Source of the DNA: an uncultured delta proteobacterium
Lineage (GTDB): Bacteria > Desulfobacterota > Binatia > UBA9968
Assembly: GCA_963840855.1 (NCBI GenBank)
Contig: CAWJBB010000040.1
Span: 192,001-256,000 of the forward strand
Length of the DNA: 64,000 nt
Direction of reading: 5' to 3'
Shown: positions 1 through 64,000 of the stretch, one piece after another
Numbering within the stretch: position 1 is the first letter of the stretch
Layout: the number at the start of each line of letters is the position of its first letter
The notes under the pieces: generated by a model
Databases searched by the model: none
The model's input: the letters and a program-made list of their open reading frames with translations, nothing else
What the model was told of the DNA's origin: nothing
Program-made: the position numbers and the translations under genes

Positions 1-55
1 CTATGCCGAAACGCAAAAAGAGCTGGAAGCGATCCTGCGCGACGGCGGCAAGTAA
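1..55 (+). CDS. 3' end of an upstream gene (…YAETQKELEAILRDGGK*), probably the ABC substrate-binding protein
   Basis: Open frame from nt 2 to TAA at 53-55, directly upstream of an ABC permease; product inferred from context only. Confidence 0.45.
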   Translation, partial: YAETQKELEAILRDGGK

Positions 56-71
56 ATTAACCGCAAAGGGC

Positions 72-126
72 CTAGCGCGGCGCAGCCGCAACCAAGAACC
101 GGAAGATCTCGCGCAAAGGCGCAAAG
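72..126 (+). repeat. Dispersed REP-like element (CTAG + GCGGC-NNN-GCCGC hairpin + CGCAAAG units), copy 1
   Basis: 48/55 nt identical to the reverse complement of 31160-31214 (manual alignment). Confidence 0.8.
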
Positions 127-294
127 AACGCTTTAAGACCGAAGAGAATATTCCGAACCTCGTTCGTGGATACCTTGCGTGCTCTTGCGTGCGTGAGAAT
201 AATCCTAATCATCGTGGGTTGATTGCGCCATGATAATGCGCAGCCAGCTGAAAATTTGCGCGAACTACCAAATCTTTTAATTGTCGGAGTTTAG

Positions 295-2037
295 ATGAAA
301 CAAGAAACGCTGAGATTGCCGGCGATCTTTAGCGGAAGAAGCCACACCTCTTCCGCGCTGTTATCCGTGGCTTTGATTCCGATGGCGGTGATTTTCGTCC
401 TGGTCATGGTCATGTTTTGGATCAGCTTGCAGAAGGGTGCCTTCGGCACGCCCAGCGCCGCCTACACTCTAAGCAACTACGGCGCAGTGTTCAGCGATCC
501 GTTCGTCTACCGGGTAGTTACGAACACGCTCATTTTCACCATCACCGCGACTTTCATCGCGCTGCTTTTCGGTTTGCCCATCGCCTGGCTGGTCGAGAGA
601 ACGACCATAGCCGGAAAAACTTTGATCTACGCAATCATGACGTTGGGGCTGTTGATTCCCGGCATTTATACCGCCATGGGCTGGACCATGATCGCCCATC
701 CGCGCATCGGCATTCTGAACCGCTGGCTCGTGGACCTCTTCGAGCTTGCCGACGCGCCTATCAATATAGCAACTCCCATCGGCATGGGCTTCGTCCAAGG
801 ACTGAGTCTCTCGGCGCTGGCGTTCATCCTCACCGCGCAGATGTTTCGCGCCATGAATCCGACGCTCGAGGAAGCGGCGCGCGTCCACGGCATGGGTTAC
901 GGCAAGATCCTTCGGCGCGTGACGCTGCCGCTGGCCCGGCCGGGCATATTGGCGGCGGTGATTTACATTTTCACCATCGGCGTCGCCACTTTTGATATTC
1001 CCGCGATTCTGGGTCTGGGTAATCGCGTGTATATGCTCAGCACTTTTATCTATCTCAAGGTCCATCCACAGGGCGCGGGCCTGCCGGAATATGGGATCAC
1101 CGGCGTAGTGGGCGCGTTCATGATTATCGTTGCGGGCTTGCTGACCCTCTGGTATGGCCAGGTGCTGCGCCAGGGCCACCGCTTCGAGGTGGTGACCGGA
1201 AAGGGGTACAAGCCGGCTTTGATCCCGTTGGGCGGTTGGTCTGTAGCGGCGTGGAGTTTTATCGCCGGTTACGCGTTCGTCTCGAAGCTCTTGCCGCTCC
1301 TGTTGATCGCTTACGCGGCGCTGATGCCTTATTTCGTGCCGCCGTCGTTGGCCGCGATGAGCCAGCTGTCCCTCGCGCATTTTTACGGCATGGACTGGCA
1401 CCTCGTGCTGCGCGGTCTCGCCAACACGGCGATTCTGGTGACGGTGGTGCCGCTGGTGGTCTTGCTGCTGGCCTTTACCATCTCGTGGCTCATTGTTCGC
1501 TCCCGAAGCAAGCTGCGTTATGCGCTTGAGTTCGGCGCCTTTCTACCGCAGGCCCTGCCGGAGGTCATCCTTTCCATCGGCGCCTTGCTTTTGTCTCTCT
1601 TCGTTCTCGGCACCACGATTCCACTCTATGGTTCGGTATGGATTATCGCCATCGTCTACGTCGTCGCCCGCCTCGCTTTCGCCACTCGGGCGCTCAACGG
1701 CTCGCTGCTGCAGATCCATCGCGAGCTCGAAGAGGCCGCCTTCGTCGCCGGACTTTCCAACGCGCGCACCGCCTGGCGCGTGTTGTTTCCGCTGATCCGG
1801 CCAACGCTGTTCTCCGTCTGGATATGGTCCGCCCTGCTGGTTTATCGCGAGCTCACCGCCGCTGTATTTCTCGCGGTGCACGACAATATCACGCTGCCGG
1901 CGGTGGTCTGGAGCTACTGGTACGGCGGCAATATCAACAAGGCCTCCGCCGTCACGCTGCTCATGACCCTGGTGCTGACGCCGCTCATTCTCGCCGCCTG
2001 GTGGTGGGGCAGGCGCAGCCAGGTGTCGGTAAACTAA
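295..2037 (+). CDS. ABC transporter permease, FbpB/Fe3+-type with two fused TM domains
   Basis: 580 aa, hydrophobic, two EAA loops (LEEAARVHG, LEEAAFVAG). Confidence 0.9.
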   Translation: MKQETLRLPAIFSGRSHTSSALLSVALIPMAVIFVLVMVMFWISLQKGAFGTPSAAYTLSNYGAVFSDPFVYRVVTNTLIFTITATFIALLFGLPIAWLVERTTIAGKTLIYAIMTLGLLIPGIYTAMGWTMIAHPRIGILNRWLVDLFELADAPINIATPIGMGFVQGLSLSALAFILTAQMFRAMNPTLEEAARVHGMGYGKILRRVTLPLARPGILAAVIYIFTIGVATFDIPAILGLGNRVYMLSTFIYLKVHPQGAGLPEYGITGVVGAFMIIVAGLLTLWYGQVLRQGHRFEVVTGKGYKPALIPLGGWSVAAWSFIAGYAFVSKLLPLLLIAYAALMPYFVPPSLAAMSQLSLAHFYGMDWHLVLRGLANTAILVTVVPLVVLLLAFTISWLIVRSRSKLRYALEFGAFLPQALPEVILSIGALLLSLFVLGTTIPLYGSVWIIAIVYVVARLAFATRALNGSLLQIHRELEEAAFVAGLSNARTAWRVLFPLIRPTLFSVWIWSALLVYRELTAAVFLAVHDNITLPAVVWSYWYGGNINKASAVTLLMTLVLTPLILAAWWWGRRSQVSVN

Positions 2038-2067
2038 GCCGGGTAACAGAGCGGTGCACCGAAGGTA

Positions 2068-2727
2068 ATGGAACCACCGATGGACACGGAAAACCTTTTG
2101 CAAATTATCGAACACCGCCGCAGCGCCAGGATCTACAAGCGCGGTAAGGTCAGCGACGCTCAGCTCGAGACGATCTTGGAGGCGGCGCGCTGGGCGCCTT
2201 CCGGGGCCAACACGCAGCCTTGGGAGTTTGTCATCACCCGCGACCGCAAAAAAATGAAACGGGTACGCGAGATCTATGCAAACGAGTGGCGCCAGCGAAA
2301 AATGGAGGACCCCGTTCATTACAAGGGTATCAAGAAAGATTATGTGGGAGACGTTAGCGTGTTGGTGCTCGTTTGCGGCGATCCACGAACCAAACTAGTC
2401 TACTTGACAACCCGCCAACCCTCAGACCGCGAGAAGCTTTTTCAAGCGAGCATAGCGAATGCCGTGCAGCAGATGATGCTGGCCGCCGCCTCGATGAATC
2501 TCGGCACGGTCTGGGTTTCAGTGCGCGAAGAAGTGGAACCCGAGTTACGCGAGTTATTCAAAGTACCGAACGATCTGCGCCTGCTGTGGGTCGTCCCCAT
2601 CGGCCACGCCCGCAGTTGGCCGAAGGCAAAACGACGGCGCTCGGTTTCGAGCTTCACACACTACGAAACTTACGATACTAATAAGCTCAGACGCGAATCC
2701 GACATTCGCGCCTGGCCGAAGAGTTGA
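2068..2727 (+). CDS. Nitroreductase family protein
   Basis: RRSAR…ILEAARWAPSGANTQPWEF and AASMNLGTVW motifs. Confidence 0.9.
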   Translation: MEPPMDTENLLQIIEHRRSARIYKRGKVSDAQLETILEAARWAPSGANTQPWEFVITRDRKKMKRVREIYANEWRQRKMEDPVHYKGIKKDYVGDVSVLVLVCGDPRTKLVYLTTRQPSDREKLFQASIANAVQQMMLAAASMNLGTVWVSVREEVEPELRELFKVPNDLRLLWVVPIGHARSWPKAKRRRSVSSFTHYETYDTNKLRRESDIRAWPKS

Positions 2728-2733
2728 GACGTT

Positions 2734-4251
2734 TTACGAGGCGGTGATTTCGTACTGCTGGTGGGGCAGTTCCTGGCTCGCTTTGATGACGACGCGGCGG
2801 TTGATCTCGCGCTCCAGGTTTTCCAGGCTATTGTTTTTCTCGTCATAGAGAAAATTCGCCACGTCGGGATGTAGCCGCACGACGATATTTTTGCCGTCCT
2901 CCAGCGCCGCTTGCTGTCGTTTGATCGCGCGCAACACTTCATAGGCGACGGTCACCGCCGACTTGACGCGGCCTCGCCCTTCGCAGTGCGGACAGGGGCT
3001 GAGCATCTGGTTTTCCAAACTTTCCCGGGTGCGTTGCCTGGTCATCTCCACGAGCCCCAGCTCGGAGATTTTCAGAATATTGGTGCGCGCCTTGTCTTTT
3101 TTCAACGCTTCCCTGAGGGCGTCATAAACTTTCTTGCGGTTGGCCTCCTTTTCCATGTCGATGAAGTCGATGATGATGATGCCGCCCAGGTTTCTCAACC
3201 GGAGCTGGCGCACGACCTCGTGCACCGCGTCCATGTTGGTTCTGAGGATAGTCTCCTCCTGGTTGCGTTTGCCGACGAAACGGCCGGTATTGACGTCGAT
3301 GGCCGTGAGCGCTTCGGTTCGCTCGATGATGATATAGCCGCCGGAGCGGAGCCAGACCCGGCGATCCAGCGCCTTTTGGACCTTTTCTTCAACGCCGTGC
3401 CGGTCGAACAAGGGTTCTTTATCGCTATAAAGCTCGATCTTCGCTTTGAGGCGCGGCATGAACTGGCGCACGAAATCGACGACACGCCGGTAGTCTTTGG
3501 GCGAGTCAATGACCACCTGTTCTGTTTCGGTGCTGTAAAAATCGCGAATCGCCCTGGTAATCGAGTCGAGATCCTGGTGGATCAGTGCCGGCGCGGACGA
3601 CGTCTCAGCTCTCTTCTGAATCCTTTTCCATAGTATGATGAGAAAACGCAAATCCCGTTGAATCTCCCGCTTGCTGTGTCCTTCGCAGGCCGTGCGCAAT
3701 ATGAAACCGCCCTCCTCGGTGCGGAGCGATTGGGCGATTTCTTTGAGCCGCTTGCGTTCCTCCTCGCTCTCGATGCGCCGCGAGATGCCGATATGCTTGT
3801 TGCTGCCTGGAATAAAGACCATGTAACGGCCCGGCAGCGACACGTGCGAAGTGACACGGGCGCCTTTGGTACCCAGGGGATCTTTGGCGACTTGAACGAG
3901 AATGGCTTCACCGCCGGAAACTCTTTTTTCCAGTGGCAGGCGGCGCGACGGTGGTGGTGGTTTGGGGGGTTCGGTAAATTCCGCGTCTTCCCCGTTCGCC
4001 GCGATGATCTGAACGTCCCCAGGGATTTCGTAAAAATCAGATGCATGCAGAAAACCGGCCTTGTCCATGCCGATATCGACAAATGCCGCTTGCATGCCCG
4101 GCAACACGCGCGACACTTTGCCCTTGTAAATATTCCCGGCGATACCCATTTCCTCTTTGCGCTCGATGAGGAATTCGGCGAGAACCCCGTCCTCCATGAT
4201 CGCGATACGGCTTTCCTGAGGCGTGGAGCTAATTAGAATTTCTTGTTTCAT
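2734..4251 (-). CDS. rng: Ribonuclease G (Rne/Rng family)
   Basis: GNIYKGKVSRVLPGMQAAFVDIG S1 domain, TAIDVNTG, GGIIIIDFIDM, CPHCEGRG; no RNase E C-terminal tail. Confidence 0.93.
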   Translation of the reverse strand: MKQEILISSTPQESRIAIMEDGVLAEFLIERKEEMGIAGNIYKGKVSRVLPGMQAAFVDIGMDKAGFLHASDFYEIPGDVQIIAANGEDAEFTEPPKPPPPSRRLPLEKRVSGGEAILVQVAKDPLGTKGARVTSHVSLPGRYMVFIPGSNKHIGISRRIESEEERKRLKEIAQSLRTEEGGFILRTACEGHSKREIQRDLRFLIILWKRIQKRAETSSAPALIHQDLDSITRAIRDFYSTETEQVVIDSPKDYRRVVDFVRQFMPRLKAKIELYSDKEPLFDRHGVEEKVQKALDRRVWLRSGGYIIIERTEALTAIDVNTGRFVGKRNQEETILRTNMDAVHEVVRQLRLRNLGGIIIIDFIDMEKEANRKKVYDALREALKKDKARTNILKISELGLVEMTRQRTRESLENQMLSPCPHCEGRGRVKSAVTVAYEVLRAIKRQQAALEDGKNIVVRLHPDVANFLYDEKNNSLENLEREINRRVVIKASQELPHQQYEITAS

Positions 4252-4458
4252 AAATATGGAACGAACCAGCGCGCGCCCTGACGGCGGGTAGGTATGGCAA
4301 GAATTGGATCAAACGGCAATGGGTGATCAGATAAAGACCAGCAAGGGAGCCAAATTGTTTATAGAGTAAAACGGCTATGACTTCAAGTATAATTCCGTCG
4401 CGGCCCTTGAGTGGCCGTTCGGTCTAGACATTCCGGATTCGGGCGTAATTTACCGGCT

Positions 4459-4487
4459 TTGACAATCAAGGCTCCACTGGGTATTTT
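4459..4487 (+). promoter_or_regulatory. Putative sigma70 promoter of the HNH gene
   Basis: TTGACA, 17 bp, TATTTT. Confidence 0.6.
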
Positions 4488-4543
4488 AGATAAATTAGCC
4501 CTGGAATCAGCGGCTGCTCTAAGTATCTAAAAGAAGACCACCC

Positions 4544-5176
4544 ATGAGTTATCCGGCGACGGTCCCGACCTACTCCATTCTCAACACCAAGGTCTTAATC
4601 CTCAATCGCTCTTATCTGCCGATTCACGTCACCTCGGTTCGCCGGGCTTTCGTCTTACTATATCAGGGGATCGCCAAGGCGGTGAACGAACAGTACCAGA
4701 CCTTCGATTTCGACAGTTGGAGCGATCTGGCGGTAGCGGCGCATGACGAGTCGGTGGGCATGGTCAACCGCGTCATTCGCGTGCCGAGGGTAGTTTTGTT
4801 GGTGGGCTACGATCGAGTGCCCAAGCGCCAGGTGCGCTTCAGCCGCTACAACATTTACGCCCGCGACAAGTGCACTTGCCAATACTGCGCCCGCCGGTTG
4901 CCGCGCACCGAGCTAAACCTCGACCATGTTATTCCACGCTCCCAAGGCGGTACTTCGGTATGGGAAAACGTTGTTTGCTCCTGTCATGAATGCAACAGGC
5001 GCAAGGGGGGCAGAACGCCGCAGCAGGCCGGGATGGCACTGGCGCGAAATCCCATCAGGCCCAAATGGACGCCATTCATGCAGGAGACCTTCAGTCTATC
5101 CCGATACAAGGAATGGATGCCGTTTCTCAATACCATCGACGTCTCCTACTGGAACACGGAACTGTTAGAAAAATAG
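4544..5176 (+). CDS. HNH endonuclease family protein
   Basis: VLILNRSY N-terminus, RDKCTCQYC…LDHVIPRSQGG…WENVVCSCHECNRRKG. Confidence 0.9.
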   Translation: MSYPATVPTYSILNTKVLILNRSYLPIHVTSVRRAFVLLYQGIAKAVNEQYQTFDFDSWSDLAVAAHDESVGMVNRVIRVPRVVLLVGYDRVPKRQVRFSRYNIYARDKCTCQYCARRLPRTELNLDHVIPRSQGGTSVWENVVCSCHECNRRKGGRTPQQAGMALARNPIRPKWTPFMQETFSLSRYKEWMPFLNTIDVSYWNTELLEK

Positions 5177-5248
5177 CCATCCCCACACTTTGTGTTCCTA
5201 CATATAGTGGCGGCATTCCAGAAGCTCCACTCTATATTGTAATTTCGC

Positions 5249-5277
5249 TTGACAGGCACTACCCTCTGTGGAATAGT
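5249..5277 (+). promoter_or_regulatory. Putative sigma70 promoter of smc
   Basis: TTGACA, 17 bp, AATAGT, preceded by a TGn extended -10. Confidence 0.55.
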
Positions 5278-5326
5278 GTTTCCAACTTGCGAAAATCCCT
5301 GCTAAACTTTTCAAAAGAAATTAACT

Positions 5327-8300
5327 ATGCGCCTAAAACGCCTTGAAATGATTGGGTTTAAATCTTTTGCCCAAAAGACCGTGGTGGAGTTGACTCCCGG
5401 TATCACCGCGGTCGTGGGCCCCAACGGTTGCGGCAAGTCAAACATTGTCGATGCCTTGCGCTGGGCCATGGGGGAACAGAGCGCCCGCCACCTGCGCGGT
5501 CAGCACATGGAAGACGTCGTGTTCGGTGGCAGCGAAACCCTACCCCAGACCGGCATGGCGGAGGTTTCGATAGTCTTTGATAACGAAGAGGGTCGAGGAC
5601 CAACGGATTTTAGCAATTTCAGCGAGATCATGGTCACCCGCCGCCTGTTTCGTTCCGGTGAGTCGGAATATTCCATAAATAAGACCCCCTGCCGTTTGAA
5701 AGACGTGGTGGAGTTTTTCCTCGGAACCGGAATCGGCAGTAAAGCATACTCCATCGTCGAGCAGGGACGGGTGGACGAGCTCGTCAATTCCAAGGCCGAA
5801 GACCGCCGGCTGATCATCGAGGAAGCGGCGGGCACGAGCAAGTATAAGGGCCGAAAGCTCGTCGCCGAGCGCAAACTCGAACGCACGCAACAGAATTTAC
5901 TGCGCGTCACCGACATCGTGCGCGAGATCGAGCGGCAGATTCGCTCAATGGAGCTGCAAGCCAAAAAGGCCGAGCGCTACCGCGCCCTCAAAGCGGAATT
6001 AAAAGAAAAGGACCTGGCCTGCGCGGTCCTCCAGCGCAATGCTTTCAACGAGGAAATCACCGAACAAGAACGGTGCCTCGCGGACACAGAAGCGCGCCTC
6101 GCCGGACACTTGACGGCACTTCACTCGAAAGAAGCCGAAAGTGAAGCGGTGCGCCTCACCCTGTTGGAAGCCGACCGGGACATCGCCGCGCAGCAGGAAA
6201 ACGTTTACCAGAATAAATTCAAGATCCAAGCCCAGGAACAGACCATCGACTTCACCAGGAAAGATATCGCCCAACTCAATCAAAGCGAAATTGAAACGCG
6301 CGCCGCCCTCGCGCAACTGGAAGAAAAGTCAACGCACCTGGCCCAAGAGATCCGAGAGCTCGGCAAAGCCAAAGAAAGCTTTATTCAACTCTCGCTGTTC
6401 GAGCAGAATTTTCTAGACGATAAGGAACAGGAGCTGAAGGCTCTGGAAGAGAGCATGGGCGGGCTCGAGGCCGAGCTGGAACGGGAAAAGGAAGCGCTCA
6501 TCGAAGCGGCTAACCGAATCGCTTATTTGAAGAACGACGCCTTGGGGAAGGAAAAACGGCGCGGCGAAATCGAGCGCGATCTTGCGCGCGCCCGGGAAGA
6601 GCACGTCGTGGCCTCCGAGGAGTTGGCGCAGGCGCGCCACAAGGGCGGCGAGGCGAAGTCCGCCCTCGAGACTTCTCTCGACCAAACCCACGAGCGCGCC
6701 ATCGAAGCCGCCCAGGTGCACGCCACCGTGCAAAGCCTGGGCAAGGCCAAACAGGAACAGGAAACGAGAATCGCCGCGCGCAAGGGCCAGCTTCAAGAAA
6801 ACCGCTCGCGCCTACTGTCTCTCGAAGACTTACAGAAAAACTACGAGGGCTATCAAGATGGCGTCCGCGCAATCATGCTGAAGAAACAGCAGGCCGCCTC
6901 CCCCGATGGCATCTTCGGCCTGGTGGCTGAAGTCATCGAAGCGCCGGAGACCTATGAGAAGGCGCTCACTGCCGTCCTCGGCGACCGCCTGCAATATGTC
7001 ATCGTCAAAGGCCAGGAAGAAGGCGTCGAAGCCGTGGAGTATCTGAAACATCAGGCCTCAGGGCGCGGTAGTTTTATCCCCGTCCAGTTGTCGCGCAAAC
7101 AATCCAAGCTACTGCCGTTGGGCGAAGCCGAGGTTGTCGGCCCGCTGCTCGACTTGATTTCGGTCAAAGAAGGCTACCGAGACGTCGCCGAGTATTTGCT
7201 CAATGATGTCGTATTGGTCCAAGATCTTCACGCGGGCCTCGCGCTGTGGAGCCGCAACGGCTACTACACCACTCTGGTGACTCCAGACGGAGAAGTGATT
7301 GATCCGATGGGCATCGTTACCGGAGGCAGCCAGGCGCCGTTGGAAAGAAGCTTTCTCACGCAGCGCCGGCGCATCAGGGAACTGAGAGACGGTCTCGCCG
7401 AGCTCGAAACTCATTTGCACCACGAAGAGACAGAGCTCACCAAAGTAAAGCTGGCCCTCGAACAAGCTGAAACTCAAAAAGTTCAGCTCGCCTCGGAAAT
7501 ACATCGCCTGGAACTCGAGCGCGTGCGGCTGGAACACGAGCATCTGGCCGCCGAAGGCGACTCGGGTCGGCTGGCGATGACCGTCGATACGCTCGCTCAG
7601 GAAGAGCGTGATCTCAGCGCCGCACTGCAAACACTCAATGATGAAATTCACCAATGCCAGGCGAACAGCGTTGCCCTGGCGGAAGAGAAGGCAGGCCGGG
7701 AAACAACCCTCGCCGAGAAGCTGAGCACGGCTAGTGAGCTGAAAAGCGCGCTGGAAAGCCTGGGAGCCGCGGTCACGCAATCACGCATACGCCATGCGGC
7801 TTTGGCTGAGAAGCGCGACAATACGCATCGAAATCTGGAAGACCGGCTCAATCAACAAAGCGAAATCGCCGCACGGCTGGGCGCCTGCCAGGCGCAGTTC
7901 GACGACCTGCAGCGCCGCAAGGCCGAAATGGCGTGCGCGCTCGCGCAAGCGGTAAAAGATTGGGAAGCGGGACGTGCAGCGCTCAAGGACCTCGAAGAGA
8001 AACTCCAAGCCAGCCGGCAGCAGTATCGAACAATTTCCATGAATGTCGCCGAGCTGGAGGAATCGATCAAGGAGATCAGGCCCCTCGGTGAAGCCTGCCA
8101 GGAGGAGAAAAACCGCTTGCAGTTGGTCCTGGCCGAGAAGCGGCTCAACTACCAGCACCTCGCCGACACCATTCGCGAAAAATATGACACGGACTTATCC
8201 CAGTTGGCGGCGGATATCACCGACAATGTGCCGCTCCGGGACGAGCTGCGTGTTGAGATCGACGAGTTGCGCGGCCGGCTGGAGCGAATGGGCGAGGTCA

Positions 8301-8881
8301 ACCTGGCAGCCATCGGCGAATACGAGGAGCTGACAACCCGCTTTCAGTTCATGAGCCAACAAAAAGAAGACTTGGAGAAATCCATCGCCGACTTGCAGCA
8401 GACCATCGTGAAGCTCAACCGCGTCTGCCGGCTGCGCTTCAAGGAAAGTTTCGAAGCGATCAATGAAAAATTCGAAGCCGTATTCCCACGGCTTTTCCAC
8501 GGCGGCAAGGCGAAGCTGGTGCTGACCGATGAAAACGACTATCTGGAAACCGGCATCGACATCGTCGTGCAGCCCCCCGGCAAGAAACTGCAGTCCATCA
8601 CGTTGCTCTCGGGCGGCGAGAAGGCACTCACGGCTGTAAGCTTGCTGTTTGCGATTTTTTTGACCAAGCCGAGCCCGTTTTGTTTCTTAGACGAGGTAGA
8701 CGCGCCGCTGGACGACGCAAATCTCGAACGCTTCAATGACCTGGTTAGGGAAATGAGCGAACACTCGCAATTCGTCATCGTCACGCACAATAAAAAAACC
8801 ATGCAGGCCGCCGAAGTCCTTTACGGTATCACGATGGCGGAGCCCGGCGTATCCAAGGTGGTTTCCGTACGTATGAACTAG
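5327..8881 (+). CDS. smc: Chromosome segregation protein SMC
   Basis: GFKSF, Walker A GPNGCGKSN, coiled coils, hinge, LSGGEK signature, LDEVDAPLD. Confidence 0.97.
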   Translation: MRLKRLEMIGFKSFAQKTVVELTPGITAVVGPNGCGKSNIVDALRWAMGEQSARHLRGQHMEDVVFGGSETLPQTGMAEVSIVFDNEEGRGPTDFSNFSEIMVTRRLFRSGESEYSINKTPCRLKDVVEFFLGTGIGSKAYSIVEQGRVDELVNSKAEDRRLIIEEAAGTSKYKGRKLVAERKLERTQQNLLRVTDIVREIERQIRSMELQAKKAERYRALKAELKEKDLACAVLQRNAFNEEITEQERCLADTEARLAGHLTALHSKEAESEAVRLTLLEADRDIAAQQENVYQNKFKIQAQEQTIDFTRKDIAQLNQSEIETRAALAQLEEKSTHLAQEIRELGKAKESFIQLSLFEQNFLDDKEQELKALEESMGGLEAELEREKEALIEAANRIAYLKNDALGKEKRRGEIERDLARAREEHVVASEELAQARHKGGEAKSALETSLDQTHERAIEAAQVHATVQSLGKAKQEQETRIAARKGQLQENRSRLLSLEDLQKNYEGYQDGVRAIMLKKQQAASPDGIFGLVAEVIEAPETYEKALTAVLGDRLQYVIVKGQEEGVEAVEYLKHQASGRGSFIPVQLSRKQSKLLPLGEAEVVGPLLDLISVKEGYRDVAEYLLNDVVLVQDLHAGLALWSRNGYYTTLVTPDGEVIDPMGIVTGGSQAPLERSFLTQRRRIRELRDGLAELETHLHHEETELTKVKLALEQAETQKVQLASEIHRLELERVRLEHEHLAAEGDSGRLAMTVDTLAQEERDLSAALQTLNDEIHQCQANSVALAEEKAGRETTLAEKLSTASELKSALESLGAAVTQSRIRHAALAEKRDNTHRNLEDRLNQQSEIAARLGACQAQFDDLQRRKAEMACALAQAVKDWEAGRAALKDLEEKLQASRQQYRTISMNVAELEESIKEIRPLGEACQEEKNRLQLVLAEKRLNYQHLADTIREKYDTDLSQLAADITDNVPLRDELRVEIDELRGRLERMGEVNLAAIGEYEELTTRFQFMSQQKEDLEKSIADLQQTIVKLNRVCRLRFKESFEAINEKFEAVFPRLFHGGKAKLVLTDENDYLETGIDIVVQPPGKKLQSITLLSGGEKALTAVSLLFAIFLTKPSPFCFLDEVDAPLDDANLERFNDLVREMSEHSQFVIVTHNKKTMQAAEVLYGITMAEPGVSKVVSVRMN

Positions 8882-8890
8882 CCGTTCTGG

Positions 8891-8938
8891 TCGAGGATCG
8901 AAGATAGAGGATGGCGCTTTCCGTTCTCGATCCTTGAT
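8891..8938. repeat. Periodic palindromic repeat, 7-bp unit TCGAGGA plus its inverse
   Basis: TCGAGGA-TCGAAGA-TAGAGGA … TTCTCGA-TCCTTGA just after the smc stop. Confidence 0.6.
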
Positions 8939-8976
8939 GTTTCGCAAGATAGGCCTGAGCCTGGCTTTTTATCATT

Positions 8977-9003
8977 GTAGGGATGGTCGCGACCGTCCCC
9001 TAC
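8977..9003. repeat. GTAG-type REP palindrome
   Basis: GTAGGG-ATGGTC-GC-GACCGT-C-CCCTAC. Confidence 0.65.
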
Positions 9004-9114
9004 GTTTTCCACCGTCGCCCCATGCTTGTTCAAATGCCTGCCCACACTTTTTCGTTCTGTTAGATTGTTTAGGTTTAGATTGTTATTCGCGCAGTGATTC
9101 CTTAGACTCTGGCA

Positions 9115-10035
9115 ATGGCCAGTGGCACTTTTTTTCAAAGACTCAAGCAAGGCTTGACCAAAAGCCGGGAGGGCTGGGCGCAGAAGATCGGCGCTATTTT
9201 TCAAAATCGCCGTTGGGATGAGCAGGCCACCGAGGCCATGGAAGAGAGTTTGCTCGCGGCGGACGTCGGCGTCAAAGCCACTCAAAAGCTGATGGGCGCC
9301 CTGCGCAAACAATCACCCAGCGGCGAGCAGGACCCTGCGGGAGAGATGGCCGAGCGCTTGCACGAGGCGATGATTCAGATCCTCACGCCCAAGGCAGCGG
9401 CAACGCCGCCGCTATCGGCGCGGCCCTGGGTGATAGTTTTTCTCGGTGTCAACGGCGTCGGCAAGACCACCACTATAGGCAAAATGGCCGCGCAGTATCG
9501 GGAAGCTGGCAAGAAAGTACTGCTGGTGGCCGGCGATACCTTTCGCGCTGCCGCCATCGAGCAGCTCGAAGCCTGGGGGCAGCGGGCCGGCGTTGAAACC
9601 ATCAAGCACCGCGCCGGCGCCGATCCCTCCGCGGTGGTCTTCGACGGCATGCAAGCGGCAAAGAGCCGCGGCATCGACGTGTTGCTGATCGACACCGCGG
9701 GCCGCCTCCATACCAAGCTTCACTTGATCGAGGAATTAAAAAAAATCCGCCGCATCATCGCCCGCGAACAGTCCGACGCGCCCCACGAAACTCTGTTGGT
9801 GCTGGACGCCACCACCGGGCAAAACGGTTTGCAGCAGGCTCGGGTTTTCAAGGAAGCCACGGATATCAGTGGCATCGTGCTGACCAAGCTCGACGGCACG
9901 GCTAAGGGCGGCGTCATCATCGGCATTCAAGAAGAGCTAAGCGTCCCGGTGCGCTACATCGGCGTCGGCGAGGATATTGACGACCTTCAGCCCTTCGACC
10001 CCACCCGGTTTGTCCAGGCGCTCTTCGAGCGCTAG
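9115..10035 (+). CDS. ftsY: SRP receptor FtsY
   Basis: [32 protein letters not shown]; follows smc. Confidence 0.96.
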
Positions 10036-10048
10036 CCACCGCGTGGCG

Positions 10049-10180
10049 GTTCAACGTTCCACGTTCAAGGTTCAAGGCTTGCCGTTCAACGTTCAATGTT
10101 CAAAGTTCACGGCTGGAACGATCTTGAACTCTTGAACCTGAACCTTGAACCTGCCGAACATTTAACCTTGAACTTTGAAC
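10049..10180. repeat. GTTCAAN heptamer palindromic repeat
   Basis: Run of GTTCAA(C/G/T/A) units then (C/T)TTGAAC units between convergent ftsY and MFS genes. Confidence 0.85.
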
Positions 10181-11438
10181 CGGCTCTTGCCCTGGATCTG
10201 TTTTGGTTTCTCCCGCCCGCGGTCTCCTTGACCGAAAAATTGAGTAGCCCTGCCGTGGCGAAAGCGCAAAGTCCGAACAAAGCAAACGCCGCACTGTAAG
10301 CGATATGCTCGGCGACGAGAGCGAAAAGAGCGGGGCTCACAAGCCCGCCAATCTCGCCCACCAGACGCCAAATACCAAAGAATCGACCCCGGGCCGCCGC
10401 CGGCGCCATATCCGAACCCACGACTTGCATACTTCCCGATGTCACGCTGTGACCGGCATGGACCCAGAAGAATCCCACGATAAAACTAGCCAGACTCCAG
10501 TGCCATCCCGCGCTCGACGCGAGAAAGATAAGACCGAGGGCGATCGCTATGAATCCCGGCACCATCGTCGTCTTGCGCCCGAAGCGGTCCATCAAGTAGC
10601 CGCAGGAAAGGGTGATCGGGATGCCGATGACGCTGCTCGCCGTAGCGAGTCCGCCCAACACCTGTGGGCCTACTCCATAGGCGAAGGTTGCATAGAGCAG
10701 CAACGTTCCGCCCCACAAGACGGCCCGCGTCATCGAGGCAAAAAACTGCGCGCAAAAGAATCCCGTATAACCGCCGTTGACGATCAACTTCAACAGAGCT
10801 CGAGTACTGAGCTGATCGTCATTGCCCCGATCCTTTGATTCCCGCCGCGCCGACTCTCGCAGCAGAAAAAAACTCGGCACGATGGCCAACAACGCAAGCA
10901 CGCCGTGCACAACAAACGGCGTGCGAATGCTCCAAGCCGCGAGCACTCCGCCGACGGCCGGACCAACCAGCCTGCCGGCGCCTTCGGTGCCCACCATGCC
11001 GCTGATCTGCCGGCCCCGGTGATGACTCTTGCTGATGTCGGCGATAATCGCCAGCCGCGCCTGCCGCCACATTTCCATCGCGCCGCCGCCGACCAAGCGA
11101 TAGACCAACAACTCAGGGAAAGAATGCGCCACAGCGGTAAGACACGAAGAGCCGGCCATCAGCACCGGGCCGGCAAAGAGAATCGGACGGCGGCCCAGAC
11201 GATCCAGGAGAAAACCGGTGGGCACCGCCGCGATCAACCCACCGAGGGCGTGCACGACGATGACCAATGAGGCGACAGCGAAACCGGTGTCGAAGGACTT
11301 TGCGAAAACCGGAATCGCCGGCGTCGCGATACTATAACCGAGAGCCAGCACAAAGGCAGGGAAATAGAGAGTCAGGAACTGATAAGAAGAGAGCACGCCA
11401 CCGCTGTCCGTCTCCTGAGTGTCGGTATCTCTATCCAT
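10107..11438 (-). CDS. MFS transporter
   Basis: Motif A GFLLDRLGRR and GYLMDRFGRK, about 12 TM segments; start moved to ATG 11438. Confidence 0.9.
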   Translation of the reverse strand: MDRDTDTQETDSGGVLSSYQFLTLYFPAFVLALGYSIATPAIPVFAKSFDTGFAVASLVIVVHALGGLIAAVPTGFLLDRLGRRPILFAGPVLMAGSSCLTAVAHSFPELLVYRLVGGGAMEMWRQARLAIIADISKSHHRGRQISGMVGTEGAGRLVGPAVGGVLAAWSIRTPFVVHGVLALLAIVPSFFLLRESARRESKDRGNDDQLSTRALLKLIVNGGYTGFFCAQFFASMTRAVLWGGTLLLYATFAYGVGPQVLGGLATASSVIGIPITLSCGYLMDRFGRKTTMVPGFIAIALGLIFLASSAGWHWSLASFIVGFFWVHAGHSVTSGSMQVVGSDMAPAAARGRFFGIWRLVGEIGGLVSPALFALVAEHIAYSAAFALFGLCAFATAGLLNFSVKETAGGRNQNRSRARAGSKFKVKCSAGSRFRFKSSRSFQP

Positions 11439-11510
11439 ACGGGAATGCGAAGCTCTTCCCAGTACGAATCGATAGGTGAAAACTCCGCACAATGGCTATC
11501 ATGCCCAGCC

Positions 11511-12332
11511 TTAAGCTTCGTCCCGGACGGCGCGCGAATACCACATCAGCGCCACACCGACGACCAAGCCGATAGCAAATGCCACGACCCACAACCACGT
11601 GCCAGGCGCGGCCCAAACAACCGTATGGACCGAAGCGTCCACTACCACAAGTCCCAAGATAGTGAAGAAGCCTAGGACGGCGTAGGTGATACCGAGTGTG
11701 AAGTATTCGATGGGCGCGGCGGCGCGCGCCAACACGAACGCGCCCACGGCGCCGGTAAGAAAAATAGCGCTGTACATCTGGCCATGAAAAACGTCGATCT
11801 TCCACGGCCAAAAGGCGCTGGCGGACTCTGGCGCGAAAAATTGAGCCAGCCCGTACACGGCCAAGACAACTCCCAACCCGCGTAAACCATAGCGCCATGG
11901 TGCCGGCACCGGGGTTGGGTCAGCCGGCCGTAATCGCCGATAGAGCCAAAGGTGATAGGCGGCATTGATAGGCAGCACGATGTACAGAACGAACCAGACC
12001 CAAGTTGCCAAGCGGTCGTAGCGAAAATTTCCGAGCGCCAGCAGCGTCATGACGAGAACGACGAAGGTAAAGGTAAAAAGCATGGGCAGCACCAACCGAG
12101 CGGGCGCCCATCGGCTGCCCACGAGCATCATCGCGACGGCAATCATAGAGGTCAAATATACCGCGCCGACGAAACGGGCATTGAAGGGCCGTATCTCCCA
12201 GGGCCAATGGGCTCGCGTCAAGTCAGTAAAGAAGAACAGACCCACGCCCGCCCCGATGAGAACGAAGACTTCAACGACCGTCAGGCCGCGCAGAAGCGGC
12301 GTGATGGGCGGGTTTTTATTCTTGATTAACAT
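11511..12332 (-). CDS. Uncharacterised integral membrane protein with internal duplication
   Basis: About 8 hydrophobic segments; halves share WPW motifs (HWPWEIRPFNARFVGAVY, FWPWKIDVFHGQMYSAIF). Confidence 0.75.
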   Translation of the reverse strand: MLIKNKNPPITPLLRGLTVVEVFVLIGAGVGLFFFTDLTRAHWPWEIRPFNARFVGAVYLTSMIAVAMMLVGSRWAPARLVLPMLFTFTFVVLVMTLLALGNFRYDRLATWVWFVLYIVLPINAAYHLWLYRRLRPADPTPVPAPWRYGLRGLGVVLAVYGLAQFFAPESASAFWPWKIDVFHGQMYSAIFLTGAVGAFVLARAAAPIEYFTLGITYAVLGFFTILGLVVVDASVHTVVWAAPGTWLWVVAFAIGLVVGVALMWYSRAVRDEA

Positions 12333-12388
12333 TCCATTTGTCCTCTCATCTCTGAGCTATGCACTATGGGCACTGGAGACGCAACGGG

Positions 12389-12529
12389 CAGAACAGCACC
12401 ACCAATAGCCAGCATGATACTCCCCGCATTAAATCCTGTAACTGTCCCAACCCCCATAAAGGAACCAATGAACCCGCCAATGAAAGCACCCGCGATCCCT
12501 ATCAAGATGGTAATGATAATTCCTCCGGG
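12389..12529 (-). pseudogene. Fragment of a GlsB/YeaQ/YmgE (transglycosylase-associated) small membrane protein
   Basis: Manual translation PGGIIITILIGIAGAFIGGFIGSFMGVGTVTGFNAGSIMLAIGGAVL; no in-frame start before an upstream TGA; usual N-terminal helix missing. Confidence 0.7.
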
Positions 12530-12615
12530 TATTCCCTCATTTTGCAGTTCGAAGTTCCTTAGGAGCCAAACGGAACAATGTGCTGCACGGCTTCAACGGC
12601 GCAACATCGATCTGA

Positions 12616-12659
12616 AGGGCTGGACATTTAACCTCCGGTTGCGCTAAGAGGCTTTTAAA
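12616..12659 (+). promoter_or_regulatory. Conserved ~44-bp motif, copy 1 (upstream of the fusion gene)
   Basis: AGGGCTGGACATTTAACCTCCGGTTGCGCTAAGAGGCTTTTAAA; recurs at 18938 and 21634. Confidence 0.8.
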
Positions 12660-12692
12660 TTCGTTGTCTTTTTCTTACCGGAAGGAAAATAG

Positions 12693-15600
12693 GTGGCGCA
12701 GTACTTGATGGGACTCGACCTCGGCGGCAGAAAGGGCCGCTGCTTGCTTCTTGACGTGGAGTCTGGCGCGGCGGTGACAACGTCGCGGCCGTGGCAACAC
12801 CGGGGGACCGCCGGATTCGGCTACAACCTCGACACTGTCGAGGTGTGGCGGCTGTTCGGTGAAGCCGCACGCGAGGCCATGGCCAAGGTCGGTGCACGAC
12901 CGCAGGATGTCTTGGCGGTCTCTACCACAGGAATGCGCCATGGATCGGTTGTGGTCGATGCCAGAGGAGAAGTGCTGCTTGCAACCCCGACGCGAGACGC
13001 GCGCGGCGCGATGCACGGTCTTCAGCTTGCGGCCGAACGCGGGCGCGAGTTCCACGAACGAACTGGCCACTTTCCGGCGCCTTTGTTTACGGCTTCCCGG
13101 TTATTGTGGATGGCGGACGAAGCGCCCGAGCTTCTCGGCCGGGCACACACAGTGTTAGGACTAAGCGATTGGTTGGCCTATCGGCTATCGGGAAAGACGG
13201 TCGCTGAACCGTCGGTGGCGAGCGAAAGCGGCCTGTTCGAGGCGGGTGCGAGGCAGTGGGCGGATGACCTTATTCGCTCGCTGGGCTTGCCACGATATCT
13301 GTTTCCGGAGGTGGTGTCGTCGGGTGCGACGCTTGGGTCGCTAGGCAAAGATGCGGCCGCGCATCTGGGTTTACAGCCGGGAATCCCGGTAGTCACAGGT
13401 GGCGGCGATACGCAGTGTGCCTTGCTTGGGACAGGCGTGGTTGACTGGGGCCAGATGGCTGTTGTCGCCGGATCGACGATGCCGGTGCAGTGCGTGCTCG
13501 AGCGTGGGTTCATCGACACTGAGGCTCGCCTGTGGACCTCGCACCACGTCGTACCGGGGCGCTGGACGCTCGAGTCCAACGGCGGGCCGAGCGGCGACAT
13601 GATCGATTGGCTGGCTGGCGTAATCTATTCGGGATTGGGCGATCCGGCGGCGGCCTTGTTTGCCGAAGCCTCTCAAAGTGTTGTGGGCGCCGAAGGGATC
13701 GTCTCGACCTTGGGAGCTGAGGTGTTCAACGCCAGCCGTCTGCGGCTGCCCCTCGGTCATCTGACATTGTCGCCAATGATGGTGGCTGACGATCCATCGC
13801 GGCGTCGCCACTTGGCGCGAGCAGTTGTCGAAGGTTTGGCCTACGCGGCGAGGGCTAACATTGAGCTTTTGCAAAAGGCGGCGCCGAAGGGATCCATCGA
13901 AGCGATCCGATTGGCCGGCGGGATGTCAAAGAGCGGATTCTTCGCACAGCTCCTTGCGGATGTGCTCGGCGTGCCGGTTGAAGTAGCCCAGGTACCGGAG
14001 TGCTCGGCGCTTGGAGCGGCAATTTGCGCCGGGGTCGGAGCGGGCCTCTATGGCAACCTGGTCGACGGAGCCAAGCGTTTTAGCGGTGGACTGCGGGGCT
14101 TTGCGCCTGATCTGGCGAGACACGCGGTCTATCAACCGCATTATAGTCGCTGGATGGAACTACGCGCGGCGCGTCAGAAGGCCGACGAGATCGCCGAATC
14201 GGGCGCGCTACAGGCGATCATGGCCAAGGCGGCCGAGAATTCTGCGAACAGCGCATTCAAGACCAGCGCGCTGCGGCCCAACATTCTGGTCACTGCGGCG
14301 ATGGACGAGGAAGGGTTGGTGGCGCTGCGCAAGCTTGGCGAAGTCCGTTATGAGAGTTTTCGCGAAAACTTGCAGCTACTAACTGGCGAGGACCTGATCG
14401 AGGCGCTCGCCGGAGTGCAGGTGTTCATCACCGAGGTGGACGCGGTGGACGCCGAGGTGTTGAGCAAAGCGCCGGATCTGCGGGTGGTCGCTTCCTGCCG
14501 CCGTAACCCGGTCAATCTCGACATCGACGCGTGCACGGCGCATGGGATTTTGGTGCTCACGACACCGGGGCGCAACGTGGACGCGGTCGCTGACCTGACG
14601 ATCTGTTTCATGCTGATGTTGGCGCGCAAGCTGCCGCAAGCAACGCAGTTCCTCCATCAACCCGGCGAGGCAGGCGATGTCGGTCGCATGGGGCGGGCCT
14701 TCGAGGGTTTACAGGGGCACGAGCTTTGGCGTAAGACGATCGGCATCGTTGGTTTGGGGTCGGTTGGCCAACGCGTGGCCAAGCGCCTTCAACCGTTTGG
14801 CGCGCGCGTCATTGCCAACGATCCATTCCTTTCGCCCGTAAGGGCGGCGCTCCTCGACGTCGAGTCGGTCTCGTTGGAGCAGCTCCTTACCGAGAGCGAT
14901 TTCGTCACCCTGCACGCGGCCGTCACGGACGTATCGCGGGCGCTGCTCGGGCCCGCGGAAATTGCGAAGATGAAGCGGGACGCGTGCCTGATCAACACCG
15001 CGCGCGCGGCTCTGGTCGATGAAGCGGCGCTCGTCTCGGCGCTCAAGGACGAGCGGCTCGCGGGCGCGGCGGTCGACGTATTTCCCATCGAGCCGCCCGG
15101 TTCGGATCATCCGCTGCTCCAGCTTTCGAATGTGATCGCCACGCCGCACATCGGCGGCAACACCTTCGAAGTTTCCTCGCACCAAGGCGCCATCGTGGCG
15201 GCGGACCTGGCTGAACTTCTGCGCGGCGGGCGACCGCATAATGTCGCTAACCGCGAAACCCTCGAGCATTTTAGTTGGACCGCGCCGCGGCCCGTGCCTT
15301 CACTCGAGGCTCTCGAGCGGCTGCGCCGGAACTCACGGCCGTCGGTGACCGACCTTCCCGTCGACACGGAAAAGGCCTTGTCGGCTCCAAAAGGGGCGCC
15401 AGTTTTCCCCATCGAAGCGCCCCGTGCGGCGAAGAAAGAGAGCCTGCTTTCGGGACTCAAGAACGCTTTTCTCGGTCGTCGATCGGAGAGGGTTGAAACC
15501 CCCGCTATGTTGGACCACCCCACTGAGCGCCAGAACGGCAGTCGTTCGGATGGATCGAAGGCAGTGCGCGCGCATATGGAGCGGCTTTTGGGCAACTTCG

Positions 15601-16694
15601 GCCAGCGGGTGAGCCGCGACGAGAAGATCCTGTCGTTCGCCGAAGGACGGCAGGTGACGGTGCGCTATGAGCTCAATGATGTGGATCTCTCCTTCTATAC
15701 GAGCTTCGATCAGGGCGCGGTGCGTTGTGGCGTGGGCGATCCGCCGGAAAAGCCGCAAGTTACGCTGAAGATGAAGGCCGACATTCTCGACAAGCTGTTT
15801 ACCGGACGGGAGAACGGTCCGAAGGCGGCGATGAGCGGGAAGCTGTCCTTCATCGGCGACACCATCAAGGCGATGTCGTTGCAGCGCATTCAGAAAGATC
15901 TCAATCGCCTCTACACCGAGGCCCGAGCCGAAGCCGGAGATCTCGACGCGGTTTTCGAACGGGCGGCGGACGAGGCACCCGGGCAGAGCCAGCCGCGGCC
16001 TGCGGGGCCGCTTACTACCGCGGCTGTAAGCGGCGAGGTCGCCAGCGCGGCTCGAATCCTCGCCGGTGATATTCGCGACGAGGTCGTTCGCGCCGTCGAG
16101 GAAATGTACGCGCACGGCCTCATCACTTCGACGGGCGGCAACGTGAGTGTACGGATCCCGGGCAAAGACGAAGTTTGGATCACACCCAATTCGTTCTTCA
16201 AGGGCGCGCTTCGCCCAGACATGTTGGTGCGGGTCGATCTCGAGGGCAACCCGATCGGCGATTCTCCCTATGCACCGTCGAGCGAGCGCATGCTGCACTG
16301 CGCGGTCTACCGTAACAAAGCGATTGTGGGGGCGGTGATCCACTCCCATGCGCCAAAGACAACGCTCTTGGGTCTCGCAGGCCTCCCGTTCCTACCGATT
16401 TCGACGGAGGCCGCTTTCATCGGCGAGATTCCACGCATCCCGTTCATCATGCCTGGAACCACTGAGCTGGCCGATGCGGTGGCTGCGGTTGCCAAGGATG
16501 CCCCCGCCGTGATCATGCAAAACCATGGCCTCATCGTCGGTGGACCGAACTTGCGTCACACCATCGACATGACGCTCATCATCGAGCACACGGCGGACAA
16601 GCTCATCGCTTGCCATATGCTCGGAAAGATTCCGCCGGTTCTGCCCGACGAGATCGTCAGTGCACTGAGAAGCCTCGGAGAGATGGTCTCGTAG
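12693..16694 (+). CDS. Four-domain fusion: FGGY carbohydrate kinase, D-2-hydroxyacid dehydrogenase, SCP2 domain, class II aldolase/adducin
   Basis: FGGY: GLDLG, GGGDTQC, ECSALGAAICAGVGAG. Dehydrogenase: IVGLGSVG, INTARA, DVFPIEP, TPHIGG. SCP2: VTLKMKADILDKLFTG…AAMSGKLSFIGD. Aldolase: GGNVSVR, PSSERMLH, HSH, NHG. One uninterrupted ORF. Confidence 0.85.
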   Translation: MAQYLMGLDLGGRKGRCLLLDVESGAAVTTSRPWQHRGTAGFGYNLDTVEVWRLFGEAAREAMAKVGARPQDVLAVSTTGMRHGSVVVDARGEVLLATPTRDARGAMHGLQLAAERGREFHERTGHFPAPLFTASRLLWMADEAPELLGRAHTVLGLSDWLAYRLSGKTVAEPSVASESGLFEAGARQWADDLIRSLGLPRYLFPEVVSSGATLGSLGKDAAAHLGLQPGIPVVTGGGDTQCALLGTGVVDWGQMAVVAGSTMPVQCVLERGFIDTEARLWTSHHVVPGRWTLESNGGPSGDMIDWLAGVIYSGLGDPAAALFAEASQSVVGAEGIVSTLGAEVFNASRLRLPLGHLTLSPMMVADDPSRRRHLARAVVEGLAYAARANIELLQKAAPKGSIEAIRLAGGMSKSGFFAQLLADVLGVPVEVAQVPECSALGAAICAGVGAGLYGNLVDGAKRFSGGLRGFAPDLARHAVYQPHYSRWMELRAARQKADEIAESGALQAIMAKAAENSANSAFKTSALRPNILVTAAMDEEGLVALRKLGEVRYESFRENLQLLTGEDLIEALAGVQVFITEVDAVDAEVLSKAPDLRVVASCRRNPVNLDIDACTAHGILVLTTPGRNVDAVADLTICFMLMLARKLPQATQFLHQPGEAGDVGRMGRAFEGLQGHELWRKTIGIVGLGSVGQRVAKRLQPFGARVIANDPFLSPVRAALLDVESVSLEQLLTESDFVTLHAAVTDVSRALLGPAEIAKMKRDACLINTARAALVDEAALVSALKDERLAGAAVDVFPIEPPGSDHPLLQLSNVIATPHIGGNTFEVSSHQGAIVAADLAELLRGGRPHNVANRETLEHFSWTAPRPVPSLEALERLRRNSRPSVTDLPVDTEKALSAPKGAPVFPIEAPRAAKKESLLSGLKNAFLGRRSERVETPAMLDHPTERQNGSRSDGSKAVRAHMERLLGNFGQRVSRDEKILSFAEGRQVTVRYELNDVDLSFYTSFDQGAVRCGVGDPPEKPQVTLKMKADILDKLFTGRENGPKAAMSGKLSFIGDTIKAMSLQRIQKDLNRLYTEARAEAGDLDAVFERAADEAPGQSQPRPAGPLTTAAVSGEVASAARILAGDIRDEVVRAVEEMYAHGLITSTGGNVSVRIPGKDEVWITPNSFFKGALRPDMLVRVDLEGNPIGDSPYAPSSERMLHCAVYRNKAIVGAVIHSHAPKTTLLGLAGLPFLPISTEAAFIGEIPRIPFIMPGTTELADAVAAVAKDAPAVIMQNHGLIVGGPNLRHTIDMTLIIEHTADKLIACHMLGKIPPVLPDEIVSALRSLGEMVS

Positions 16695-16753
16695 GCGAGC
16701 ACCGCTCCAACTTTCGGTACTCTTTGGGAAGAAGCGACTGGAGTCCGAGGGTG

Positions 16754-17896
16754 TTAGCCCTTCGGAATGGGCGATACTTGGGGGTCAGGGTGCTCCAGCC
16801 AGCGGATCACGGTAATCGCCAGGGCCACCGCGGTAATCTCTAGATGCGCGCCAAGCAGAAAGTGGTCGCTGCCCAGCTCGGCTAGCGTCACGCCGCCTGG
16901 AAAAATCATGTCGGACAACAGTAAAAGCCCGTCATTGGGTCCATGCTTTCGCAGCGGAAAAAAGCCTCTGCGCGCCAAAAAAGAAATGCTGCCGCTGACA
17001 GGAATGCCAAAGTAGTTAACCACAAGCACATGTTCAGGGATGCGAAAGGAATCGAATCGTTGCCGACTGCGCGCAGTCGTGATGCTATCCTTGCCGGCAA
17101 CGTCCACTTTACCAACTATATATTCTAACTCCGGCGCAAGCCCTTCGTCCGCGACCGGGGAGCCTTGAAGTGCGCCCACCGTATTGATCCATGCGGCGAC
17201 ATGACCGGTCTCAGCGAGTCCCAGCCGCGTCAACGCGAGGGCGACTTCCGGACTGGACTTGCTGGCGCTGACGATGATCAGCCGGCGGCCGCTCTGCGCC
17301 TGAGCCCGAATGGCGGCAGTCACGATATCCGCGTTCACCTCAACGGCGCCGTCGTCTTGCGTTTCGACAAAATGGCAGGTGAATCCCACCTGTTGCAGCG
17401 CTGCCCGCGGAGCGGCGAAATCGGCACCCGTGAAGGTCAACCGCTTGTAGAGATAGGTGGGCACAAACATGATTTCATAGTCGGCGGCCGCCGAGGGTAA
17501 TCTAACGCGACCTTCAGGAAGGTTTTTGCGCGTATAATCGTAGGCTTGATCGAAGGCGCTCCGAAAACGACGATTGACCGGCGTGCGATCGATCTGGTCG
17601 GCCAAATATAAAGCTGCGAAGTCAACCGAGAACTCATCGCTTAGATGTTTCAGGTCGTTGCGGTCGGGCAGATTACCGTTGGCACTCTGGTAAACGCGAT
17701 CGATCCGCTCATCGAGCACAGCATCGCTGCGTTTTCCCGCGAGGTAGTTTCCGAGGTAATAACGCGCTACTTCCAAATCGACCCGGGTTTCGATGGTTTG
17801 CCCACCCACGCTGCCGCGCACCGGCAGGCCGGCGCATGCCGTCAGCGACAGAAGGGCAGATGATAAAAGAATAAACTTGAGCCGATGGAGGATCAT
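16754..17896 (-). CDS. Putative lipoprotein, alpha/beta-hydrolase-like
   Basis: Lipobox LSLTAC; IIVSASKSS at the likely nucleophile elbow, ALQGSPVAD, NDGLL, SDH. Confidence 0.6.
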   Translation of the reverse strand: MILHRLKFILLSSALLSLTACAGLPVRGSVGGQTIETRVDLEVARYYLGNYLAGKRSDAVLDERIDRVYQSANGNLPDRNDLKHLSDEFSVDFAALYLADQIDRTPVNRRFRSAFDQAYDYTRKNLPEGRVRLPSAAADYEIMFVPTYLYKRLTFTGADFAAPRAALQQVGFTCHFVETQDDGAVEVNADIVTAAIRAQAQSGRRLIIVSASKSSPEVALALTRLGLAETGHVAAWINTVGALQGSPVADEGLAPELEYIVGKVDVAGKDSITTARSRQRFDSFRIPEHVLVVNYFGIPVSGSISFLARRGFFPLRKHGPNDGLLLLSDMIFPGGVTLAELGSDHFLLGAHLEITAVALAITVIRWLEHPDPQVSPIPKG

Positions 17897-18026
17897 GTTA
17901 ATAAGCCCTGCGTAAGCTGCACCTTTGCGTTTGACGAGAAGAATTTCGGCGCCGTCCAAAGCCCAACCCAATCCAGAGAGTTAGGCCGTTGCCCAACTAC
18001 CGCCGGGCGGACCTCAGTAGAAGGAG

Positions 18027-18872
18027 TTAGTTGGAGAATAGCTCCGGCGAGCTCTCCGGAGTTGCTTCGTCTTCATCTTTCCGAGCCCTATCCCTGCCGC
18101 TAATTCGCCCCACAACACGGTTGTAGCAGTCCGCGGCAAGTTTTTTCCTACCTGCCGAGTTGTCTTCATATCGGAAACATTCGATCTTGGGCTGAATCGT
18201 CATCCTGACCTCGACGCTCCGCAGTCCTAAAAGCTTCCAAAAATGAGGCAAAAAGTCCATATCACCGTAACAATAGATTAAGTCCCGATTGGCCACCGAG
18301 ACGGGTTGTTCTTCGATACTCGTGTAAGCAAGCGTGACCGGAACGATAATCGACCGGCTTCTTATAGGCGCAGCCAGCGGAGCGGTTTGGAAGGGCAGCA
18401 TCCGTTCGCCATTCGTCGCAGCTCCCTCTGGAAACAGCAAGATATTGGCCTCCTGCTTTAGTTTCCGCCTAATCTCCTTAGTCGTTAACGAAACGAGGCT
18501 TTTTCGTTGACGATTGATGAAGATGGTTCCGCAAAGTGTCGTCCATTGACCGATCACCGGCCAGCTTTTCACTTCTCTTTTGGAGACAAAAATCACGGGG
18601 AAAAGAGCTCCCAGAACAATGCCATCAATGTAGCCGACGTGGTTACTGATGATCACATAGCCGCCGCGTTCCAGTTGCCCTTCGTCGCCCTCCACCGTCA
18701 CTTTGATGTTTAGAATCGTTCTCAAGAGAAAGTTAAAACTTCGTATCGGTCGGCTGATAATCTTCCAGCGGTTAGGAAGTTTTAGCACACTTATCCACAG
18801 GTGGGCCAGGGTCACGACCCCGAAGAAAAGTAACCACAAGGATAAGATAGCGGAGAGCTTAACCCATCTCAT
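18027..18872 (-). CDS. Lysophospholipid acyltransferase (PlsC-like)
   Basis: NHVGYID (HX4D), FINR, FPEG motifs. Confidence 0.88.
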   Translation of the reverse strand: MRWVKLSAILSLWLLFFGVVTLAHLWISVLKLPNRWKIISRPIRSFNFLLRTILNIKVTVEGDEGQLERGGYVIISNHVGYIDGIVLGALFPVIFVSKREVKSWPVIGQWTTLCGTIFINRQRKSLVSLTTKEIRRKLKQEANILLFPEGAATNGERMLPFQTAPLAAPIRSRSIIVPVTLAYTSIEEQPVSVANRDLIYCYGDMDFLPHFWKLLGLRSVEVRMTIQPKIECFRYEDNSAGRKKLAADCYNRVVGRISGRDRARKDEDEATPESSPELFSN

Positions 18873-18937
18873 GACGCGCCTGTTATGAGGCAAACATTAT
18901 TAGATAACGACGGGTTAAGTCAACTTGCTTGCATCAC

Positions 18938-18981
18938 AGGGCTGGACATTTACGCCTCAGTTGCGGTAAGAGGCTTTTAAA
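18938..18981 (+). promoter_or_regulatory. Conserved ~44-bp motif, copy 2 (upstream of the ferritin-like gene)
   Basis: AGGGCTGGACATTTACGCCTCAGTTGCGGTAAGAGGCTTTTAAA. Confidence 0.8.
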
Positions 18982-19105
18982 CTCTTCGAATAAGGCAGCA
19001 TAACCGGACGGAGATCAATCGCGATCATTTCCGGCTGGCGTCAGAAACTGAATCGCATCTGTTTTTATTTTGCTTATGTACGAGAATAGCCGAAGGGAAC
19101 TATGG

Positions 19106-19924
19106 ATGCCGGGATCTTTGGTGGTTGGTTCGGCGGAGCACAAAGAACTGTTTTGTCGTTTCTTTATCGATACGCATATCACATTTGATCCTGCTGCTAT
19201 CGACTGGCCTGATCTCGACGAGGGCAGCCTCAAACTGCTTCACAGCTTGCCCGTATGGGCCGAAGCTATCGAGACCGAGCGTATGGGGACATGCACGGTT
19301 CAGAGCTGGGCGGAACTGCAGACCGACCCTTTAATACGCCAGGCAGTTGCTCTACAAGGGCAAGAAGAAGCGCGGCATGCCGCTATAATCCAAGGTTTGA
19401 CCACACGTTACGGCATAACGTTGCCTACTTTACCTCCGCCAGTACCTCCGGTCGACGCTGAATGGGACTTCCTGCGTTTTGGGTACAGCGAATGTTTCGA
19501 TGCCTTTTTCACTTTTGCGCTGTTCGCTATTGCTCGGGATTCAGGCTTGATCCCGCGGCGCTTGGTCGAGACGTTCGAGCCGGTCATACAGGAGGAGGCG
19601 CGTCACATTCTATTTTTCGTCAACTGGGAAGCCTATCACCAGGCTCGAAGTCCGTTCTGGCAACGGCCGAGGAGCCTGGGGCGTGGAGCACTGGAAAGAG
19701 TTCTACAGGCATACAAGCGCCTGAGGATTGCGCTTGGGGCACGCACGAACAAAGATTTTACCATGAAAGCGCATCAGCAGATCACTACGGAAATTACGGC
19801 GCGCCGTTTTCTCGAACTGTGCCTGGCGGAAAATGCTCTACGGTTAGATCGCTACGACGCACGTTTGATACGTCCCCGCCTGGTACCAGCCATCGCTAAA
19901 GCATTGTGCCGTTTCCTGCCGTAA
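19106..19924 (+). CDS. Ferritin-like (di-iron) domain protein
   Basis: Two EExRH motifs (QEEARHA, QEEARHI) with preceding Glu residues; start could be 19070-19106. Confidence 0.8.
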   Translation: MPGSLVVGSAEHKELFCRFFIDTHITFDPAAIDWPDLDEGSLKLLHSLPVWAEAIETERMGTCTVQSWAELQTDPLIRQAVALQGQEEARHAAIIQGLTTRYGITLPTLPPPVPPVDAEWDFLRFGYSECFDAFFTFALFAIARDSGLIPRRLVETFEPVIQEEARHILFFVNWEAYHQARSPFWQRPRSLGRGALERVLQAYKRLRIALGARTNKDFTMKAHQQITTEITARRFLELCLAENALRLDRYDARLIRPRLVPAIAKALCRFLP

Positions 19925-19958
19925 TATTCTCGGTATCGCTTCGCTGGGGGCCGCGATC

Positions 19959-21386
19959 CTAGGGGCTAGCGGGTCGAGGCTCCGGAGTTCCCGTCGCCTC
20001 AAGCACCGCCTGACGCCACTCCCGCTTGAGGGGGAGAACCGGCGGCATCGGCGACACGTCCGGCGCCTCGGTCGGCGCGGCGATCGCCTCCTTGCGGTCG
20101 GTCGCCGAACCCTTCTTCATGAACAGGTTATAGATGGTCCACTGGATCCGGCTTCGCTTTCCCCGAACCGGGAAGCGCCGAACGATGGACGACGGCGCGT
20201 AAAACGTCTCGTAGGCGAATTCTTGACCCAGCCGGAGTTCGTCTCCCGACATCTGCGCCGGTCGATAGACGACGTTTGCCTGGTCGTACTTGGTCCAATC
20301 AAAGGAGACAATCCGATTGGCCTTCTTCATTTCGTACCATGTCAAGGTGCCCGGATATGGAGTGAGGACCGAATAAGCGCAGGCGTCGTAGTTCGCGTCA
20401 ATGCAGAACTTTGCCGTTTCCTCAAATACCGTAGCATCGTCGCCATCGAACCCGAACATGAAAAGTCCGAAAACCATGATTCCATAGGAGTGTACCTTCT
20501 CAACGAGTGAAACAAATGTCTCGGGCCGGTTCACATGCTTGTGCACGCTCGTTAAGGTGGAGCGCGTGATCGACTCGAAACCGATGCTCATCAAGGTGCA
20601 GCCGCTTTCGGCGGCAAGTTCCAGCATTCGATCATCCTGCGCGAGCTTTGAGGTGACCCCAGCTTGCCAGTGAACCCCTCGACCCTTGAGCGCACGCATG
20701 ACTTCCTTCGGACGCTCGGGCGTGCCAAAGAAGTCGGAATCGTTGATCGAGATCATGCGCGAATCGCAATTATCCACTTCGCGCATCACTTCATCGATCG
20801 GACGGTAGCGGAACTTGAGCCCGTTCATCAGCGGCTCGCAGCAGAACGTGCAGCCCTGGTGGCACCCGCGAGACGTTTGCACGAACGTGCGATTGACGTA
20901 GCGGTGCTTTTTGATCAGGTCATACCGCGGCATCGGCAAACCTACCATCGGGTGCAGCTTCTCCGACTTGTAAGTGCCGCGCATCTCGCCGCGCTCGAGA
21001 TCGTCCAAGAGCTTATCGATCACAAGCTCCACTTCCCCAATCACCACCGCGTCGCAATGCTTGAGCGCTTCCTGGGCCATAAAGCTCGGGTGCACACCGC
21101 CCATAACCACAGGTACCCCGCGCGCCCGGAAAGTGTCGGCGATCTCGTAGCCGCGGTTAACGTACGCCGTCATCGCCGAGATGCCGATGAGGTCGGCCTT
21201 CAAGTCGAAATCGATGGATTCGATGTTCTCGTCGGTAAGCACCACCTCATAGCGGTCGCGCGGAATGGCACCTGCCACGGCTATTAAGCCCGCGAGGGGA
21301 GAATAAAGCGCCCGATTCAGGTAGAGTGGGCGTGTGGTCAGCGAATGAGTCTTTGGATTGATGAGATGAATTACCCGGTGACGCAT
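19959..21386 (-). CDS. B12-binding radical SAM protein
   Basis: Cobalamin-binding N-domain (GISAM, GGVHPS), SRGCHQGCTFC (CX3CX2C), GFES, TPYPGT; RBS GAGGAG before ATG 21386. Confidence 0.9.
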   Translation of the reverse strand: MRHRVIHLINPKTHSLTTRPLYLNRALYSPLAGLIAVAGAIPRDRYEVVLTDENIESIDFDLKADLIGISAMTAYVNRGYEIADTFRARGVPVVMGGVHPSFMAQEALKHCDAVVIGEVELVIDKLLDDLERGEMRGTYKSEKLHPMVGLPMPRYDLIKKHRYVNRTFVQTSRGCHQGCTFCCEPLMNGLKFRYRPIDEVMREVDNCDSRMISINDSDFFGTPERPKEVMRALKGRGVHWQAGVTSKLAQDDRMLELAAESGCTLMSIGFESITRSTLTSVHKHVNRPETFVSLVEKVHSYGIMVFGLFMFGFDGDDATVFEETAKFCIDANYDACAYSVLTPYPGTLTWYEMKKANRIVSFDWTKYDQANVVYRPAQMSGDELRLGQEFAYETFYAPSSIVRRFPVRGKRSRIQWTIYNLFMKKGSATDRKEAIAAPTEAPDVSPMPPVLPLKREWRQAVLEATGTPEPRPASP

Positions 21387-21633
21387 TTCAGTCGCTCCTC
21401 TCCGCGCTCGCGTCAGCAAATGCCGCCGCGGCGCCCTTGGATACACAAGAATGATAGAAAGTTGTTTTTTTAGAGCTCAACGTGGATCGCTGAAAACGGG
21501 CTGCATCAGCCGCGTGTAATCCAGCTAGCCCGATAGCGAATCCGACAAAGGTGAACCGTCCCTCAATGTCCATTTCGAGGCGTACAGTATTCGATACCGA
21601 TGCATGATGTCAACTTAGCCGTCGCTTCTGGAA

Positions 21634-21675
21634 AGGGCTGGACAACTACGCCCCGATTGCGGTAAGAGGCTTTAA
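21634..21675 (+). promoter_or_regulatory. Conserved ~44-bp motif, copy 3 (upstream of ispA-sqs-shc-hpnG)
   Basis: AGGGCTGGACAACTACGCCCCGATTGCGGTAAGAGGCTTTAA. Confidence 0.8.
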
Positions 21676-21815
21676 GTTAGCTGGTTGACGGAAGTCTTTT
21701 TTTAATGACTTCCGGCTGGTCAATGAGGCTGATGCTGTCGATTCGCTGGCATTTGGGACAGCTAAACATTTCGACACGGGAAGACTTCGAATAAAAGAAC
21801 TGGTATCAAAGCAGC

Positions 21816-22700
21816 ATGGCTCGCAACGCTTTCGACGTCAAACGATATTTGCTCGAGAATAAGTTGTTCATTGACCGTGCTTTGCCGCATTACCTCGAAA
21901 CAGACCACAACCCGTCTGTCCTTCATCAAGCCGTCTGTTATAGCGTTTTAGATGGCGGCAAAAGATTCCGTCCGATATTGACTCTTGCGGTTGGGGAATT
22001 GTTCGGCGCCAAACGGAGAGTCTTGTTGCCGTTTGCCTGCGCCATTGAGTTGATTCATTGCTATTCACTGATCCATGATGACCTACCGGCATTGGATAAT
22101 GACGATCTGCGGCGAGGAAAACCATCGTGCCACAAACGGTTTGGGGAAGCGTTAGCCCTTTTGGCCGGCGATGCATTGCTCACTGAGGCTTTCTTCATCA
22201 TGTCGGACCCGCGGGCGGCGCGGCTCTTAGGTGCTCCGCTGATTTCAAAGCTGATTCGGGAGATCTCCGACGCCGCCAGCATTAGAGGAATGATTGGCGG
22301 ACAAAGTAGGGAGCTCGAATTGGTCAAGCACAAGGTCACGCCGGCTGTTCTCGAGGGTCTTGATCGTTTGAAGACCGGTGCCTTGATCAAGACAGCGGCC
22401 CGTGTCGGAGCGATGATCGGCGGCGCAACCCGTAAAGATCTCGACCGGGTGACGCGATACGCACAATCTTTGGGCTTAGCGTTCCAGATCACAGATGACA
22501 TTTTGGATGCCCACGAAGTTTCGAGCGACAACTCGAATCATAAAGGGATAGCAAATTACGTATCCGTAGCTGGGCCGGCAACGGCTAGTGAACGTGTTAA
22601 AGCCCTTTTAACGGCGTGCTTGAGAGAAATGGAGCCTTACGGCAGAGCAGCGGAACCCTTGCGAGAAATTGCCCGCTACGTGGCTCAAAGAACAGAGTAG
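21816..22700 (+). CDS. ispA: Short-chain polyprenyl (farnesyl) diphosphate synthase
   Basis: GGKRFRP, YSLIHDDLPALDNDDLRRG (FARM), KTGAL, FQITDDILD (SARM). Confidence 0.88.
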   Translation: MARNAFDVKRYLLENKLFIDRALPHYLETDHNPSVLHQAVCYSVLDGGKRFRPILTLAVGELFGAKRRVLLPFACAIELIHCYSLIHDDLPALDNDDLRRGKPSCHKRFGEALALLAGDALLTEAFFIMSDPRAARLLGAPLISKLIREISDAASIRGMIGGQSRELELVKHKVTPAVLEGLDRLKTGALIKTAARVGAMIGGATRKDLDRVTRYAQSLGLAFQITDDILDAHEVSSDNSNHKGIANYVSVAGPATASERVKALLTACLREMEPYGRAAEPLREIARYVAQRTE

Positions 22701-22875
22701 CCTAGTGGAGCCCGGTAAATCCCGGTTAAGGGAATTGGCAGGCAAAATGAGGATAAAAGAGCTGGACATGTGTTCCGGATCGACGTAATGAAGAGTGTGG
22801 CCGAACGGATAAACGGCACTCAAGAGATCCAACATAAAGTTGCCAGACGTAGCCCCATGAAAAGGAGGATGAAGC

Positions 22876-24018
22876 ATGCTGCCTTTTAGAAACGAAAGCG
22901 CCATGTCTAAACTCACCTCGCCTCCTAGCTCAGATCTGGCACCGCGGAAATTATGGCTCAGCGTTGATGATTTTCAATCGGAGATGTTAGAGGCGGTCTC
23001 CCGCACATTTGCCCTAACCATTCCGCAGCTTCCGGCAGCGCTTTGTCGTGTCGTCTCCAACGCCTATCTCCTTTGTCGCATTGTCGACACTATCGAGGAC
23101 GAGCCGGCTCTAACTGGCGCGCGAAAAAACTATTTTTGCGAGCAGTTTTTGAGAACCTTAAACGTTCCGAGAAACGCCGAAACGTTTTCCCGCCAACTAT
23201 GCGCGTCGCTCTCGAGCCAAACACCGCCCGCTGAACACGAGCTGATCCGCAATGTGTCTCGTGTGGTTCGAATCACCCGCAGCTTCTCCGAGCCACAGCG
23301 TGAAGCGCTGCAGCGGTGTGTCAGCGCCATGGCTAAGGGTATGGGACAATTCCAGCTGCGCGGCGAGAAGCAGGGACTGCAAAGCTTGGAGGACCTTGAT
23401 CAATACTGCTACTATGTCGCAGGCGTTGTGGGGCAAATGCTGACTAATCTGTTTTGTCTGCACTCGCCGGAAATCGCGCAAAATCGCAAGGCTCTGATGG
23501 CTTTGGCGGTTTCCTTCGGCCAGGGGCTGCAGATGACGAACATCCTTAAAGATGTGTGGGAAGATTATCAGCGTGGCGCCTGTTGGTTGCCCCGGAAGAT
23601 CTTTGCTGAAGAAGGCTTCGATCTCAACGACTTAACCACAGGGCGAAATCGACAAGGGTTCGACCGCGGAGTTCGGCGCCTTATTGGCATCGCGCATGGA
23701 CACCTGAAAAACGCCCTATCTTATTCCTTACTTATCCCCAAGGAGGAGACTGGGATTCGCAACTTCTGTCTTTGGGCAATCGGGCTGGCCCTGTTAACGC
23801 TCCGCAAGATCAACAAGCATCTTTACTACACGGACGGAAGTCAGGTTAAGATATCGCGGTCGAGCGTTAAGGGGACTATCCTGGCTACACGGCTAACGGT
23901 ACAAAACGATCGTCTGCTAAAGCTTCTCTTCTCTATCGCTGCGCGCGGATTGCCTTCAGCATTCGCCAACGGGTCTCCGGTGGGAACAAGCGAAAGTAAA
24001 GCAGATATGGCACCGTGA
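22876..24018 (+). CDS. Squalene synthase, one-step FPP farnesyltransferase type
   Basis: VSRTFAL, RIVDTIEDE, YCYYVAGVVG, LQMTNILKDVWED; directly upstream of shc. Confidence 0.85.
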   Translation: MLPFRNESAMSKLTSPPSSDLAPRKLWLSVDDFQSEMLEAVSRTFALTIPQLPAALCRVVSNAYLLCRIVDTIEDEPALTGARKNYFCEQFLRTLNVPRNAETFSRQLCASLSSQTPPAEHELIRNVSRVVRITRSFSEPQREALQRCVSAMAKGMGQFQLRGEKQGLQSLEDLDQYCYYVAGVVGQMLTNLFCLHSPEIAQNRKALMALAVSFGQGLQMTNILKDVWEDYQRGACWLPRKIFAEEGFDLNDLTTGRNRQGFDRGVRRLIGIAHGHLKNALSYSLLIPKEETGIRNFCLWAIGLALLTLRKINKHLYYTDGSQVKISRSSVKGTILATRLTVQNDRLLKLLFSIAARGLPSAFANGSPVGTSESKADMAP

Positions 24019-24043
24019 AAAAACCGGACGATTTTTCCCTTGT

Positions 24044-26002
24044 ATGCGGGACGGCGCCACCGAAACCGATCACCAGCACAACCGAGAAAGTAAGATAAGT
24101 CCTACAGACGAGCTGCCGTTGTCTCAACTGGAGCGCGCCATTCAACGTGCCACGAAAGCGCTGCTCGGCCTGCAACACCCAGACGGGTATTGGTGTTTCG
24201 AGCTAGAGGCCGATTGTACCATTCCAGCCGAATATGTCTTGATGATGCACTATCAGGGCGAGGTCGACGAGCCACTGGAGAGAAAACTTGCCACCTACCT
24301 ACGCGCACGCCAAGGGGAGGACGGCGGTTGGCCTCTTTATTACGGCGGTCCCGCTGAGATTAGTTGCTCGGTCAAAGCCTACTACGCGTTGAAGCTCGCC
24401 GGTGATCCCCCCGAGGCACCCCATATGGCCAAAGCTAAGCAGACCATCCTGCGCCTGGGCGGGGCCTCCCGGGCCAATGTGTTTACTCGAATCACGCTTG
24501 CAATTTTTGGCCAGCTACCTTGGCGTGCCGTACCGTTTTTGCCGGTGGAATGCCTGTTACTGCCCCATTGGTTTCCTTTTCACATCTCCAAGGTCTCTTA
24601 TTGGTCACGAACCGTCATGGTGCCGCTCTTCGTCCTCTACACATCTAAGGCGCATGCTCGAAATCCCAGGCAGGTCTCGATCAAGGAACTCTTCATCACG
24701 GACCCCTGGCAAGAAACGAACTATTTTCCAGTTCATTCAGCCCTGAATCGCGCCCTCCTCATGCTGGATCGGCTGGGACTAAAATTCTATCCGTGGAGTC
24801 CGCAAGGTCTGCGCCGCCGCGCCATAAAAAAGGCCGAAGCTTGGATACTCGAGCGGCTCAACGGCGAAGGTGGTTTGGGCGCCATCTTTCCGGCCATGGT
24901 CAATGCTTATGAAGCGCTGGATTTGCTCGGCTATCCCGCTAACCATCCGCTGCGCGTAATCGAACGATCGGCAATCCAGGATCTCCTGGTGATCAACGAG
25001 CACAGCGCATATTGTCAGCCTTGTGTATCACCTGTGTGGGATACCGCATGGGCCTGTATCGCACTCCAGCAGATCGGTGACGAGCAAAGCCAAACGGCGA
25101 TCAAGAGAGCCTTTCATTGGCTGAATCGAAGACAACTACTGGAAGAGCCCCAGGACTGGAGCTTCAATAGGCCCAAAGTCCGGGGCGGTGGTTGGGCCTT
25201 TCAGTTCAAAAATTCTCACTATCCCGATCTGGACGACACGGCAGCGGTCGCTTATGCGATGCACAAGAGCGGCGACAAAACTTTTGACAAAACGGTGCAA
25301 CGAGCAGCCGAATGGATTTGTGGAATGCAGTCGAGAAACGGGGGCTTCGCCTCATTTGATGCCGACAACGATCACACCTATTTAAACGAAATCCCTTTCG
25401 CCGATCACGGCGCTCTGCTCGACCCGCCCACCGAGGACGTGAGCGGACGTTGTGTGATGTTGCTTACGCAAATGGTGACTTCACCGCAATGCAAGGCCGT
25501 TGAAAAAAAGTGCCTGGACTACCTCTTCCGTTCTCAAGAGCCGGACGGTCCATGGTACGGCAGGTGGGGGACAAATTACATCTATGGCACTTGGTCTGTC
25601 CTTATGGGGTTGGAAGAGGCAGGCATAGGGAAAGAACACGACGCGGTGCGACGTGGCGCTGCTTGGCTCAAGAATGTCCAGCGTGCCGATGGTGGCTGGG
25701 GCGAAGGATGCGACACTTATTTTGAGCCGTCCAAACGGGGCCAGGGAGAGCGCAGCACCTCTTTTCATACCGCATGGGCTTTGCTGGGCTTGATGAGCAG
25801 CGGCGAGGTCGATTCGCATTCAGTTCGTCGCGGCATCGACTTCCTCCTGCGCACACAGCAGCCGAATGGTTTTTGGAGCGATCCCGAGTTCAATGCCCCC
25901 GGTTTTCCGCGCGTCTTTTATTTAAAGTATCACGGTTATGACAAATACTTTCCCTTGCTGGCGTTGGCACGCTATCGGAACTTGATGGCGGCGGAACATT
26001 AA
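24044..26002 (+). CDS. shc: Squalene-hopene cyclase
   Basis: Catalytic DLDDTA, QW repeats, WYGRWGTNYIYGTW, GFPRVFYLKYHGY. Confidence 0.96.
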   Translation: MRDGATETDHQHNRESKISPTDELPLSQLERAIQRATKALLGLQHPDGYWCFELEADCTIPAEYVLMMHYQGEVDEPLERKLATYLRARQGEDGGWPLYYGGPAEISCSVKAYYALKLAGDPPEAPHMAKAKQTILRLGGASRANVFTRITLAIFGQLPWRAVPFLPVECLLLPHWFPFHISKVSYWSRTVMVPLFVLYTSKAHARNPRQVSIKELFITDPWQETNYFPVHSALNRALLMLDRLGLKFYPWSPQGLRRRAIKKAEAWILERLNGEGGLGAIFPAMVNAYEALDLLGYPANHPLRVIERSAIQDLLVINEHSAYCQPCVSPVWDTAWACIALQQIGDEQSQTAIKRAFHWLNRRQLLEEPQDWSFNRPKVRGGGWAFQFKNSHYPDLDDTAAVAYAMHKSGDKTFDKTVQRAAEWICGMQSRNGGFASFDADNDHTYLNEIPFADHGALLDPPTEDVSGRCVMLLTQMVTSPQCKAVEKKCLDYLFRSQEPDGPWYGRWGTNYIYGTWSVLMGLEEAGIGKEHDAVRRGAAWLKNVQRADGGWGEGCDTYFEPSKRGQGERSTSFHTAWALLGLMSSGEVDSHSVRRGIDFLLRTQQPNGFWSDPEFNAPGFPRVFYLKYHGYDKYFPLLALARYRNLMAAEH

Positions 26003-26703
26003 TGCTGGGAATCGTTGTTTCTCTGCCTCGAGAATTAAAAGGTCTAACTCGTCAAACCATTTCAGTGGGTGCGTGGAAGGCGATCACGGATAACACATTG
26101 GTTGCCCTCTCGGGGATGGGAGCAGAGCGCGCATACAGAGCGGGGGCGGTTTTGGTTTCGCAGGGAGCAAAAGCTCTACTGAGCTGGGGTTGTGCGGCGG
26201 GGCTGGACGACCGCATCAGCCCGGGATGCCTCATCATTCCCGAGCGCATTATCGGCGCAAGCGGTGAAATTCATAAGGTCAACACGGAATGGCATCAACG
26301 TCTGTATAAAACCTTAGAGCGCAAGCACTCAGTTCACACGGAGGCCCTGGTCGAAAGCGATGCCATTATGAAAACTGCAGTGGAAAAACGGGCGCTGGCC
26401 AAACGGACGCAAGCGGCAGCGACGGACATGGAAAGCGCAGCACAAGCGCGGCTCGCCCAAGAGCACGGACTTCCCTTTCTGGCGATCCGCGCCATTGTCG
26501 ACACGGTCTCAACCGATATTCCAGAAAACGTCCTAAAGGCGCTGGATCCGCAAGGCAATATCCGCGTCTGGAAACTTCTCGCCAGCAGCTATCTCGCGCC
26601 AGCGGATTGGATGAAGATCGTACAACTCGGCATCCAGTTTAGCGCGGCTCGAAGAACCCTCAAGAAGACGAGAAAGCTTGTACTGGATGCATCACAGTTC
26701 TGA
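26002..26703 (+). CDS. hpnG: Hopanoid-associated nucleosidase/phosphorylase HpnG
   Basis: SGMG, LLSWGCAAGL, DMESAA; start overlaps the shc stop. Confidence 0.82.
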   Translation: MLGIVVSLPRELKGLTRQTISVGAWKAITDNTLVALSGMGAERAYRAGAVLVSQGAKALLSWGCAAGLDDRISPGCLIIPERIIGASGEIHKVNTEWHQRLYKTLERKHSVHTEALVESDAIMKTAVEKRALAKRTQAAATDMESAAQARLAQEHGLPFLAIRAIVDTVSTDIPENVLKALDPQGNIRVWKLLASSYLAPADWMKIVQLGIQFSAARRTLKKTRKLVLDASQF

Positions 26704-27867
26704 CCTACTCTGCTTGCTTTTAGAAAATTTGATCGAACTATCTTGGCGTTGATAGATTCTTCCCTTCCAACGGGTGCGTTCGCCCCGCCAGTAGCGGATG
26801 GCGGATGTCCAAGTCATGGCGAGAAACAGCGCAGCAATCAGAGGCAGGCTGAGCGCCCATGTCAACGATCGATGATAAAATCGGAGTATGGGTACGTAAG
26901 TCAGGAACATGATAACGAACGAACCTACCGAGAGAGAGCGGATTAGATTGTTTGAGGAGACAACCGCGATGACAGGAACCTGATACACCAGGAGCATCAC
27001 CAAAGTGCATAGCACCAGCAACCCCACTGAGTGGTGGAGCTGGGCAAACGCCGTGCGCGCTACCATGTCCCATATTTCTTGCAGCCGTTGAGGGCTGCGG
27101 CCGCTCTTCACGGAATGCGTCAATCCCAACCAAATTCCAAACCCCTGCGACTTGACTCGCCGAGCTAATGTACAATCGTCGATGACGGCCGACTTGATGG
27201 ACTCAAACCCACTGATGTGACTCAGCAGACGGCTCTCCACAAGGATACATCCACCCGCAGCCGCCGCTACACTCGCATGACGTGAGTTCACCCGTTGGAA
27301 CGGATAGAGGACCTTGAAGAAGTAAACAAAGGCAGGCATCAGCAGTTTCTCCCAGCCACCTGACATCGACGGCACGGCCATGAGCGAGACGAAAGGAACG
27401 CCTTGCTGATCCATCTTTTCTCTAAGAGCCTTGACCATACCTCGGGCCAGCCGGATGTCTGCGTCTAGCAGTAACGTATACGGAGTCGTGACACGTTGTC
27501 GGCCTTGTTCGAGGGCCCAAAGCTTGCCGCTCCAGCCGGCCGGAAGCGGCGAGCTCTGGATAATGCGAAGATTTGAAATCCGCATTTGACGGGCCTTCTC
27601 AACGGTCACATCCTCAGAATTGTCATCGATTAAGACAATCCTTAAGCCCGGCCCCTGCTCGACGATCGAACGCAGGGTTTGCTGAATAACTTCGGCTTCA
27701 TTGCGAGCCGGGATCACTACCGTAATTTCTCTAAGAACCTCCTCGCCGTCGCCTGTGTCCATCACATCAAGGACTTCTCGATTAGACCAAGGCCGCCAGG
27801 GCATTAAAGCGAAGACCACCCACGACAGAGTCGAGAGCGCAACGAGAAACACGTAAATTGATTCCAT
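26692..27867 (-). CDS. hpnB: Hopene-associated GT2 glycosyltransferase HpnB
   Basis: IPARNE, GWSGKLWALEQG, DADI, AAAGGC, IDDCTLA, IWDMVARTAFAQL, WKGR. Confidence 0.85.
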   Translation of the reverse strand: MESIYVFLVALSTLSWVVFALMPWRPWSNREVLDVMDTGDGEEVLREITVVIPARNEAEVIQQTLRSIVEQGPGLRIVLIDDNSEDVTVEKARQMRISNLRIIQSSPLPAGWSGKLWALEQGRQRVTTPYTLLLDADIRLARGMVKALREKMDQQGVPFVSLMAVPSMSGGWEKLLMPAFVYFFKVLYPFQRVNSRHASVAAAAGGCILVESRLLSHISGFESIKSAVIDDCTLARRVKSQGFGIWLGLTHSVKSGRSPQRLQEIWDMVARTAFAQLHHSVGLLVLCTLVMLLVYQVPVIAVVSSNNLIRSLSVGSFVIMFLTYVPILRFYHRSLTWALSLPLIAALFLAMTWTSAIRYWRGERTRWKGRIYQRQDSSIKFSKSKQSRSEL

Positions 27868-27964
27868 TGAAAGCTAGGGCTAGAAGACGTTTCTAACTTT
27901 GGTGAAAATTTAATATAGAGAAGAATATCGAACTCAAGAGCGGAAGCCAAAGGAACAGAAAGCG

Positions 27965-28984
27965 ATGACGACTTTAGTGACCGGGGCGACGGGTTTTGTG
28001 GGCGCGGCCGTGCTGCGTTGTCTCGCAGAAGCCGGTCACAATGTCCGGGCGTTGGTCCGTCCAACCAGCGACCGTCTCAATTTATCCGGTGTTGACTGTC
28101 AGATTGTCACCGGTGATCTTACCGAGCCAGAGTCGCTGAAGCGTGCCGTGCGAAATTGCGAGGCAGTGTTTCACGTTGCCGCAGACTATCGTATCTGGGT
28201 TCCTGATCGAGAGAAAATGAATCGGGTCAATGTCCAAGGCACCATTGACTTGATCTTGGCTGCGGCGGCAGCGGGTGTGTCGCGCATCGTCTACACATCG
28301 AGCGTCGCAACCCTCCGCTTAAGAGATGATGGTTTGCCGGCCGATGAAGAATCACAGGCTGAGCTGTCCGACATGATCGGAGCTTACAAGCAGTCGAAGT
28401 TTCTAGCCGAACGAGAGGTAAAACGCTTGGTGGCCGATGCGGGGATCCCCGTGATCATTGTCCAGCCCACGGCACCTTTCGGGCCCGGTGATGTCAAGCC
28501 GACCCCGACTGGACGATTCGTTGTCGAAGCTGGCGCAGGCCGGATGCCGGCCTATGTGAATACCGGGCTCAATGTGGTCCACGTGGACGATGTAGCGGAT
28601 GGTCACTTACTGGCCTACGAAAAAGGGGCCATCGGTGAAAGCTATATTCTTGGCGGCGAAAATAGGACCCTCCAATGGATTCTGGAAACGGTGGCCGAAC
28701 TTACCGGGCAACGGCCGCCGCGAATTCGTCTGCCGCATTGGTTCCTCACACCCATAGCCTACGTTTGGGAAGGGGTGACGCGCATTAGAGGCTCCGGCGA
28801 ACCGATGATGACAGTAGACAGTGTTCGAATGTCCCGCAAGCTCATGTACTTCTCCACCGAGAAAGCGCGGCGCGAGCTCGGCTACTCTCCACGGCCTGCC
28901 GTCGAGGCTCTGCGCGACGAGATCGAATGGTTCTACAAACACGGCTACCTTGCGAGGAATAGGGTCAAAAAATATCCCGCTTGA
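27965..28984 (+). CDS. hpnA: Hopanoid-associated NAD-dependent epimerase/dehydratase HpnA
   Basis: TGATGFVG, HVAADYR, YKQSK, GPGDVKPTPTG. Confidence 0.9.
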   Translation: MTTLVTGATGFVGAAVLRCLAEAGHNVRALVRPTSDRLNLSGVDCQIVTGDLTEPESLKRAVRNCEAVFHVAADYRIWVPDREKMNRVNVQGTIDLILAAAAAGVSRIVYTSSVATLRLRDDGLPADEESQAELSDMIGAYKQSKFLAEREVKRLVADAGIPVIIVQPTAPFGPGDVKPTPTGRFVVEAGAGRMPAYVNTGLNVVHVDDVADGHLLAYEKGAIGESYILGGENRTLQWILETVAELTGQRPPRIRLPHWFLTPIAYVWEGVTRIRGSGEPMMTVDSVRMSRKLMYFSTEKARRELGYSPRPAVEALRDEIEWFYKHGYLARNRVKKYPA

Positions 28985-29045
28985 CCGAGTCCGGTACGGA
29001 CGGAGTCATCTGAACACCTTGCGTTATTGCTCACCCTGTGAAAAG

Positions 29046-30125
29046 TCAGCTATTGCCGCTTCCGGGTCGTTCGATCGAATAGGTGATAGGCAATTCGGCG
29101 GCGAAGGGGCCCTCGGTCTTCGGGCCTCGCAGGAAAACCCGTAGGGCCTTGAGCGGGTGCTTGATCGCATCATTGACGGCGGTACTTTCATAACCGCAAT
29201 GTGCCATGCAATTGGCGCATTTTGGGTTGTTGCCCGTGCCGTAACGATCCCAATTGGTTTCTTCGATCAGAGCTTTGAACGTCGGCGCGTAACCTTCGCC
29301 CACAAGCAAATAGCAGGGCCTTTGCCAACCGAGCACATTGCGTGTCGGGTTACCCCAGGGTGTACAACGGTAGCTTTCATTACCGGCGAGAAAATCGAGA
29401 AACAGGCTGGAGTGGTTAAGCCGCCACTTGCGCCCCCGACCAAGCCTAAAAATATTCCTAAAGAGCTGTTTGCTCGCATTGCGCTGCATGAAAACGTCTT
29501 GGCGGGGAGCATGTTCATAGCTGAACCCAGGGGAAATAGTCACCCCCTCCACTCCAAGAGCCGCGACATCATCGAGAAAGTTTGCCACTTCTTCGGCTGA
29601 TTCCCCTTGGAACAAGGTACAGTTGATGGTTACCCGGAAACGCTTTTGAATTGCCTTCTGAATCGCCTCCACAGCCTGGTCAAATACCCCCGTCCGGCAG
29701 ACTGACGTGTCATGCCGAGTGCGGCTCCCATCCAGATGAACCGAAAAAGTCAGGTAGGGCGAAGGGGTATAATCATCCATGCGTCGAGAAAGGAGTAACG
29801 CGTTCGTGCATAGGTAGACAAACTTTTTTCGCTGAATAAACCCACGGACGATCTCGGGCATCTCCTGGTGGATCAGAGGCTCGCCTCCAGCGATCGAAAC
29901 AACTGGCGCCCCACACTCGTCGATGGCGGCCATGCATTCCCTTGGGCTCAGACGGCGATCCAAGATCTCTTCGGGATAATCGATCTTGCCGCAGCCGGCA
30001 CACGCCAGATTACAGCGGAACAACGGCTCTAACATGAGCACCAGCGGATAACGTTCGACCCTCCGGAGCCGTTGCTTCAGAATGTAACCCAGAATGGCCA
30101 GGCTTTGGCGTAAGGGAATTCCCAT
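29046..30125 (-). CDS. hpnH: Adenosylhopane synthase HpnH (radical SAM)
   Basis: YPLVLMLEPLFRCNLACAGCGKIDYP, CTPWGNPTRN, CANCMAHCGYE. Confidence 0.95.
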   Translation of the reverse strand: MGIPLRQSLAILGYILKQRLRRVERYPLVLMLEPLFRCNLACAGCGKIDYPEEILDRRLSPRECMAAIDECGAPVVSIAGGEPLIHQEMPEIVRGFIQRKKFVYLCTNALLLSRRMDDYTPSPYLTFSVHLDGSRTRHDTSVCRTGVFDQAVEAIQKAIQKRFRVTINCTLFQGESAEEVANFLDDVAALGVEGVTISPGFSYEHAPRQDVFMQRNASKQLFRNIFRLGRGRKWRLNHSSLFLDFLAGNESYRCTPWGNPTRNVLGWQRPCYLLVGEGYAPTFKALIEETNWDRYGTGNNPKCANCMAHCGYESTAVNDAIKHPLKALRVFLRGPKTEGPFAAELPITYSIERPGSGNS

Positions 30126-30636
30126 CGTGAACTTTCTAACTAAATAGAACGGCAAGCGCGGTCAAACACTGCGCCCGGCAACTTCTCGACCCCGCATTCA
30201 TTGTGAACGATTGTGTGAAGAACATAGATAGGCCGGCCAAGAACTCTAAAGAGGCTTCGGCGATTTGGCTGGCTCGAAAAACGCCAGCTCAGAATCCCGG
30301 GCCTCTCGCTAGTACGACTTCTATCAACCTCCCCTACCAGAAAAACATGCACTATGCCTCTAGGCTCCAGGGATATCAGGTTACGCTTGCGTTATCGAGG
30401 CTTGGCCCTGACTCATAGCAGGCGCTGATTCGCGGCGGTCAACCACCACGCCGGTTGCTGACTGGTCGCATTGAATCTCATACGGTGCGCTCTCTATCTT
30501 AAGCAGTCCCCGAAAGGCTTTCGTATTGCGAAATGCCGGGAAAGTCAAAAGTTTAGTGAATGGCTTCCCCTGAGAAGCGAACGGGCAGCGACAATGCGGA
30601 ACAAGACCCGGCCGATGATCTACTGATGAACGATGC

Positions 30637-30987
30637 CTATTCATCCCCCTCGTACCAATCTTCATGCAATGACCACACGGCACAGCGGAGACAGGCGGTC
30701 CAGTGCCATTGATGGCTGCAACCCGGGCAGCGGCCGCGGGATTTGAAGGTATTCCACGACGAGCCGCAGCCGCCGAAAAAGTTTTCGGGATATTCGCATG
30801 GACCACAAAACCAACGGCTCGACGTATTGGGTTGCCATTTACATTTTGGACAACGGATACGGCCACGTTTCTCTTGGTCGTGTTGGTTTACCTCTCGCAA
30901 TTTGGTTGGCTGCCGTTTGTTACTCTCTTGAAAAAGCCAGAAAGCAATCAACGGAAACGACAACCGAGTCGATGGACGCATTTTCAT
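30637..30987 (-). CDS. Small Cys/Trp-rich putative zinc-binding protein
   Basis: CPKC, CGPC, CPGC, CLRC pairs and a C-terminal HEDWY. Confidence 0.7.
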   Translation of the reverse strand: MKMRPSTRLSFPLIAFWLFQESNKRQPTKLREVNQHDQEKRGRIRCPKCKWQPNTSSRWFCGPCEYPENFFGGCGSSWNTFKSRGRCPGCSHQWHWTACLRCAVWSLHEDWYEGDE

Positions 30988-31081
30988 TTATGAGCCATGA
31001 GAGCGCGGCCTGCGCAAATTTTGCCCACGGTCTTTGCCGTTCAAATACACTTGCCTAAGATTATTCTCGCGCCACGCCTGT

Positions 31082-31099
31082 CCTGAGCAAGTCGAAGGG
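31082..31099. repeat. CCTGAGC-N-GTCGAAGGG REP-like unit
   Basis: Near match to 59694-59713; embedded in a CGCAAAG-type repeat. Confidence 0.55.
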
Positions 31100-31159
31100 A
31101 CGCAAAGCTCGTAAAGTCCCCACCCTACCCATCTTTTTTTTCATCTTCTAACTTAGCGT

Positions 31160-31214
31160 CTTTGCGCCTTTGCGCGAGATATTCCGGCTTTTGGTTGCGG
31201 CATAGCCGGGCTAG
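31160..31214 (-). repeat. Dispersed REP-like element, copy 2
   Basis: Reverse complement of 72-126 with 7 mismatches, 3 of them in the hairpin loop. Confidence 0.8.
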
Positions 31215-31532
31215 ATTCTTCGTCGTTAGCGGTGCGGCCTATTTTTCACCCGCCCTATTAGTGCGCCAATTCGGGGGTCAATTGCAAATACCCTTTCATG
31301 GTTTTCCCGGGTTGGATTGCTTCTTTGGTTATCTGCCGAAGCAGGACAATCAGAGCTAATGTTTCGACCTGCCTCGACTGGCGCAACCTATGGCGAACCG
31401 TCCACGCTATTGAACCGGGCGCGCATCCTAGGTAATAATACGTTGATATTTTTGAGAGATGGTAATCAACCGCTTGCCTATACATCTTTGAGACAGGCTA
31501 GTGTTTATTGCGTCCAGGTTCGCGGATTGACC

Positions 31533-32459
31533 GTGCAAGCATCCGAAGAAAAACTTCTAAGCCGGCGCCAAGTTCACGGCGGCGCACGATATCGTGTGGC
31601 CGTCAGAGAGCGCTTCGCCCGCTATTTTCCAGCATCGCGGTTCCCGGACTACTGGGCGCTATTCGGGGCAGCCGGTGAAGCGATCAAAACCGAAGCGAGA
31701 ACACGCGTCGCCTTGCTGACGGCGCGCGCCCGGGAAGAACGGCCCGACGATGCCAAAGCATTTGTTTTGAAATGCTACTCGTATCCTTTTTTGCCGCGCA
31801 TCCGGACGGGGTTTAGCACCGCGAAAGCAGAGCGAGAGTTCAAAAACTTGCTAACCCTGGGACGGTATGGAGTGCTGGCGGTCGAACCGGTCGCCTTCGG
31901 CGTGGAACGGACCCGACTGGGCTTCGTGCGTTCCTGCTTCCTCATCACGAGGTTTGCCGAAGCGAGCGCGAACCTGACAAGCCAGGCCTACATTTCCCTT
32001 TCCCGACAAGCCAACGGCGATAATATCCGCGACTCGATTCTTAGACAAATCGGCCGCCATCTTCGGCATCTCCATAGTGCCGGCTTTTTCCTGTTCACGC
32101 CCAAGGCGAAGAATATTTTGTTTCGCCTGGGCGCCAGCGGAATCGTCGAAACGCTGTTCGTCGATATTCCCTATGCAAGGACGCTACGCTGGCGGCCTCT
32201 GGCGCGCCGGGCTCAGGGCCGCGATCTGGGTGTTTTTCTGGGCAGCTTTCTACCCGAGGCCAAGGACGGCGACCTGGATCTATTCTATGAAACCTATCTG
32301 CCCGACCCCCTTGGCGCGACGTCGTCGCGCCTCCGGCGCCGGGCCATGAAATGCATGCGGGCGAAGCAGAACCGAACATTCCTGTCGTCCCTGATCCACG
32401 GTTTCAAGCGCCGCTGGCGCGCTTTCCCCCGCCGTCACACAGCCTCCGCGACCACATAG
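31533..32459 (+). CDS. Kdo/WaaP/InaA-like kinase family protein
   Basis: FVLKCY, KAEREFKNL, PVAFG, LRHLHSAGF, KNILF, FVD; GTG start estimated. Confidence 0.7.
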   Translation: MQASEEKLLSRRQVHGGARYRVAVRERFARYFPASRFPDYWALFGAAGEAIKTEARTRVALLTARAREERPDDAKAFVLKCYSYPFLPRIRTGFSTAKAEREFKNLLTLGRYGVLAVEPVAFGVERTRLGFVRSCFLITRFAEASANLTSQAYISLSRQANGDNIRDSILRQIGRHLRHLHSAGFFLFTPKAKNILFRLGASGIVETLFVDIPYARTLRWRPLARRAQGRDLGVFLGSFLPEAKDGDLDLFYETYLPDPLGATSSRLRRRAMKCMRAKQNRTFLSSLIHGFKRRWRAFPRRHTASATT

Positions 32460-32465
32460 CCGATC

Positions 32466-33134
32466 ATGGACGAACAGATATTATCGCGCTACAACAGCGC
32501 CGAGGGCCTGGCGGACTACACCAACAAATTCAAGAAACACTGGACCGAGCGGGTCAACAATTGGAACGAGCAGCGCCTGTTGAGAAAACTGTTGAGCGCC
32601 GTGGCGAAGAGCCCGGGACAGGGGCTGGCGCTGGATCTGCCCTGCGGCTACGGCCGCCTTTATCCGATCGTTCGACGCTACGCCGGACAAGTGGTCGAGG
32701 GCGATTGGAGTTTTCAACTGCTGTCGGCGGCGCAAACCTTCCAACGGCAGGAGCCCAAACTGGGCTCCGTAGCCGGCTACGTCCGCGCCACCGCCCTCAC
32801 GCTGCCGTTCTCCGATCGCGCGTTTGCGCTTGTTTTGTCGGTGCGTCTTTGCCATCACATTCGCGAGCACAAAGAACGAATTCAATACGTCCAGGAGCTC
32901 ATGCGCGTCAGCGGCAACTGGGTGGCTTTTACTTATTTCGACGAAGCTTCGATCAAGAATCGTCTGCATGAGTTGCGCCGCCGTTACAACTCAAAGCGGC
33001 CCAAATGGGCCCTTCAATTACAGGAGATCGAAGCCCTCGGCCGCGCTCATGGCTTTGAGGTCGTCCGTTCGCTGTGGATGTCGCGCTTCTTTTCAGGCCA
33101 TCGCTATTTGCTGCTCAAACGAACCCACGCTTGA
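32466..33134 (+). CDS. Class I SAM-dependent methyltransferase
   Basis: LDLPCGYGR motif I, LPFSD, RLCHH. Confidence 0.85.
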   Translation: MDEQILSRYNSAEGLADYTNKFKKHWTERVNNWNEQRLLRKLLSAVAKSPGQGLALDLPCGYGRLYPIVRRYAGQVVEGDWSFQLLSAAQTFQRQEPKLGSVAGYVRATALTLPFSDRAFALVLSVRLCHHIREHKERIQYVQELMRVSGNWVAFTYFDEASIKNRLHELRRRYNSKRPKWALQLQEIEALGRAHGFEVVRSLWMSRFFSGHRYLLLKRTHA

Positions 33135-33244
33135 TCTCCCCCGCAAATTTCTCGTCTCCCCAACGTGATCCATGGATCTTTTCGCGCCGCAGTCCACGCA
33201 GCCCTTGAATCATCATCCACATTCCATGCTAGTTAATAGGCATC

Positions 33245-34162
33245 ATGTCTGCCGATAAGTGCGTCACGCTTCACGACGCCATCGCGGCCAACATTCAAGA
33301 CGGCATGTCCGTTGCGATGGGTTGCGGCTTGGAATCGCTCATCCCATTCGCCGCCAGCTACGAAATTATCCGCCAGAAGAAAAGAGATTTAACCCTAATC
33401 GCGCCGATTTCCGATATTCAATTCGATCAACTCATCGGCGCCGGCTGCGTTAGAAAAATCATCGCCTCATGGGTCGGCAACGTCGCCGCCGGACTAGGCC
33501 ATAACTACCGGCGCGCCGCCGAATTGGGAATACCCAATCCAATTCAGATCGAAGAACATTCCAACTTCACTATCGGCTTGGGCCTGCAAGCGGCGGCCTC
33601 GGGCCTGCCCTACCTCCCAACCAAGACCATCAAGGGCAGCGACTTCAGCCGCGGGCCGCAATTCTCGCGCGTAGCTTGTCCTTTTACCGGCGAAGAGTTG
33701 GCTGCCGTGCGCGCCATCCAACCTGACGTAGCAATCCTGCATGTGCAACGTGCTGACCGCGAAGGCAACGTGCATCTTTGGGGCAACTTCGGCGTGATGC
33801 GCGAAGCCGGTTTCGCCGCCGGCAAAGTTATCCTCACCTGCGAAGAGATCGTGGATCACGACGTTATTCTGAGCGACCCGAACCGAAATGTAATCCCAGG
33901 ATTTGTGGTCTCAACAGTCGTGCATGAACCCTTCGGCGCCCACCCGTCCCCGGCCCAGGGCTACGCGCGGCGAGACGACGATTTCTACTTCGAGTATCAC
34001 AAAGAGAGCCGCTCGCGCGAAGGGTTCGAACACTGGCTCGAAAAATACGTGTTTGGCGTCAAGGATCACCGCGCTTTTTTGCAGCTTCTCGGCACCGAGC
34101 GCGTGAATAAACTCAAACCGCAGGCCAATTTGTTTGCGCCGGCGGTAAGCTTCAATTACTGA
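33245..34162 (+). CDS. CoA-transferase subunit A (glutaconate/3-oxoadipate type)
   Basis: EIIRQKKRDLTLI, LIGAGCV, PDVAILHVQRADREGN, PFGAHPS. Confidence 0.88.
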   Translation: MSADKCVTLHDAIAANIQDGMSVAMGCGLESLIPFAASYEIIRQKKRDLTLIAPISDIQFDQLIGAGCVRKIIASWVGNVAAGLGHNYRRAAELGIPNPIQIEEHSNFTIGLGLQAAASGLPYLPTKTIKGSDFSRGPQFSRVACPFTGEELAAVRAIQPDVAILHVQRADREGNVHLWGNFGVMREAGFAAGKVILTCEEIVDHDVILSDPNRNVIPGFVVSTVVHEPFGAHPSPAQGYARRDDDFYFEYHKESRSREGFEHWLEKYVFGVKDHRAFLQLLGTERVNKLKPQANLFAPAVSFNY

Positions 34163-34250
34163 GTAAACGCTCAACCCATGCTACGGCCGAATCGCAGTGG
34201 CAAGCTGCGGGGAATTACACCGGCAGAGATAAAAAATAAGGAGGGATGCC

Positions 34251-34685
34251 ATGAAAACCGTGCCTTCATCTAAACTCTCTCAGGAGGGCTGCGACATCAT
34301 CGTCAACGCCGCCATCGAAAAGGCCAAGGAGCTAAAACAAATCGTCAGCATTTGCGTGGTCGATGCCGGAGGCCATCTAATGGCGTTCAAGCGCATGACC
34401 AACGGCCGGACGCATAATACGTTGATCGCGCAAGCAAAAGCGCGCGGCGCCGCGGTCACTACGGCGGCTACCGGAAAGACGGCGCGCGACGGCAGTGAGA
34501 TTCCCGATCACCAGGTGCTGGCACAAACCCTCGCCGTCGGTCCAGGTTGGTTTGTCAGCATCGAAGGCGGACTGCCCATCGCCGTCGACGGACAGTGCAT
34601 CGGCGCCGTCGGCGTAAGCGGCGCGCCTTCGGCCGTCGATCGCCAGATCGGACAGGCCGGGATTGACGCGTTCAACAAGGCGTAG
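34251..34685 (+). CDS. GlcG/HbpS-family heme-binding protein
   Basis: ICVVDAGG, IAQAKA, GGLPIAVDGQCIGAVGVSGA. Confidence 0.88.
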   Translation: MKTVPSSKLSQEGCDIIVNAAIEKAKELKQIVSICVVDAGGHLMAFKRMTNGRTHNTLIAQAKARGAAVTTAATGKTARDGSEIPDHQVLAQTLAVGPGWFVSIEGGLPIAVDGQCIGAVGVSGAPSAVDRQIGQAGIDAFNKA

Positions 34686-34692
34686 CTTTCTG

Positions 34693-34797
34693 GTTCAAAG
34701 TTCAACGTTTCATAAGTTTCCACGTCCCAACCTCGAACGCAGAACGTTGAATCGCGCCGAAGGCGCCACGTTGAACATTGAACCTTGAACTTTGAAC
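34693..34797. repeat. GTTCAAN heptamer palindromic repeat with embedded GCGCCGAAGGCGC hairpin
   Basis: Fills the gap up to the ATG at 34799. Confidence 0.85.
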
Positions 34798-34798
34798 G

Positions 34799-35554
34799 AT
34801 GATATATACCCGACGCGAACTGATGGTCGCTGCTGCGGCGCGGGAGATCCGCGACGGCGACAAGGTCTTTGTCGGCATGCGCTTGCCGCTTTTAGGCTTT
34901 GCCGTGGCCAAGGAAACCCACGCGCCGGGCGCCATCGGCATTTTTGAAAACGGCGTGATCCGGGACTGGCCGGCGCTCGAATCTATCTTCACCATGAGTG
35001 ACCCACCCAACGTTGCCGGAGCACTTTTATGCGGCGGCCTGAATGACGTGATGCATCTATTGCAGTCCGGCCGCGTCGATCTCGGCTTCATCGGCGGCGC
35101 CGAAGTCGACCGCTTTGGCAATTTGAACACCCATTGGGTGGAAGAAAACGGCAAGCGCATCCGCTTGCCGGGCAGCGGCGGCGCGGCGGACATCGCCACG
35201 ATGGCCAAACGATGCATCATTATCATGAATCACGAGCGGCGGAGATTCACGCCGAAAGTTCAGTACATCACTTCGCCTGGATTCGGCGACGGCGGCGAGT
35301 GGCGAAAGGAACGGGGGCTGACTGGAGGCGGCCCGAGCCGCGTGATCACCAGCATGGGGATTTTCTCATTCGATGCCGCGACCCACGAAATGATCTTAAG
35401 CTCGTATCATCCCGGCGTGTCCATAGACGAAATCAAGCACGAAACCGGCTGGCCGCTGCGCGTCGCGCCCGATGTTGGTGAAACGAACCCACCCACGAAA
35501 GCCGAACTGGCCGCGGTCAGAAAATATGATCCCAGAGGAGTCTGGACTTCTTAA
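34799..35554 (+). CDS. CoA-transferase subunit B
   Basis: VFVGMRLP, FENG (catalytic Glu), GGAEVDRFGNLN, LPGSGG, YITSPG. Confidence 0.88.
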   Translation: MIYTRRELMVAAAAREIRDGDKVFVGMRLPLLGFAVAKETHAPGAIGIFENGVIRDWPALESIFTMSDPPNVAGALLCGGLNDVMHLLQSGRVDLGFIGGAEVDRFGNLNTHWVEENGKRIRLPGSGGAADIATMAKRCIIIMNHERRRFTPKVQYITSPGFGDGGEWRKERGLTGGGPSRVITSMGIFSFDAATHEMILSSYHPGVSIDEIKHETGWPLRVAPDVGETNPPTKAELAAVRKYDPRGVWTS

Positions 35555-35632
35555 GCCCGATCCTCCATCACTCATTGTTCGTGATTTCTGTTCATCGCCG
35601 AGCACGAGCACGTTCCACGATCACGACTAGGG

Positions 35633-36151
35633 TTACGCCTCGACCTTCGCCGAGTTGATCACCACATTCTCCACCGGCACGTCATCATGGTGGCCTTTGC
35701 TCCCCGTCTTGACTTTTTCGATGGCGTGAACGATCTCCATGCCTTCGATCACCTGCCCGAACACCGCATAACCGAATTCAGCCGGTGACGGGCTGCGGTG
35801 GTTGAGAAAGTCATTGTCCTTCACGTTGATAAAGAACTGCGCCGTGGCGCTATCGACAACATTGGTCCTCGCCATGGCGATGCTGCCGATTTTGTTTTTC
35901 AGGCCGTTGGCCGCTTCATTCTTGATCGGCGCTCTGGTTTTCTTTTCCGCCATTTGCGCGTCCATGCCGCCACCCTGGATCATGAAGCCGGGGATCACGC
36001 GGTGAAAGATCAGCCCGTCGTAGTGGCCGTTGTTGACGTAGTCGACGAAATTCTGCGTCGTAACCGGCGCCTTTTCAGCGTCGAGTTCGATGCGAATATC
36101 GCCCTTGTTGGTTGACATGTTGACGATCGGATTTTTACTATCTGCCATCAC
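35633..36151 (-). CDS. Cyclophilin-type peptidyl-prolyl cis-trans isomerase
   Basis: [35 protein letters not shown]. Confidence 0.95.
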
Positions 36152-36281
36152 TGCCTCCTCAATGCGAGTATGTATTTTTCTAACATCTTTCCCATTCTAT
36201 GGATACCTCATAAAGCTAGAATTATTCGAGGCGATGGGATATGGGTACGGCAAACGATATCTCATTCCTAAAGGAGTCATT

Positions 36282-37199
36282 ATGGCAAGCGGAAAAACAA
36301 TCGAAGGAATCCTGATGCCGATGCCTGTGGCATTCAAACACGACGGTGCCATCGATCATGCAGGGACGGACGCGATCATCGATTTTTACCTGGATACGGG
36401 AGTGCATGGCTTCTTCCCGCTGGGAACCCACGGCCAAGGTATGACGATGGAAATCGAAGAGCGCAAAAAAATGGCGGAGCAAATCGTCAATCGCGTCAAA
36501 GGCCGCGTGCCGGTAGTCATGCACATCGGCACCGCCAATACCCTGTCTTCCATCGAGCTGGCGAAACACGCGGCGGGCCTGGACGTGGACGCCGTCGGCG
36601 TCGTGCCGCCGTATTATTATCCGCACGACGACTGGGAAGTGTACGCGCATTACAAAGCGATTGCCAAAAGCGTGCCCGGCGTGCCGATGTTCATTTACGA
36701 CAATACTGAAACCACCTGGGTAGAGATCACGCCGGCGAAGGCGAACAAAATCATCGAAGCGATTGCGCCCAATCCGCTGGCGGGCATCAAGGTCTCTTTC
36801 ATCGCCTTCGACAAGCTATTGGGATATGTCTACCAACTGCCGAAGTCCGTGGGGGTCTTCCCTGGGGGTATTTTTTCTTTGTACTCGGGCTACTCGGTGG
36901 GCGTGCGCGGCGCTATTCATCCGCCGTCGACGCCGTTTCCCGAGACCTGTGTAAAAATGTACGAAGCTTTGAAATCGGGCGATCTCAAGGCGGCTCAAAA
37001 AGAACATGATCTGCTCACCCGGCTGATGCAAGTGGTTGGCAGATACCTGCGCAGCCATGGGCGCGGCGTCTTCTGTGAATTGATGAAGTTGCGGGGCCTG
37101 CCGGTGGAGCGCTTCCCGCGCTGGGAAACGCCGCCCTTCACCGACAAAGAGCGAGCGGACTTGAAAGAAGGGATCGAACAAGCCGGCTTCAGATTGTAA
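36282..37199 (+). CDS. DapA/NanA-family class I aldolase/lyase
   Basis: PLGTHGQ (variant of GTTGE), VPPYYY, FIYD, Schiff-base GIKVS; RBS AAGGAG before ATG 36282. Confidence 0.85.
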   Translation: MASGKTIEGILMPMPVAFKHDGAIDHAGTDAIIDFYLDTGVHGFFPLGTHGQGMTMEIEERKKMAEQIVNRVKGRVPVVMHIGTANTLSSIELAKHAAGLDVDAVGVVPPYYYPHDDWEVYAHYKAIAKSVPGVPMFIYDNTETTWVEITPAKANKIIEAIAPNPLAGIKVSFIAFDKLLGYVYQLPKSVGVFPGGIFSLYSGYSVGVRGAIHPPSTPFPETCVKMYEALKSGDLKAAQKEHDLLTRLMQVVGRYLRSHGRGVFCELMKLRGLPVERFPRWETPPFTDKERADLKEGIEQAGFRL

Positions 37200-37219
37200 A
37201 ACCTCAAGGCGTAGAGAGC

Positions 37220-38020
37220 ATGACTAGCGGCAACAAACCGCTAACGCTGGAGATCGGCAAAAAGCTCTCGCCCGCCGAGGCGAAGGCTTTTACCGGCGAG
37301 ATCAAGCAGCGCATGTACGCGCGCTGGAATGACAGGATTTTCGGCGGCGCGTTCATGCGCGATCTCGAGGCCGGTAAACTACCCTTCGAGACCATAAAAT
37401 TATTCTGGCGCCATTGGTACAGCTATCCGGTGGAAGTGAACAACTTTCACCTGATCATCTACCAGCGCCATCAGGGAATCTTCGCGCGCCACCGCGACCT
37501 GCTCGCGCCCTACGTCGGCAAGATCAGCGACGAGCTGGTCAATCCGAGCATACCGGGGCATATCCAGGTGCTCATCAAACAGGGAGAGGCGTTTGGCGTG
37601 TCGCTGGATGAGATGGTCAACTGCGAAGTGTATGCCGAGTGCCGCGCGCTGACCGAATTCGCCCGCGGCCTGGTGTATGAAGGCAGCATGATCGAGTGGT
37701 GGGCGCGCTCATTGAATGAGGAAATGTTCGGCCACTGGGCCAAGCGCTGGCGCGAGGCGCTGCTAAATAAATACAAAATCCCGGAAGCCGATCTTTATTA
37801 TTTCGCGGTGCATGAAGAAGCTGACTTGCACGAACATTTGGACGGCCTGATGGCCCACGGCGAGGTGGCGCGTAGAGTTTTTGAGCGGCTGCTGCAAGAC
37901 GGCAACACCTGGCACCGGCCCGGCTGGGGTCCGGAGTACTGCTGTCTAATCAACGCCGACTGCGTGGCGATGTTCCATGACGGCATCTACAAACATTCGA
38001 AGGAACAGGGACATTTTTAG
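37220..38020 (+). CDS. Heme-oxygenase-like di-metal protein (CADD/PqqC/TenA fold)
   Basis: DE…H (SDELVNPSIPGH), EE, YFAVHEEADLHEH…HG motif pattern. Confidence 0.65.
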   Translation: MTSGNKPLTLEIGKKLSPAEAKAFTGEIKQRMYARWNDRIFGGAFMRDLEAGKLPFETIKLFWRHWYSYPVEVNNFHLIIYQRHQGIFARHRDLLAPYVGKISDELVNPSIPGHIQVLIKQGEAFGVSLDEMVNCEVYAECRALTEFARGLVYEGSMIEWWARSLNEEMFGHWAKRWREALLNKYKIPEADLYYFAVHEEADLHEHLDGLMAHGEVARRVFERLLQDGNTWHRPGWGPEYCCLINADCVAMFHDGIYKHSKEQGHF

Positions 38021-38055
38021 AACTAGCGAATCATTCACCACGAAGGAGACACGAC

Positions 38056-38120
38056 GTTCAAAAAGTTCAAGCCGTTCAAAACGCTCGCCGGATTGTTGGA
38101 CGGCTTGAACTACTTGAACG
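38056..38120. repeat. 9-bp-period GTTCAA palindromic repeat
   Basis: GTTCAAGCCGTTCAAAACG…GCCGGATTGTTGGACGGCTTGAAC, near-identical to 63673-63741. Confidence 0.8.
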
Positions 38121-38187
38121 CGGACGGCTATAGGCGCCCTATAATTTGTGACCTTCGTGCTCTCTGTGTTAAAAAATCCGGAGCATT

Positions 38188-39636
38188 ATGCCATTTAACG
38201 ACCTACGCGAGTTTATCGACGCCGCCCGCAAGATCGGCCAAGTGAAGGAGATTCACGGCGCGGATTGGAATCTGGAGATCGGCGCACTGACGGAGCTGTT
38301 TGCTTTCAAGGAGCCGTCGCCGCTGGTGCTATTTGATCAAATTCCCGGCTATCCGGCGAACTTCCGGGTCGCCGCGAATTTGATCAACACTCCCGCTCGC
38401 TCCGGACTAACAGTAGGCATGCCGGCCGATGCCAAACCCATAGAGCTGATCGCGCGCTGGAAAGAGCTGCTGAAGGGCGTCAAACCTATCCCGCCGCGTG
38501 TCGTTTCCAGCGGGCCGATTCTGGAAAACGTCAAGAGCGGCGACGACGTCGACATGACCATCTTTCCCACGCCGCACTGGCATGAGTTGGACGGCGGGCG
38601 CTATATCGGCACCGCGGACTGCGTCATCACCCGTGAACCGGAAGAAGGCGGCTGGGTCAATATAGGCATCTACCGCGCGCAGGTTCACGATAAAAATACC
38701 CTCGGCCTTTACGTCTCGCCGGGCCATCATGCGCGCATCATGCGCGAAAAATATTGGGAAAAAGGGCTGAGCTGTCCCGTGGTCGTCACCTTCGGCCAGG
38801 ACCCGTTGCTCTTCCTGGTGGCCGGACAATCGATGCCTTACGGCATGTCCGAGTTCGACTACTGCGGCGGCCTGCGCGGCGCGCCCATCGACGTCATCCG
38901 CGGCGAACTAACCGGCTTGCCGATACCGGCGACGGCGGAAATCGCCATCGAAGGGGAAGTGCCGCCGCCCCAAGAGCAGGCGCAGATGGAAGGCCCCTTC
39001 GGCGAATGGCCTGGTTACTATGCCCATGGCGCGGCCACGGAACCGGTGATTCGCGTCAAGAAAGTCTATTATCGCAACGATCCGATCTTGTGCGGCGCGC
39101 CGCCATTGAAACCGCCTTTCATTACCTTTGGCGTGCCCATCGGCGCCGCCGCGATATGGAATTACTTGGAGAAAGCCGACGTTCCGGACATCAAGGGTGT
39201 CTGGTGCTCCATCGGCGGCTCGGCCGCCGGCGGCGGCGCCCCTTTCATCATCATCTCGCTCAAGCAGCGCTATCACGGCCACGCGCAGCAAGCCGGCATC
39301 GCAGCCCTGGGTTCCCGCGCTGGTAATTATCATGGCCGTTTCGTCATCGTGGTCGATGACGACATCGATCCGTCCGAGATGAAAGACGTTATCTGGGCGG
39401 TTTCCACGCGCTGCGATCCGAAAACCGCCATCAGCATCATCGATGGCTGCTGGAGCACACCGCTGGACCCGGCCATGCACCCGGACCAGCGCGATGCCGG
39501 CAACTTCGTCAACAGCCGCGCGATTCTTAATGCCTGCCGGCCCTATGCCTGGCGCGACCGCTTTCCGCCGGTCAACGCGCTCAGCCCGGAGCTGAAAAAG
39601 AAAACAGCAGAGAAGTGGAAGAAGGAACTGGCGTAA
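38188..39636 (+). CDS. UbiD-family prFMN-dependent decarboxylase
   Basis: DGGRYIGT, NIGIYR, EGPFGEWPGYY, VDDDID, WAVSTRCDP. Confidence 0.92.
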   Translation: MPFNDLREFIDAARKIGQVKEIHGADWNLEIGALTELFAFKEPSPLVLFDQIPGYPANFRVAANLINTPARSGLTVGMPADAKPIELIARWKELLKGVKPIPPRVVSSGPILENVKSGDDVDMTIFPTPHWHELDGGRYIGTADCVITREPEEGGWVNIGIYRAQVHDKNTLGLYVSPGHHARIMREKYWEKGLSCPVVVTFGQDPLLFLVAGQSMPYGMSEFDYCGGLRGAPIDVIRGELTGLPIPATAEIAIEGEVPPPQEQAQMEGPFGEWPGYYAHGAATEPVIRVKKVYYRNDPILCGAPPLKPPFITFGVPIGAAAIWNYLEKADVPDIKGVWCSIGGSAAGGGAPFIIISLKQRYHGHAQQAGIAALGSRAGNYHGRFVIVVDDDIDPSEMKDVIWAVSTRCDPKTAISIIDGCWSTPLDPAMHPDQRDAGNFVNSRAILNACRPYAWRDRFPPVNALSPELKKKTAEKWKKELA

Positions 39637-39697
39637 GCCGGCTGAACTCAACCCATTGAGACCTGGCTCTCGTCCGGGAGTCGAAGCGGAGGTCGAC

Positions 39698-40771
39698 ATG
39701 AAGTTCAAGAGAAGTAACTTCGGATTCTCGACTGCGCTGATTTTTACTGCTTTATCGGGGACCCTTTCCTTCTTTCCTGCCGTACTCTTCGGGCAGAATC
39801 CCTTTTATCAAGGGAAAACCATCACCATTGTACAGGGCCGCGAACCGGGCGACGCCGGCGATATGCGGGTCAAAGCCATACTTCCTTTCATCCAGAAGCA
39901 CGTGCCGGGAAATCCGACCATCATCAGCGAATATATGCCGGGCGGCGGCGGGCGCAAGGCAGCGAACCACGTCTATAGAAACGTTAAACCCGACGGCCTC
40001 ACCCTGGGCAACCTTGGCGCCGGATTCATATCGAGCGCCATACTCGGCGAGACCGGCGTGCAATACGATATCGATAAATTCGTCTATCTGGGCTCGCCTT
40101 ACAGCGCGGCTCATTACCTGTTCATCACCAAGAGAGATCTACAGTTCGGCAATTTGGAAAAGCTCAGGGCACATGCCGGGTTGCGGATTGGCGCTCAGTC
40201 CGTGGGCCATACGATCTACATCGTCGGGCGATTATTTGCCTGGATTATCGGCTTAAAGGAGCCCAATTTTATTACTGCTTACGCGGGAAACGAGATCGAC
40301 GTCGCTCTCATGCGCGGGGAACTCGACGCCAGAGCACAGGCAGCCGACTGGCTGTTGCATAGAAACCGTGATTGGCTCGACAAGCAGCTGATGGATTTCC
40401 ATGCGATTTTCGAAACACCCAAGGGGGACAAGCATCCACAATTCTCCCATCTGCCGGAGCTGGAGACTCTCGCGCGATCAGAACGAGAACGCAAGATGCT
40501 GGCGATGCAGCGCGGCTTTCGATTGGCGGGTTCGCCTTTCTTCTTACCCCCGGGAGTCCCCAAAGAGCGGATCGAGATGCTTCAGGAAGCAATGAGAAAA
40601 GCCTTGAGCGATCCGGGATTTTCGCGCGAGTTCAGAAAGCTCACTGGCGACGATCCGACGCCGCTTACGCCGGAAGCCAATGAAAAGGCCGTGCGCGATA
40701 TTCCCCGTGAGCCGGAGGTTATCGAACTGTTCAAGAAGATCATCGGCGCCGGTCCTCTGCCGGCACGTTAG
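39698..40771 (+). CDS. TctC/Bug-family substrate-binding protein
   Basis: Signal peptide, FYQGKTITI, PGNPT, MPGGGG, KPDGLT, PPGVPKER. Confidence 0.82.
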   Translation: MKFKRSNFGFSTALIFTALSGTLSFFPAVLFGQNPFYQGKTITIVQGREPGDAGDMRVKAILPFIQKHVPGNPTIISEYMPGGGGRKAANHVYRNVKPDGLTLGNLGAGFISSAILGETGVQYDIDKFVYLGSPYSAAHYLFITKRDLQFGNLEKLRAHAGLRIGAQSVGHTIYIVGRLFAWIIGLKEPNFITAYAGNEIDVALMRGELDARAQAADWLLHRNRDWLDKQLMDFHAIFETPKGDKHPQFSHLPELETLARSERERKMLAMQRGFRLAGSPFFLPPGVPKERIEMLQEAMRKALSDPGFSREFRKLTGDDPTPLTPEANEKAVRDIPREPEVIELFKKIIGAGPLPAR

Positions 40772-40814
40772 CAGGCTGCTGAAAAAGACTCATATGCCGA
40801 TAGCTTGCGACGCA

Positions 40815-41948
40815 ATGCTGGGCGACTACAAGATATTTGACGCCGATGCTCACGTCATGATGAGCCCCAAGATGTGGGACGACTTGCCGGGGGAATATCG
40901 CGTCCGCCGTCCGCGCCCACTGCGCGTTGAGGACACTGCTGGCGCCGGCATTCGCGGCACCGGTTGGCTCATCGAAGGGCGCATGGAGCCACACCCCTAT
41001 GGCCCCGGAGCGCAAGGCGCCAACACGCCGTCATCGGTGCTGGCGGAGTTTGGCGCGCCGCCGAGCCAACTCGGCTCGCCGGACCTCTCCGACCCCGAAG
41101 CCAGGCTACGCGATCTGGACAGCTTCGGCATCGATGCGCAGCTGCTTTTTCCCTCCAGTCTTTACGCCTGCATGGGTGCCGATCCGTTTTTCGAAGCGGC
41201 CATGTTTCGCGCCTACAACCGTTATGCGGGACGCCAATGCAAGGCATATTCAAAGCGGCTGAAATGGGCGGGCCTGCTTCCACTGCGCGACAGCCGAGAG
41301 GGCATCGAAGCCGTCCATGAAATGAAAGAGCTGGGCGCCACGGCGGCGGTGGTCTTCGGCAGCGCCGGTGCGCGATTGCTATCGCACAAGAGCTTCACGC
41401 CCATTTGGGATGAGTTTGCGCGTGCGGGGCTGCCGCTATGCGTGCATATGGGAAGAAGCTATCCGCCCTTCGACCAGCTCGTTGAAACGCGCCTCGAGGC
41501 CCATGTCATCGCCATGGGCATGCCGGCGATGCTCGGCTTCGTTGCCGTGGTCGCCCACGGCATGCTCGACCGTTATCCGAACTTGAAAGTAGCGTTTCTC
41601 GAGTTCGGCGCCGAGTGGCTATTCTACGTCGTCGGCAGGCTCGGCCACTACCTGCCCAGTTACCGCCGCGATCCCACCGTCAAAGAGATGGGCCGCTTGC
41701 CGGAAAGGGCCATCGAAGAATATCTCAAGTCCGGCCGATTTTTTGTCGCCCCGGAAGCCCGTGATCCAATGCTGGCGCAGGAAATTGCCCTCGTGGGCGA
41801 AGAGCACATCCTGTTTTCCTCGGATTTTCCCCATGGCGAAGGGCGGGACAACGCCGCCGCGGAGATCCTGGAACGAACCGATTTGTCCGATACACAAAAG
41901 CGAAAAATACTTTACGACAACACGGTAAAATTTTGCGGCGAACCGTAG
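40815..41948 (+). CDS. Amidohydrolase_2 family protein
   Basis: DADAH, LCVH, FLEFG, SSDFPH, KILYDN. Confidence 0.9.
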   Translation: MLGDYKIFDADAHVMMSPKMWDDLPGEYRVRRPRPLRVEDTAGAGIRGTGWLIEGRMEPHPYGPGAQGANTPSSVLAEFGAPPSQLGSPDLSDPEARLRDLDSFGIDAQLLFPSSLYACMGADPFFEAAMFRAYNRYAGRQCKAYSKRLKWAGLLPLRDSREGIEAVHEMKELGATAAVVFGSAGARLLSHKSFTPIWDEFARAGLPLCVHMGRSYPPFDQLVETRLEAHVIAMGMPAMLGFVAVVAHGMLDRYPNLKVAFLEFGAEWLFYVVGRLGHYLPSYRRDPTVKEMGRLPERAIEEYLKSGRFFVAPEARDPMLAQEIALVGEEHILFSSDFPHGEGRDNAAAEILERTDLSDTQKRKILYDNTVKFCGEP

Positions 41949-42036
41949 GCGCTCCCAACGGCATTGAATCAGCCTGCACATCCGGCGCGCGCTTCATTAT
42001 GATTTGACGAATCTATACGGTCCCATCGGAGATTTT

Positions 42037-43059
42037 TTACTTCAAAATCTCTTTAAGCTTCGCTACCAGTCCCGGTTCCAGCTGCAGGACGCCCATGACG
42101 CTCTTGCCTAACTCTTCGCCATTTACGGCATTGATCTCCAGATTACCCTTGCGCGCCTCGGCGAGAAAATCTGGATCTTTGACGCTATCCATGAAGGCTT
42201 TCCGCAGGAGTTGGACCCGGTCCTTGGGAGTGTTCGGCGGCACGACGTAGGGACGTACTGAAGCGCCGTGCACCTGGAGCATGGCTTGCAGCAGTCTTCT
42301 CGCCTCTTCATTTTTAATGAGATCGCCGACCAAAGGGTATTTCGTCAACTCAGGATGTGATTTGAACGCCGCCTGGACGATGATCTGCAAATCGCCCGTC
42401 TCGATTTCGTTGCGCCAGGTCGAGCGCGTCGATTGCCAGGAATTGCTGATACCGCCGATCTCTCCGCTATGAAAGGCGAGCCTCATCTCGGAGGTTCCCT
42501 TGTAACCCGTCACCATTTGCACCGGCAAACCGATGATCGCCCGCAGCAGCACCGGGATATCGTCGGTCCCCGCGCCGAAACCCGCGCCGCCGAATTTGAC
42601 GACGGTCTTGGACGACAACCACTGGTCGAGGCTCGTAACACCGGACGTTTTGGAGACACCGAGAATGAAATCGTCGTGGGACGGCGCGCCGACGTATTCG
42701 AATTTACGCGCGTCGAACTCGATGCCGGGTTTACCGAGGAGCTGTTGGAGAAATTGCCCGCCGATAAAAGTCGCCATGGTCAATCCATCGGGCCTGGCCA
42801 CGCGGTAGATGTAATTTGCGCAAATCAGGCTATTCGCCCCGGCCATGTTTTCCACGACGACCGTGGGATTTCCCGGGATATGTTTGCCGAGGTGACGGGA
42901 CAGCAAACGAGTATAGGTATCGTAACCGCCGCCGGGTGCAAAGCCGACGATCATACGCATCGTCTTATCCTTGTAGAAGGATTGTTGGGCGTCCAGGTGA
43001 GTGGGTGCCCACAGGCATAAGGTCAGGGTCAAAGCCACGGGGAAGACCTTACTTAGCAT
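42037..43059 (-). CDS. TctC/Bug-family substrate-binding protein
   Basis: IVGFAPGGGYD, PGNPTVVVENMAGA, PDG, PPNTPKDRV. Confidence 0.88.
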   Translation of the reverse strand: MLSKVFPVALTLTLCLWAPTHLDAQQSFYKDKTMRMIVGFAPGGGYDTYTRLLSRHLGKHIPGNPTVVVENMAGANSLICANYIYRVARPDGLTMATFIGGQFLQQLLGKPGIEFDARKFEYVGAPSHDDFILGVSKTSGVTSLDQWLSSKTVVKFGGAGFGAGTDDIPVLLRAIIGLPVQMVTGYKGTSEMRLAFHSGEIGGISNSWQSTRSTWRNEIETGDLQIIVQAAFKSHPELTKYPLVGDLIKNEEARRLLQAMLQVHGASVRPYVVPPNTPKDRVQLLRKAFMDSVKDPDFLAEARKGNLEINAVNGEELGKSVMGVLQLEPGLVAKLKEILK

Positions 43060-43164
43060 GGTGCCTGTCTCCTTTTCGGTTACCCTGAACCGGGCCTGGG
43101 ATGAGACCTGGAGGGAATCTGGGTGTTGCGTTCCTGGAAGATTCTGGAACGCGAGGCCCGAGAC

Positions 43165-43518
43165 TCAAGACTCGAAACGGGCTCTATAGATCGCGTCGGT
43201 TTTCGCGGCCATGATGAAATCGTTCTTGTGCAAATTCTTAATCTTGTGCGTCCACCAGGTGACGGCCACCCGGCCCCATTCGGTGATGAGACGCGGATGA
43301 TGCCCCTCATCTTCCGCCGCGGCGCCAACGGCGTCGGTGAAGGCGATGGCGTCTTGAAAATTCTTAAACTTGAATAACCGGTCGAGCTTGGGAATGGCGT
43401 CTTCAGTGATGATTTGCCAGTCGGGCACCTGGGGCTGCAGTGATTTCATCTCCTCCGGCGTCACCGACGGCGCGCCGGCGCGGCAGGCCACGCATTTCTG
43501 TTCAGTGAGTTCTTCCAT
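43165..43518 (-). CDS. phhB: Pterin-4-alpha-carbinolamine dehydratase
   Basis: [34 protein letters not shown]. Confidence 0.92.
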
Positions 43519-43535
43519 CTGAAATTCCTCCGCTC

Positions 43536-43566
43536 GTTCAATGTTCAAAGCGTTCAAAGTTCAAGG
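43536..43566. repeat. Half copy of the GTTCAAN repeat
   Basis: GTTCAATGTTCAAAGCGTTCAAAGTTCAAGG. Confidence 0.65.
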
Positions 43567-43664
43567 TCCTCGGAGCAGGTAAACCTCTAAGCCATCTCGC
43601 GCAGCTTGCACACCCCACAAAAACTCCCTATTACTTTGCGTACTTTGCGGTTAAATTCCCTTTC

Positions 43665-44717
43665 TCATAATTTCGGCATCACTTCCGCCGCGAACTGTTC
43701 CATGGACTCTCTGACCAGCAGGTGGGGTATGGTGCCGATGTTCATCCACAGCAAAAAATGCGACGCCGCGGTTTTTTCCTGGAGCTGCCGCAGAGTTTGC
43801 ACGGCCAACGCCGAGTCTCCCACCACTGCATGGCGTTGGCAAACGGTATCGTAGGACACCACCGCGCCTGCGGCCGTGCGCAAGCGCGCCGGCAATTCTA
43901 CGCCGCGCCGGTTAAGCCAATCCGTATAGTCGACGCGCATATCTAAAATTGTCTTAAAGTAGCTCACGATGCCCGCCTCGGCGCGGGCGCGCGCCTCGGC
44001 TGTAGTTTTGGCGAGATGCAGCGGCACCAACAGGCCCACTTCTTTGCCTTGACGCGCATGGTTGTGGCTCGCCAGACCATGCCAGTAGGCTGTGGCAAAT
44101 TCGGCGATCTGGTCCGGCGTGCGGGTATGAATGGGCAGAAAAAGATTGATGCCCAAACGCGCCGCCACTTCCACGCCGTCCATGGAGCTGGTCGCCATGT
44201 AAAACGGCGGCGGCGGTCGTTGAACCGGCTTGGGATGGACCACGACTTCCGGTATCTGAAAGAACTTGCCGTTGTGGACCAGCGTTTTTTCGGTCCACGC
44301 CTTGCGAATGATTTCGAGCCCTTCGGCCATGATCTCATGGGTAGATTTGTGATCGGCGCCGAAGCACTCATAGGCGCGGCTGTGCGGATGGCCGCCGCCG
44401 GCGGCGAAATCCATGCGCCCGCCGCTGACAAGGTCGAGCATCGCCGCCTGTTCCGCCAGACTCACGGGATGATGGACCGGCAAAGTATTGACGGCGACGC
44501 CGAGACGAAGGCGGCGTGTCCGCTGGGCCACGGCGCCCAAGACCACATAGGGCGCCGTGAGCAGAGAAAATTTCGGCTGGCAGTGAATCTCGGCGACCCA
44601 ATAGGTGCCGAACCCTAACCGGTCAGCGAGCTCGGCTTGCTCCATGAACTCTCCGAGTCGCGCCGCCGGCGACGAACCCTCCGGGCATTGAATTTCGGTA
44701 AAGAGACTACATTTCAC
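43665..44717 (-). CDS. LLM-class (luciferase-like) flavin-dependent monooxygenase
   Basis: WVAEIH, TRRLRLG, HPVSLAEQAAMLDLVSGGR, PKPVQRP, FAAEVMP; GTG start 44717. Confidence 0.9.
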   Translation of the reverse strand: MKCSLFTEIQCPEGSSPAARLGEFMEQAELADRLGFGTYWVAEIHCQPKFSLLTAPYVVLGAVAQRTRRLRLGVAVNTLPVHHPVSLAEQAAMLDLVSGGRMDFAAGGGHPHSRAYECFGADHKSTHEIMAEGLEIIRKAWTEKTLVHNGKFFQIPEVVVHPKPVQRPPPPFYMATSSMDGVEVAARLGINLFLPIHTRTPDQIAEFATAYWHGLASHNHARQGKEVGLLVPLHLAKTTAEARARAEAGIVSYFKTILDMRVDYTDWLNRRGVELPARLRTAAGAVVSYDTVCQRHAVVGDSALAVQTLRQLQEKTAASHFLLWMNIGTIPHLLVRESMEQFAAEVMPKL

Positions 44718-44744
44718 GACTTGCGGTGTTTCCTCTCTAACCGT

Positions 44745-44820
44745 GATTGGAAGAGTCGAACGACGGAATGATGGATTGAAGACCCAACGATCCAATATTC
44801 TGGTATGCCATTTTTCCAAC
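44745..44820. repeat. 8-bp-period imperfect palindromic repeat
   Basis: TGGAAGAG-TCGAACGA-CGGAATGA-TGGATTGA … CCAACGAT-CCAATATT…CCATTTTT-CCAAC. Confidence 0.5.
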
Positions 44821-44827
44821 AGCCGAC

Positions 44828-45664
44828 TTACTTCTTTCTTTTCTCGTTGGCTGCGACGACTCGTTCGGCGGCGGCAGCCAGCTGTTGGGTGATCGGAACA
44901 TCGAGCTGACAAAGTCGTGCCAACTCGGCAACGAGGGGGATGTCTTTGTTCAAAACGTTCCGGCCCGACCGCGGCAACGGATCGTTTCCCGAGGCATCGA
45001 AAGTGCGCTGCCATCGGTTGAGCACGCTGTCATGGCCGATGCGGCGCATCATCTCCAATGCTTTCGGGTATGGAATCCCGCCGGCCAGCCCGATCTGGAT
45101 CGCTTCGTGAACGATCAATGTTTCAGCGCCGCCAAGCATGTTCTTGATCAACTTGCCTACCGCGCCGGTGCCGAGCGGTCCCATATGAAACACTTCCTTG
45201 CTCATCTTGAGCAGATGGGGCTTCGCCCGCTCTACCAGTTCGTCGGGGCCGCCAACGACGAAGCTCAGTTCGCCGGCGCGCACGGTACCGGGCACGCCGG
45301 TCATGCAGGCATCAATAACAGCGACGCCCTTGGCGCGCGCCGCGTCCTCAACCCTATGCACCGTCTGCGGCAAGATCGAACTGTGGAGCAACAGCAATGT
45401 CCCCGGCTGCGCCGACTCTAAAATTCCATTCGCTCCGAGCGCGCAGTCGAGCACATCCTGATCGGTGCGCACGACGACGTCGATGAGCGTCGATTGTTGC
45501 GCGGCCTCAGCCGAGCTGCCGGCGGTAGCCATACCCAGCGCGCGCGCCTGTTCCAAAGAGGGCCCGTGAGCGTCATAACAAACCGCGCTCACGCCGTTTA
45601 ATTTCAGGCGCTCCAACAACGCCAGGCCCATGGCGCCGGTGCCGATCATGCCGATTTTTTCCAA
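44828..45664 (-). CDS. Beta-hydroxyacid (3-hydroxyisobutyrate-type) dehydrogenase
   Basis: IGTGAMG, DACMTG, VGKLIKN, KDI; TTG start after GGAGG. Confidence 0.87.
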   Translation of the reverse strand: MEKIGMIGTGAMGLALLERLKLNGVSAVCYDAHGPSLEQARALGMATAGSSAEAAQQSTLIDVVVRTDQDVLDCALGANGILESAQPGTLLLLHSSILPQTVHRVEDAARAKGVAVIDACMTGVPGTVRAGELSFVVGGPDELVERAKPHLLKMSKEVFHMGPLGTGAVGKLIKNMLGGAETLIVHEAIQIGLAGGIPYPKALEMMRRIGHDSVLNRWQRTFDASGNDPLPRSGRNVLNKDIPLVAELARLCQLDVPITQQLAAAAERVVAANEKRKK

Positions 45665-45698
45665 TTGTCCTCCGTCTGATGAGCACACTGCGTGTGCG

Positions 45699-45827
45699 GT
45701 TCAAAGTTCAAGGTTCAATGTTCAAGTTCAATGTTCAACGTCCCACCTCTCGACCTTAAACCTTGAACGCGCAACCTTGAACCGCGCCGCAGGCGCCACA
45801 TTGAACCTTGAACGTTGAACCTTGAAC
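45699..45827. repeat. GTTCAAN heptamer palindromic repeat with embedded GCGCCGCAGGCGC hairpin
   Basis: Longest clean copy: GTTCAA units, spacer, TTGAAC units. Confidence 0.88.
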
Positions 45828-45840
45828 AGCAGACCCGTCG

Positions 45841-47442
45841 TTAATAGCCCAGCGCGTAGGCTACACGGCGCGGATCGGCACCGCCGAGCCAGCAACCGTT
45901 TTCGCGGTCGCGCACGATCACTTTGGCGCTGCCGAAAGACCACCGGTCGACCACTGAAATTTTATGGCCTTTCTTGCGCAAGCCATCCAGCGTCGCCGCG
46001 TCATAGCCTTCTTCCATGCGTAGCGCCTCGGGAAGCTGGTCGCGCGGCGGCGTGCCAGGCTGGTGGCTCCAGCGCGGCGCTTCCACCGCGCTCTGGGGGT
46101 CCATCTCAAGGTCAACCAAATCGTGAATAATCTGAAAATTAGTTTGCGGCTGTTCATCGGCGCCGGGACTGCCGCCCGCGGCGAAGACTTCATCGCCCTT
46201 GAAAACCATGTAGGTGTTGAGCGTGTGCGCCGGACGTTTGCCGGGCGTGAGAGAGTTCGCTTTGGACGGATCCAGGCCGAAGCTGCACAGTCGGTTGTTC
46301 ATAATCACGCCGGTGTCGCCGCCGATCACACGCGAGCCAAAGGGCGCGAAGACACTTTGGATAAACGAGATCGCGTTGCCATCGCGGTCGGCGGCGCATA
46401 AATAGGTCGTGTCGCTGCTCTGGTTGGCCGCCGCCGTTTGGCGCCGGGCAAGAGCTTCGTCCGCCAGCTCGCGCCGTTTGGCGGCATACTCCTTGGAAAT
46501 CAGCATGGGAATTTTCGGATCGCCGAACTTTGGATCGTCGAGGTAACGGATGCGGTCTTCGAAGGCGAGTTTCTTTGCCGCCACCTGATAGTGAATCATG
46601 TCGGCCCGGCTCATCCTCCCCTCGTGAAAGGGCCAGGCCTCCGCGATGTTGAGCATCTCGAGCACCATAAACCCCTGGGAAACCGGCGGCTGCTCGTACA
46701 CCAGCGTGTCGCGGTAACTCGACTTCAAAGGTTCGAGCCATTGCGCAACCTGCGGCCGCAAATCCTCTTCGCTGAGAATTCCGCCTTCAGCTTTGATGGT
46801 TGCGCAAATTTTCTCCGCCACCGCTCCGGCGTAGAACCCATCGCGGCCTTGTTGCGCGATTTTTTCCAGCACGCCGCCCAGGCCCCTTTGCGCGAGTATC
46901 TTGCCTGGCTTTGGCGTGCCTAGCGGCTGGCGGTAGCAACGGTCCACCCAGGGATATTCCGCGCTGAACTCTTCGATGCTTTCGGCGAAATCTTGTGAAA
47001 TCGGCAACCCGGCCCTGGCAATGCCGATGGCGTCCACCATCAGGCGGCTCAAATCTTTCGTTGCGTATTTTTTATGCAGTTCCAGCCAACCATCCACTGC
47101 GCCGGGCACGGCGATGCTCAGCGGGCCGTACTGCGGGATGCTTTTTAAGCCACGATCGTGGAAATAATCAATCGTCGCTTTTGCCGGCGCCGGCCCGCTG
47201 GAGTTGAGAGCCTCAACCTTGCCGGTTTTCTTTATGAACACCAGCGCAAACAGATCGCCGCCGAGACCGCTGGCTTCCGGCTTAACCACCGCCATGACGA
47301 AAGCGGCGGCCAGAGCCGCATCGACCGCGTTGCCGCCTTCTTGCAAAACTTTCACGCCCGCCAGTGACGCCAGCGCATGGCCCGAAGAGACCATGCCATT
47401 CTGCCCCATCATCACCGGGCGCGCCGCTTTTGAATACTTCAT
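45841..47442 (-). CDS. ggt: Gamma-glutamyltransferase family (YwrD-like)
   Basis: GGNAVDAA, SGLGGD, VPGAVDGW, DTT nucleophile, PGKRPAHTL, GGADPRR. Confidence 0.92.
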   Translation of the reverse strand: MKYSKAARPVMMGQNGMVSSGHALASLAGVKVLQEGGNAVDAALAAAFVMAVVKPEASGLGGDLFALVFIKKTGKVEALNSSGPAPAKATIDYFHDRGLKSIPQYGPLSIAVPGAVDGWLELHKKYATKDLSRLMVDAIGIARAGLPISQDFAESIEEFSAEYPWVDRCYRQPLGTPKPGKILAQRGLGGVLEKIAQQGRDGFYAGAVAEKICATIKAEGGILSEEDLRPQVAQWLEPLKSSYRDTLVYEQPPVSQGFMVLEMLNIAEAWPFHEGRMSRADMIHYQVAAKKLAFEDRIRYLDDPKFGDPKIPMLISKEYAAKRRELADEALARRQTAAANQSSDTTYLCAADRDGNAISFIQSVFAPFGSRVIGGDTGVIMNNRLCSFGLDPSKANSLTPGKRPAHTLNTYMVFKGDEVFAAGGSPGADEQPQTNFQIIHDLVDLEMDPQSAVEAPRWSHQPGTPPRDQLPEALRMEEGYDAATLDGLRKKGHKISVVDRWSFGSAKVIVRDRENGCWLGGADPRRVAYALGY

Positions 47443-48464
47443 GGCACTCCTATTCCAAGGATCCCGGCGGCATTACCGCCGAGAATCTTTTCTTTATCGG
47501 CTGCATTTAGATCGAGACCATCGATGGCCTTGAGGCTGTTTTTAACCAAGACGCGGCCCTCTTCCGGGCCGTAGGGGTAGTTCGTCCCCAACACCATCCG
47601 GTCAGGACCGAAGAAATCTTTCACACAACGGAGCGTCGTTGCCGGATGATCCGCCGTATCCACGTAAAAGCGCCGGAAGGAATCCAGGGGATTTTCGCTC
47701 AGACCGTACTTGTGACGAATCTCCTCGGTCCGGCCGCTATAGATGTTAATCGCGCGCTGGGCAAAAAACGCCAGCACGCCGCCGACATCGGCCACGACCC
47801 AGTTGATCTGAGGAAATCTTTCTAGCACTCTCCCGTAAACCAGCCGGGTCATCGCCACCGTGCTGTCGAAGGCCCAGCCGAAAATCAAGGTCGGCATGAT
47901 ATCGATACCGGTGGCTTCGCTGGCAAGCGGCGCAGTGGGATGGATGTACACCGGTAGCTCATACTTCGCCAGCCGTTCATAAATCGGAAACAGTTCCTCG
48001 CGGTCCAACGCCTGGCCGTTGAGGTTGGCAAAGCAGCCAAAGCCTTTCAATCCCAATTCCTTAACCGATCGTTCGAGCTCGTCCAGCGATGCCCGCACGC
48101 TGCAACTCGGCAACGTGAAAAAGCCGATGAACCGCTTGGGGTATCTCTTACAGATGGCGGAGATCGCGTCATTGGCGATACGCGCCATCTTGATCGCGCC
48201 TTCTCCCTCGTAGCGGTCCGCGCCAGGTGCGGGAATCGTAAGCACATGGATGTCGATTCCCAACTCGTCCATGTGCTCGAGCCGGCGCTCGATATTTTGC
48301 CCCTGAAACGTTGCCGTATTGATACGGCACTTGAGCTTCTTGTCGTAAAAATAGCTCATGCCGCTGTGCGGATCGGGCTCTTCGAGAATCACCGCTCCAT
48401 CGAGACGTTTCATTTCGGCGAGATAGTCGGGCGGAAATACATGCGCTTGAAAATCGATGATCAT
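47439..48464 (-). CDS. Amidohydrolase_2 family (ACMSD-like)
   Basis: IDFQAH, ANDAI, YIHP, GTNYPY, ILGGNA. Confidence 0.88.
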   Translation of the reverse strand: MIIDFQAHVFPPDYLAEMKRLDGAVILEEPDPHSGMSYFYDKKLKCRINTATFQGQNIERRLEHMDELGIDIHVLTIPAPGADRYEGEGAIKMARIANDAISAICKRYPKRFIGFFTLPSCSVRASLDELERSVKELGLKGFGCFANLNGQALDREELFPIYERLAKYELPVYIHPTAPLASEATGIDIMPTLIFGWAFDSTVAMTRLVYGRVLERFPQINWVVADVGGVLAFFAQRAINIYSGRTEEIRHKYGLSENPLDSFRRFYVDTADHPATTLRCVKDFFGPDRMVLGTNYPYGPEEGRVLVKNSLKAIDGLDLNAADKEKILGGNAAGILGIGVP

Positions 48465-48475
48465 AGTCGGACTCG

Positions 48476-48560
48476 GTTCAACGTTCAAAGTTCAAGGTTC
48501 AAAGTTAGAGAACCCGGTTGCGGGGTTGGGACGTTGAACATTGAACCTTGAACTTTGAAC
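48476..48560. repeat. GTTCAAN heptamer palindromic repeat
   Basis: GTTCAAC-GTTCAAA-GTTCAAG-GTTCAAA … GTTGAAC-ATTGAAC-CTTGAAC-TTTGAAC. Confidence 0.88.
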
Positions 48561-48564
48561 GGTT

Positions 48565-49593
48565 TCACAACCCGTAGAGCGCTCGGGCGTTGTCGTCGAG
48601 GATCTTGTTAACGACAGGAGTAGGCACGGCGCCATCCTCTTTGAGCTTGCGCAGCGCCAGAATTTCCGAAGAGGTATCATTGTGGCCGTAGTCGGTGCCG
48701 ATCACCAGCATGTCGTCGCCGGAGTACTTGAGCACGTAGGGAAGATCGTCATCGGTCTGGCAGGTGACCCAGATCTTGTTCTTGCGCAACACCTCGCTCT
48801 TGTCGACTTTGACTCCGCTGCGCTCTAAACGCCGCGCGAAGTCGTGGATCGCATACGGGACCCATTGCGAGCTGACTTCGATAAAGGCCCATTTGGTCTT
48901 GGGAAATTTTTCTGGAATCCGGTTGAAAATCAGCGAGTGAAACGAGCCAACCACCGCGAGCTTGAACTTGTTAAAGCCGCACTCGTTGAGAAAATAATCA
49001 TGCACGACGAAGCTCCCGGTGGCGGAGTGCACGCAGATCGGCAGATCCAGCCTGCCGGCCTCCTCGTAGATCGGAAAGAAATGCGCGTCGCTAACATGCT
49101 TATCGCCCTCCAGGCCGCGCATAAAGATGCCGCAGGCGCCGTTCCGTTTGGCGAAGCGAGCTTCCTCGATCGCTTCGTCCATGGAAAGCAGCGGCAGCAC
49201 CGCCACCCAACGCAGCCGATCCGGCTGAGCTTTCCAAATATCGACGAGCCACCGGTTGTAGCTCCGGGTCACGGCCAGCTCGACTTCCGGCCGGCGCGTA
49301 AAAGGCCGCAAGAAGATTGTCGGATAGAGCACCTGGACGTCGATATCGAGCTCGTCCATATGCTTGAGGCGCGCCGCGATATCCTCCATCTCCCGCGATT
49401 CCTTCGCGGTATCGTGGCCGACGTTACGCGCCTTACCAATATGCGTGCCGTCGACGAGCCATGATTCGCCGCCGGAAGTCGGATCGTTCGGCGTTGGCAC
49501 GATGCGCGGCCGATGCTGTCGCTCCGACTCCAACATGTAATCCCAGGTGCGCTCGGTTTCCAACACATGTGCGTCAGAGTCGATGACCGCCAT
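48565..49593 (-). CDS. Amidohydrolase_2 family protein
   Basis: IDSDAH, QVLYPT, ICVH, GTDYGH, ILDDNARALY. Confidence 0.9.
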   Translation of the reverse strand: MAVIDSDAHVLETERTWDYMLESERQHRPRIVPTPNDPTSGGESWLVDGTHIGKARNVGHDTAKESREMEDIAARLKHMDELDIDVQVLYPTIFLRPFTRRPEVELAVTRSYNRWLVDIWKAQPDRLRWVAVLPLLSMDEAIEEARFAKRNGACGIFMRGLEGDKHVSDAHFFPIYEEAGRLDLPICVHSATGSFVVHDYFLNECGFNKFKLAVVGSFHSLIFNRIPEKFPKTKWAFIEVSSQWVPYAIHDFARRLERSGVKVDKSEVLRKNKIWVTCQTDDDLPYVLKYSGDDMLVIGTDYGHNDTSSEILALRKLKEDGAVPTPVVNKILDDNARALYGL

Positions 49594-49595
49594 CT

Positions 49596-49808
49596 TTAAA
49601 GCCCTCCTAAATTTCTCTTTGCCGAGGCGGGCGCGGGCTGGGTTTTGTCCGTTTTGGATCCCAGCGAAGCGTTGCAGCCCTGGCAAGTATAGTCATAAAG
49701 GTCGCCATCGGGGAGCACGAGCAAAAGCCGCTCGCGCACCGGCATCGCCTTGCGGCAGCTGTTACAGTAAAGCAGCGTCGCGTTGAACTGGCCGAAGCTT
49801 GGTTCCAC
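49596..49808 (-). CDS. Small zinc-ribbon protein
   Basis: CNSC…CQGC, LLLVLPDGDLYDY; RBS GGAG before GTG. Confidence 0.7.
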   Translation of the reverse strand: MEPSFGQFNATLLYCNSCRKAMPVRERLLLVLPDGDLYDYTCQGCNASLGSKTDKTQPAPASAKRNLGGL

Positions 49809-49831
49809 GGACTCTCCTGAAACGGTTATGT

Positions 49832-49896
49832 GTCTAGAGTCTCGGGTGCCAGACGCTCAGCAAATAACTCTAGACTCTAGACTTGAGACTCTAGAC
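49832..49896. repeat. ACTCTAG heptamer palindromic repeat
   Basis: GTCTAGAGTCTCG … ACTCTAG-ACTCTAG-ACTTGAG-ACTCTAG-AC, abutting the EF-G stop. Confidence 0.75.
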
Positions 49897-49898
49897 CC

Positions 49899-51995
49899 TC
49901 AGTGCTCCTGTTGTTCAGCGCTCTTACGCGCCTGGGCGTCCTTAATTACTTTTTCCGCCAAATGACTGGGTAACTCTTCATAATGCGAAAACTCCAGATG
50001 AAACTCACCGCGGCCGCTGGTGAGCGCGCGGAGATCCGGGGCGTATTTTAACACTTCGGACATGGGCACCTTGGACTTGATTATCTGACTATGCCCTTTG
50101 GTGTCCATACCCAGGACTTTGCCGCGCCGGCTGTTCAGATCGCCGATGACGTCGCCCATGCATTCATCCGGCACCGTTACGTCCATGTTCATGATCGGCT
50201 CGAGGATCACTGGCTTCGCCTTCTCCACGGCATTCTTGAATCCAAGGGATGCGGCGATCTTGAAAGCCATGTCCGAGGAGTCCACGTCGTGATAGGAACC
50301 GTCATAGAGCGTCACGCGCAGATCCACCATGGGATAACCGGCGAGATAACCGCCGGTCATCGCCTCTCTGATTCCCTTTTCCACCGCCGGAATATAATTG
50401 CGCGGAATCGCGCCGCCGACGATCTCGTCGACAAACTCGAACCCTGCACCATGGGGCAGGGGCTCGACCCTGAGCCAGGTGTCGCCGAACTGGCCGCGCC
50501 CACCGGTCTGTTTCTTGAGTCGTCCCTGGGCGCTGGCTTTTCCCCGGATGGTTTCCTTGTACGGCACCTTGGGCGCCTTGAGCACGACGTCGGCGCCATA
50601 TTTGCGCTTTAACTTTTCAACGATGATCTCGATATGCTGCTGCCCCATGCCCGACAGGATAAAGTCCCGGGTTTCCTCGTCCCGGTGCACTTCGATGGTC
50701 AGGTCTTCCTCCATCATGCGATGGAGCCCCTGCGGCACTTTCTCTTCATCGACTTTGCTCTTGGGCTCGAGGGCGAAAGAAATCACCGGCGAAAAGTGCG
50801 GCGGGCCCGCGTACTGGATAGGCGCCTTTTCGTCGCACAAAGTATCACCCGTGGTTATGTCCTTGAGCTTGGCCGCCGCAACGATATCGCCCACTGAGAC
50901 ATCTTTGGCCGGTTCCTGTTTCTTCCCCTCCAGACGGAACATGTGGGCGATCTTTTCTTTGCTTTGTTTGTTCGAATTGTAACAAGCGCCGTCGTGGTTA
51001 AGCGTTCCCGACATGACGCGCATCACCGATAACTTGCCGGCGAAGGGGTCGCTAATGGTTTTAAACACGTAGGCGGAAAACGGCGCGCTCGGGTCCGGCT
51101 TGCGTTTTTCCGCTTCGCCGCTGGAGGGATTTTTGCCTTCAGGTTCGCCTTCGTCGATGGGGGAGGGCAAATAATCGGCAACCGCGTCCAGCAATCGGTC
51201 AATTCCGATTTGGCGGGTTGACGAGCCAAAGAGGATCGGAAAAACCTGGCGCTCCAAGGTGGCCTTGCGCAGCGCCCGCTTCAGCTCATCCAGCGAAAGC
51301 TCCTGGCCGTCCAAATATTTTTCCAAAAGCGCGTCATCGGTCTCCGAGACCGTTTCTATGAGCTCGAGGCGCATTGTTTCCGCCGTCTCTTTAAGATCGG
51401 CCGGGATTTCCGCTTCCGAGGATTTGCCGGTGTCACCTTCATAGAGATACGCCTTCATGGAGAGCAGATCGACGACGCCTTTAAACTCAGCTTCGGCGCC
51501 GATGGGTAGCTGGAGACATAATCCCTTGGCCTCTAAGGTCTCGAGCAAGCTTTTGACACGCTCGTGGGCGTCGGCCGGCTCGTGGTCCATTTTGTTGACG
51601 AAAAAAACCCGGCTAATCCGCTGCTCGTTGGCCTCGATCCATAAGCGCTCCGACTCGACCCGGAGACCGACCATGGGATTGAGCACGAAGACGGCGCCGC
51701 CGAATGCGCGCAGGCAGTTGATCGAATCCGCCAGAAACGCCGCGTAGCCCGGCGTATCCACCAGGGTCATGGGATGCTTTGTCCAGTTCAAGGAATGAAA
51801 TGCGGTGGAAATCGAAACATGATGCTTGACCTCCTCCGGTTCATGATCAAACACCGACGTGCCGTCCAGAACCCGCCCGAGCCGCTGGGTCGCTCCCGCC
51901 GTGAACAGCATCGCTTCGCCGAGCGAGGTTTTTCCCGAACCGCCCTGGCCCAAAATGCCGACATTACGAAGTTTCTCCAGTTCCGCTATTGCCAT
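49899..51995 (-). CDS. fusA: Elongation factor G paralog (EF-G II)
   Basis: GQGGSGKT, DTPG, NKMD, KKQTGGRGQFG, GSYHDVDSS; G2 motif RGITI replaced by HHVSI. Confidence 0.9.
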   Translation of the reverse strand: MAIAELEKLRNVGILGQGGSGKTSLGEAMLFTAGATQRLGRVLDGTSVFDHEPEEVKHHVSISTAFHSLNWTKHPMTLVDTPGYAAFLADSINCLRAFGGAVFVLNPMVGLRVESERLWIEANEQRISRVFFVNKMDHEPADAHERVKSLLETLEAKGLCLQLPIGAEAEFKGVVDLLSMKAYLYEGDTGKSSEAEIPADLKETAETMRLELIETVSETDDALLEKYLDGQELSLDELKRALRKATLERQVFPILFGSSTRQIGIDRLLDAVADYLPSPIDEGEPEGKNPSSGEAEKRKPDPSAPFSAYVFKTISDPFAGKLSVMRVMSGTLNHDGACYNSNKQSKEKIAHMFRLEGKKQEPAKDVSVGDIVAAAKLKDITTGDTLCDEKAPIQYAGPPHFSPVISFALEPKSKVDEEKVPQGLHRMMEEDLTIEVHRDEETRDFILSGMGQQHIEIIVEKLKRKYGADVVLKAPKVPYKETIRGKASAQGRLKKQTGGRGQFGDTWLRVEPLPHGAGFEFVDEIVGGAIPRNYIPAVEKGIREAMTGGYLAGYPMVDLRVTLYDGSYHDVDSSDMAFKIAASLGFKNAVEKAKPVILEPIMNMDVTVPDECMGDVIGDLNSRRGKVLGMDTKGHSQIIKSKVPMSEVLKYAPDLRALTSGRGEFHLEFSHYEELPSHLAEKVIKDAQARKSAEQQEH

Positions 51996-52019
51996 GACTT
52001 TGGCGTCCTTCCGATGAAA

Positions 52020-52814
52020 TTATTTTTGCGCCCTGGCTTGCACTTCTCGCAACACGTTGCGTTCATAAATGATTCTCAGCCCGTCGAGAGTCAAAAAATC
52101 GTCCACCTCACTGATCGTCGAACACGCGGAGGCGATCAACGAGGCCAGACCGCCCGTGGCCACCACCTTGGACGGCATGCCATGTTCGATCTGCATGCGA
52201 CGAACGATGCCATCCACCAAGCCGGCGTAACCAAAAAAGATGCCCGCTTGAATCGAGCTTACAGTGTTTTTACCGATCACCTCTTTAGGCTTTATGACTT
52301 CGATCCGGGGCAATTTGGCAGCCCGCTCTACCAGCGCCTCGAGTGCAATTGAAAGACCTGGCGCGATGGCGCCGCCGATATACTCGCCTTTCTTGGAAAT
52401 AAGATCGATGGTCGTGGCGGTGCCGAAATCTACGATGATGCAGGTGTCATGGTATTTTTCATAGGCGGCGACGCCGTTGACGATGCGGTCCGCGCCGACA
52501 TCCTTCGGGCTTTCATACAGGATCGGCATTCCGGTCTTGATCCCCGGCCCGACGATCAGCGGGTCGAGTTTGAAAAACTTTCGCGCTAACTCCTGGGTCG
52601 TCGTGAGCATGGGCGGCACCACGCAGGAAGCTACGATGGCGCTAATTTGCTCGCAGCGGAACTCCTCGGTGGCGATGAGTTGCGCGATCAACACGCCGTA
52701 TTCGTCGGCGGTGCGTTCAGATTGCGTGGCTAGGCGCCAATGGGTAATTAGCTTTTTACCCCGGTAAAGGCCCAGAACGATGTTGGTGTTGCCGATGTCG
52801 ATGGCCAAAAGCAT
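52020..52814 (-). CDS. coaX: Type III pantothenate kinase
   Basis: LAIDIGNTN, VGADR, VDFGTATT, GGAIAPG, ATGG. Confidence 0.95.
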   Translation of the reverse strand: MLLAIDIGNTNIVLGLYRGKKLITHWRLATQSERTADEYGVLIAQLIATEEFRCEQISAIVASCVVPPMLTTTQELARKFFKLDPLIVGPGIKTGMPILYESPKDVGADRIVNGVAAYEKYHDTCIIVDFGTATTIDLISKKGEYIGGAIAPGLSIALEALVERAAKLPRIEVIKPKEVIGKNTVSSIQAGIFFGYAGLVDGIVRRMQIEHGMPSKVVATGGLASLIASACSTISEVDDFLTLDGLRIIYERNVLREVQARAQK

Positions 52815-52825
52815 TTTAGTTATCT

Positions 52826-53665
52826 TCACTCTTCAATGGGAATCACATCGCCGGCGACGATTCGCTGGCGCCCGCCGTCGGGCGACTCGATAATTAGAGC
52901 CCCGTCCGCGTCGATGCCGATGGCGCGGCCAATGATGGTCCGGTCCGTCATCGCGACGCGCACGCGCCGCCCGCGCAAGCCGAAGCGGGCGTCCCACCGG
53001 GACGCGAGTGCCGCGAATCCCGTTTCTTCGAGAATTCCATAGCACCTGTCAAGGTCTTGAAGCAATCGCCGCAAGAAGCCCTCCCGGCTGACGCTCTTTC
53101 CCGCCAGAGCGGACAACGAAGTGGCGCGCTCACGAATCTCCGGGGGCATCGAGTCAAGCGGAAAATTGAGATTGACTCCGATGCCGAGAACGACGAACTC
53201 GACCCGTTGAGAATTCGACACCGCTTCCGCCAGCACCCCGGCCAGTTTTTTGTCCCCGGCCAATATATCGTTGGGCCATTTGATTACCGGCGCCACCGGG
53301 CTAAAACTTTCGATGGCGTCCGCCAAAGCCACCGCGGCGGTCAAAGTGATCCGCGGCGTATGGGCCGGCGGCAAAGTGGGACGGAGAATGATCGAGCAAT
53401 ACAGATTGACATAGGGCGGCGATACCCAACGCCGCCCCAGACGACCCCGGCCCAGGGTCTGCCGCTCGGCGATTACGATCGCGCCTTGGGGTTCGCCGCG
53501 TTCGGCCAGCGCTCGCGCATGGTTATTCGTCGAGTCGATTTCGCGGAAATAATAGAACCGGGTTCCCAGGCGCCTGAGGGCGAGGCCAGCTTCGACGTCG
53601 CGGATGCGAAGCCGGCGCGCCTCCGCCGCTACAGCGCAACTATGGTTATGGTCACGCGGCAACAT
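52826..53665 (-). CDS. birA: Biotin-protein ligase without N-terminal HTH
   Basis: DSTN, QTLGRGRLGRRW, KWPND, GIGVN; start uncertain. Confidence 0.92.
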   Translation of the reverse strand: MLPRDHNHSCAVAAEARRLRIRDVEAGLALRRLGTRFYYFREIDSTNNHARALAERGEPQGAIVIAERQTLGRGRLGRRWVSPPYVNLYCSIILRPTLPPAHTPRITLTAAVALADAIESFSPVAPVIKWPNDILAGDKKLAGVLAEAVSNSQRVEFVVLGIGVNLNFPLDSMPPEIRERATSLSALAGKSVSREGFLRRLLQDLDRCYGILEETGFAALASRWDARFGLRGRRVRVAMTDRTIIGRAIGIDADGALIIESPDGGRQRIVAGDVIPIEE

Positions 53666-54506
53666 TCAGGGTTATTTTCATGTTGAAATCCACCACCGGC
53701 GCGGAATGGGTGAGCGCTCCCGACGAAATGAAATCGACGCCGGTCTCGGCGACCTGCCGGATCGTTTCCAGTGTGATGCCGCCCGATGCCTCCAACCAGG
53801 CCCGTTTGTTGACCAGACGCACCGCCTCGGCCATCTGCGCGATGGACATATTGTCGAGCATGATGACATCCGCGCCGGCATCGACGGCCTCTTGGACTTG
53901 CTTAAAGTTGCCGGCTTCCACTTCGACCTTGGCCATGAACGGCGCATGGCGTCTTACCGCCTTGACGGCTTCGGCGATGGACCCGGTGGCCTCGATATGA
54001 TTATCCTTCACCAGCGCCGCATCATAGAGGCCGATGCGGTGATTCATGCCGCCACCCATGCGTACGGCGTATTTTTCCAAGGTGCGCAGCCCTGGCGTGG
54101 TCTTCCTCGTATCGAGCACCTTGCAGGGAAATCCTTTGATCGCTTCGACGTACTTGCGCGTGAGCGTGGCCGTGCCGGAGAGCCGCTGCAAAAAATTGAG
54201 GGCGGTGCGTTCCGCCAACAACAACGCGCGCACCGGGCCCACGGCTTCCGCCGCCACCATCCCCGACTTAACCGCGTCGCCGTCCCTGGTCAAAAGACGA
54301 ACTTCGACTCTGGGGTCGATAAAATAAAAGATGCGGTCGAGCAGCACCAGCCCCGCCACCACGCCGTCTTTTTTTGCGCGAAACAGCCCCTTGCCTTGGG
54401 TGTCCGCGGCAATCGTCGCCATGGTGGCGAGATCGCCGGGACCGATATCTTCATCCAGCGAGTCGCGAATCAATCGCTCGATCTGCGGCGTAACGAGAAT
54501 ATCCAT
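53652..54506 (-). CDS. nadC: Nicotinate-nucleotide pyrophosphorylase (carboxylating)
   Basis: ERTALNFLQRLSG, DTRKTTPG, KDNH, MLDN, EASGG. Confidence 0.96.
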   Translation of the reverse strand: MDILVTPQIERLIRDSLDEDIGPGDLATMATIAADTQGKGLFRAKKDGVVAGLVLLDRIFYFIDPRVEVRLLTRDGDAVKSGMVAAEAVGPVRALLLAERTALNFLQRLSGTATLTRKYVEAIKGFPCKVLDTRKTTPGLRTLEKYAVRMGGGMNHRIGLYDAALVKDNHIEATGSIAEAVKAVRRHAPFMAKVEVEAGNFKQVQEAVDAGADVIMLDNMSIAQMAEAVRLVNKRAWLEASGGITLETIRQVAETGVDFISSGALTHSAPVVDFNMKITLNVAA

Positions 54507-54511
54507 GATCC

Positions 54512-57265
54512 TCAGTGCCTCCCTGCCTTGAGTTCTTCAATGCGCGCGATGCTAAGATTGAGCGCGCGCAGCTTATCTTCAAACTGCAGCGCCTTCTCCC
54601 GTTCTTTTTGCACGATCTCTTCCTTGGCCTTGCTGAGAAAATCGCCGTTGCCAAGCTTTTTCTGCACCCGCGCCAGCTCATCGGTAATCTTGCGCGCCTC
54701 TTTATTAAGCCGGACATGTTCTTCATCGAGGTTGAGCAAATCGTCCAGGGGAAGATAAATCTCCGTGGCCCCAACGATGGCGGTAGCCGCGCCTTTGGGG
54801 CGATCTTCGCCCGCGAAATAGTCCGCCGCGCCCACGCGGGCAAGCAGGCGCAGATACGCGGCATGCTCTCGAAGCATCGCGAGATCGCGCTCTGCCCCAT
54901 GGAAAATCACTTTAACTTCTTTGCCCGGCGGGCAGTTAAGCTCGGTGCGGAGATTTCTTACGGCGCGAATCACGCCCATGAGAAACTCCATGTCGCTCTC
55001 GGCCGCCGTATCGCGCCAGGACTCGGCGGCGCGCGGGTACGCTTCGAGCATGATCGTTTTGCCCCTGCCGGCCAAAACCTGCCAGATCTCTTCCGTAACG
55101 AAGGGCATGATCGGATGGAGCAAGAGAAGAATCTGTTCCAGCAACTCCACGAGCAGCTGCCGGATGCGCGCGCCATCTTCCCCGGGCGCGCCGCTCAGCG
55201 CCAGCTTGCTCATCTCGATATACCAGTCACAGAACTCATGCCAGGTAAACTGATAAAGCACGTTGGCGAAGTCGTTAAAGCGATAAGCTTCGAGGGCGCC
55301 GCGGGCTTCAGTAATGGCCGCAGCTAAACGCGAACGAATCCAGCGTTCGGCGAAGCTTAACGTCGCCGCGCCGAGGACCGAGGGCTTGCCGGCAAAGTCG
55401 GCGGCGCCGCGCGGCGCGTTCATCAATACGAAACGCGCCGCGTTCCAGAGCTTGTTGACAAAATTTTGATAGCCGGCGATGCGCTCTGGAGCGAGCTTGA
55501 TGTCGCGCCCCATGGCCGCCATAGCGGCCAGGGTAAAGCGAAAAGCATCCGTGCCGTACTCGGCCATGATATCAAGGGGATCGATGACGTTGCCCCTGGA
55601 CTTGGACATTTTCTGGCCAAACTCATCGCGCACCAGGGCGTGAATGTAAACATCACGAAAGGGCACGTCGTCCATGAACTTGAGCCCCATCATGATCATG
55701 CGCGCAACCCAGAAAAAGAGAATATCGAAGCCGGTGACCAGAGTAGACGTTGGATAAAAGCCCTTGAGGTCCTCCGTACGCTCAGGCCAACCCAAGGTGG
55801 AGAAAGGCCAGAGGCCCGAAGAGAACCAGGTGTCGAGCACGTCGGGGTCCTGGATCAATTCGGCGCCGCCGCAGCGCGGGCAATGGCTTGGCGTCTCCCG
55901 CCCGACGATGGGTTTGGCGTCTTTGTTCAAGAGATAATCGCCGCCGCCCGTCTTCAAGATATTCGCGCCGTCACAGCCCTTGCAGTACCAGGCGGGAATC
56001 TGATGACCCCACCAGATCTGCCGGGAGATGCACCAGTCCTTGATGTTTTCCATCCAGGCGAAATAGGAGTTGCTCCAGCCTTCGGGAATTATGCGAATAC
56101 TGCCGTCGCGCACCGCTGCCATTGCAGGTCCGGCCAGTGGCTTGATGTCGACGAACCACTGGGGCGTCAGATAGGGCTCGATCAGTGTCTGGCAGCGGTA
56201 ACAGTGGCCGATGGCATGGCGCTGCGCTTCGACCTTTTCCAGAAAGCCCTGTTCTTGTAGTTCAGCGACCACGAGCCTGCGCGCTTCAAAGCGGTCTTTG
56301 CCGCGGTAGCGCTCGATCCAGGCGCCATTTTCACCGCGGGCGGAAAAGTCCGCGGCGTCGATCCGCGCATCGGCATCGAAGATGGCGATCTTGTCGAGAC
56401 CGTGCCGTTCGCCGATTTCATAATCGTTGAAGTCGTGGCCCGGGGTGATCTTGAGCACGCCGGTGCCGAATTCCTTATCGACGTAAGCATCGGTGATCAG
56501 CGGAACCACCCGGTCGGTGATCGGCAGCCGGATCTTTTTCCCGTGCAACGCCCGGTAGCGGTTATCCTCCGGATGCACGGCCACCGCAGTGTCGCCCAGC
56601 ATGGTCTCCGGACGCGTGGTGGCAACGATCAAATGACGCGCCGGATCGTCCGCCAGGGGATAGCGGATATACCATAGATTACCGTCGCGCTCTTCGTGCA
56701 CCACTTCGATATCGGCGAGGGCAGTCTTGCAGCGCGGGCACCAGTTGATCAGCCGCTCGGCCCGGTACAAGAGCTTGTCCTCCCAAAGCCGGACAAAAGC
56801 CTCGCGCACCGCCCGCGACAGTCCTTCATCCATGGTGAAGCGCTCATGCCGCCAATCACAGGACACGCCGAGGGCTTTTAACTGATGCAGGATCGTGTCG
56901 CCCGCCTCCGCCTTCCATTGCCAAACCCGTTCGACAAATTTTTCCCGTCCCAATTGCGCGCGGGTAAGGCCGCGCTCGGCGAGCTGGCGCTCGACGACAT
57001 TTTGCGTGGCGATGCCGGCATGGTCTGTGCCAGGCACCCAGAGGACGCGAGAACCGTCCATTCGCTTGAACCGGCAAAGGACGTCCTGGAGCGTGTTGTT
57101 CAGCGCATGGCCCATGTGCAGTGAACCCGTCACGTTGGGCGGCGGGATGACGATGGAATAATACGGCGCCGCCCCGGGGGCCGGCTCGAAGGCGCCGCTA
57201 TCTAGCCAATACTTATACCACTTCGCTTCGATGTCCCTGTGGTTATAGGACTTTGGGAGTTCCAT
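54512..57265 (-). CDS. valS: Valine-tRNA ligase
   Basis: PPPNVTGSLHMGH, DWCISRQ, DVLDTWFSS, KMSKS, C-terminal coiled coil. Confidence 0.97.
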   Translation of the reverse strand: MELPKSYNHRDIEAKWYKYWLDSGAFEPAPGAAPYYSIVIPPPNVTGSLHMGHALNNTLQDVLCRFKRMDGSRVLWVPGTDHAGIATQNVVERQLAERGLTRAQLGREKFVERVWQWKAEAGDTILHQLKALGVSCDWRHERFTMDEGLSRAVREAFVRLWEDKLLYRAERLINWCPRCKTALADIEVVHEERDGNLWYIRYPLADDPARHLIVATTRPETMLGDTAVAVHPEDNRYRALHGKKIRLPITDRVVPLITDAYVDKEFGTGVLKITPGHDFNDYEIGERHGLDKIAIFDADARIDAADFSARGENGAWIERYRGKDRFEARRLVVAELQEQGFLEKVEAQRHAIGHCYRCQTLIEPYLTPQWFVDIKPLAGPAMAAVRDGSIRIIPEGWSNSYFAWMENIKDWCISRQIWWGHQIPAWYCKGCDGANILKTGGGDYLLNKDAKPIVGRETPSHCPRCGGAELIQDPDVLDTWFSSGLWPFSTLGWPERTEDLKGFYPTSTLVTGFDILFFWVARMIMMGLKFMDDVPFRDVYIHALVRDEFGQKMSKSRGNVIDPLDIMAEYGTDAFRFTLAAMAAMGRDIKLAPERIAGYQNFVNKLWNAARFVLMNAPRGAADFAGKPSVLGAATLSFAERWIRSRLAAAITEARGALEAYRFNDFANVLYQFTWHEFCDWYIEMSKLALSGAPGEDGARIRQLLVELLEQILLLLHPIMPFVTEEIWQVLAGRGKTIMLEAYPRAAESWRDTAAESDMEFLMGVIRAVRNLRTELNCPPGKEVKVIFHGAERDLAMLREHAAYLRLLARVGAADYFAGEDRPKGAATAIVGATEIYLPLDDLLNLDEEHVRLNKEARKITDELARVQKKLGNGDFLSKAKEEIVQKEREKALQFEDKLRALNLSIARIEELKAGRH

Positions 57266-57271
57266 CGGGTA

Positions 57272-57757
57272 CTACTTTTTTTTCTTCTCGCCCTTGCTTT
57301 GCTTGCCTGAGGACAATGGTTCGACGACATCGACGAGCTCGATGACGTTTCGCTCTTTCGCGGCCGCCGCGGCGGCGTTCTCCCCAGCTGCGTCTCCATC
57401 TCTGCCGGCCGCCGGCTCTAAATCTTGTCCCAGGCACTGCGCCAAAGCGGCGCGGATAGCTTTTCGCGAAACCGGCCGTTTGACGATCACCAGCTTGTCC
57501 CGCTTGGGCGGCTGAGGCGGGTCGCCATCGACCCATATGATCGGCGCTTTCCACGTCTCCATGGCGCGCAGCGTTTGCGCGGAGAGCGCGCTTGTCTCCC
57601 TCAGCGCCGCGGCGTCTACGATCACGGCCGCGAACTTCTGCAGCTCTCCGGCCTCGGGAATCGTCACTGACATCCGCGCTTCATGCTCGGGAAAAAGCGC
57701 GATGGCGGTGGCGTGTTGTAAAATTTTTCGCGGCTCAATGACTAAAATAGTGCTCAT
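57272..57757 (-). CDS. Hypothetical protein, degenerate receiver-like fold
   Basis: ILVIEP…AVIVD…PIIWV…KRP pattern; co-oriented just upstream of valS. Confidence 0.6.
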   Translation of the reverse strand: MSTILVIEPRKILQHATAIALFPEHEARMSVTIPEAGELQKFAAVIVDAAALRETSALSAQTLRAMETWKAPIIWVDGDPPQPPKRDKLVIVKRPVSRKAIRAALAQCLGQDLEPAAGRDGDAAGENAAAAAAKERNVIELVDVVEPLSSGKQSKGEKKKK

Positions 57758-57779
57758 GGCTCAGTCCATCCTCGTTATC

Positions 57780-57808
57780 TTGACAACCTTCGCACCCCAA
57801 GCTACAAA
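57780..57808 (+). promoter_or_regulatory. Putative sigma70 promoter of tRNA-Leu
   Basis: TTGACA, 17 bp, TACAAA. Confidence 0.6.
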
Positions 57809-57837
57809 AACTACCAGGACAGCGATTGGTCACAAGG

Positions 57838-57924
57838 GCGAAAGTGGCGGAACTGGTAGACGCGCAGGATTCAGGATCCTGTGGGGTAACACCCGTAGGG
57901 GTTCGACTCCCCTCTTTCGCACCA
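57838..57924 (+). tRNA. tRNA-Leu(CAG)
   Basis: Acceptor stem GCGAAAG/CTTTCGC + ACCA, D-loop GGTAGAC, anticodon arm CAGGA-TTCAGGA-TCCTG, long variable arm, GGTTCGACTCC. Confidence 0.96.
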
Positions 57925-58108
57925 GACAAAATTTACTTAGCATACAAGCCTGTCTTTCTCTAACATTCAACCCCTAGCGCTAGCTGATTGTGCGAGCTGC
58001 GCAAGCCGCGGCAGCGGGTACGCCGGACAAGCGGTAGATGGCGGAGAATGCGCAGTAAATTCGGTGGCGAACAATGTTCTCGCCGTCATTGGATCGGGGT
58101 GGGTTTTG

Positions 58109-58456
58109 GTGCAGCGAATACAAACAAATTTAGCCATCTTATTACTATGCGCGGCGCTGGTAATCAGCGCTTGTTCCGGAGATTCAGACAACTCTTCCGG
58201 CGCGGCAAAGGATCCGGATTGGCAACGCGGCCGGGCCGTCTACCTGGCGAACTGCGTTGCGTGCCACAATCTCGATCCCTCAAAAGACGGTCCCATCGGC
58301 CCCGCGCTGAAGGGATCATCCAGAGAGCTGATCGAGTACCGGGTGCTGCGCACGGAATATCCGCCGGGATACAAACCCAAGCGCAACACTAAATTGATGC
58401 CGACTTTTCCCTACCTGAAATCAGAAATTCCATACCTCGTGGCCTACCTGCGTTGA
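58109..58456 (+). CDS. Monoheme cytochrome c lipoprotein
   Basis: Lipobox VISAC, CVACH, GPAL, distal Met (LMP); start 58064 or 58109. Confidence 0.85.
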   Translation: MQRIQTNLAILLLCAALVISACSGDSDNSSGAAKDPDWQRGRAVYLANCVACHNLDPSKDGPIGPALKGSSRELIEYRVLRTEYPPGYKPKRNTKLMPTFPYLKSEIPYLVAYLR

Positions 58457-58611
58457 AGCGAGATTAGGCCGAGTTTACAGCGCTTGGCTTGCTGACGGGG
58501 CACCTTGACCTGACTACTGAACTGTGACATTTTCGCGCTAGCTTTTTTGCGGCGCCCGGAGCCTATCTGATTCACGAAACAAAAATCAAAACAGCGAGAG
58601 CCGAGCCCATA

Positions 58612-59604
58612 TTGGCGTCGAAAACGCGGCGGAGAATTCCGCTGGGTACCAACCGGTGCGATCCATTTCAGTCCGTCGCTCGAGAGCTTGAGCTCGTGGA
58701 ACGGACCCTCTCCCGCGCGATTGGATCGCGGGAACAGAGCTTGACCGACATCGCGGCGCACTTGATCGATGGCGGCGGGAAACGAGTACGGCCGGCGGTA
58801 ACACTCCTGGCTCACCTAGGATTGGGCGGAAAAGGGTCCCAAGACATCGTCGATATTGCAACCGCCATCGAGCTGATCCATACCGCTACCTTGCTGCATG
58901 ATGATATCCTTGACGACGCGGAAACCCGCCGCGGCAAAGTGTCCGCATACAGAAAATTCGGCCTCAAACCGACTCTCGTAGCCGGCGATTTTCTTTTTAT
59001 CAAAGCGTTCGAGTTCGCCGGAAAATTCGACGAAACCGTGGTGCAGTGGACTGCAGATGCCTGCACGCTACTGACCGAAGGCGAAATCCTTCAGGGAATT
59101 TTCAACCGCAACCGCGCGGTGACGCTGGACGATTACGTGGAAATCGTAAAGCGCAAAACGGCGTCGCTTTTCCAAACCGGCTGCAAAGTCGGCGCCTATC
59201 TCGCCGGGGCAAAACCCGCCATCGTGGATGAAGCGGACAGTTATGGCCTTAACTTGGGGATCGCCTTTCAAATCGTCGACGATATTCTCGACGTGGTAGG
59301 GCACGCCACTCTGCTCGGTAAACCTACGGGCATGGATCTCCGCGATGGCAACCCGGCTCTGCCGATCATTCTGGCGCTTGAAGACAGTGTGGTGCGCGAA
59401 GCGTTTGAACAATCAAAGTCCGGAGAAGGCCGGATCGGCGAAGCCCTGGAGGCGATCAAGCGTGGCCCGGCCATCAGAAAGGCCAAGGAGTTATCGCGGC
59501 ACTACGCCGAAGAAGCTCTTGCGTCGCTAAAAAAACTGCCCGCATCCCCTTACCGTAACGGCCTCAAGACCCTGGTACAGCTCATCATCGACCGACGCTT
59601 TTAG
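58612..59604 (+). CDS. Long-chain polyprenyl diphosphate synthase (IspB/HepT-like)
   Basis: GGKRVRP, TATLLHDDILD (small residues before FARM), KTASL, FQIVDDILD. Confidence 0.9.
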   Translation: MASKTRRRIPLGTNRCDPFQSVARELELVERTLSRAIGSREQSLTDIAAHLIDGGGKRVRPAVTLLAHLGLGGKGSQDIVDIATAIELIHTATLLHDDILDDAETRRGKVSAYRKFGLKPTLVAGDFLFIKAFEFAGKFDETVVQWTADACTLLTEGEILQGIFNRNRAVTLDDYVEIVKRKTASLFQTGCKVGAYLAGAKPAIVDEADSYGLNLGIAFQIVDDILDVVGHATLLGKPTGMDLRDGNPALPIILALEDSVVREAFEQSKSGEGRIGEALEAIKRGPAIRKAKELSRHYAEEALASLKKLPASPYRNGLKTLVQLIIDRRF

Positions 59605-59674
59605 CTCGCACTATTCATGAACAGTGGAGAATCATGGCACGCCAGCAGTGCTGAGATCAGCCGCGCTTTATTGG

Positions 59675-59776
59675 GTTCAAGGTTCAAAGTCTACCCTGAG
59701 CTTGTCGAACGGGTTCAAAGTTCAAGTGCGGACTGGTGGGTCCGAAACTTTGAACCTTGAACCCGGAACTTTGAAC
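59675..59776. repeat. GTTCAAN palindromic repeat interrupted by CCCTGAGCTTGTCGAACGGG
   Basis: Directly visible between the prenyl synthase and menG. Confidence 0.85.
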
Positions 59777-59796
59777 CGTTTTACCACGGCAAACCC

Positions 59797-60531
59797 ATGA
59801 CTGCTTCCGACCAACCGCGCGATCGCGCCGTTCGCGGCATGTTCGATGACGTGGCGCCGCGTTACGACCTACTTAACCGGATCATCAGTTTCCGCCTCGA
59901 TGGCTACTGGCGCAAAGCAGCCGTTGCCGCGGTTCTGCGAGGCGGCGCCGGTTTGGTTTTGGATCTCGGCGCTGGAACCGGCGATCTCACCTTCACGGCC
60001 GCCCAAAGTGGCCGTGGCGGCACCCGCGTGATCGGTCTCGATTTCTCGCTTGAGATGCTGCGGCTCGCGCAGCGCAAGAAACAGCGCGCGGCGCGCGCTC
60101 GGGAGACCCAATTCGTTCAAGGCAGCGCTCTTTTCGCGCCATTTAGAGCCGGCGTTTTCGACGGCGTCATGTCCGCTTTCGTTTTGCGCAACGTTTCCGA
60201 TTTGCAGCTGTTTTTCACCGAGGCCCAGCGGGTTTTGAAACCAGGCGGGACGCTGGTGACCCTGGACATGTTTCCCCCGCCAAAAACCTGGTTCAGTCCG
60301 CTGTACGCCCTGTACTTTTACCGGTTGGTGCCGTGGATCGGTAAAATGTTGTCGCCCAACGGTCAGGCATACCGGTATCTCTCGCAGTCGGTTCGGCAAT
60401 TTCACTCCCCCGAGGCGATCGCCGGATTCATTGAAGGAGCGAGATTCGAGCCCGTGAAGCTGCGCAAATTTCTCAATGGCGCGGTATGTATGCACGTTGC
60501 GGAAAAACCTCGCGCCCGGGCTTCCGAATAA
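59797..60531 (+). CDS. menG: Demethylmenaquinone/ubiquinone methyltransferase (MenG/UbiE)
   Basis: MFDDVAPRYDLLN, LDLGAGTGD, LRNV, RVLKPGG, AYRYL. Confidence 0.9.
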   Translation: MTASDQPRDRAVRGMFDDVAPRYDLLNRIISFRLDGYWRKAAVAAVLRGGAGLVLDLGAGTGDLTFTAAQSGRGGTRVIGLDFSLEMLRLAQRKKQRAARARETQFVQGSALFAPFRAGVFDGVMSAFVLRNVSDLQLFFTEAQRVLKPGGTLVTLDMFPPPKTWFSPLYALYFYRLVPWIGKMLSPNGQAYRYLSQSVRQFHSPEAIAGFIEGARFEPVKLRKFLNGAVCMHVAEKPRARASE

Positions 60532-60535
60532 TCCG

Positions 60536-61366
60536 ATGCGGAGTTTTTCAAACAGCTTCGTTATTTTCTTTTATCAGGTCGCCTTGGGAGGTCTTTTCGC
60601 GGTGGCCGCAACGCCGTTTCACGAGCTCGATCGGGCCTTCTACAAATCCACCGGCGCGGTGTTGTTCGCCATCGCATTATTAAGCCTATGGGGAAAAAGC
60701 CAGTTTTACTGGCAAGCCGTCACCACCCACTTTGCCATCGTCACCGCCGCGGAGCTTTTCTTTCACGCCGCTTTCGTCATCTGCTTTGCCGTTTATATCG
60801 TTTCACTTTGGACGGAGAGACAATATTTCCGTGCCCGCAGTTTTTCGTCGGCGATTCTCACCGGGCTGGCGGGCTTGATTCTGACCGGGCTTAATTCTTA
60901 TACTGCGCCGGTTTACTCGCTGGAAATTCTGATTTACCCAATCGCCTTTTTCTTATCAGCTCTGCTGTTGGGCAGCGTAACGGTGGGAATGTTGATCGGC
61001 CATTGGTACCTCATCGACACCGGCCAGAGTATCGACCCCTTCGTGCGCATCTACAAGTTCTTTGTCGCCGCATTGCTCTTGCAAAGCGGCTTTCTAATGC
61101 TCTCGGCGCTATGGATTTATCTCGCCGGCGCGACCACCACCCTGGCGAGCTTAAAAATGCTTTGGGCGCAACACTCGACTCTGCTGGTGACGCGTATCGC
61201 GGTAGGACAGGCCGCCCCGCTGCTTCTGTCCTGGATGATTTGGCGCACGCTGCTGATCCCGCACACTATGGCGGCTACGGGACTTTTCTATATCGCGCTT
61301 TTGGGAGTCTTCGTCGGCGAGATACTAGGACGGCAAATTCTCACCTTGAGTGCCTTGCCGTTCTGA
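60536..61366 (+). CDS. Uncharacterised polytopic membrane protein
   Basis: About 8 TM segments, GMLIGHWYL and HTMAATGLFY motifs; coupled to menG. Confidence 0.75.
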   Translation: MRSFSNSFVIFFYQVALGGLFAVAATPFHELDRAFYKSTGAVLFAIALLSLWGKSQFYWQAVTTHFAIVTAAELFFHAAFVICFAVYIVSLWTERQYFRARSFSSAILTGLAGLILTGLNSYTAPVYSLEILIYPIAFFLSALLLGSVTVGMLIGHWYLIDTGQSIDPFVRIYKFFVAALLLQSGFLMLSALWIYLAGATTTLASLKMLWAQHSTLLVTRIAVGQAAPLLLSWMIWRTLLIPHTMAATGLFYIALLGVFVGEILGRQILTLSALPF

Positions 61367-61651
61367 ATTTGACTTCTCACCCGCGCCAGCGGGCGGGTAG
61401 GTTTTGATTTTGGTGACTCTCAGGCCGCTGGGAGTCCAGCCTAAATCGTAGCCTACGGATTCCCCTTCTCGCAGATCTTGAACGGTCTTTGCCGCGCCGC
61501 AGAGTAGCACGAACTCGTATGAAAAAGGCACTTCCCGGCCGCTTTCTATGCGCACAAAGCCGGTATTGTTAGAAGGAAAAAGCTTCGTGATCACGCCGTG
61601 ATGAAACAGGTCGCTTGGCACCGACGGATCGGTTTTGTCCGTATCGCTCAT
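61325..61651 (-). CDS. Small OB-fold/cold-shock-like domain protein
   Basis: GVITKLF…TGFV…GREVPF…LREGESVGYD…GLRVTKI resembles CSD topology. Confidence 0.6.
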   Translation of the reverse strand: MSDTDKTDPSVPSDLFHHGVITKLFPSNNTGFVRIESGREVPFSYEFVLLCGAAKTVQDLREGESVGYDLGWTPSGLRVTKIKTYPPAGAGEKSNSERQGTQGENLPS

Positions 61652-61716
61652 ATCTGGAAATTGTGTTGGCTCGGCGAGCGCAGACCGCAACGACCAGGTT
61701 AGAAACCTGAAATCGC

Positions 61717-62244
61717 TTATAACGGCTGTTTTTGCCTGGCGATTCGCCCCTGAAGCTCCATCAATCCGTCCAGTACGGCCTCCGGGCGCGGCGGACAACC
61801 AGGGACGTAGACGTCGACCGGAATGATTCTGTCAATCCCCTGCACCGTTGCGTAGTTATCGTAAAAACCGCCGCTCGCCGCGCAGGCGCCAAAGGCCATG
61901 ACCCATCTAGGTTCGGACATTTGCTCGTAAACCCGTTTCAGCACCGGTGATAGTTTATGATTTACCGTGCCAATGACCATCAGCAGGTCGGCCTGCCGCG
62001 GGCTGAAACGCGGTAACAGTGCGCCAAACCTGTCGATATCATAGGGCGACATGGAGAGCGACATATATTCCATCGCGCAACAAGCCGTGGCGAACGGATA
62101 TGGGAAGAGCGAATACTTGCGCGCCCAACCGACGGCCTTATCCAAGCGCGTCAGGACAACGGTTTCGGTTAGCAGCTTGTCCGGCCCAAACTTGGAACTT
62201 GTCGAGGAATCGATTTGATCCATAGAGGAACCTGTATGTGCCAT
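61717..62244 (-). CDS. nuoB: NADH-quinone oxidoreductase subunit B (stand-alone)
   Basis: TACCAME, SPRQADL, GACAASGG, VYVPGCPPRPE; start ATG 62244 after GGGAG. Confidence 0.93.
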   Translation of the reverse strand: MAHTGSSMDQIDSSTSSKFGPDKLLTETVVLTRLDKAVGWARKYSLFPYPFATACCAMEYMSLSMSPYDIDRFGALLPRFSPRQADLLMVIGTVNHKLSPVLKRVYEQMSEPRWVMAFGACAASGGFYDNYATVQGIDRIIPVDVYVPGCPPRPEAVLDGLMELQGRIARQKQPL

Positions 62245-62318
62245 GTCGTCTCCCGTTAAACGAAAGTTACTATGTTTCGGAGGGGGGCTCAAGCTCAACG
62301 GGTCGGTCCTTAATGACA

Positions 62319-62389
62319 GTTCAAGCCGTTCAAATAGTTCAAATCGTTCCAAGCGTTTTGACAGCTTGAACGACTTGAACGATTTGAAC
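62319..62389. repeat. 9-bp-period GTTCAA palindromic repeat
   Basis: GTTCAAGCC-GTTCAAATA-GTTCAAATC … CTTGAAC-GACTTGAAC-GATTTGAAC. Confidence 0.82.
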
Positions 62390-62461
62390 CCACCGATTTG
62401 CTCTTGACCCGGCGGCTCTCTATCGACTAGCTTCCGGTCATCACGCGAGGAAGGGGACATC

Positions 62462-63625
62462 ATGGACTTTAATCTCCCTGAAGAAATGCAAATTCTGAAA
62501 AACACAGTGCGCCGCTTTGTCGACAAAGAGTTGATACCGCTGGAGCGCGAGTACCGTCACGACAGCGAGGGACCGATGCCGGAGCATTTACTCAAACCGC
62601 TTCAGGAAAAGGCCAAGGCGATGGGGCTCTGGATGCTCGACGTGCCGGCAGAGTACGGCGGCGCGGGGCTTGGACTGCTGCCGCGCTGCATCATTCATGA
62701 AGAGATCGCCCGCGCCGCGTCGCTGCCCTTTCGCAGTCTGGAATTGTTCGGCCCGGAAGTGCGCCCTGTGCTGTTTCACTGCAACGAGGAACAAAAAAAA
62801 CGCTTCCTGGAGCCGGTCCTGCGCGGCGAGATGCGCTTTTGCTTCGCCCAGACCGAGCCGGACGCGGGCAGCGATCCGGCCAATATGCGCACACGGGCCG
62901 TGCGCGAGGGCGATAACTTCGTCATCAACGGCACCAAGCGCTTTATCACCGCCGCGGGCCGCGCCGATTACGTCCAGCTCATGGCGCTCACCGATCCGGA
63001 AAAGCGCGCCCGCGGCGGAATTACCTGCTTTGCCGTCGATCTCAAGACGCCCGGAGTGACGTTGGAGCGGCAGTGGCCAACCATGATGGGCGAGGCGCCT
63101 TGGCAGATTCTGTTCGAGAATGCTCGGGTGCCGGCGGCCAATATCATCGGGGAGATAGGCGGCGGTTTTTCACTTGCGCAAAAGTGGATCGGTGAAGGCC
63201 GCATCAGAGGCCACGGCGCCCGTCCCGTGGGCATCGCGCAGCGCGCCCTTGATATGATGATCGAGTATTCAAAAGTTCGCGTGACTTTCGGCCGGCCGCT
63301 TGCCGATCGCCAGGCGATCCAATTCATGATCGCCGACTCGGCGATGGAGCTGCATGCAACAAGGCTCATGGTCCATGAGTGCGCATGGCGCCAAGATCAA
63401 GGCGAGGACGTCCGAAATTTATCCTACATGGTCAAGGTCATGGCCACCGAGATGGCTAGCCGGGTGGTGGACCGCTCGATTCAGGTGCACGGCGGGCTTG
63501 GGCTGATGAAGGAGTTGCCCCTCGAATGGTGGTATCGCCAAATTCGCAGCACGCGCATCACCGAAGGCGCCAACGAAGTCCTGCGCTGGCGCCTGGGCCA
63601 GAACATAATTCGCTCGCACGTTTAA
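62462..63625 (+). CDS. Acyl-CoA dehydrogenase
   Basis: FAQTEPDAGSD, NGTKRFIT, FGRPLADRQAIQF, QVHGG, ITEGANEV. Confidence 0.94.
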   Translation: MDFNLPEEMQILKNTVRRFVDKELIPLEREYRHDSEGPMPEHLLKPLQEKAKAMGLWMLDVPAEYGGAGLGLLPRCIIHEEIARAASLPFRSLELFGPEVRPVLFHCNEEQKKRFLEPVLRGEMRFCFAQTEPDAGSDPANMRTRAVREGDNFVINGTKRFITAAGRADYVQLMALTDPEKRARGGITCFAVDLKTPGVTLERQWPTMMGEAPWQILFENARVPAANIIGEIGGGFSLAQKWIGEGRIRGHGARPVGIAQRALDMMIEYSKVRVTFGRPLADRQAIQFMIADSAMELHATRLMVHECAWRQDQGEDVRNLSYMVKVMATEMASRVVDRSIQVHGGLGLMKELPLEWWYRQIRSTRITEGANEVLRWRLGQNIIRSHV

Positions 63626-63672
63626 CGGAGCGCTTAAGCTCACAAAGCGCCCAAGTAAACTGATTGCTTCTG

Positions 63673-63741
63673 GTTCAAGTCGTTCAAAACGCCGGATTGT
63701 TCGACGGCTTGAACAACTTGAACGGTTTGAACTATTTGAAC
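63673..63741. repeat. 9-bp-period GTTCAA palindromic repeat
   Basis: Shares the GCCGGATTGTT(C/G)GACGGCTTGAAC core with 38056-38120; lies between convergent genes. Confidence 0.82.
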
Positions 63742-63747
63742 GTGTTC

Positions 63748-64000
63748 TTATTGCGACGACGGTTCCTTGACCTTTTTCAATAGTTCGTCGATATGTTGGG
63801 CCTGGTCTTCAGTCTCGTCATAAAAAAACCCGATGGCCGGCACAAACCTTAAATTGATCTCTTTGCCGACCCGCGAACGAATGAAACCGGCGGCGCTGCG
63901 CAGTCCCGCCAGCGCGCTATCTCGGTTCGCGCCGCCACCGAGGAGATTGAAGTAAACGCGGGCATGCTTGAGGTCCTTGGTTACTTTCACGGCAGTGATC
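63748..64000 (-). CDS. rbfA: Ribosome-binding factor A (5' end outside the window)
   Basis: ITAVKVTKDLKHARVYF…AAGFIRS…LRFVP…IDELL. Confidence 0.9.
   Translation of the reverse strand, partial: ITAVKVTKDLKHARVYFNLLGGGANRDSALAGLRSAAGFIRSRVGKEINLRFVPAIGFFYDETEDQAQHIDELLKKVKEPSSQ

Follow-up and report, generated by a model that had tools for sequence, protein, structure and literature searches.

A 44-bp repeat before hopanoid and lipid genes of an uncultured Binatia bacterium as a probable exapted end of an IS91-family element

The analysed stretch of DNA (the window, 64 kb) harbours a cluster of lipid and hopanoid genes in which a 44-bp motif is present in three copies. The copies share one orientation, and each of them separates a minus-strand gene of the cluster from a plus-strand one. 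The motif copies and the genes flanking them are the following:

12616..12659, plus strand: motif copy 1, composed of AGGGCTGGACA, a 12-nt spacer, TTGCGC and TAAGAGGCTTT(TAAA); nhmmer E-value 7e-16
12693..16694, plus strand: downstream gene 1, encoding a 1333-aa fusion of FGGY kinase, D-2-hydroxyacid dehydrogenase, SCP2 and class II aldolase
18027..18893, minus strand: divergent gene to the left of copy 2, encoding an OlsA-like acyltransferase, with ATG 18872 as the likely true start
18938..18981, plus strand: motif copy 2, 5′ of the ferritin-like ('di-iron') ORF; nhmmer E-value 4.5e-17
19103..19924, plus strand: downstream gene 2, an ORF of 273-284 aa, ferritin-like or FA_desaturase_2-like by language-model features only
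19959..21446, minus strand: divergent gene to the left of copy 3, encoding a B12-binding radical SAM protein
21634..21677, plus strand: motif copy 3, 5′ of the FPP synthase-sqs-shc-hpnG operon; nhmmer E-value 2.8e-16
21816..26703, plus strand: downstream operon 3, encoding FPP synthase, squalene synthase, squalene-hopene cyclase and HpnG

The distance between the end of the motif and the next plus-strand start is 37 nt for copy 1 (GTG 12693), 92-125 nt for copy 2 (TTG 19070 or ATG 19103) and 142 nt for copy 3 (ATG 21816). Searches of Pfam, NCBIfam and PDB sequences returned no match for downstream gene 2.

The repeat reported in a preliminary description of this DNA was recovered as described. 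The pattern AGGGCTGGACA-N12-TTGCGS-TAAGAGGCTTT is present at 12616, 18938 and 21634, always on the plus strand and with zero mismatches, and all three copies confirm the 27 invariant positions and the constant 12-nt spacing. Exactly three matches were found in the 64-kb window when up to three mismatches were permitted, compared with a mean of 0.00 in 100 dinucleotide shuffles, and de novo repeat finding recovered the same family independently (family D4). A weaker site at about 22761, also noted earlier, does exist as a sequence but is not significant: it resembles the first block only (nhmmer E = 0.39, 7 bits). The corresponding intergenic region of the related locus L013 lacks a conserved counterpart of this site, which is a chance occurrence. 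No further copies were detected in the window at E < 0.39 with an nhmmer profile of 11 copies.

Copies of the motif were also found in related genomes. A strict scan for an 18-base core through 596 Gb of genomes returned 16 loci, for a chance expectation of about 17 as estimated by hand (18 specified bases, 596 Gb, both strands). Eight out of the 16 loci also carry flanking bases that the scan did not require; five of these belong to MAGs titled Binatia, two to delta-/Deltaproteobacteria, and one to a short contig titled Anaerolineales. The remaining eight look like chance matches. The profile search with nhmmer revealed 13 motif copies in total at E ≤ 7e-10. An ortholog of copy 1 is present in L002, 5′ of the ortholog of the fusion gene. 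The gene after copy 2 is likewise preceded by an orthologous copy in both L013 (E 4.5e-12) and L002 (E 7e-10), and an ortholog of copy 3 precedes the FPP synthase ortholog in L013. In other Binatia MAGs, the gene after the element encodes an SNF2 helicase, a DHDPS-family protein, a 2Fe-2S/molybdopterin oxidoreductase or a membrane protein. Near-identical intergenic sequence is located 5′ of non-homologous genes, with seven different downstream gene contexts among the 13 copies. The downstream gene is co-directional with the motif in all seven assessable independent contexts, and two more copies are located at contig ends. Synteny between related genomes is broken at motif copies: a different gene precedes the ferritin-like gene in L002, the gene for the B12-binding radical SAM protein is missing in L013, and a different gene follows the motif in L015. 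The MAG contigs of L004 and L016 end 0-155 nt from the motif, as expected where assembly breaks at a repeat.

In related Binatia MAG loci, the element is located directly 3′ of the stop codon of an opposite-strand IS91-family (Y2/HUH) transposase gene. Locus L005 possesses a 126-aa minus-strand ORF that terminates inside the 3′ TTTTAAAT of the motif. This ORF shares 76% identity with the C-terminus of proteins of about 430 aa, the full-length transposase relatives, with which 98 residues of L005 align (E 1e-40). The relatives carry PF14319 (Zn_Tnp_IS91, E 4e-18) and PF04986 (Y2_Tnp, E 3e-23); both domains were scanned in P0001 and P0004, and a precomputed listing covered P0001, P0004, P0007 and P0010. 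The full-length P0001 shares its final four residues, SQLI, with the L005 ORF. A corresponding feature is present in the window beside copy 3:

21692..21805, minus strand: decayed C-terminal remnant of an IS91-family transposase (approximately residues 362-398, 37 codons), reading towards copy 3

This remnant aligns over 37 residues with the full-length P0001, P0004 and P0010 (tblastn, E 1e-3 to 2e-4), and its nucleotide alignment with the L005 tail scores 83, compared with a shuffle maximum of 29 (n=500). Transposase-tail remnants, detected by tblastn or at the nucleotide level, adjoin the motif in window copy 3, L013a, L005, L004, L010, L015 and L002b, with a borderline case in L008. Downstream of copy 2 there is only a weak remnant, with a score reached by 11 of 500 shuffles, and downstream of copy 1 none could be demonstrated (177 of 500). 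No catalytic part of the transposase gene survives in the window. Judged from sequence, IS91-family transposases neighbour the motif as remnants only.

On the minus-strand side of copies 2 and 3, promoters and a longer repeated module were found:

18896..18923, minus strand: sigma-70-like promoter TTGACT-16-AATAAT towards the acyltransferase gene, with 10/12 consensus matches
21586..21613, minus strand: sigma-70-like promoter TTGACA-16-AATACT towards the B12-binding radical SAM gene, with 10/12 consensus matches
21447..21612, minus strand: module of about 170-190 nt on the copy 3 side, from the minus-strand promoter to the start of the B12-binding radical SAM gene

The promoter at 21586..21613 is conserved in L013, L015, L004 and L016, and the one at 18896..18923 in L013. 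The sequence GTCAACTT, which had been reported before copies 2 and 3 and is present there, is the -35 element (TTGAC) of these divergent promoters. Both this opposite-strand identity and the transposase remnant had escaped the preliminary description. Read in the sense of the transposase, the far end of the module (21451-21464) is AACTTTCTATCATT, followed by CTTG at 21447-21450. Colinear repeated modules are present in L010, L016 (two copies), L004 and L013. The module of L010 ends in AAATTCCTATCATT; this end and that of the window module share one orientation and lie some 190-240 nt past the motif. The module end agrees with the oriIS consensus ...AACTTCCTATACC(C) of the published ISCR27/ISCR1 at about 10 of 14 bases. 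The bases after the end differ from CTTG in the other four module copies. Outside the outer edge of the motif, the bases vary among copies, and similarity is lost exactly at AGGGCT in window copy 1, L002a, L002b, L005 and L008; a module copy of L016 (452-665) loses similarity at the same junction, from the other side. Since the motif abuts the transposase stop codon in relatives, and copy 3 possesses both a remnant and a module, the window copies appear to be transposase-less relics of one mobile element.

The two blocks of the motif evolve more slowly than their surroundings. Four orthologous pairs are identical at 82 of 88 block positions, compared with 572 of 843 (68%) four-fold sites of the flanking genes (Fisher p 6e-8), although two of the four pairs were found with a pattern in which 18 block positions match by definition, and pairs that have window copy 2 in common are not independent. 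In the same pairs the 12-nt spacer is identical at 31 of 48 positions, which is indistinguishable from neutral (p 0.64). When the comparison is restricted to the two copies whose ascertainment did not depend on the exact pattern, the blocks match at 41 of 44 positions and the four-fold sites at 155 of 232 (p 2e-4). The TTGCG block is conserved in 12 of the 13 copies. As judged by these comparisons, the window copies are under purifying selection in both blocks and are not neutral junk.

Taken jointly, we consider it probable that the motif is an end of an IS91-family element, left as a relic and exapted as a promoter kept by selection. The 44 bp would correspond to the DNA right after the stop codon of a Binatia IS91-family (Zn_Tnp_IS91 plus Y2_Tnp) rolling-circle transposase gene, and would belong to the transposase-distal (oriIS-side) end of the mobile element. 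We infer the ends of the element, and the place of the motif within it, from fragments (no intact copy was recovered). The three window copies would be transposase-less relics retained at orthologous positions in related genomes, in which selection would keep AGGGCTGGACA and TAAGAGGCTTT and the 12 nt between them would drift at the neutral rate.

The most likely role of the motif at the level of the host is that of a promoter. The candidate consists of a -35 TGGACA, an 18-bp spacer and a -10 TAAGAG, with a predicted start about at the former transposase stop codon; transcription from it would cross the transposase remnant and enter the plus-strand gene. A consensus scan detected no sigma-70-like promoter on the plus strand of the three window intergenic regions, so the plus-strand genes have no other obvious promoter. 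The candidate itself falls short of the sigma-70 consensus (TGGACA 5/6, spacer of 18 bp, TAAGAG 3/6, with G and not T at position 6), which lowers the claim of a housekeeping promoter but not that of a promoter of some sigma factor. The tRNA promoter of the window and the minus-strand promoters are canonical; therefore, the housekeeping sigma factor may not use the site in the motif. The activity, the sigma factor or regulator, and the role in the intact element are predictions from sequence. The adjacent GTCAACTT is the -35 of a separate, canonical sigma-70-type promoter facing the opposite direction, analogous to the outward promoters of ISCR1, and the relics together would form IS-derived bidirectional promoter cassettes.

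In the intact element, the candidate promoter would run antisense to the transposase; this is unusual, as the known ISCR1 promoters face outward. The consensus of sigma-54 promoters is TGGCAC-N5-TTGCW, and CTGGACA/TTGCG superficially resembles the corresponding -24/-12 boxes. A sigma-54 site was rejected, with GG and GC 17 nt apart instead of 10.

Among the earlier proposals, a duplicated mobile promoter came closest: an IS91-family mobile end and its position 5′ of unrelated genes in relatives now accompany it, and its promoter part is a prediction. From the proposal of a shared promoter with an operator defining a regulon, the first half fits the conserved blocks around a neutral spacer and the orientation of the copies. 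The lipid-specific regulon is weakened, since the same element precedes unrelated genes in other Binatia MAGs, and the motif is probably not a lipid-specific operator.

A rather unlikely explanation is that the motif is an inert end recognised by the transposase (oriIS or binding site), conserved through constraint on the element before the copies were stranded, or through mobilisation in trans, with no function for the host. Such an end would suit the junction with the transposase stop codon and the recurrent breakpoint at the outer edge (AGGGCT). The available text of PMC13181058 also describes imperfect subterminal palindromes at the oriIS of IS91-family elements, and the motif contains a 5-bp imperfect palindrome, GCCYC/GAGGC. 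However, on neither DNA strand does this palindrome exceed shuffles (z -0.6 to +0.9), it shows no compensatory change, and the orientation towards the downstream gene in 7/7 contexts would be unexpected. An inert end should decay evenly, whereas the blocks are 93% identical between orthologous relics, compared with 65-68% for spacer and four-fold sites.

It is quite improbable that the motif is a genuine promoter or operator of a host regulon beside which an IS91-family element prefers to insert, the transposase remnants being secondary. All three window copies do lie within one 9-kb lipid cluster, the motif is conserved where no transposase remains, and the oriIS end of the family inserts beside a specific short target, according to the accessible part of PMC13181058. 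Nevertheless, the transposase stop codon is located inside the conserved 3′ part of the motif and the full-length P0001 terminates in the same residues, so that no oriIS would fit between gene and motif. In addition, the downstream genes in relatives are functionally unrelated, and contigs break at the motif.

It is very improbable, in our view, that the motif, which lies some 20-70 bp upstream of the -35 of the divergent minus-strand promoters, binds a regulator of these promoters. Eight of the 13 copies possess a TTGACA-type minus-strand promoter 19-26 nt to the left, and the TTGCG block, superfluous for a -35/-10 reading, is conserved all the same. Against this, the five copies lacking that promoter still keep both blocks, the distance to the promoter is variable, and the upstream gene of L002a and L002b is co-directional and not divergent. 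A GCCYC...GAGGC stem with a U-run after it is possible on paper for copies 2 and 3, but the RNA switch (or attenuator) suggested earlier, located in the 5′ leaders of the plus-strand genes, is scarcely credible: Rfam returned nothing at gathering score or E ≤ 1 in 12300-23000 nor at E ≤ 0.1 in eight related loci, the consensus fold reaches -2.0 kcal/mol with a covariation term of 0, the stem pairs in 70% of cells with zero two-sided changes and its central pair in 3/12 copies, the motif RNA folds no more stably than shuffles (z +0.4 to +0.8), and the stem arm within the spacer evolves at the neutral rate.

The proposed exapted element end resembles the IS91-like ISCR elements in several respects. 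The oriIS of ISCR27, GCGGTTGAACTTCCTATACC, is located 236 bp after the transposase stop codon (PMC8894482, in the text available), and the oriIS region of ISCR1 comprises 232 bp with two functional outward promoters (POUT), one with a -10 TAAGAT (PMC6218425, likewise). As far as these accounts extend, the ISCR elements and the Binatia fragments share a rolling-circle transposase gene followed by a few hundred non-coding bp that hold promoters for host genes (predicted ones in Binatia) and finish in an oriIS, putative in Binatia; the copy 3 module carries an outward TTGACA promoter and, about 190 nt past the motif, closes with AACTTTCTATCATT. In contrast, the 44-bp motif has no counterpart in the accessible parts of the published descriptions, its putative promoter faces inward (antisense to the transposase), and the element is known from fragments in an uncultured Binatia host, with lipid and hopanoid genes as cargo instead of resistance genes.

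Similar to IS91, IS801 and IS1294, the relatives of the remnant carry Zn_Tnp_IS91 and Y2_Tnp, the ends are functionally distinct, and no inverted repeats were found around the motif. CTTG is the target of IS91 (PMC13181058, available text), and in the family a conserved target tetranucleotide, GTTC, CTTG or GTCC, abuts the oriIS. CTTG follows the window module end, but the tetranucleotide is inconsistent across the other module copies. The motif also differs from the IS91 family in its marginal subterminal palindrome, and a plasmid-borne transposase of Trichlorobacter lovleyi, which is the closest annotated relative (48% identity to P0001), lacks the motif after its stop codon. Similar intergenic sequences 5′ of non-homologous genes, within and between genomes, are also a feature of mobile promoters and promoter reuse (PMC3575422). 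Compared with the accessible account of those, here the vehicle can be named, an IS91-family end, and the relics show block-level purifying selection after fixation.

A bolder extension of the same reading, which we regard as unlikely, is that an ISCR-like rolling-circle element assembled and wired the Binatia hopanoid/lipid supercluster in units, each of them marked by one of the three co-oriented relics. Each unit would consist of an element end followed by captured genes, and the 44 bp would combine rolling-circle boundary and inward promoter, hence the razor-sharp breakpoint at AGGGCT. On this view, the fusion gene, the ferritin-like gene and the hopanoid operon would owe both their grouping and their wiring to the transposon.

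The reading as a transposon end is testable, and it replaces that of a lipid-regulon operator or riboswitch. Conserved bipartite repeats in intergenic regions of MAGs may be transposon ends and should be interpreted with caution. In an uncultured phylum without genetics, the promoters of a hopanoid operon and of two neighbouring lipid genes appear to be derived from IS91/ISCR ends. If true, this would be a clear example from nature, beyond clinical resistance islands, of a rolling-circle element giving regulatory DNA that is kept by selection, and it would provide a defined 44-bp candidate promoter for gene expression in Binatia.

A 44-bp motif is repeated in the window at 12616, 18938 and 21634 on the plus strand (copies 1 to 3), as stated in the preliminary description. 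A window search with up to three mismatches returned three exact plus-strand matches (0.00 expected from shuffles), and repeat finding independently recovered the same three-member family (D4). On the plus strand, the distance from the motif to the next gene is 37 nt for copy 1, 92-125 nt for copy 2 and 142 nt for copy 3, and a minus-strand gene lies to the left of every copy. The genes following the motif are:

12693-16694, plus strand, after copy 1: 1333-aa fusion of FGGY kinase, 2-hydroxyacid dehydrogenase, SCP2 and class II aldolase
19070/19103-19924, plus strand, after copy 2: ORF of 273-284 aa, no family match, ferritin-like by language-model features only
21816-26703, plus strand, after copy 3: operon of FPP synthase, squalene synthase, squalene-hopene cyclase and HpnG

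The dehydrogenase of the fusion is of the D-2-hydroxyacid, phosphoglycerate type and the aldolase belongs to the class II aldolase/epimerase type. Such a four-domain fusion beside hopanoid genes is unusual, and it is conserved in L002 and L013, two related loci carrying the motif. The ORFs at 19103-19924 (273 aa) and 16754-17971 (405 aa), both conserved, had no match in Pfam or NCBIfam, and the former had no sequence match in PDB. Its resemblance to ferritin-like, FA_desaturase_2 and AurF di-iron proteins comes from language-model features only. The B12-binding radical SAM protein encoded at 19959-21446 scored 90 bits at best (cut-off 578), far under the cut-offs of the HpnJ, HpnR and ladderane-type lipid radical SAM families; its gene adjoins the motif in the related locus L015 and is missing from the same place in L013. 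The short minus-strand ORF to the left of copy 1 (12326-12560), with an ambiguous start codon, contains many G-x-x-x-G membrane repeats and by eye presumably resembles GlsB/YeaQ/YmgE-type stress membrane proteins.

Scanning a genome collection of 596 Gb with the 18-base motif core CTGGACA-N12-TTGCG-N-TAAGAG yielded 16 loci, where about 17 chance matches are expected by our own, not tool-derived, estimate (18 specified bases, 596 Gb, both strands). Bases not required by the core, GGG or AGG at the 5' side and GCT.TTAA at the 3' side, are also present in eight of these loci; flank similarity was absent in the remaining eight. By title, the eight with these bases comprise five Candidatus Binatia MAGs, one uncultured delta proteobacterium, one Deltaproteobacteria bacterium and one Anaerolineales (short contig). 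A family profile built from 11 motif copies added two copies in these loci, giving 13 in total (E <= 7e-10), and neither the window nor the eight loci had any other match below E = 0.39. With the profile, the weaker site proposed near 22761, ahead of the squalene synthase gene, reached only E = 0.39, and the orthologous spacer in L013 does not preserve it, so it is treated as chance.

At the level of protein similarity, BLASTP of locus against window ORFs shows that the placement of the motif is orthologous in L002, where it precedes orthologs of the fusion (82% identity) and of the ferritin-like ORF (83%), and in L013, where it precedes orthologs of the ferritin-like ORF (86%) and of FPP synthase (89%). 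The window is therefore assigned to a Binatia-like bacterium, whose own genome was absent from the scan results. Elsewhere the motif is followed by unrelated genes, namely a SNF2 helicase with a SWIM protein (L005), a DHDPS-family gene (L008), a 2Fe-2S protein plus a molybdopterin oxidoreductase (L010), and a membrane protein (L015). The copies in L004 and L016 lie at contig ends. L004 and L005 are parts of one mosaic contig of 6.3 kb, in which two motif copies are spaced by 5.3 kb and transposase remnants occur at two separate places.

In L005, the 3' TTTTAAAT of the motif contains the stop codon of a 126-aa ORF, which is on the opposite strand and heads towards the motif. The fragment had no match in Pfam. 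A search among longer proteins found relatives of about 430 aa, 76% identical across the fragment, which by their domains are IS91-family rolling-circle transposases, since they carry both Zn_Tnp_IS91 and Y2_Tnp (E 4e-18 and 3e-23). The full-length relative P0001 shares the last four residues, SQLI, with the fragment, and therefore the motif would start at the stop codon of the intact gene. Tblastn of the motif surroundings, with four full-length relatives as queries, detected C-terminal tail remnants directly beside the motif:

21692-21805, minus strand: tail remnant beside window copy 3 (E 1e-3 to 2e-4)
L013a (copy before the FPP synthase ortholog of L013): tail remnant
L010: tail remnant
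L004: tail remnant, in two pieces
L005: tail remnant (E 1e-40)

Nucleotide alignment added remnants in L015 and L002b (0-1 of 500 shuffles as good) and a marginal one in L008. The remnant is weak at window copy 2 (11/500) and not demonstrable at copy 1 (177/500), where it was rejected as not significant against shuffles. An intact copy of the element was not among the loci found. The motif was also rejected as a feature of the whole IS91 family, as it is missing after the stop of a transposase from a Trichlorobacter lovleyi plasmid with 48% identity to P0001. Window positions 21447-21815 had no blastn match in the plasmid collection.

On the other side of the motif, the sequence GTCAACTT pointed out before copies 2 and 3 in the preliminary description corresponds to TTGAC on the minus strand. 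A consensus scan placed it within sigma-70-like promoters that face away from the motif:

21613..21586, minus strand: TTGACA-16-AATACT, towards the B12-binding radical SAM gene (10/12)
18923..18896, minus strand: TTGACT-16-AATAAT, towards an acyltransferase gene (10/12)

Such a minus-strand promoter is found 19-26 nt left of the motif in 8 of the 13 copies. It heads a module of about 170-215 nt that occurs in L004, L010 and L016 (two copies), and in a diverged form in the window and L013:

L010, 4806-4975
L016, 463-655 and 1459-1627
Window, 21447-21612, minus strand
L004 and L013, also with the module

L004 3722-3828 is 77% identical to window positions 21450-21551, the leader of the B12-binding radical SAM gene. 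Two module copies have hairpin-shaped insertions, at differing positions. At its far end, the module has AAATTCCTATCATT in L010 and AACTTTCTATCATT in the window, both given in the transposase sense. The ISCR27 origin is given as GCGGTTGAACTTCCTATACC, 236 bp past the transposase stop, in PMC8894482, and that of ISCR1 as GTGGTTTATACTTCCTATACCC in PMC13023784; the oriIS-side region of ISCR1 is described in PMC6218425 as 232 bp with two outward promoters driving neighbouring genes. Based on these likenesses, the intergenic region 21447-21815 is predicted to be colinear with the non-coding region at the 3' end of an ISCR/IS91-like element, in the order oriIS-like end, outward promoter, 44-bp motif and truncated transposase gene. 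CTTG, named as the IS91 target in PMC13181058, follows the oriIS-like end in the window, and no consistent tetranucleotide was found after the other module copies. The module had no Rfam match. Its RNAalifold structure (-17 kcal/mol) has a compensatory double change in 9 of 34 pairs, among only six sequences in two subfamilies, and the module may be either a structured RNA (leader or sRNA) or a single-stranded-DNA structure of the rolling-circle end.

All similarity ends exactly at the outer edge of the motif (AGGGCT) in five copies (window 1 at 12615|12616, L002a, L002b, L005 and L008). From the other side, similarity ends at the same junction (about 665) in L016 452-665, a module copy without the motif. 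The module/motif junction is a recurrent breakpoint, and no explanation tried accounts for it; a second rolling-circle boundary at the motif edge would fit.

In the window, the heptamer GTTCAAN also occurs in arrays. Some tens of bases beyond each array is its inverse, an array of NTTGAAC, and the pairs make up long hairpins between genes, mostly at their 3' ends. A search with GTTCAANGTTCAA (up to one mismatch) gave 32 matches against 0.28 expected. The heptamer includes GTTC and the complement of CTTG, the IS91-family target tetranucleotides.

Heptamer arrays: 10046-10181, 34693-34812, 43536-43565, 45696-45828, 48473-48571, 59675-59787
Variant heptamer arrays: 38065-38120, 62319-62381, 63673-63742

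Conservation of the motif was compared in four orthologous pairs (window 1/L002a, window 2/L013b, window 2/L002b and window 3/L013a). Identity extends to 82 of 88 positions in its two blocks (1-11 and 30-40) and to 31 of 48 in the 12-nt spacer; the pattern that yielded two of the four pairs requires a match at 18 block positions. In the flanking orthologous genes, 572 of 843 four-fold degenerate sites (68%) are identical, which differs from the blocks (Fisher p 6e-8) and not from the spacer (p 0.64). With only the two profile-found copies, the blocks remain more conserved (41/44 vs 155/232, p 2e-4). Between window 2 and L002b the flanks are unalignable on both sides, while block 1 is identical at 11/11 and block 2 at 10/11 positions. 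A co-directional gene lies downstream in seven of seven independent assessable contexts (chance 0.5^7, ~0.008). From sequence comparison, there is decent evidence that the window copies are not neutral junk and have been exapted.

A fixed-length, neutrally drifting spacer between invariant blocks, together with the strict gene-ward orientation, is the signature of a protein that reads a pair of DNA sites on the same face. RNA polymerase holoenzyme would be the simplest such protein, with TGGACA (5/6 to the -35 consensus), 18 bp and TAAGAG; the predicted start would then lie near the position of the former transposase stop codon, and in the intact element this promoter would run antisense to the transposase. 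A promoter is considered the most likely function of the motif, with a probability of roughly one half. TAAGAG lacks T at position 6, the site fails the sigma-70 consensus scan, and canonical promoters occur in this genome, such as TTGACA-17-TACAAA before a tRNA; therefore, an alternative sigma factor or an activator may be needed, which may contact both TTGCG, a conserved part of the motif, and the extended blocks. Among the 52 ORFs scanned in the window, no sigma or anti-sigma factor gene was found. The consensus scan reported no sigma-70-like site on the plus strand of the three window intergenic regions and thus shows no competing promoter.

The preliminary description had considered a shared promoter with operator, an RNA switch and a duplicated mobile promoter. 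This interpretation is partly supported, and the mobile promoter comes closest: unrelated genes follow the motif in L005, L008, L010 and L015. The RNA switch failed every available test: Rfam gave nothing but one tRNA in the whole window at gathering score and no motif match at E <= 1 on 12300-23000 or at E <= 0.1 on the eight loci, RNAalifold on 12 copies gave -2.0 kcal/mol without covariation, the proposed stem pairs in 70% of cells with no double changes and its middle pair formed in 3/12 copies, and RNA and DNA folds were no better than shuffles. A sigma-54 site was rejected on its spacing, 17 nt instead of the consensus 10 nt.

A narrow literature search on Binatia with hopanoid found no prior description, which does not establish absence. 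The motif copies are predicted to be an IS-derived promoter cassette or IS relic, and they may be linked to the assembly of the lipid cluster.
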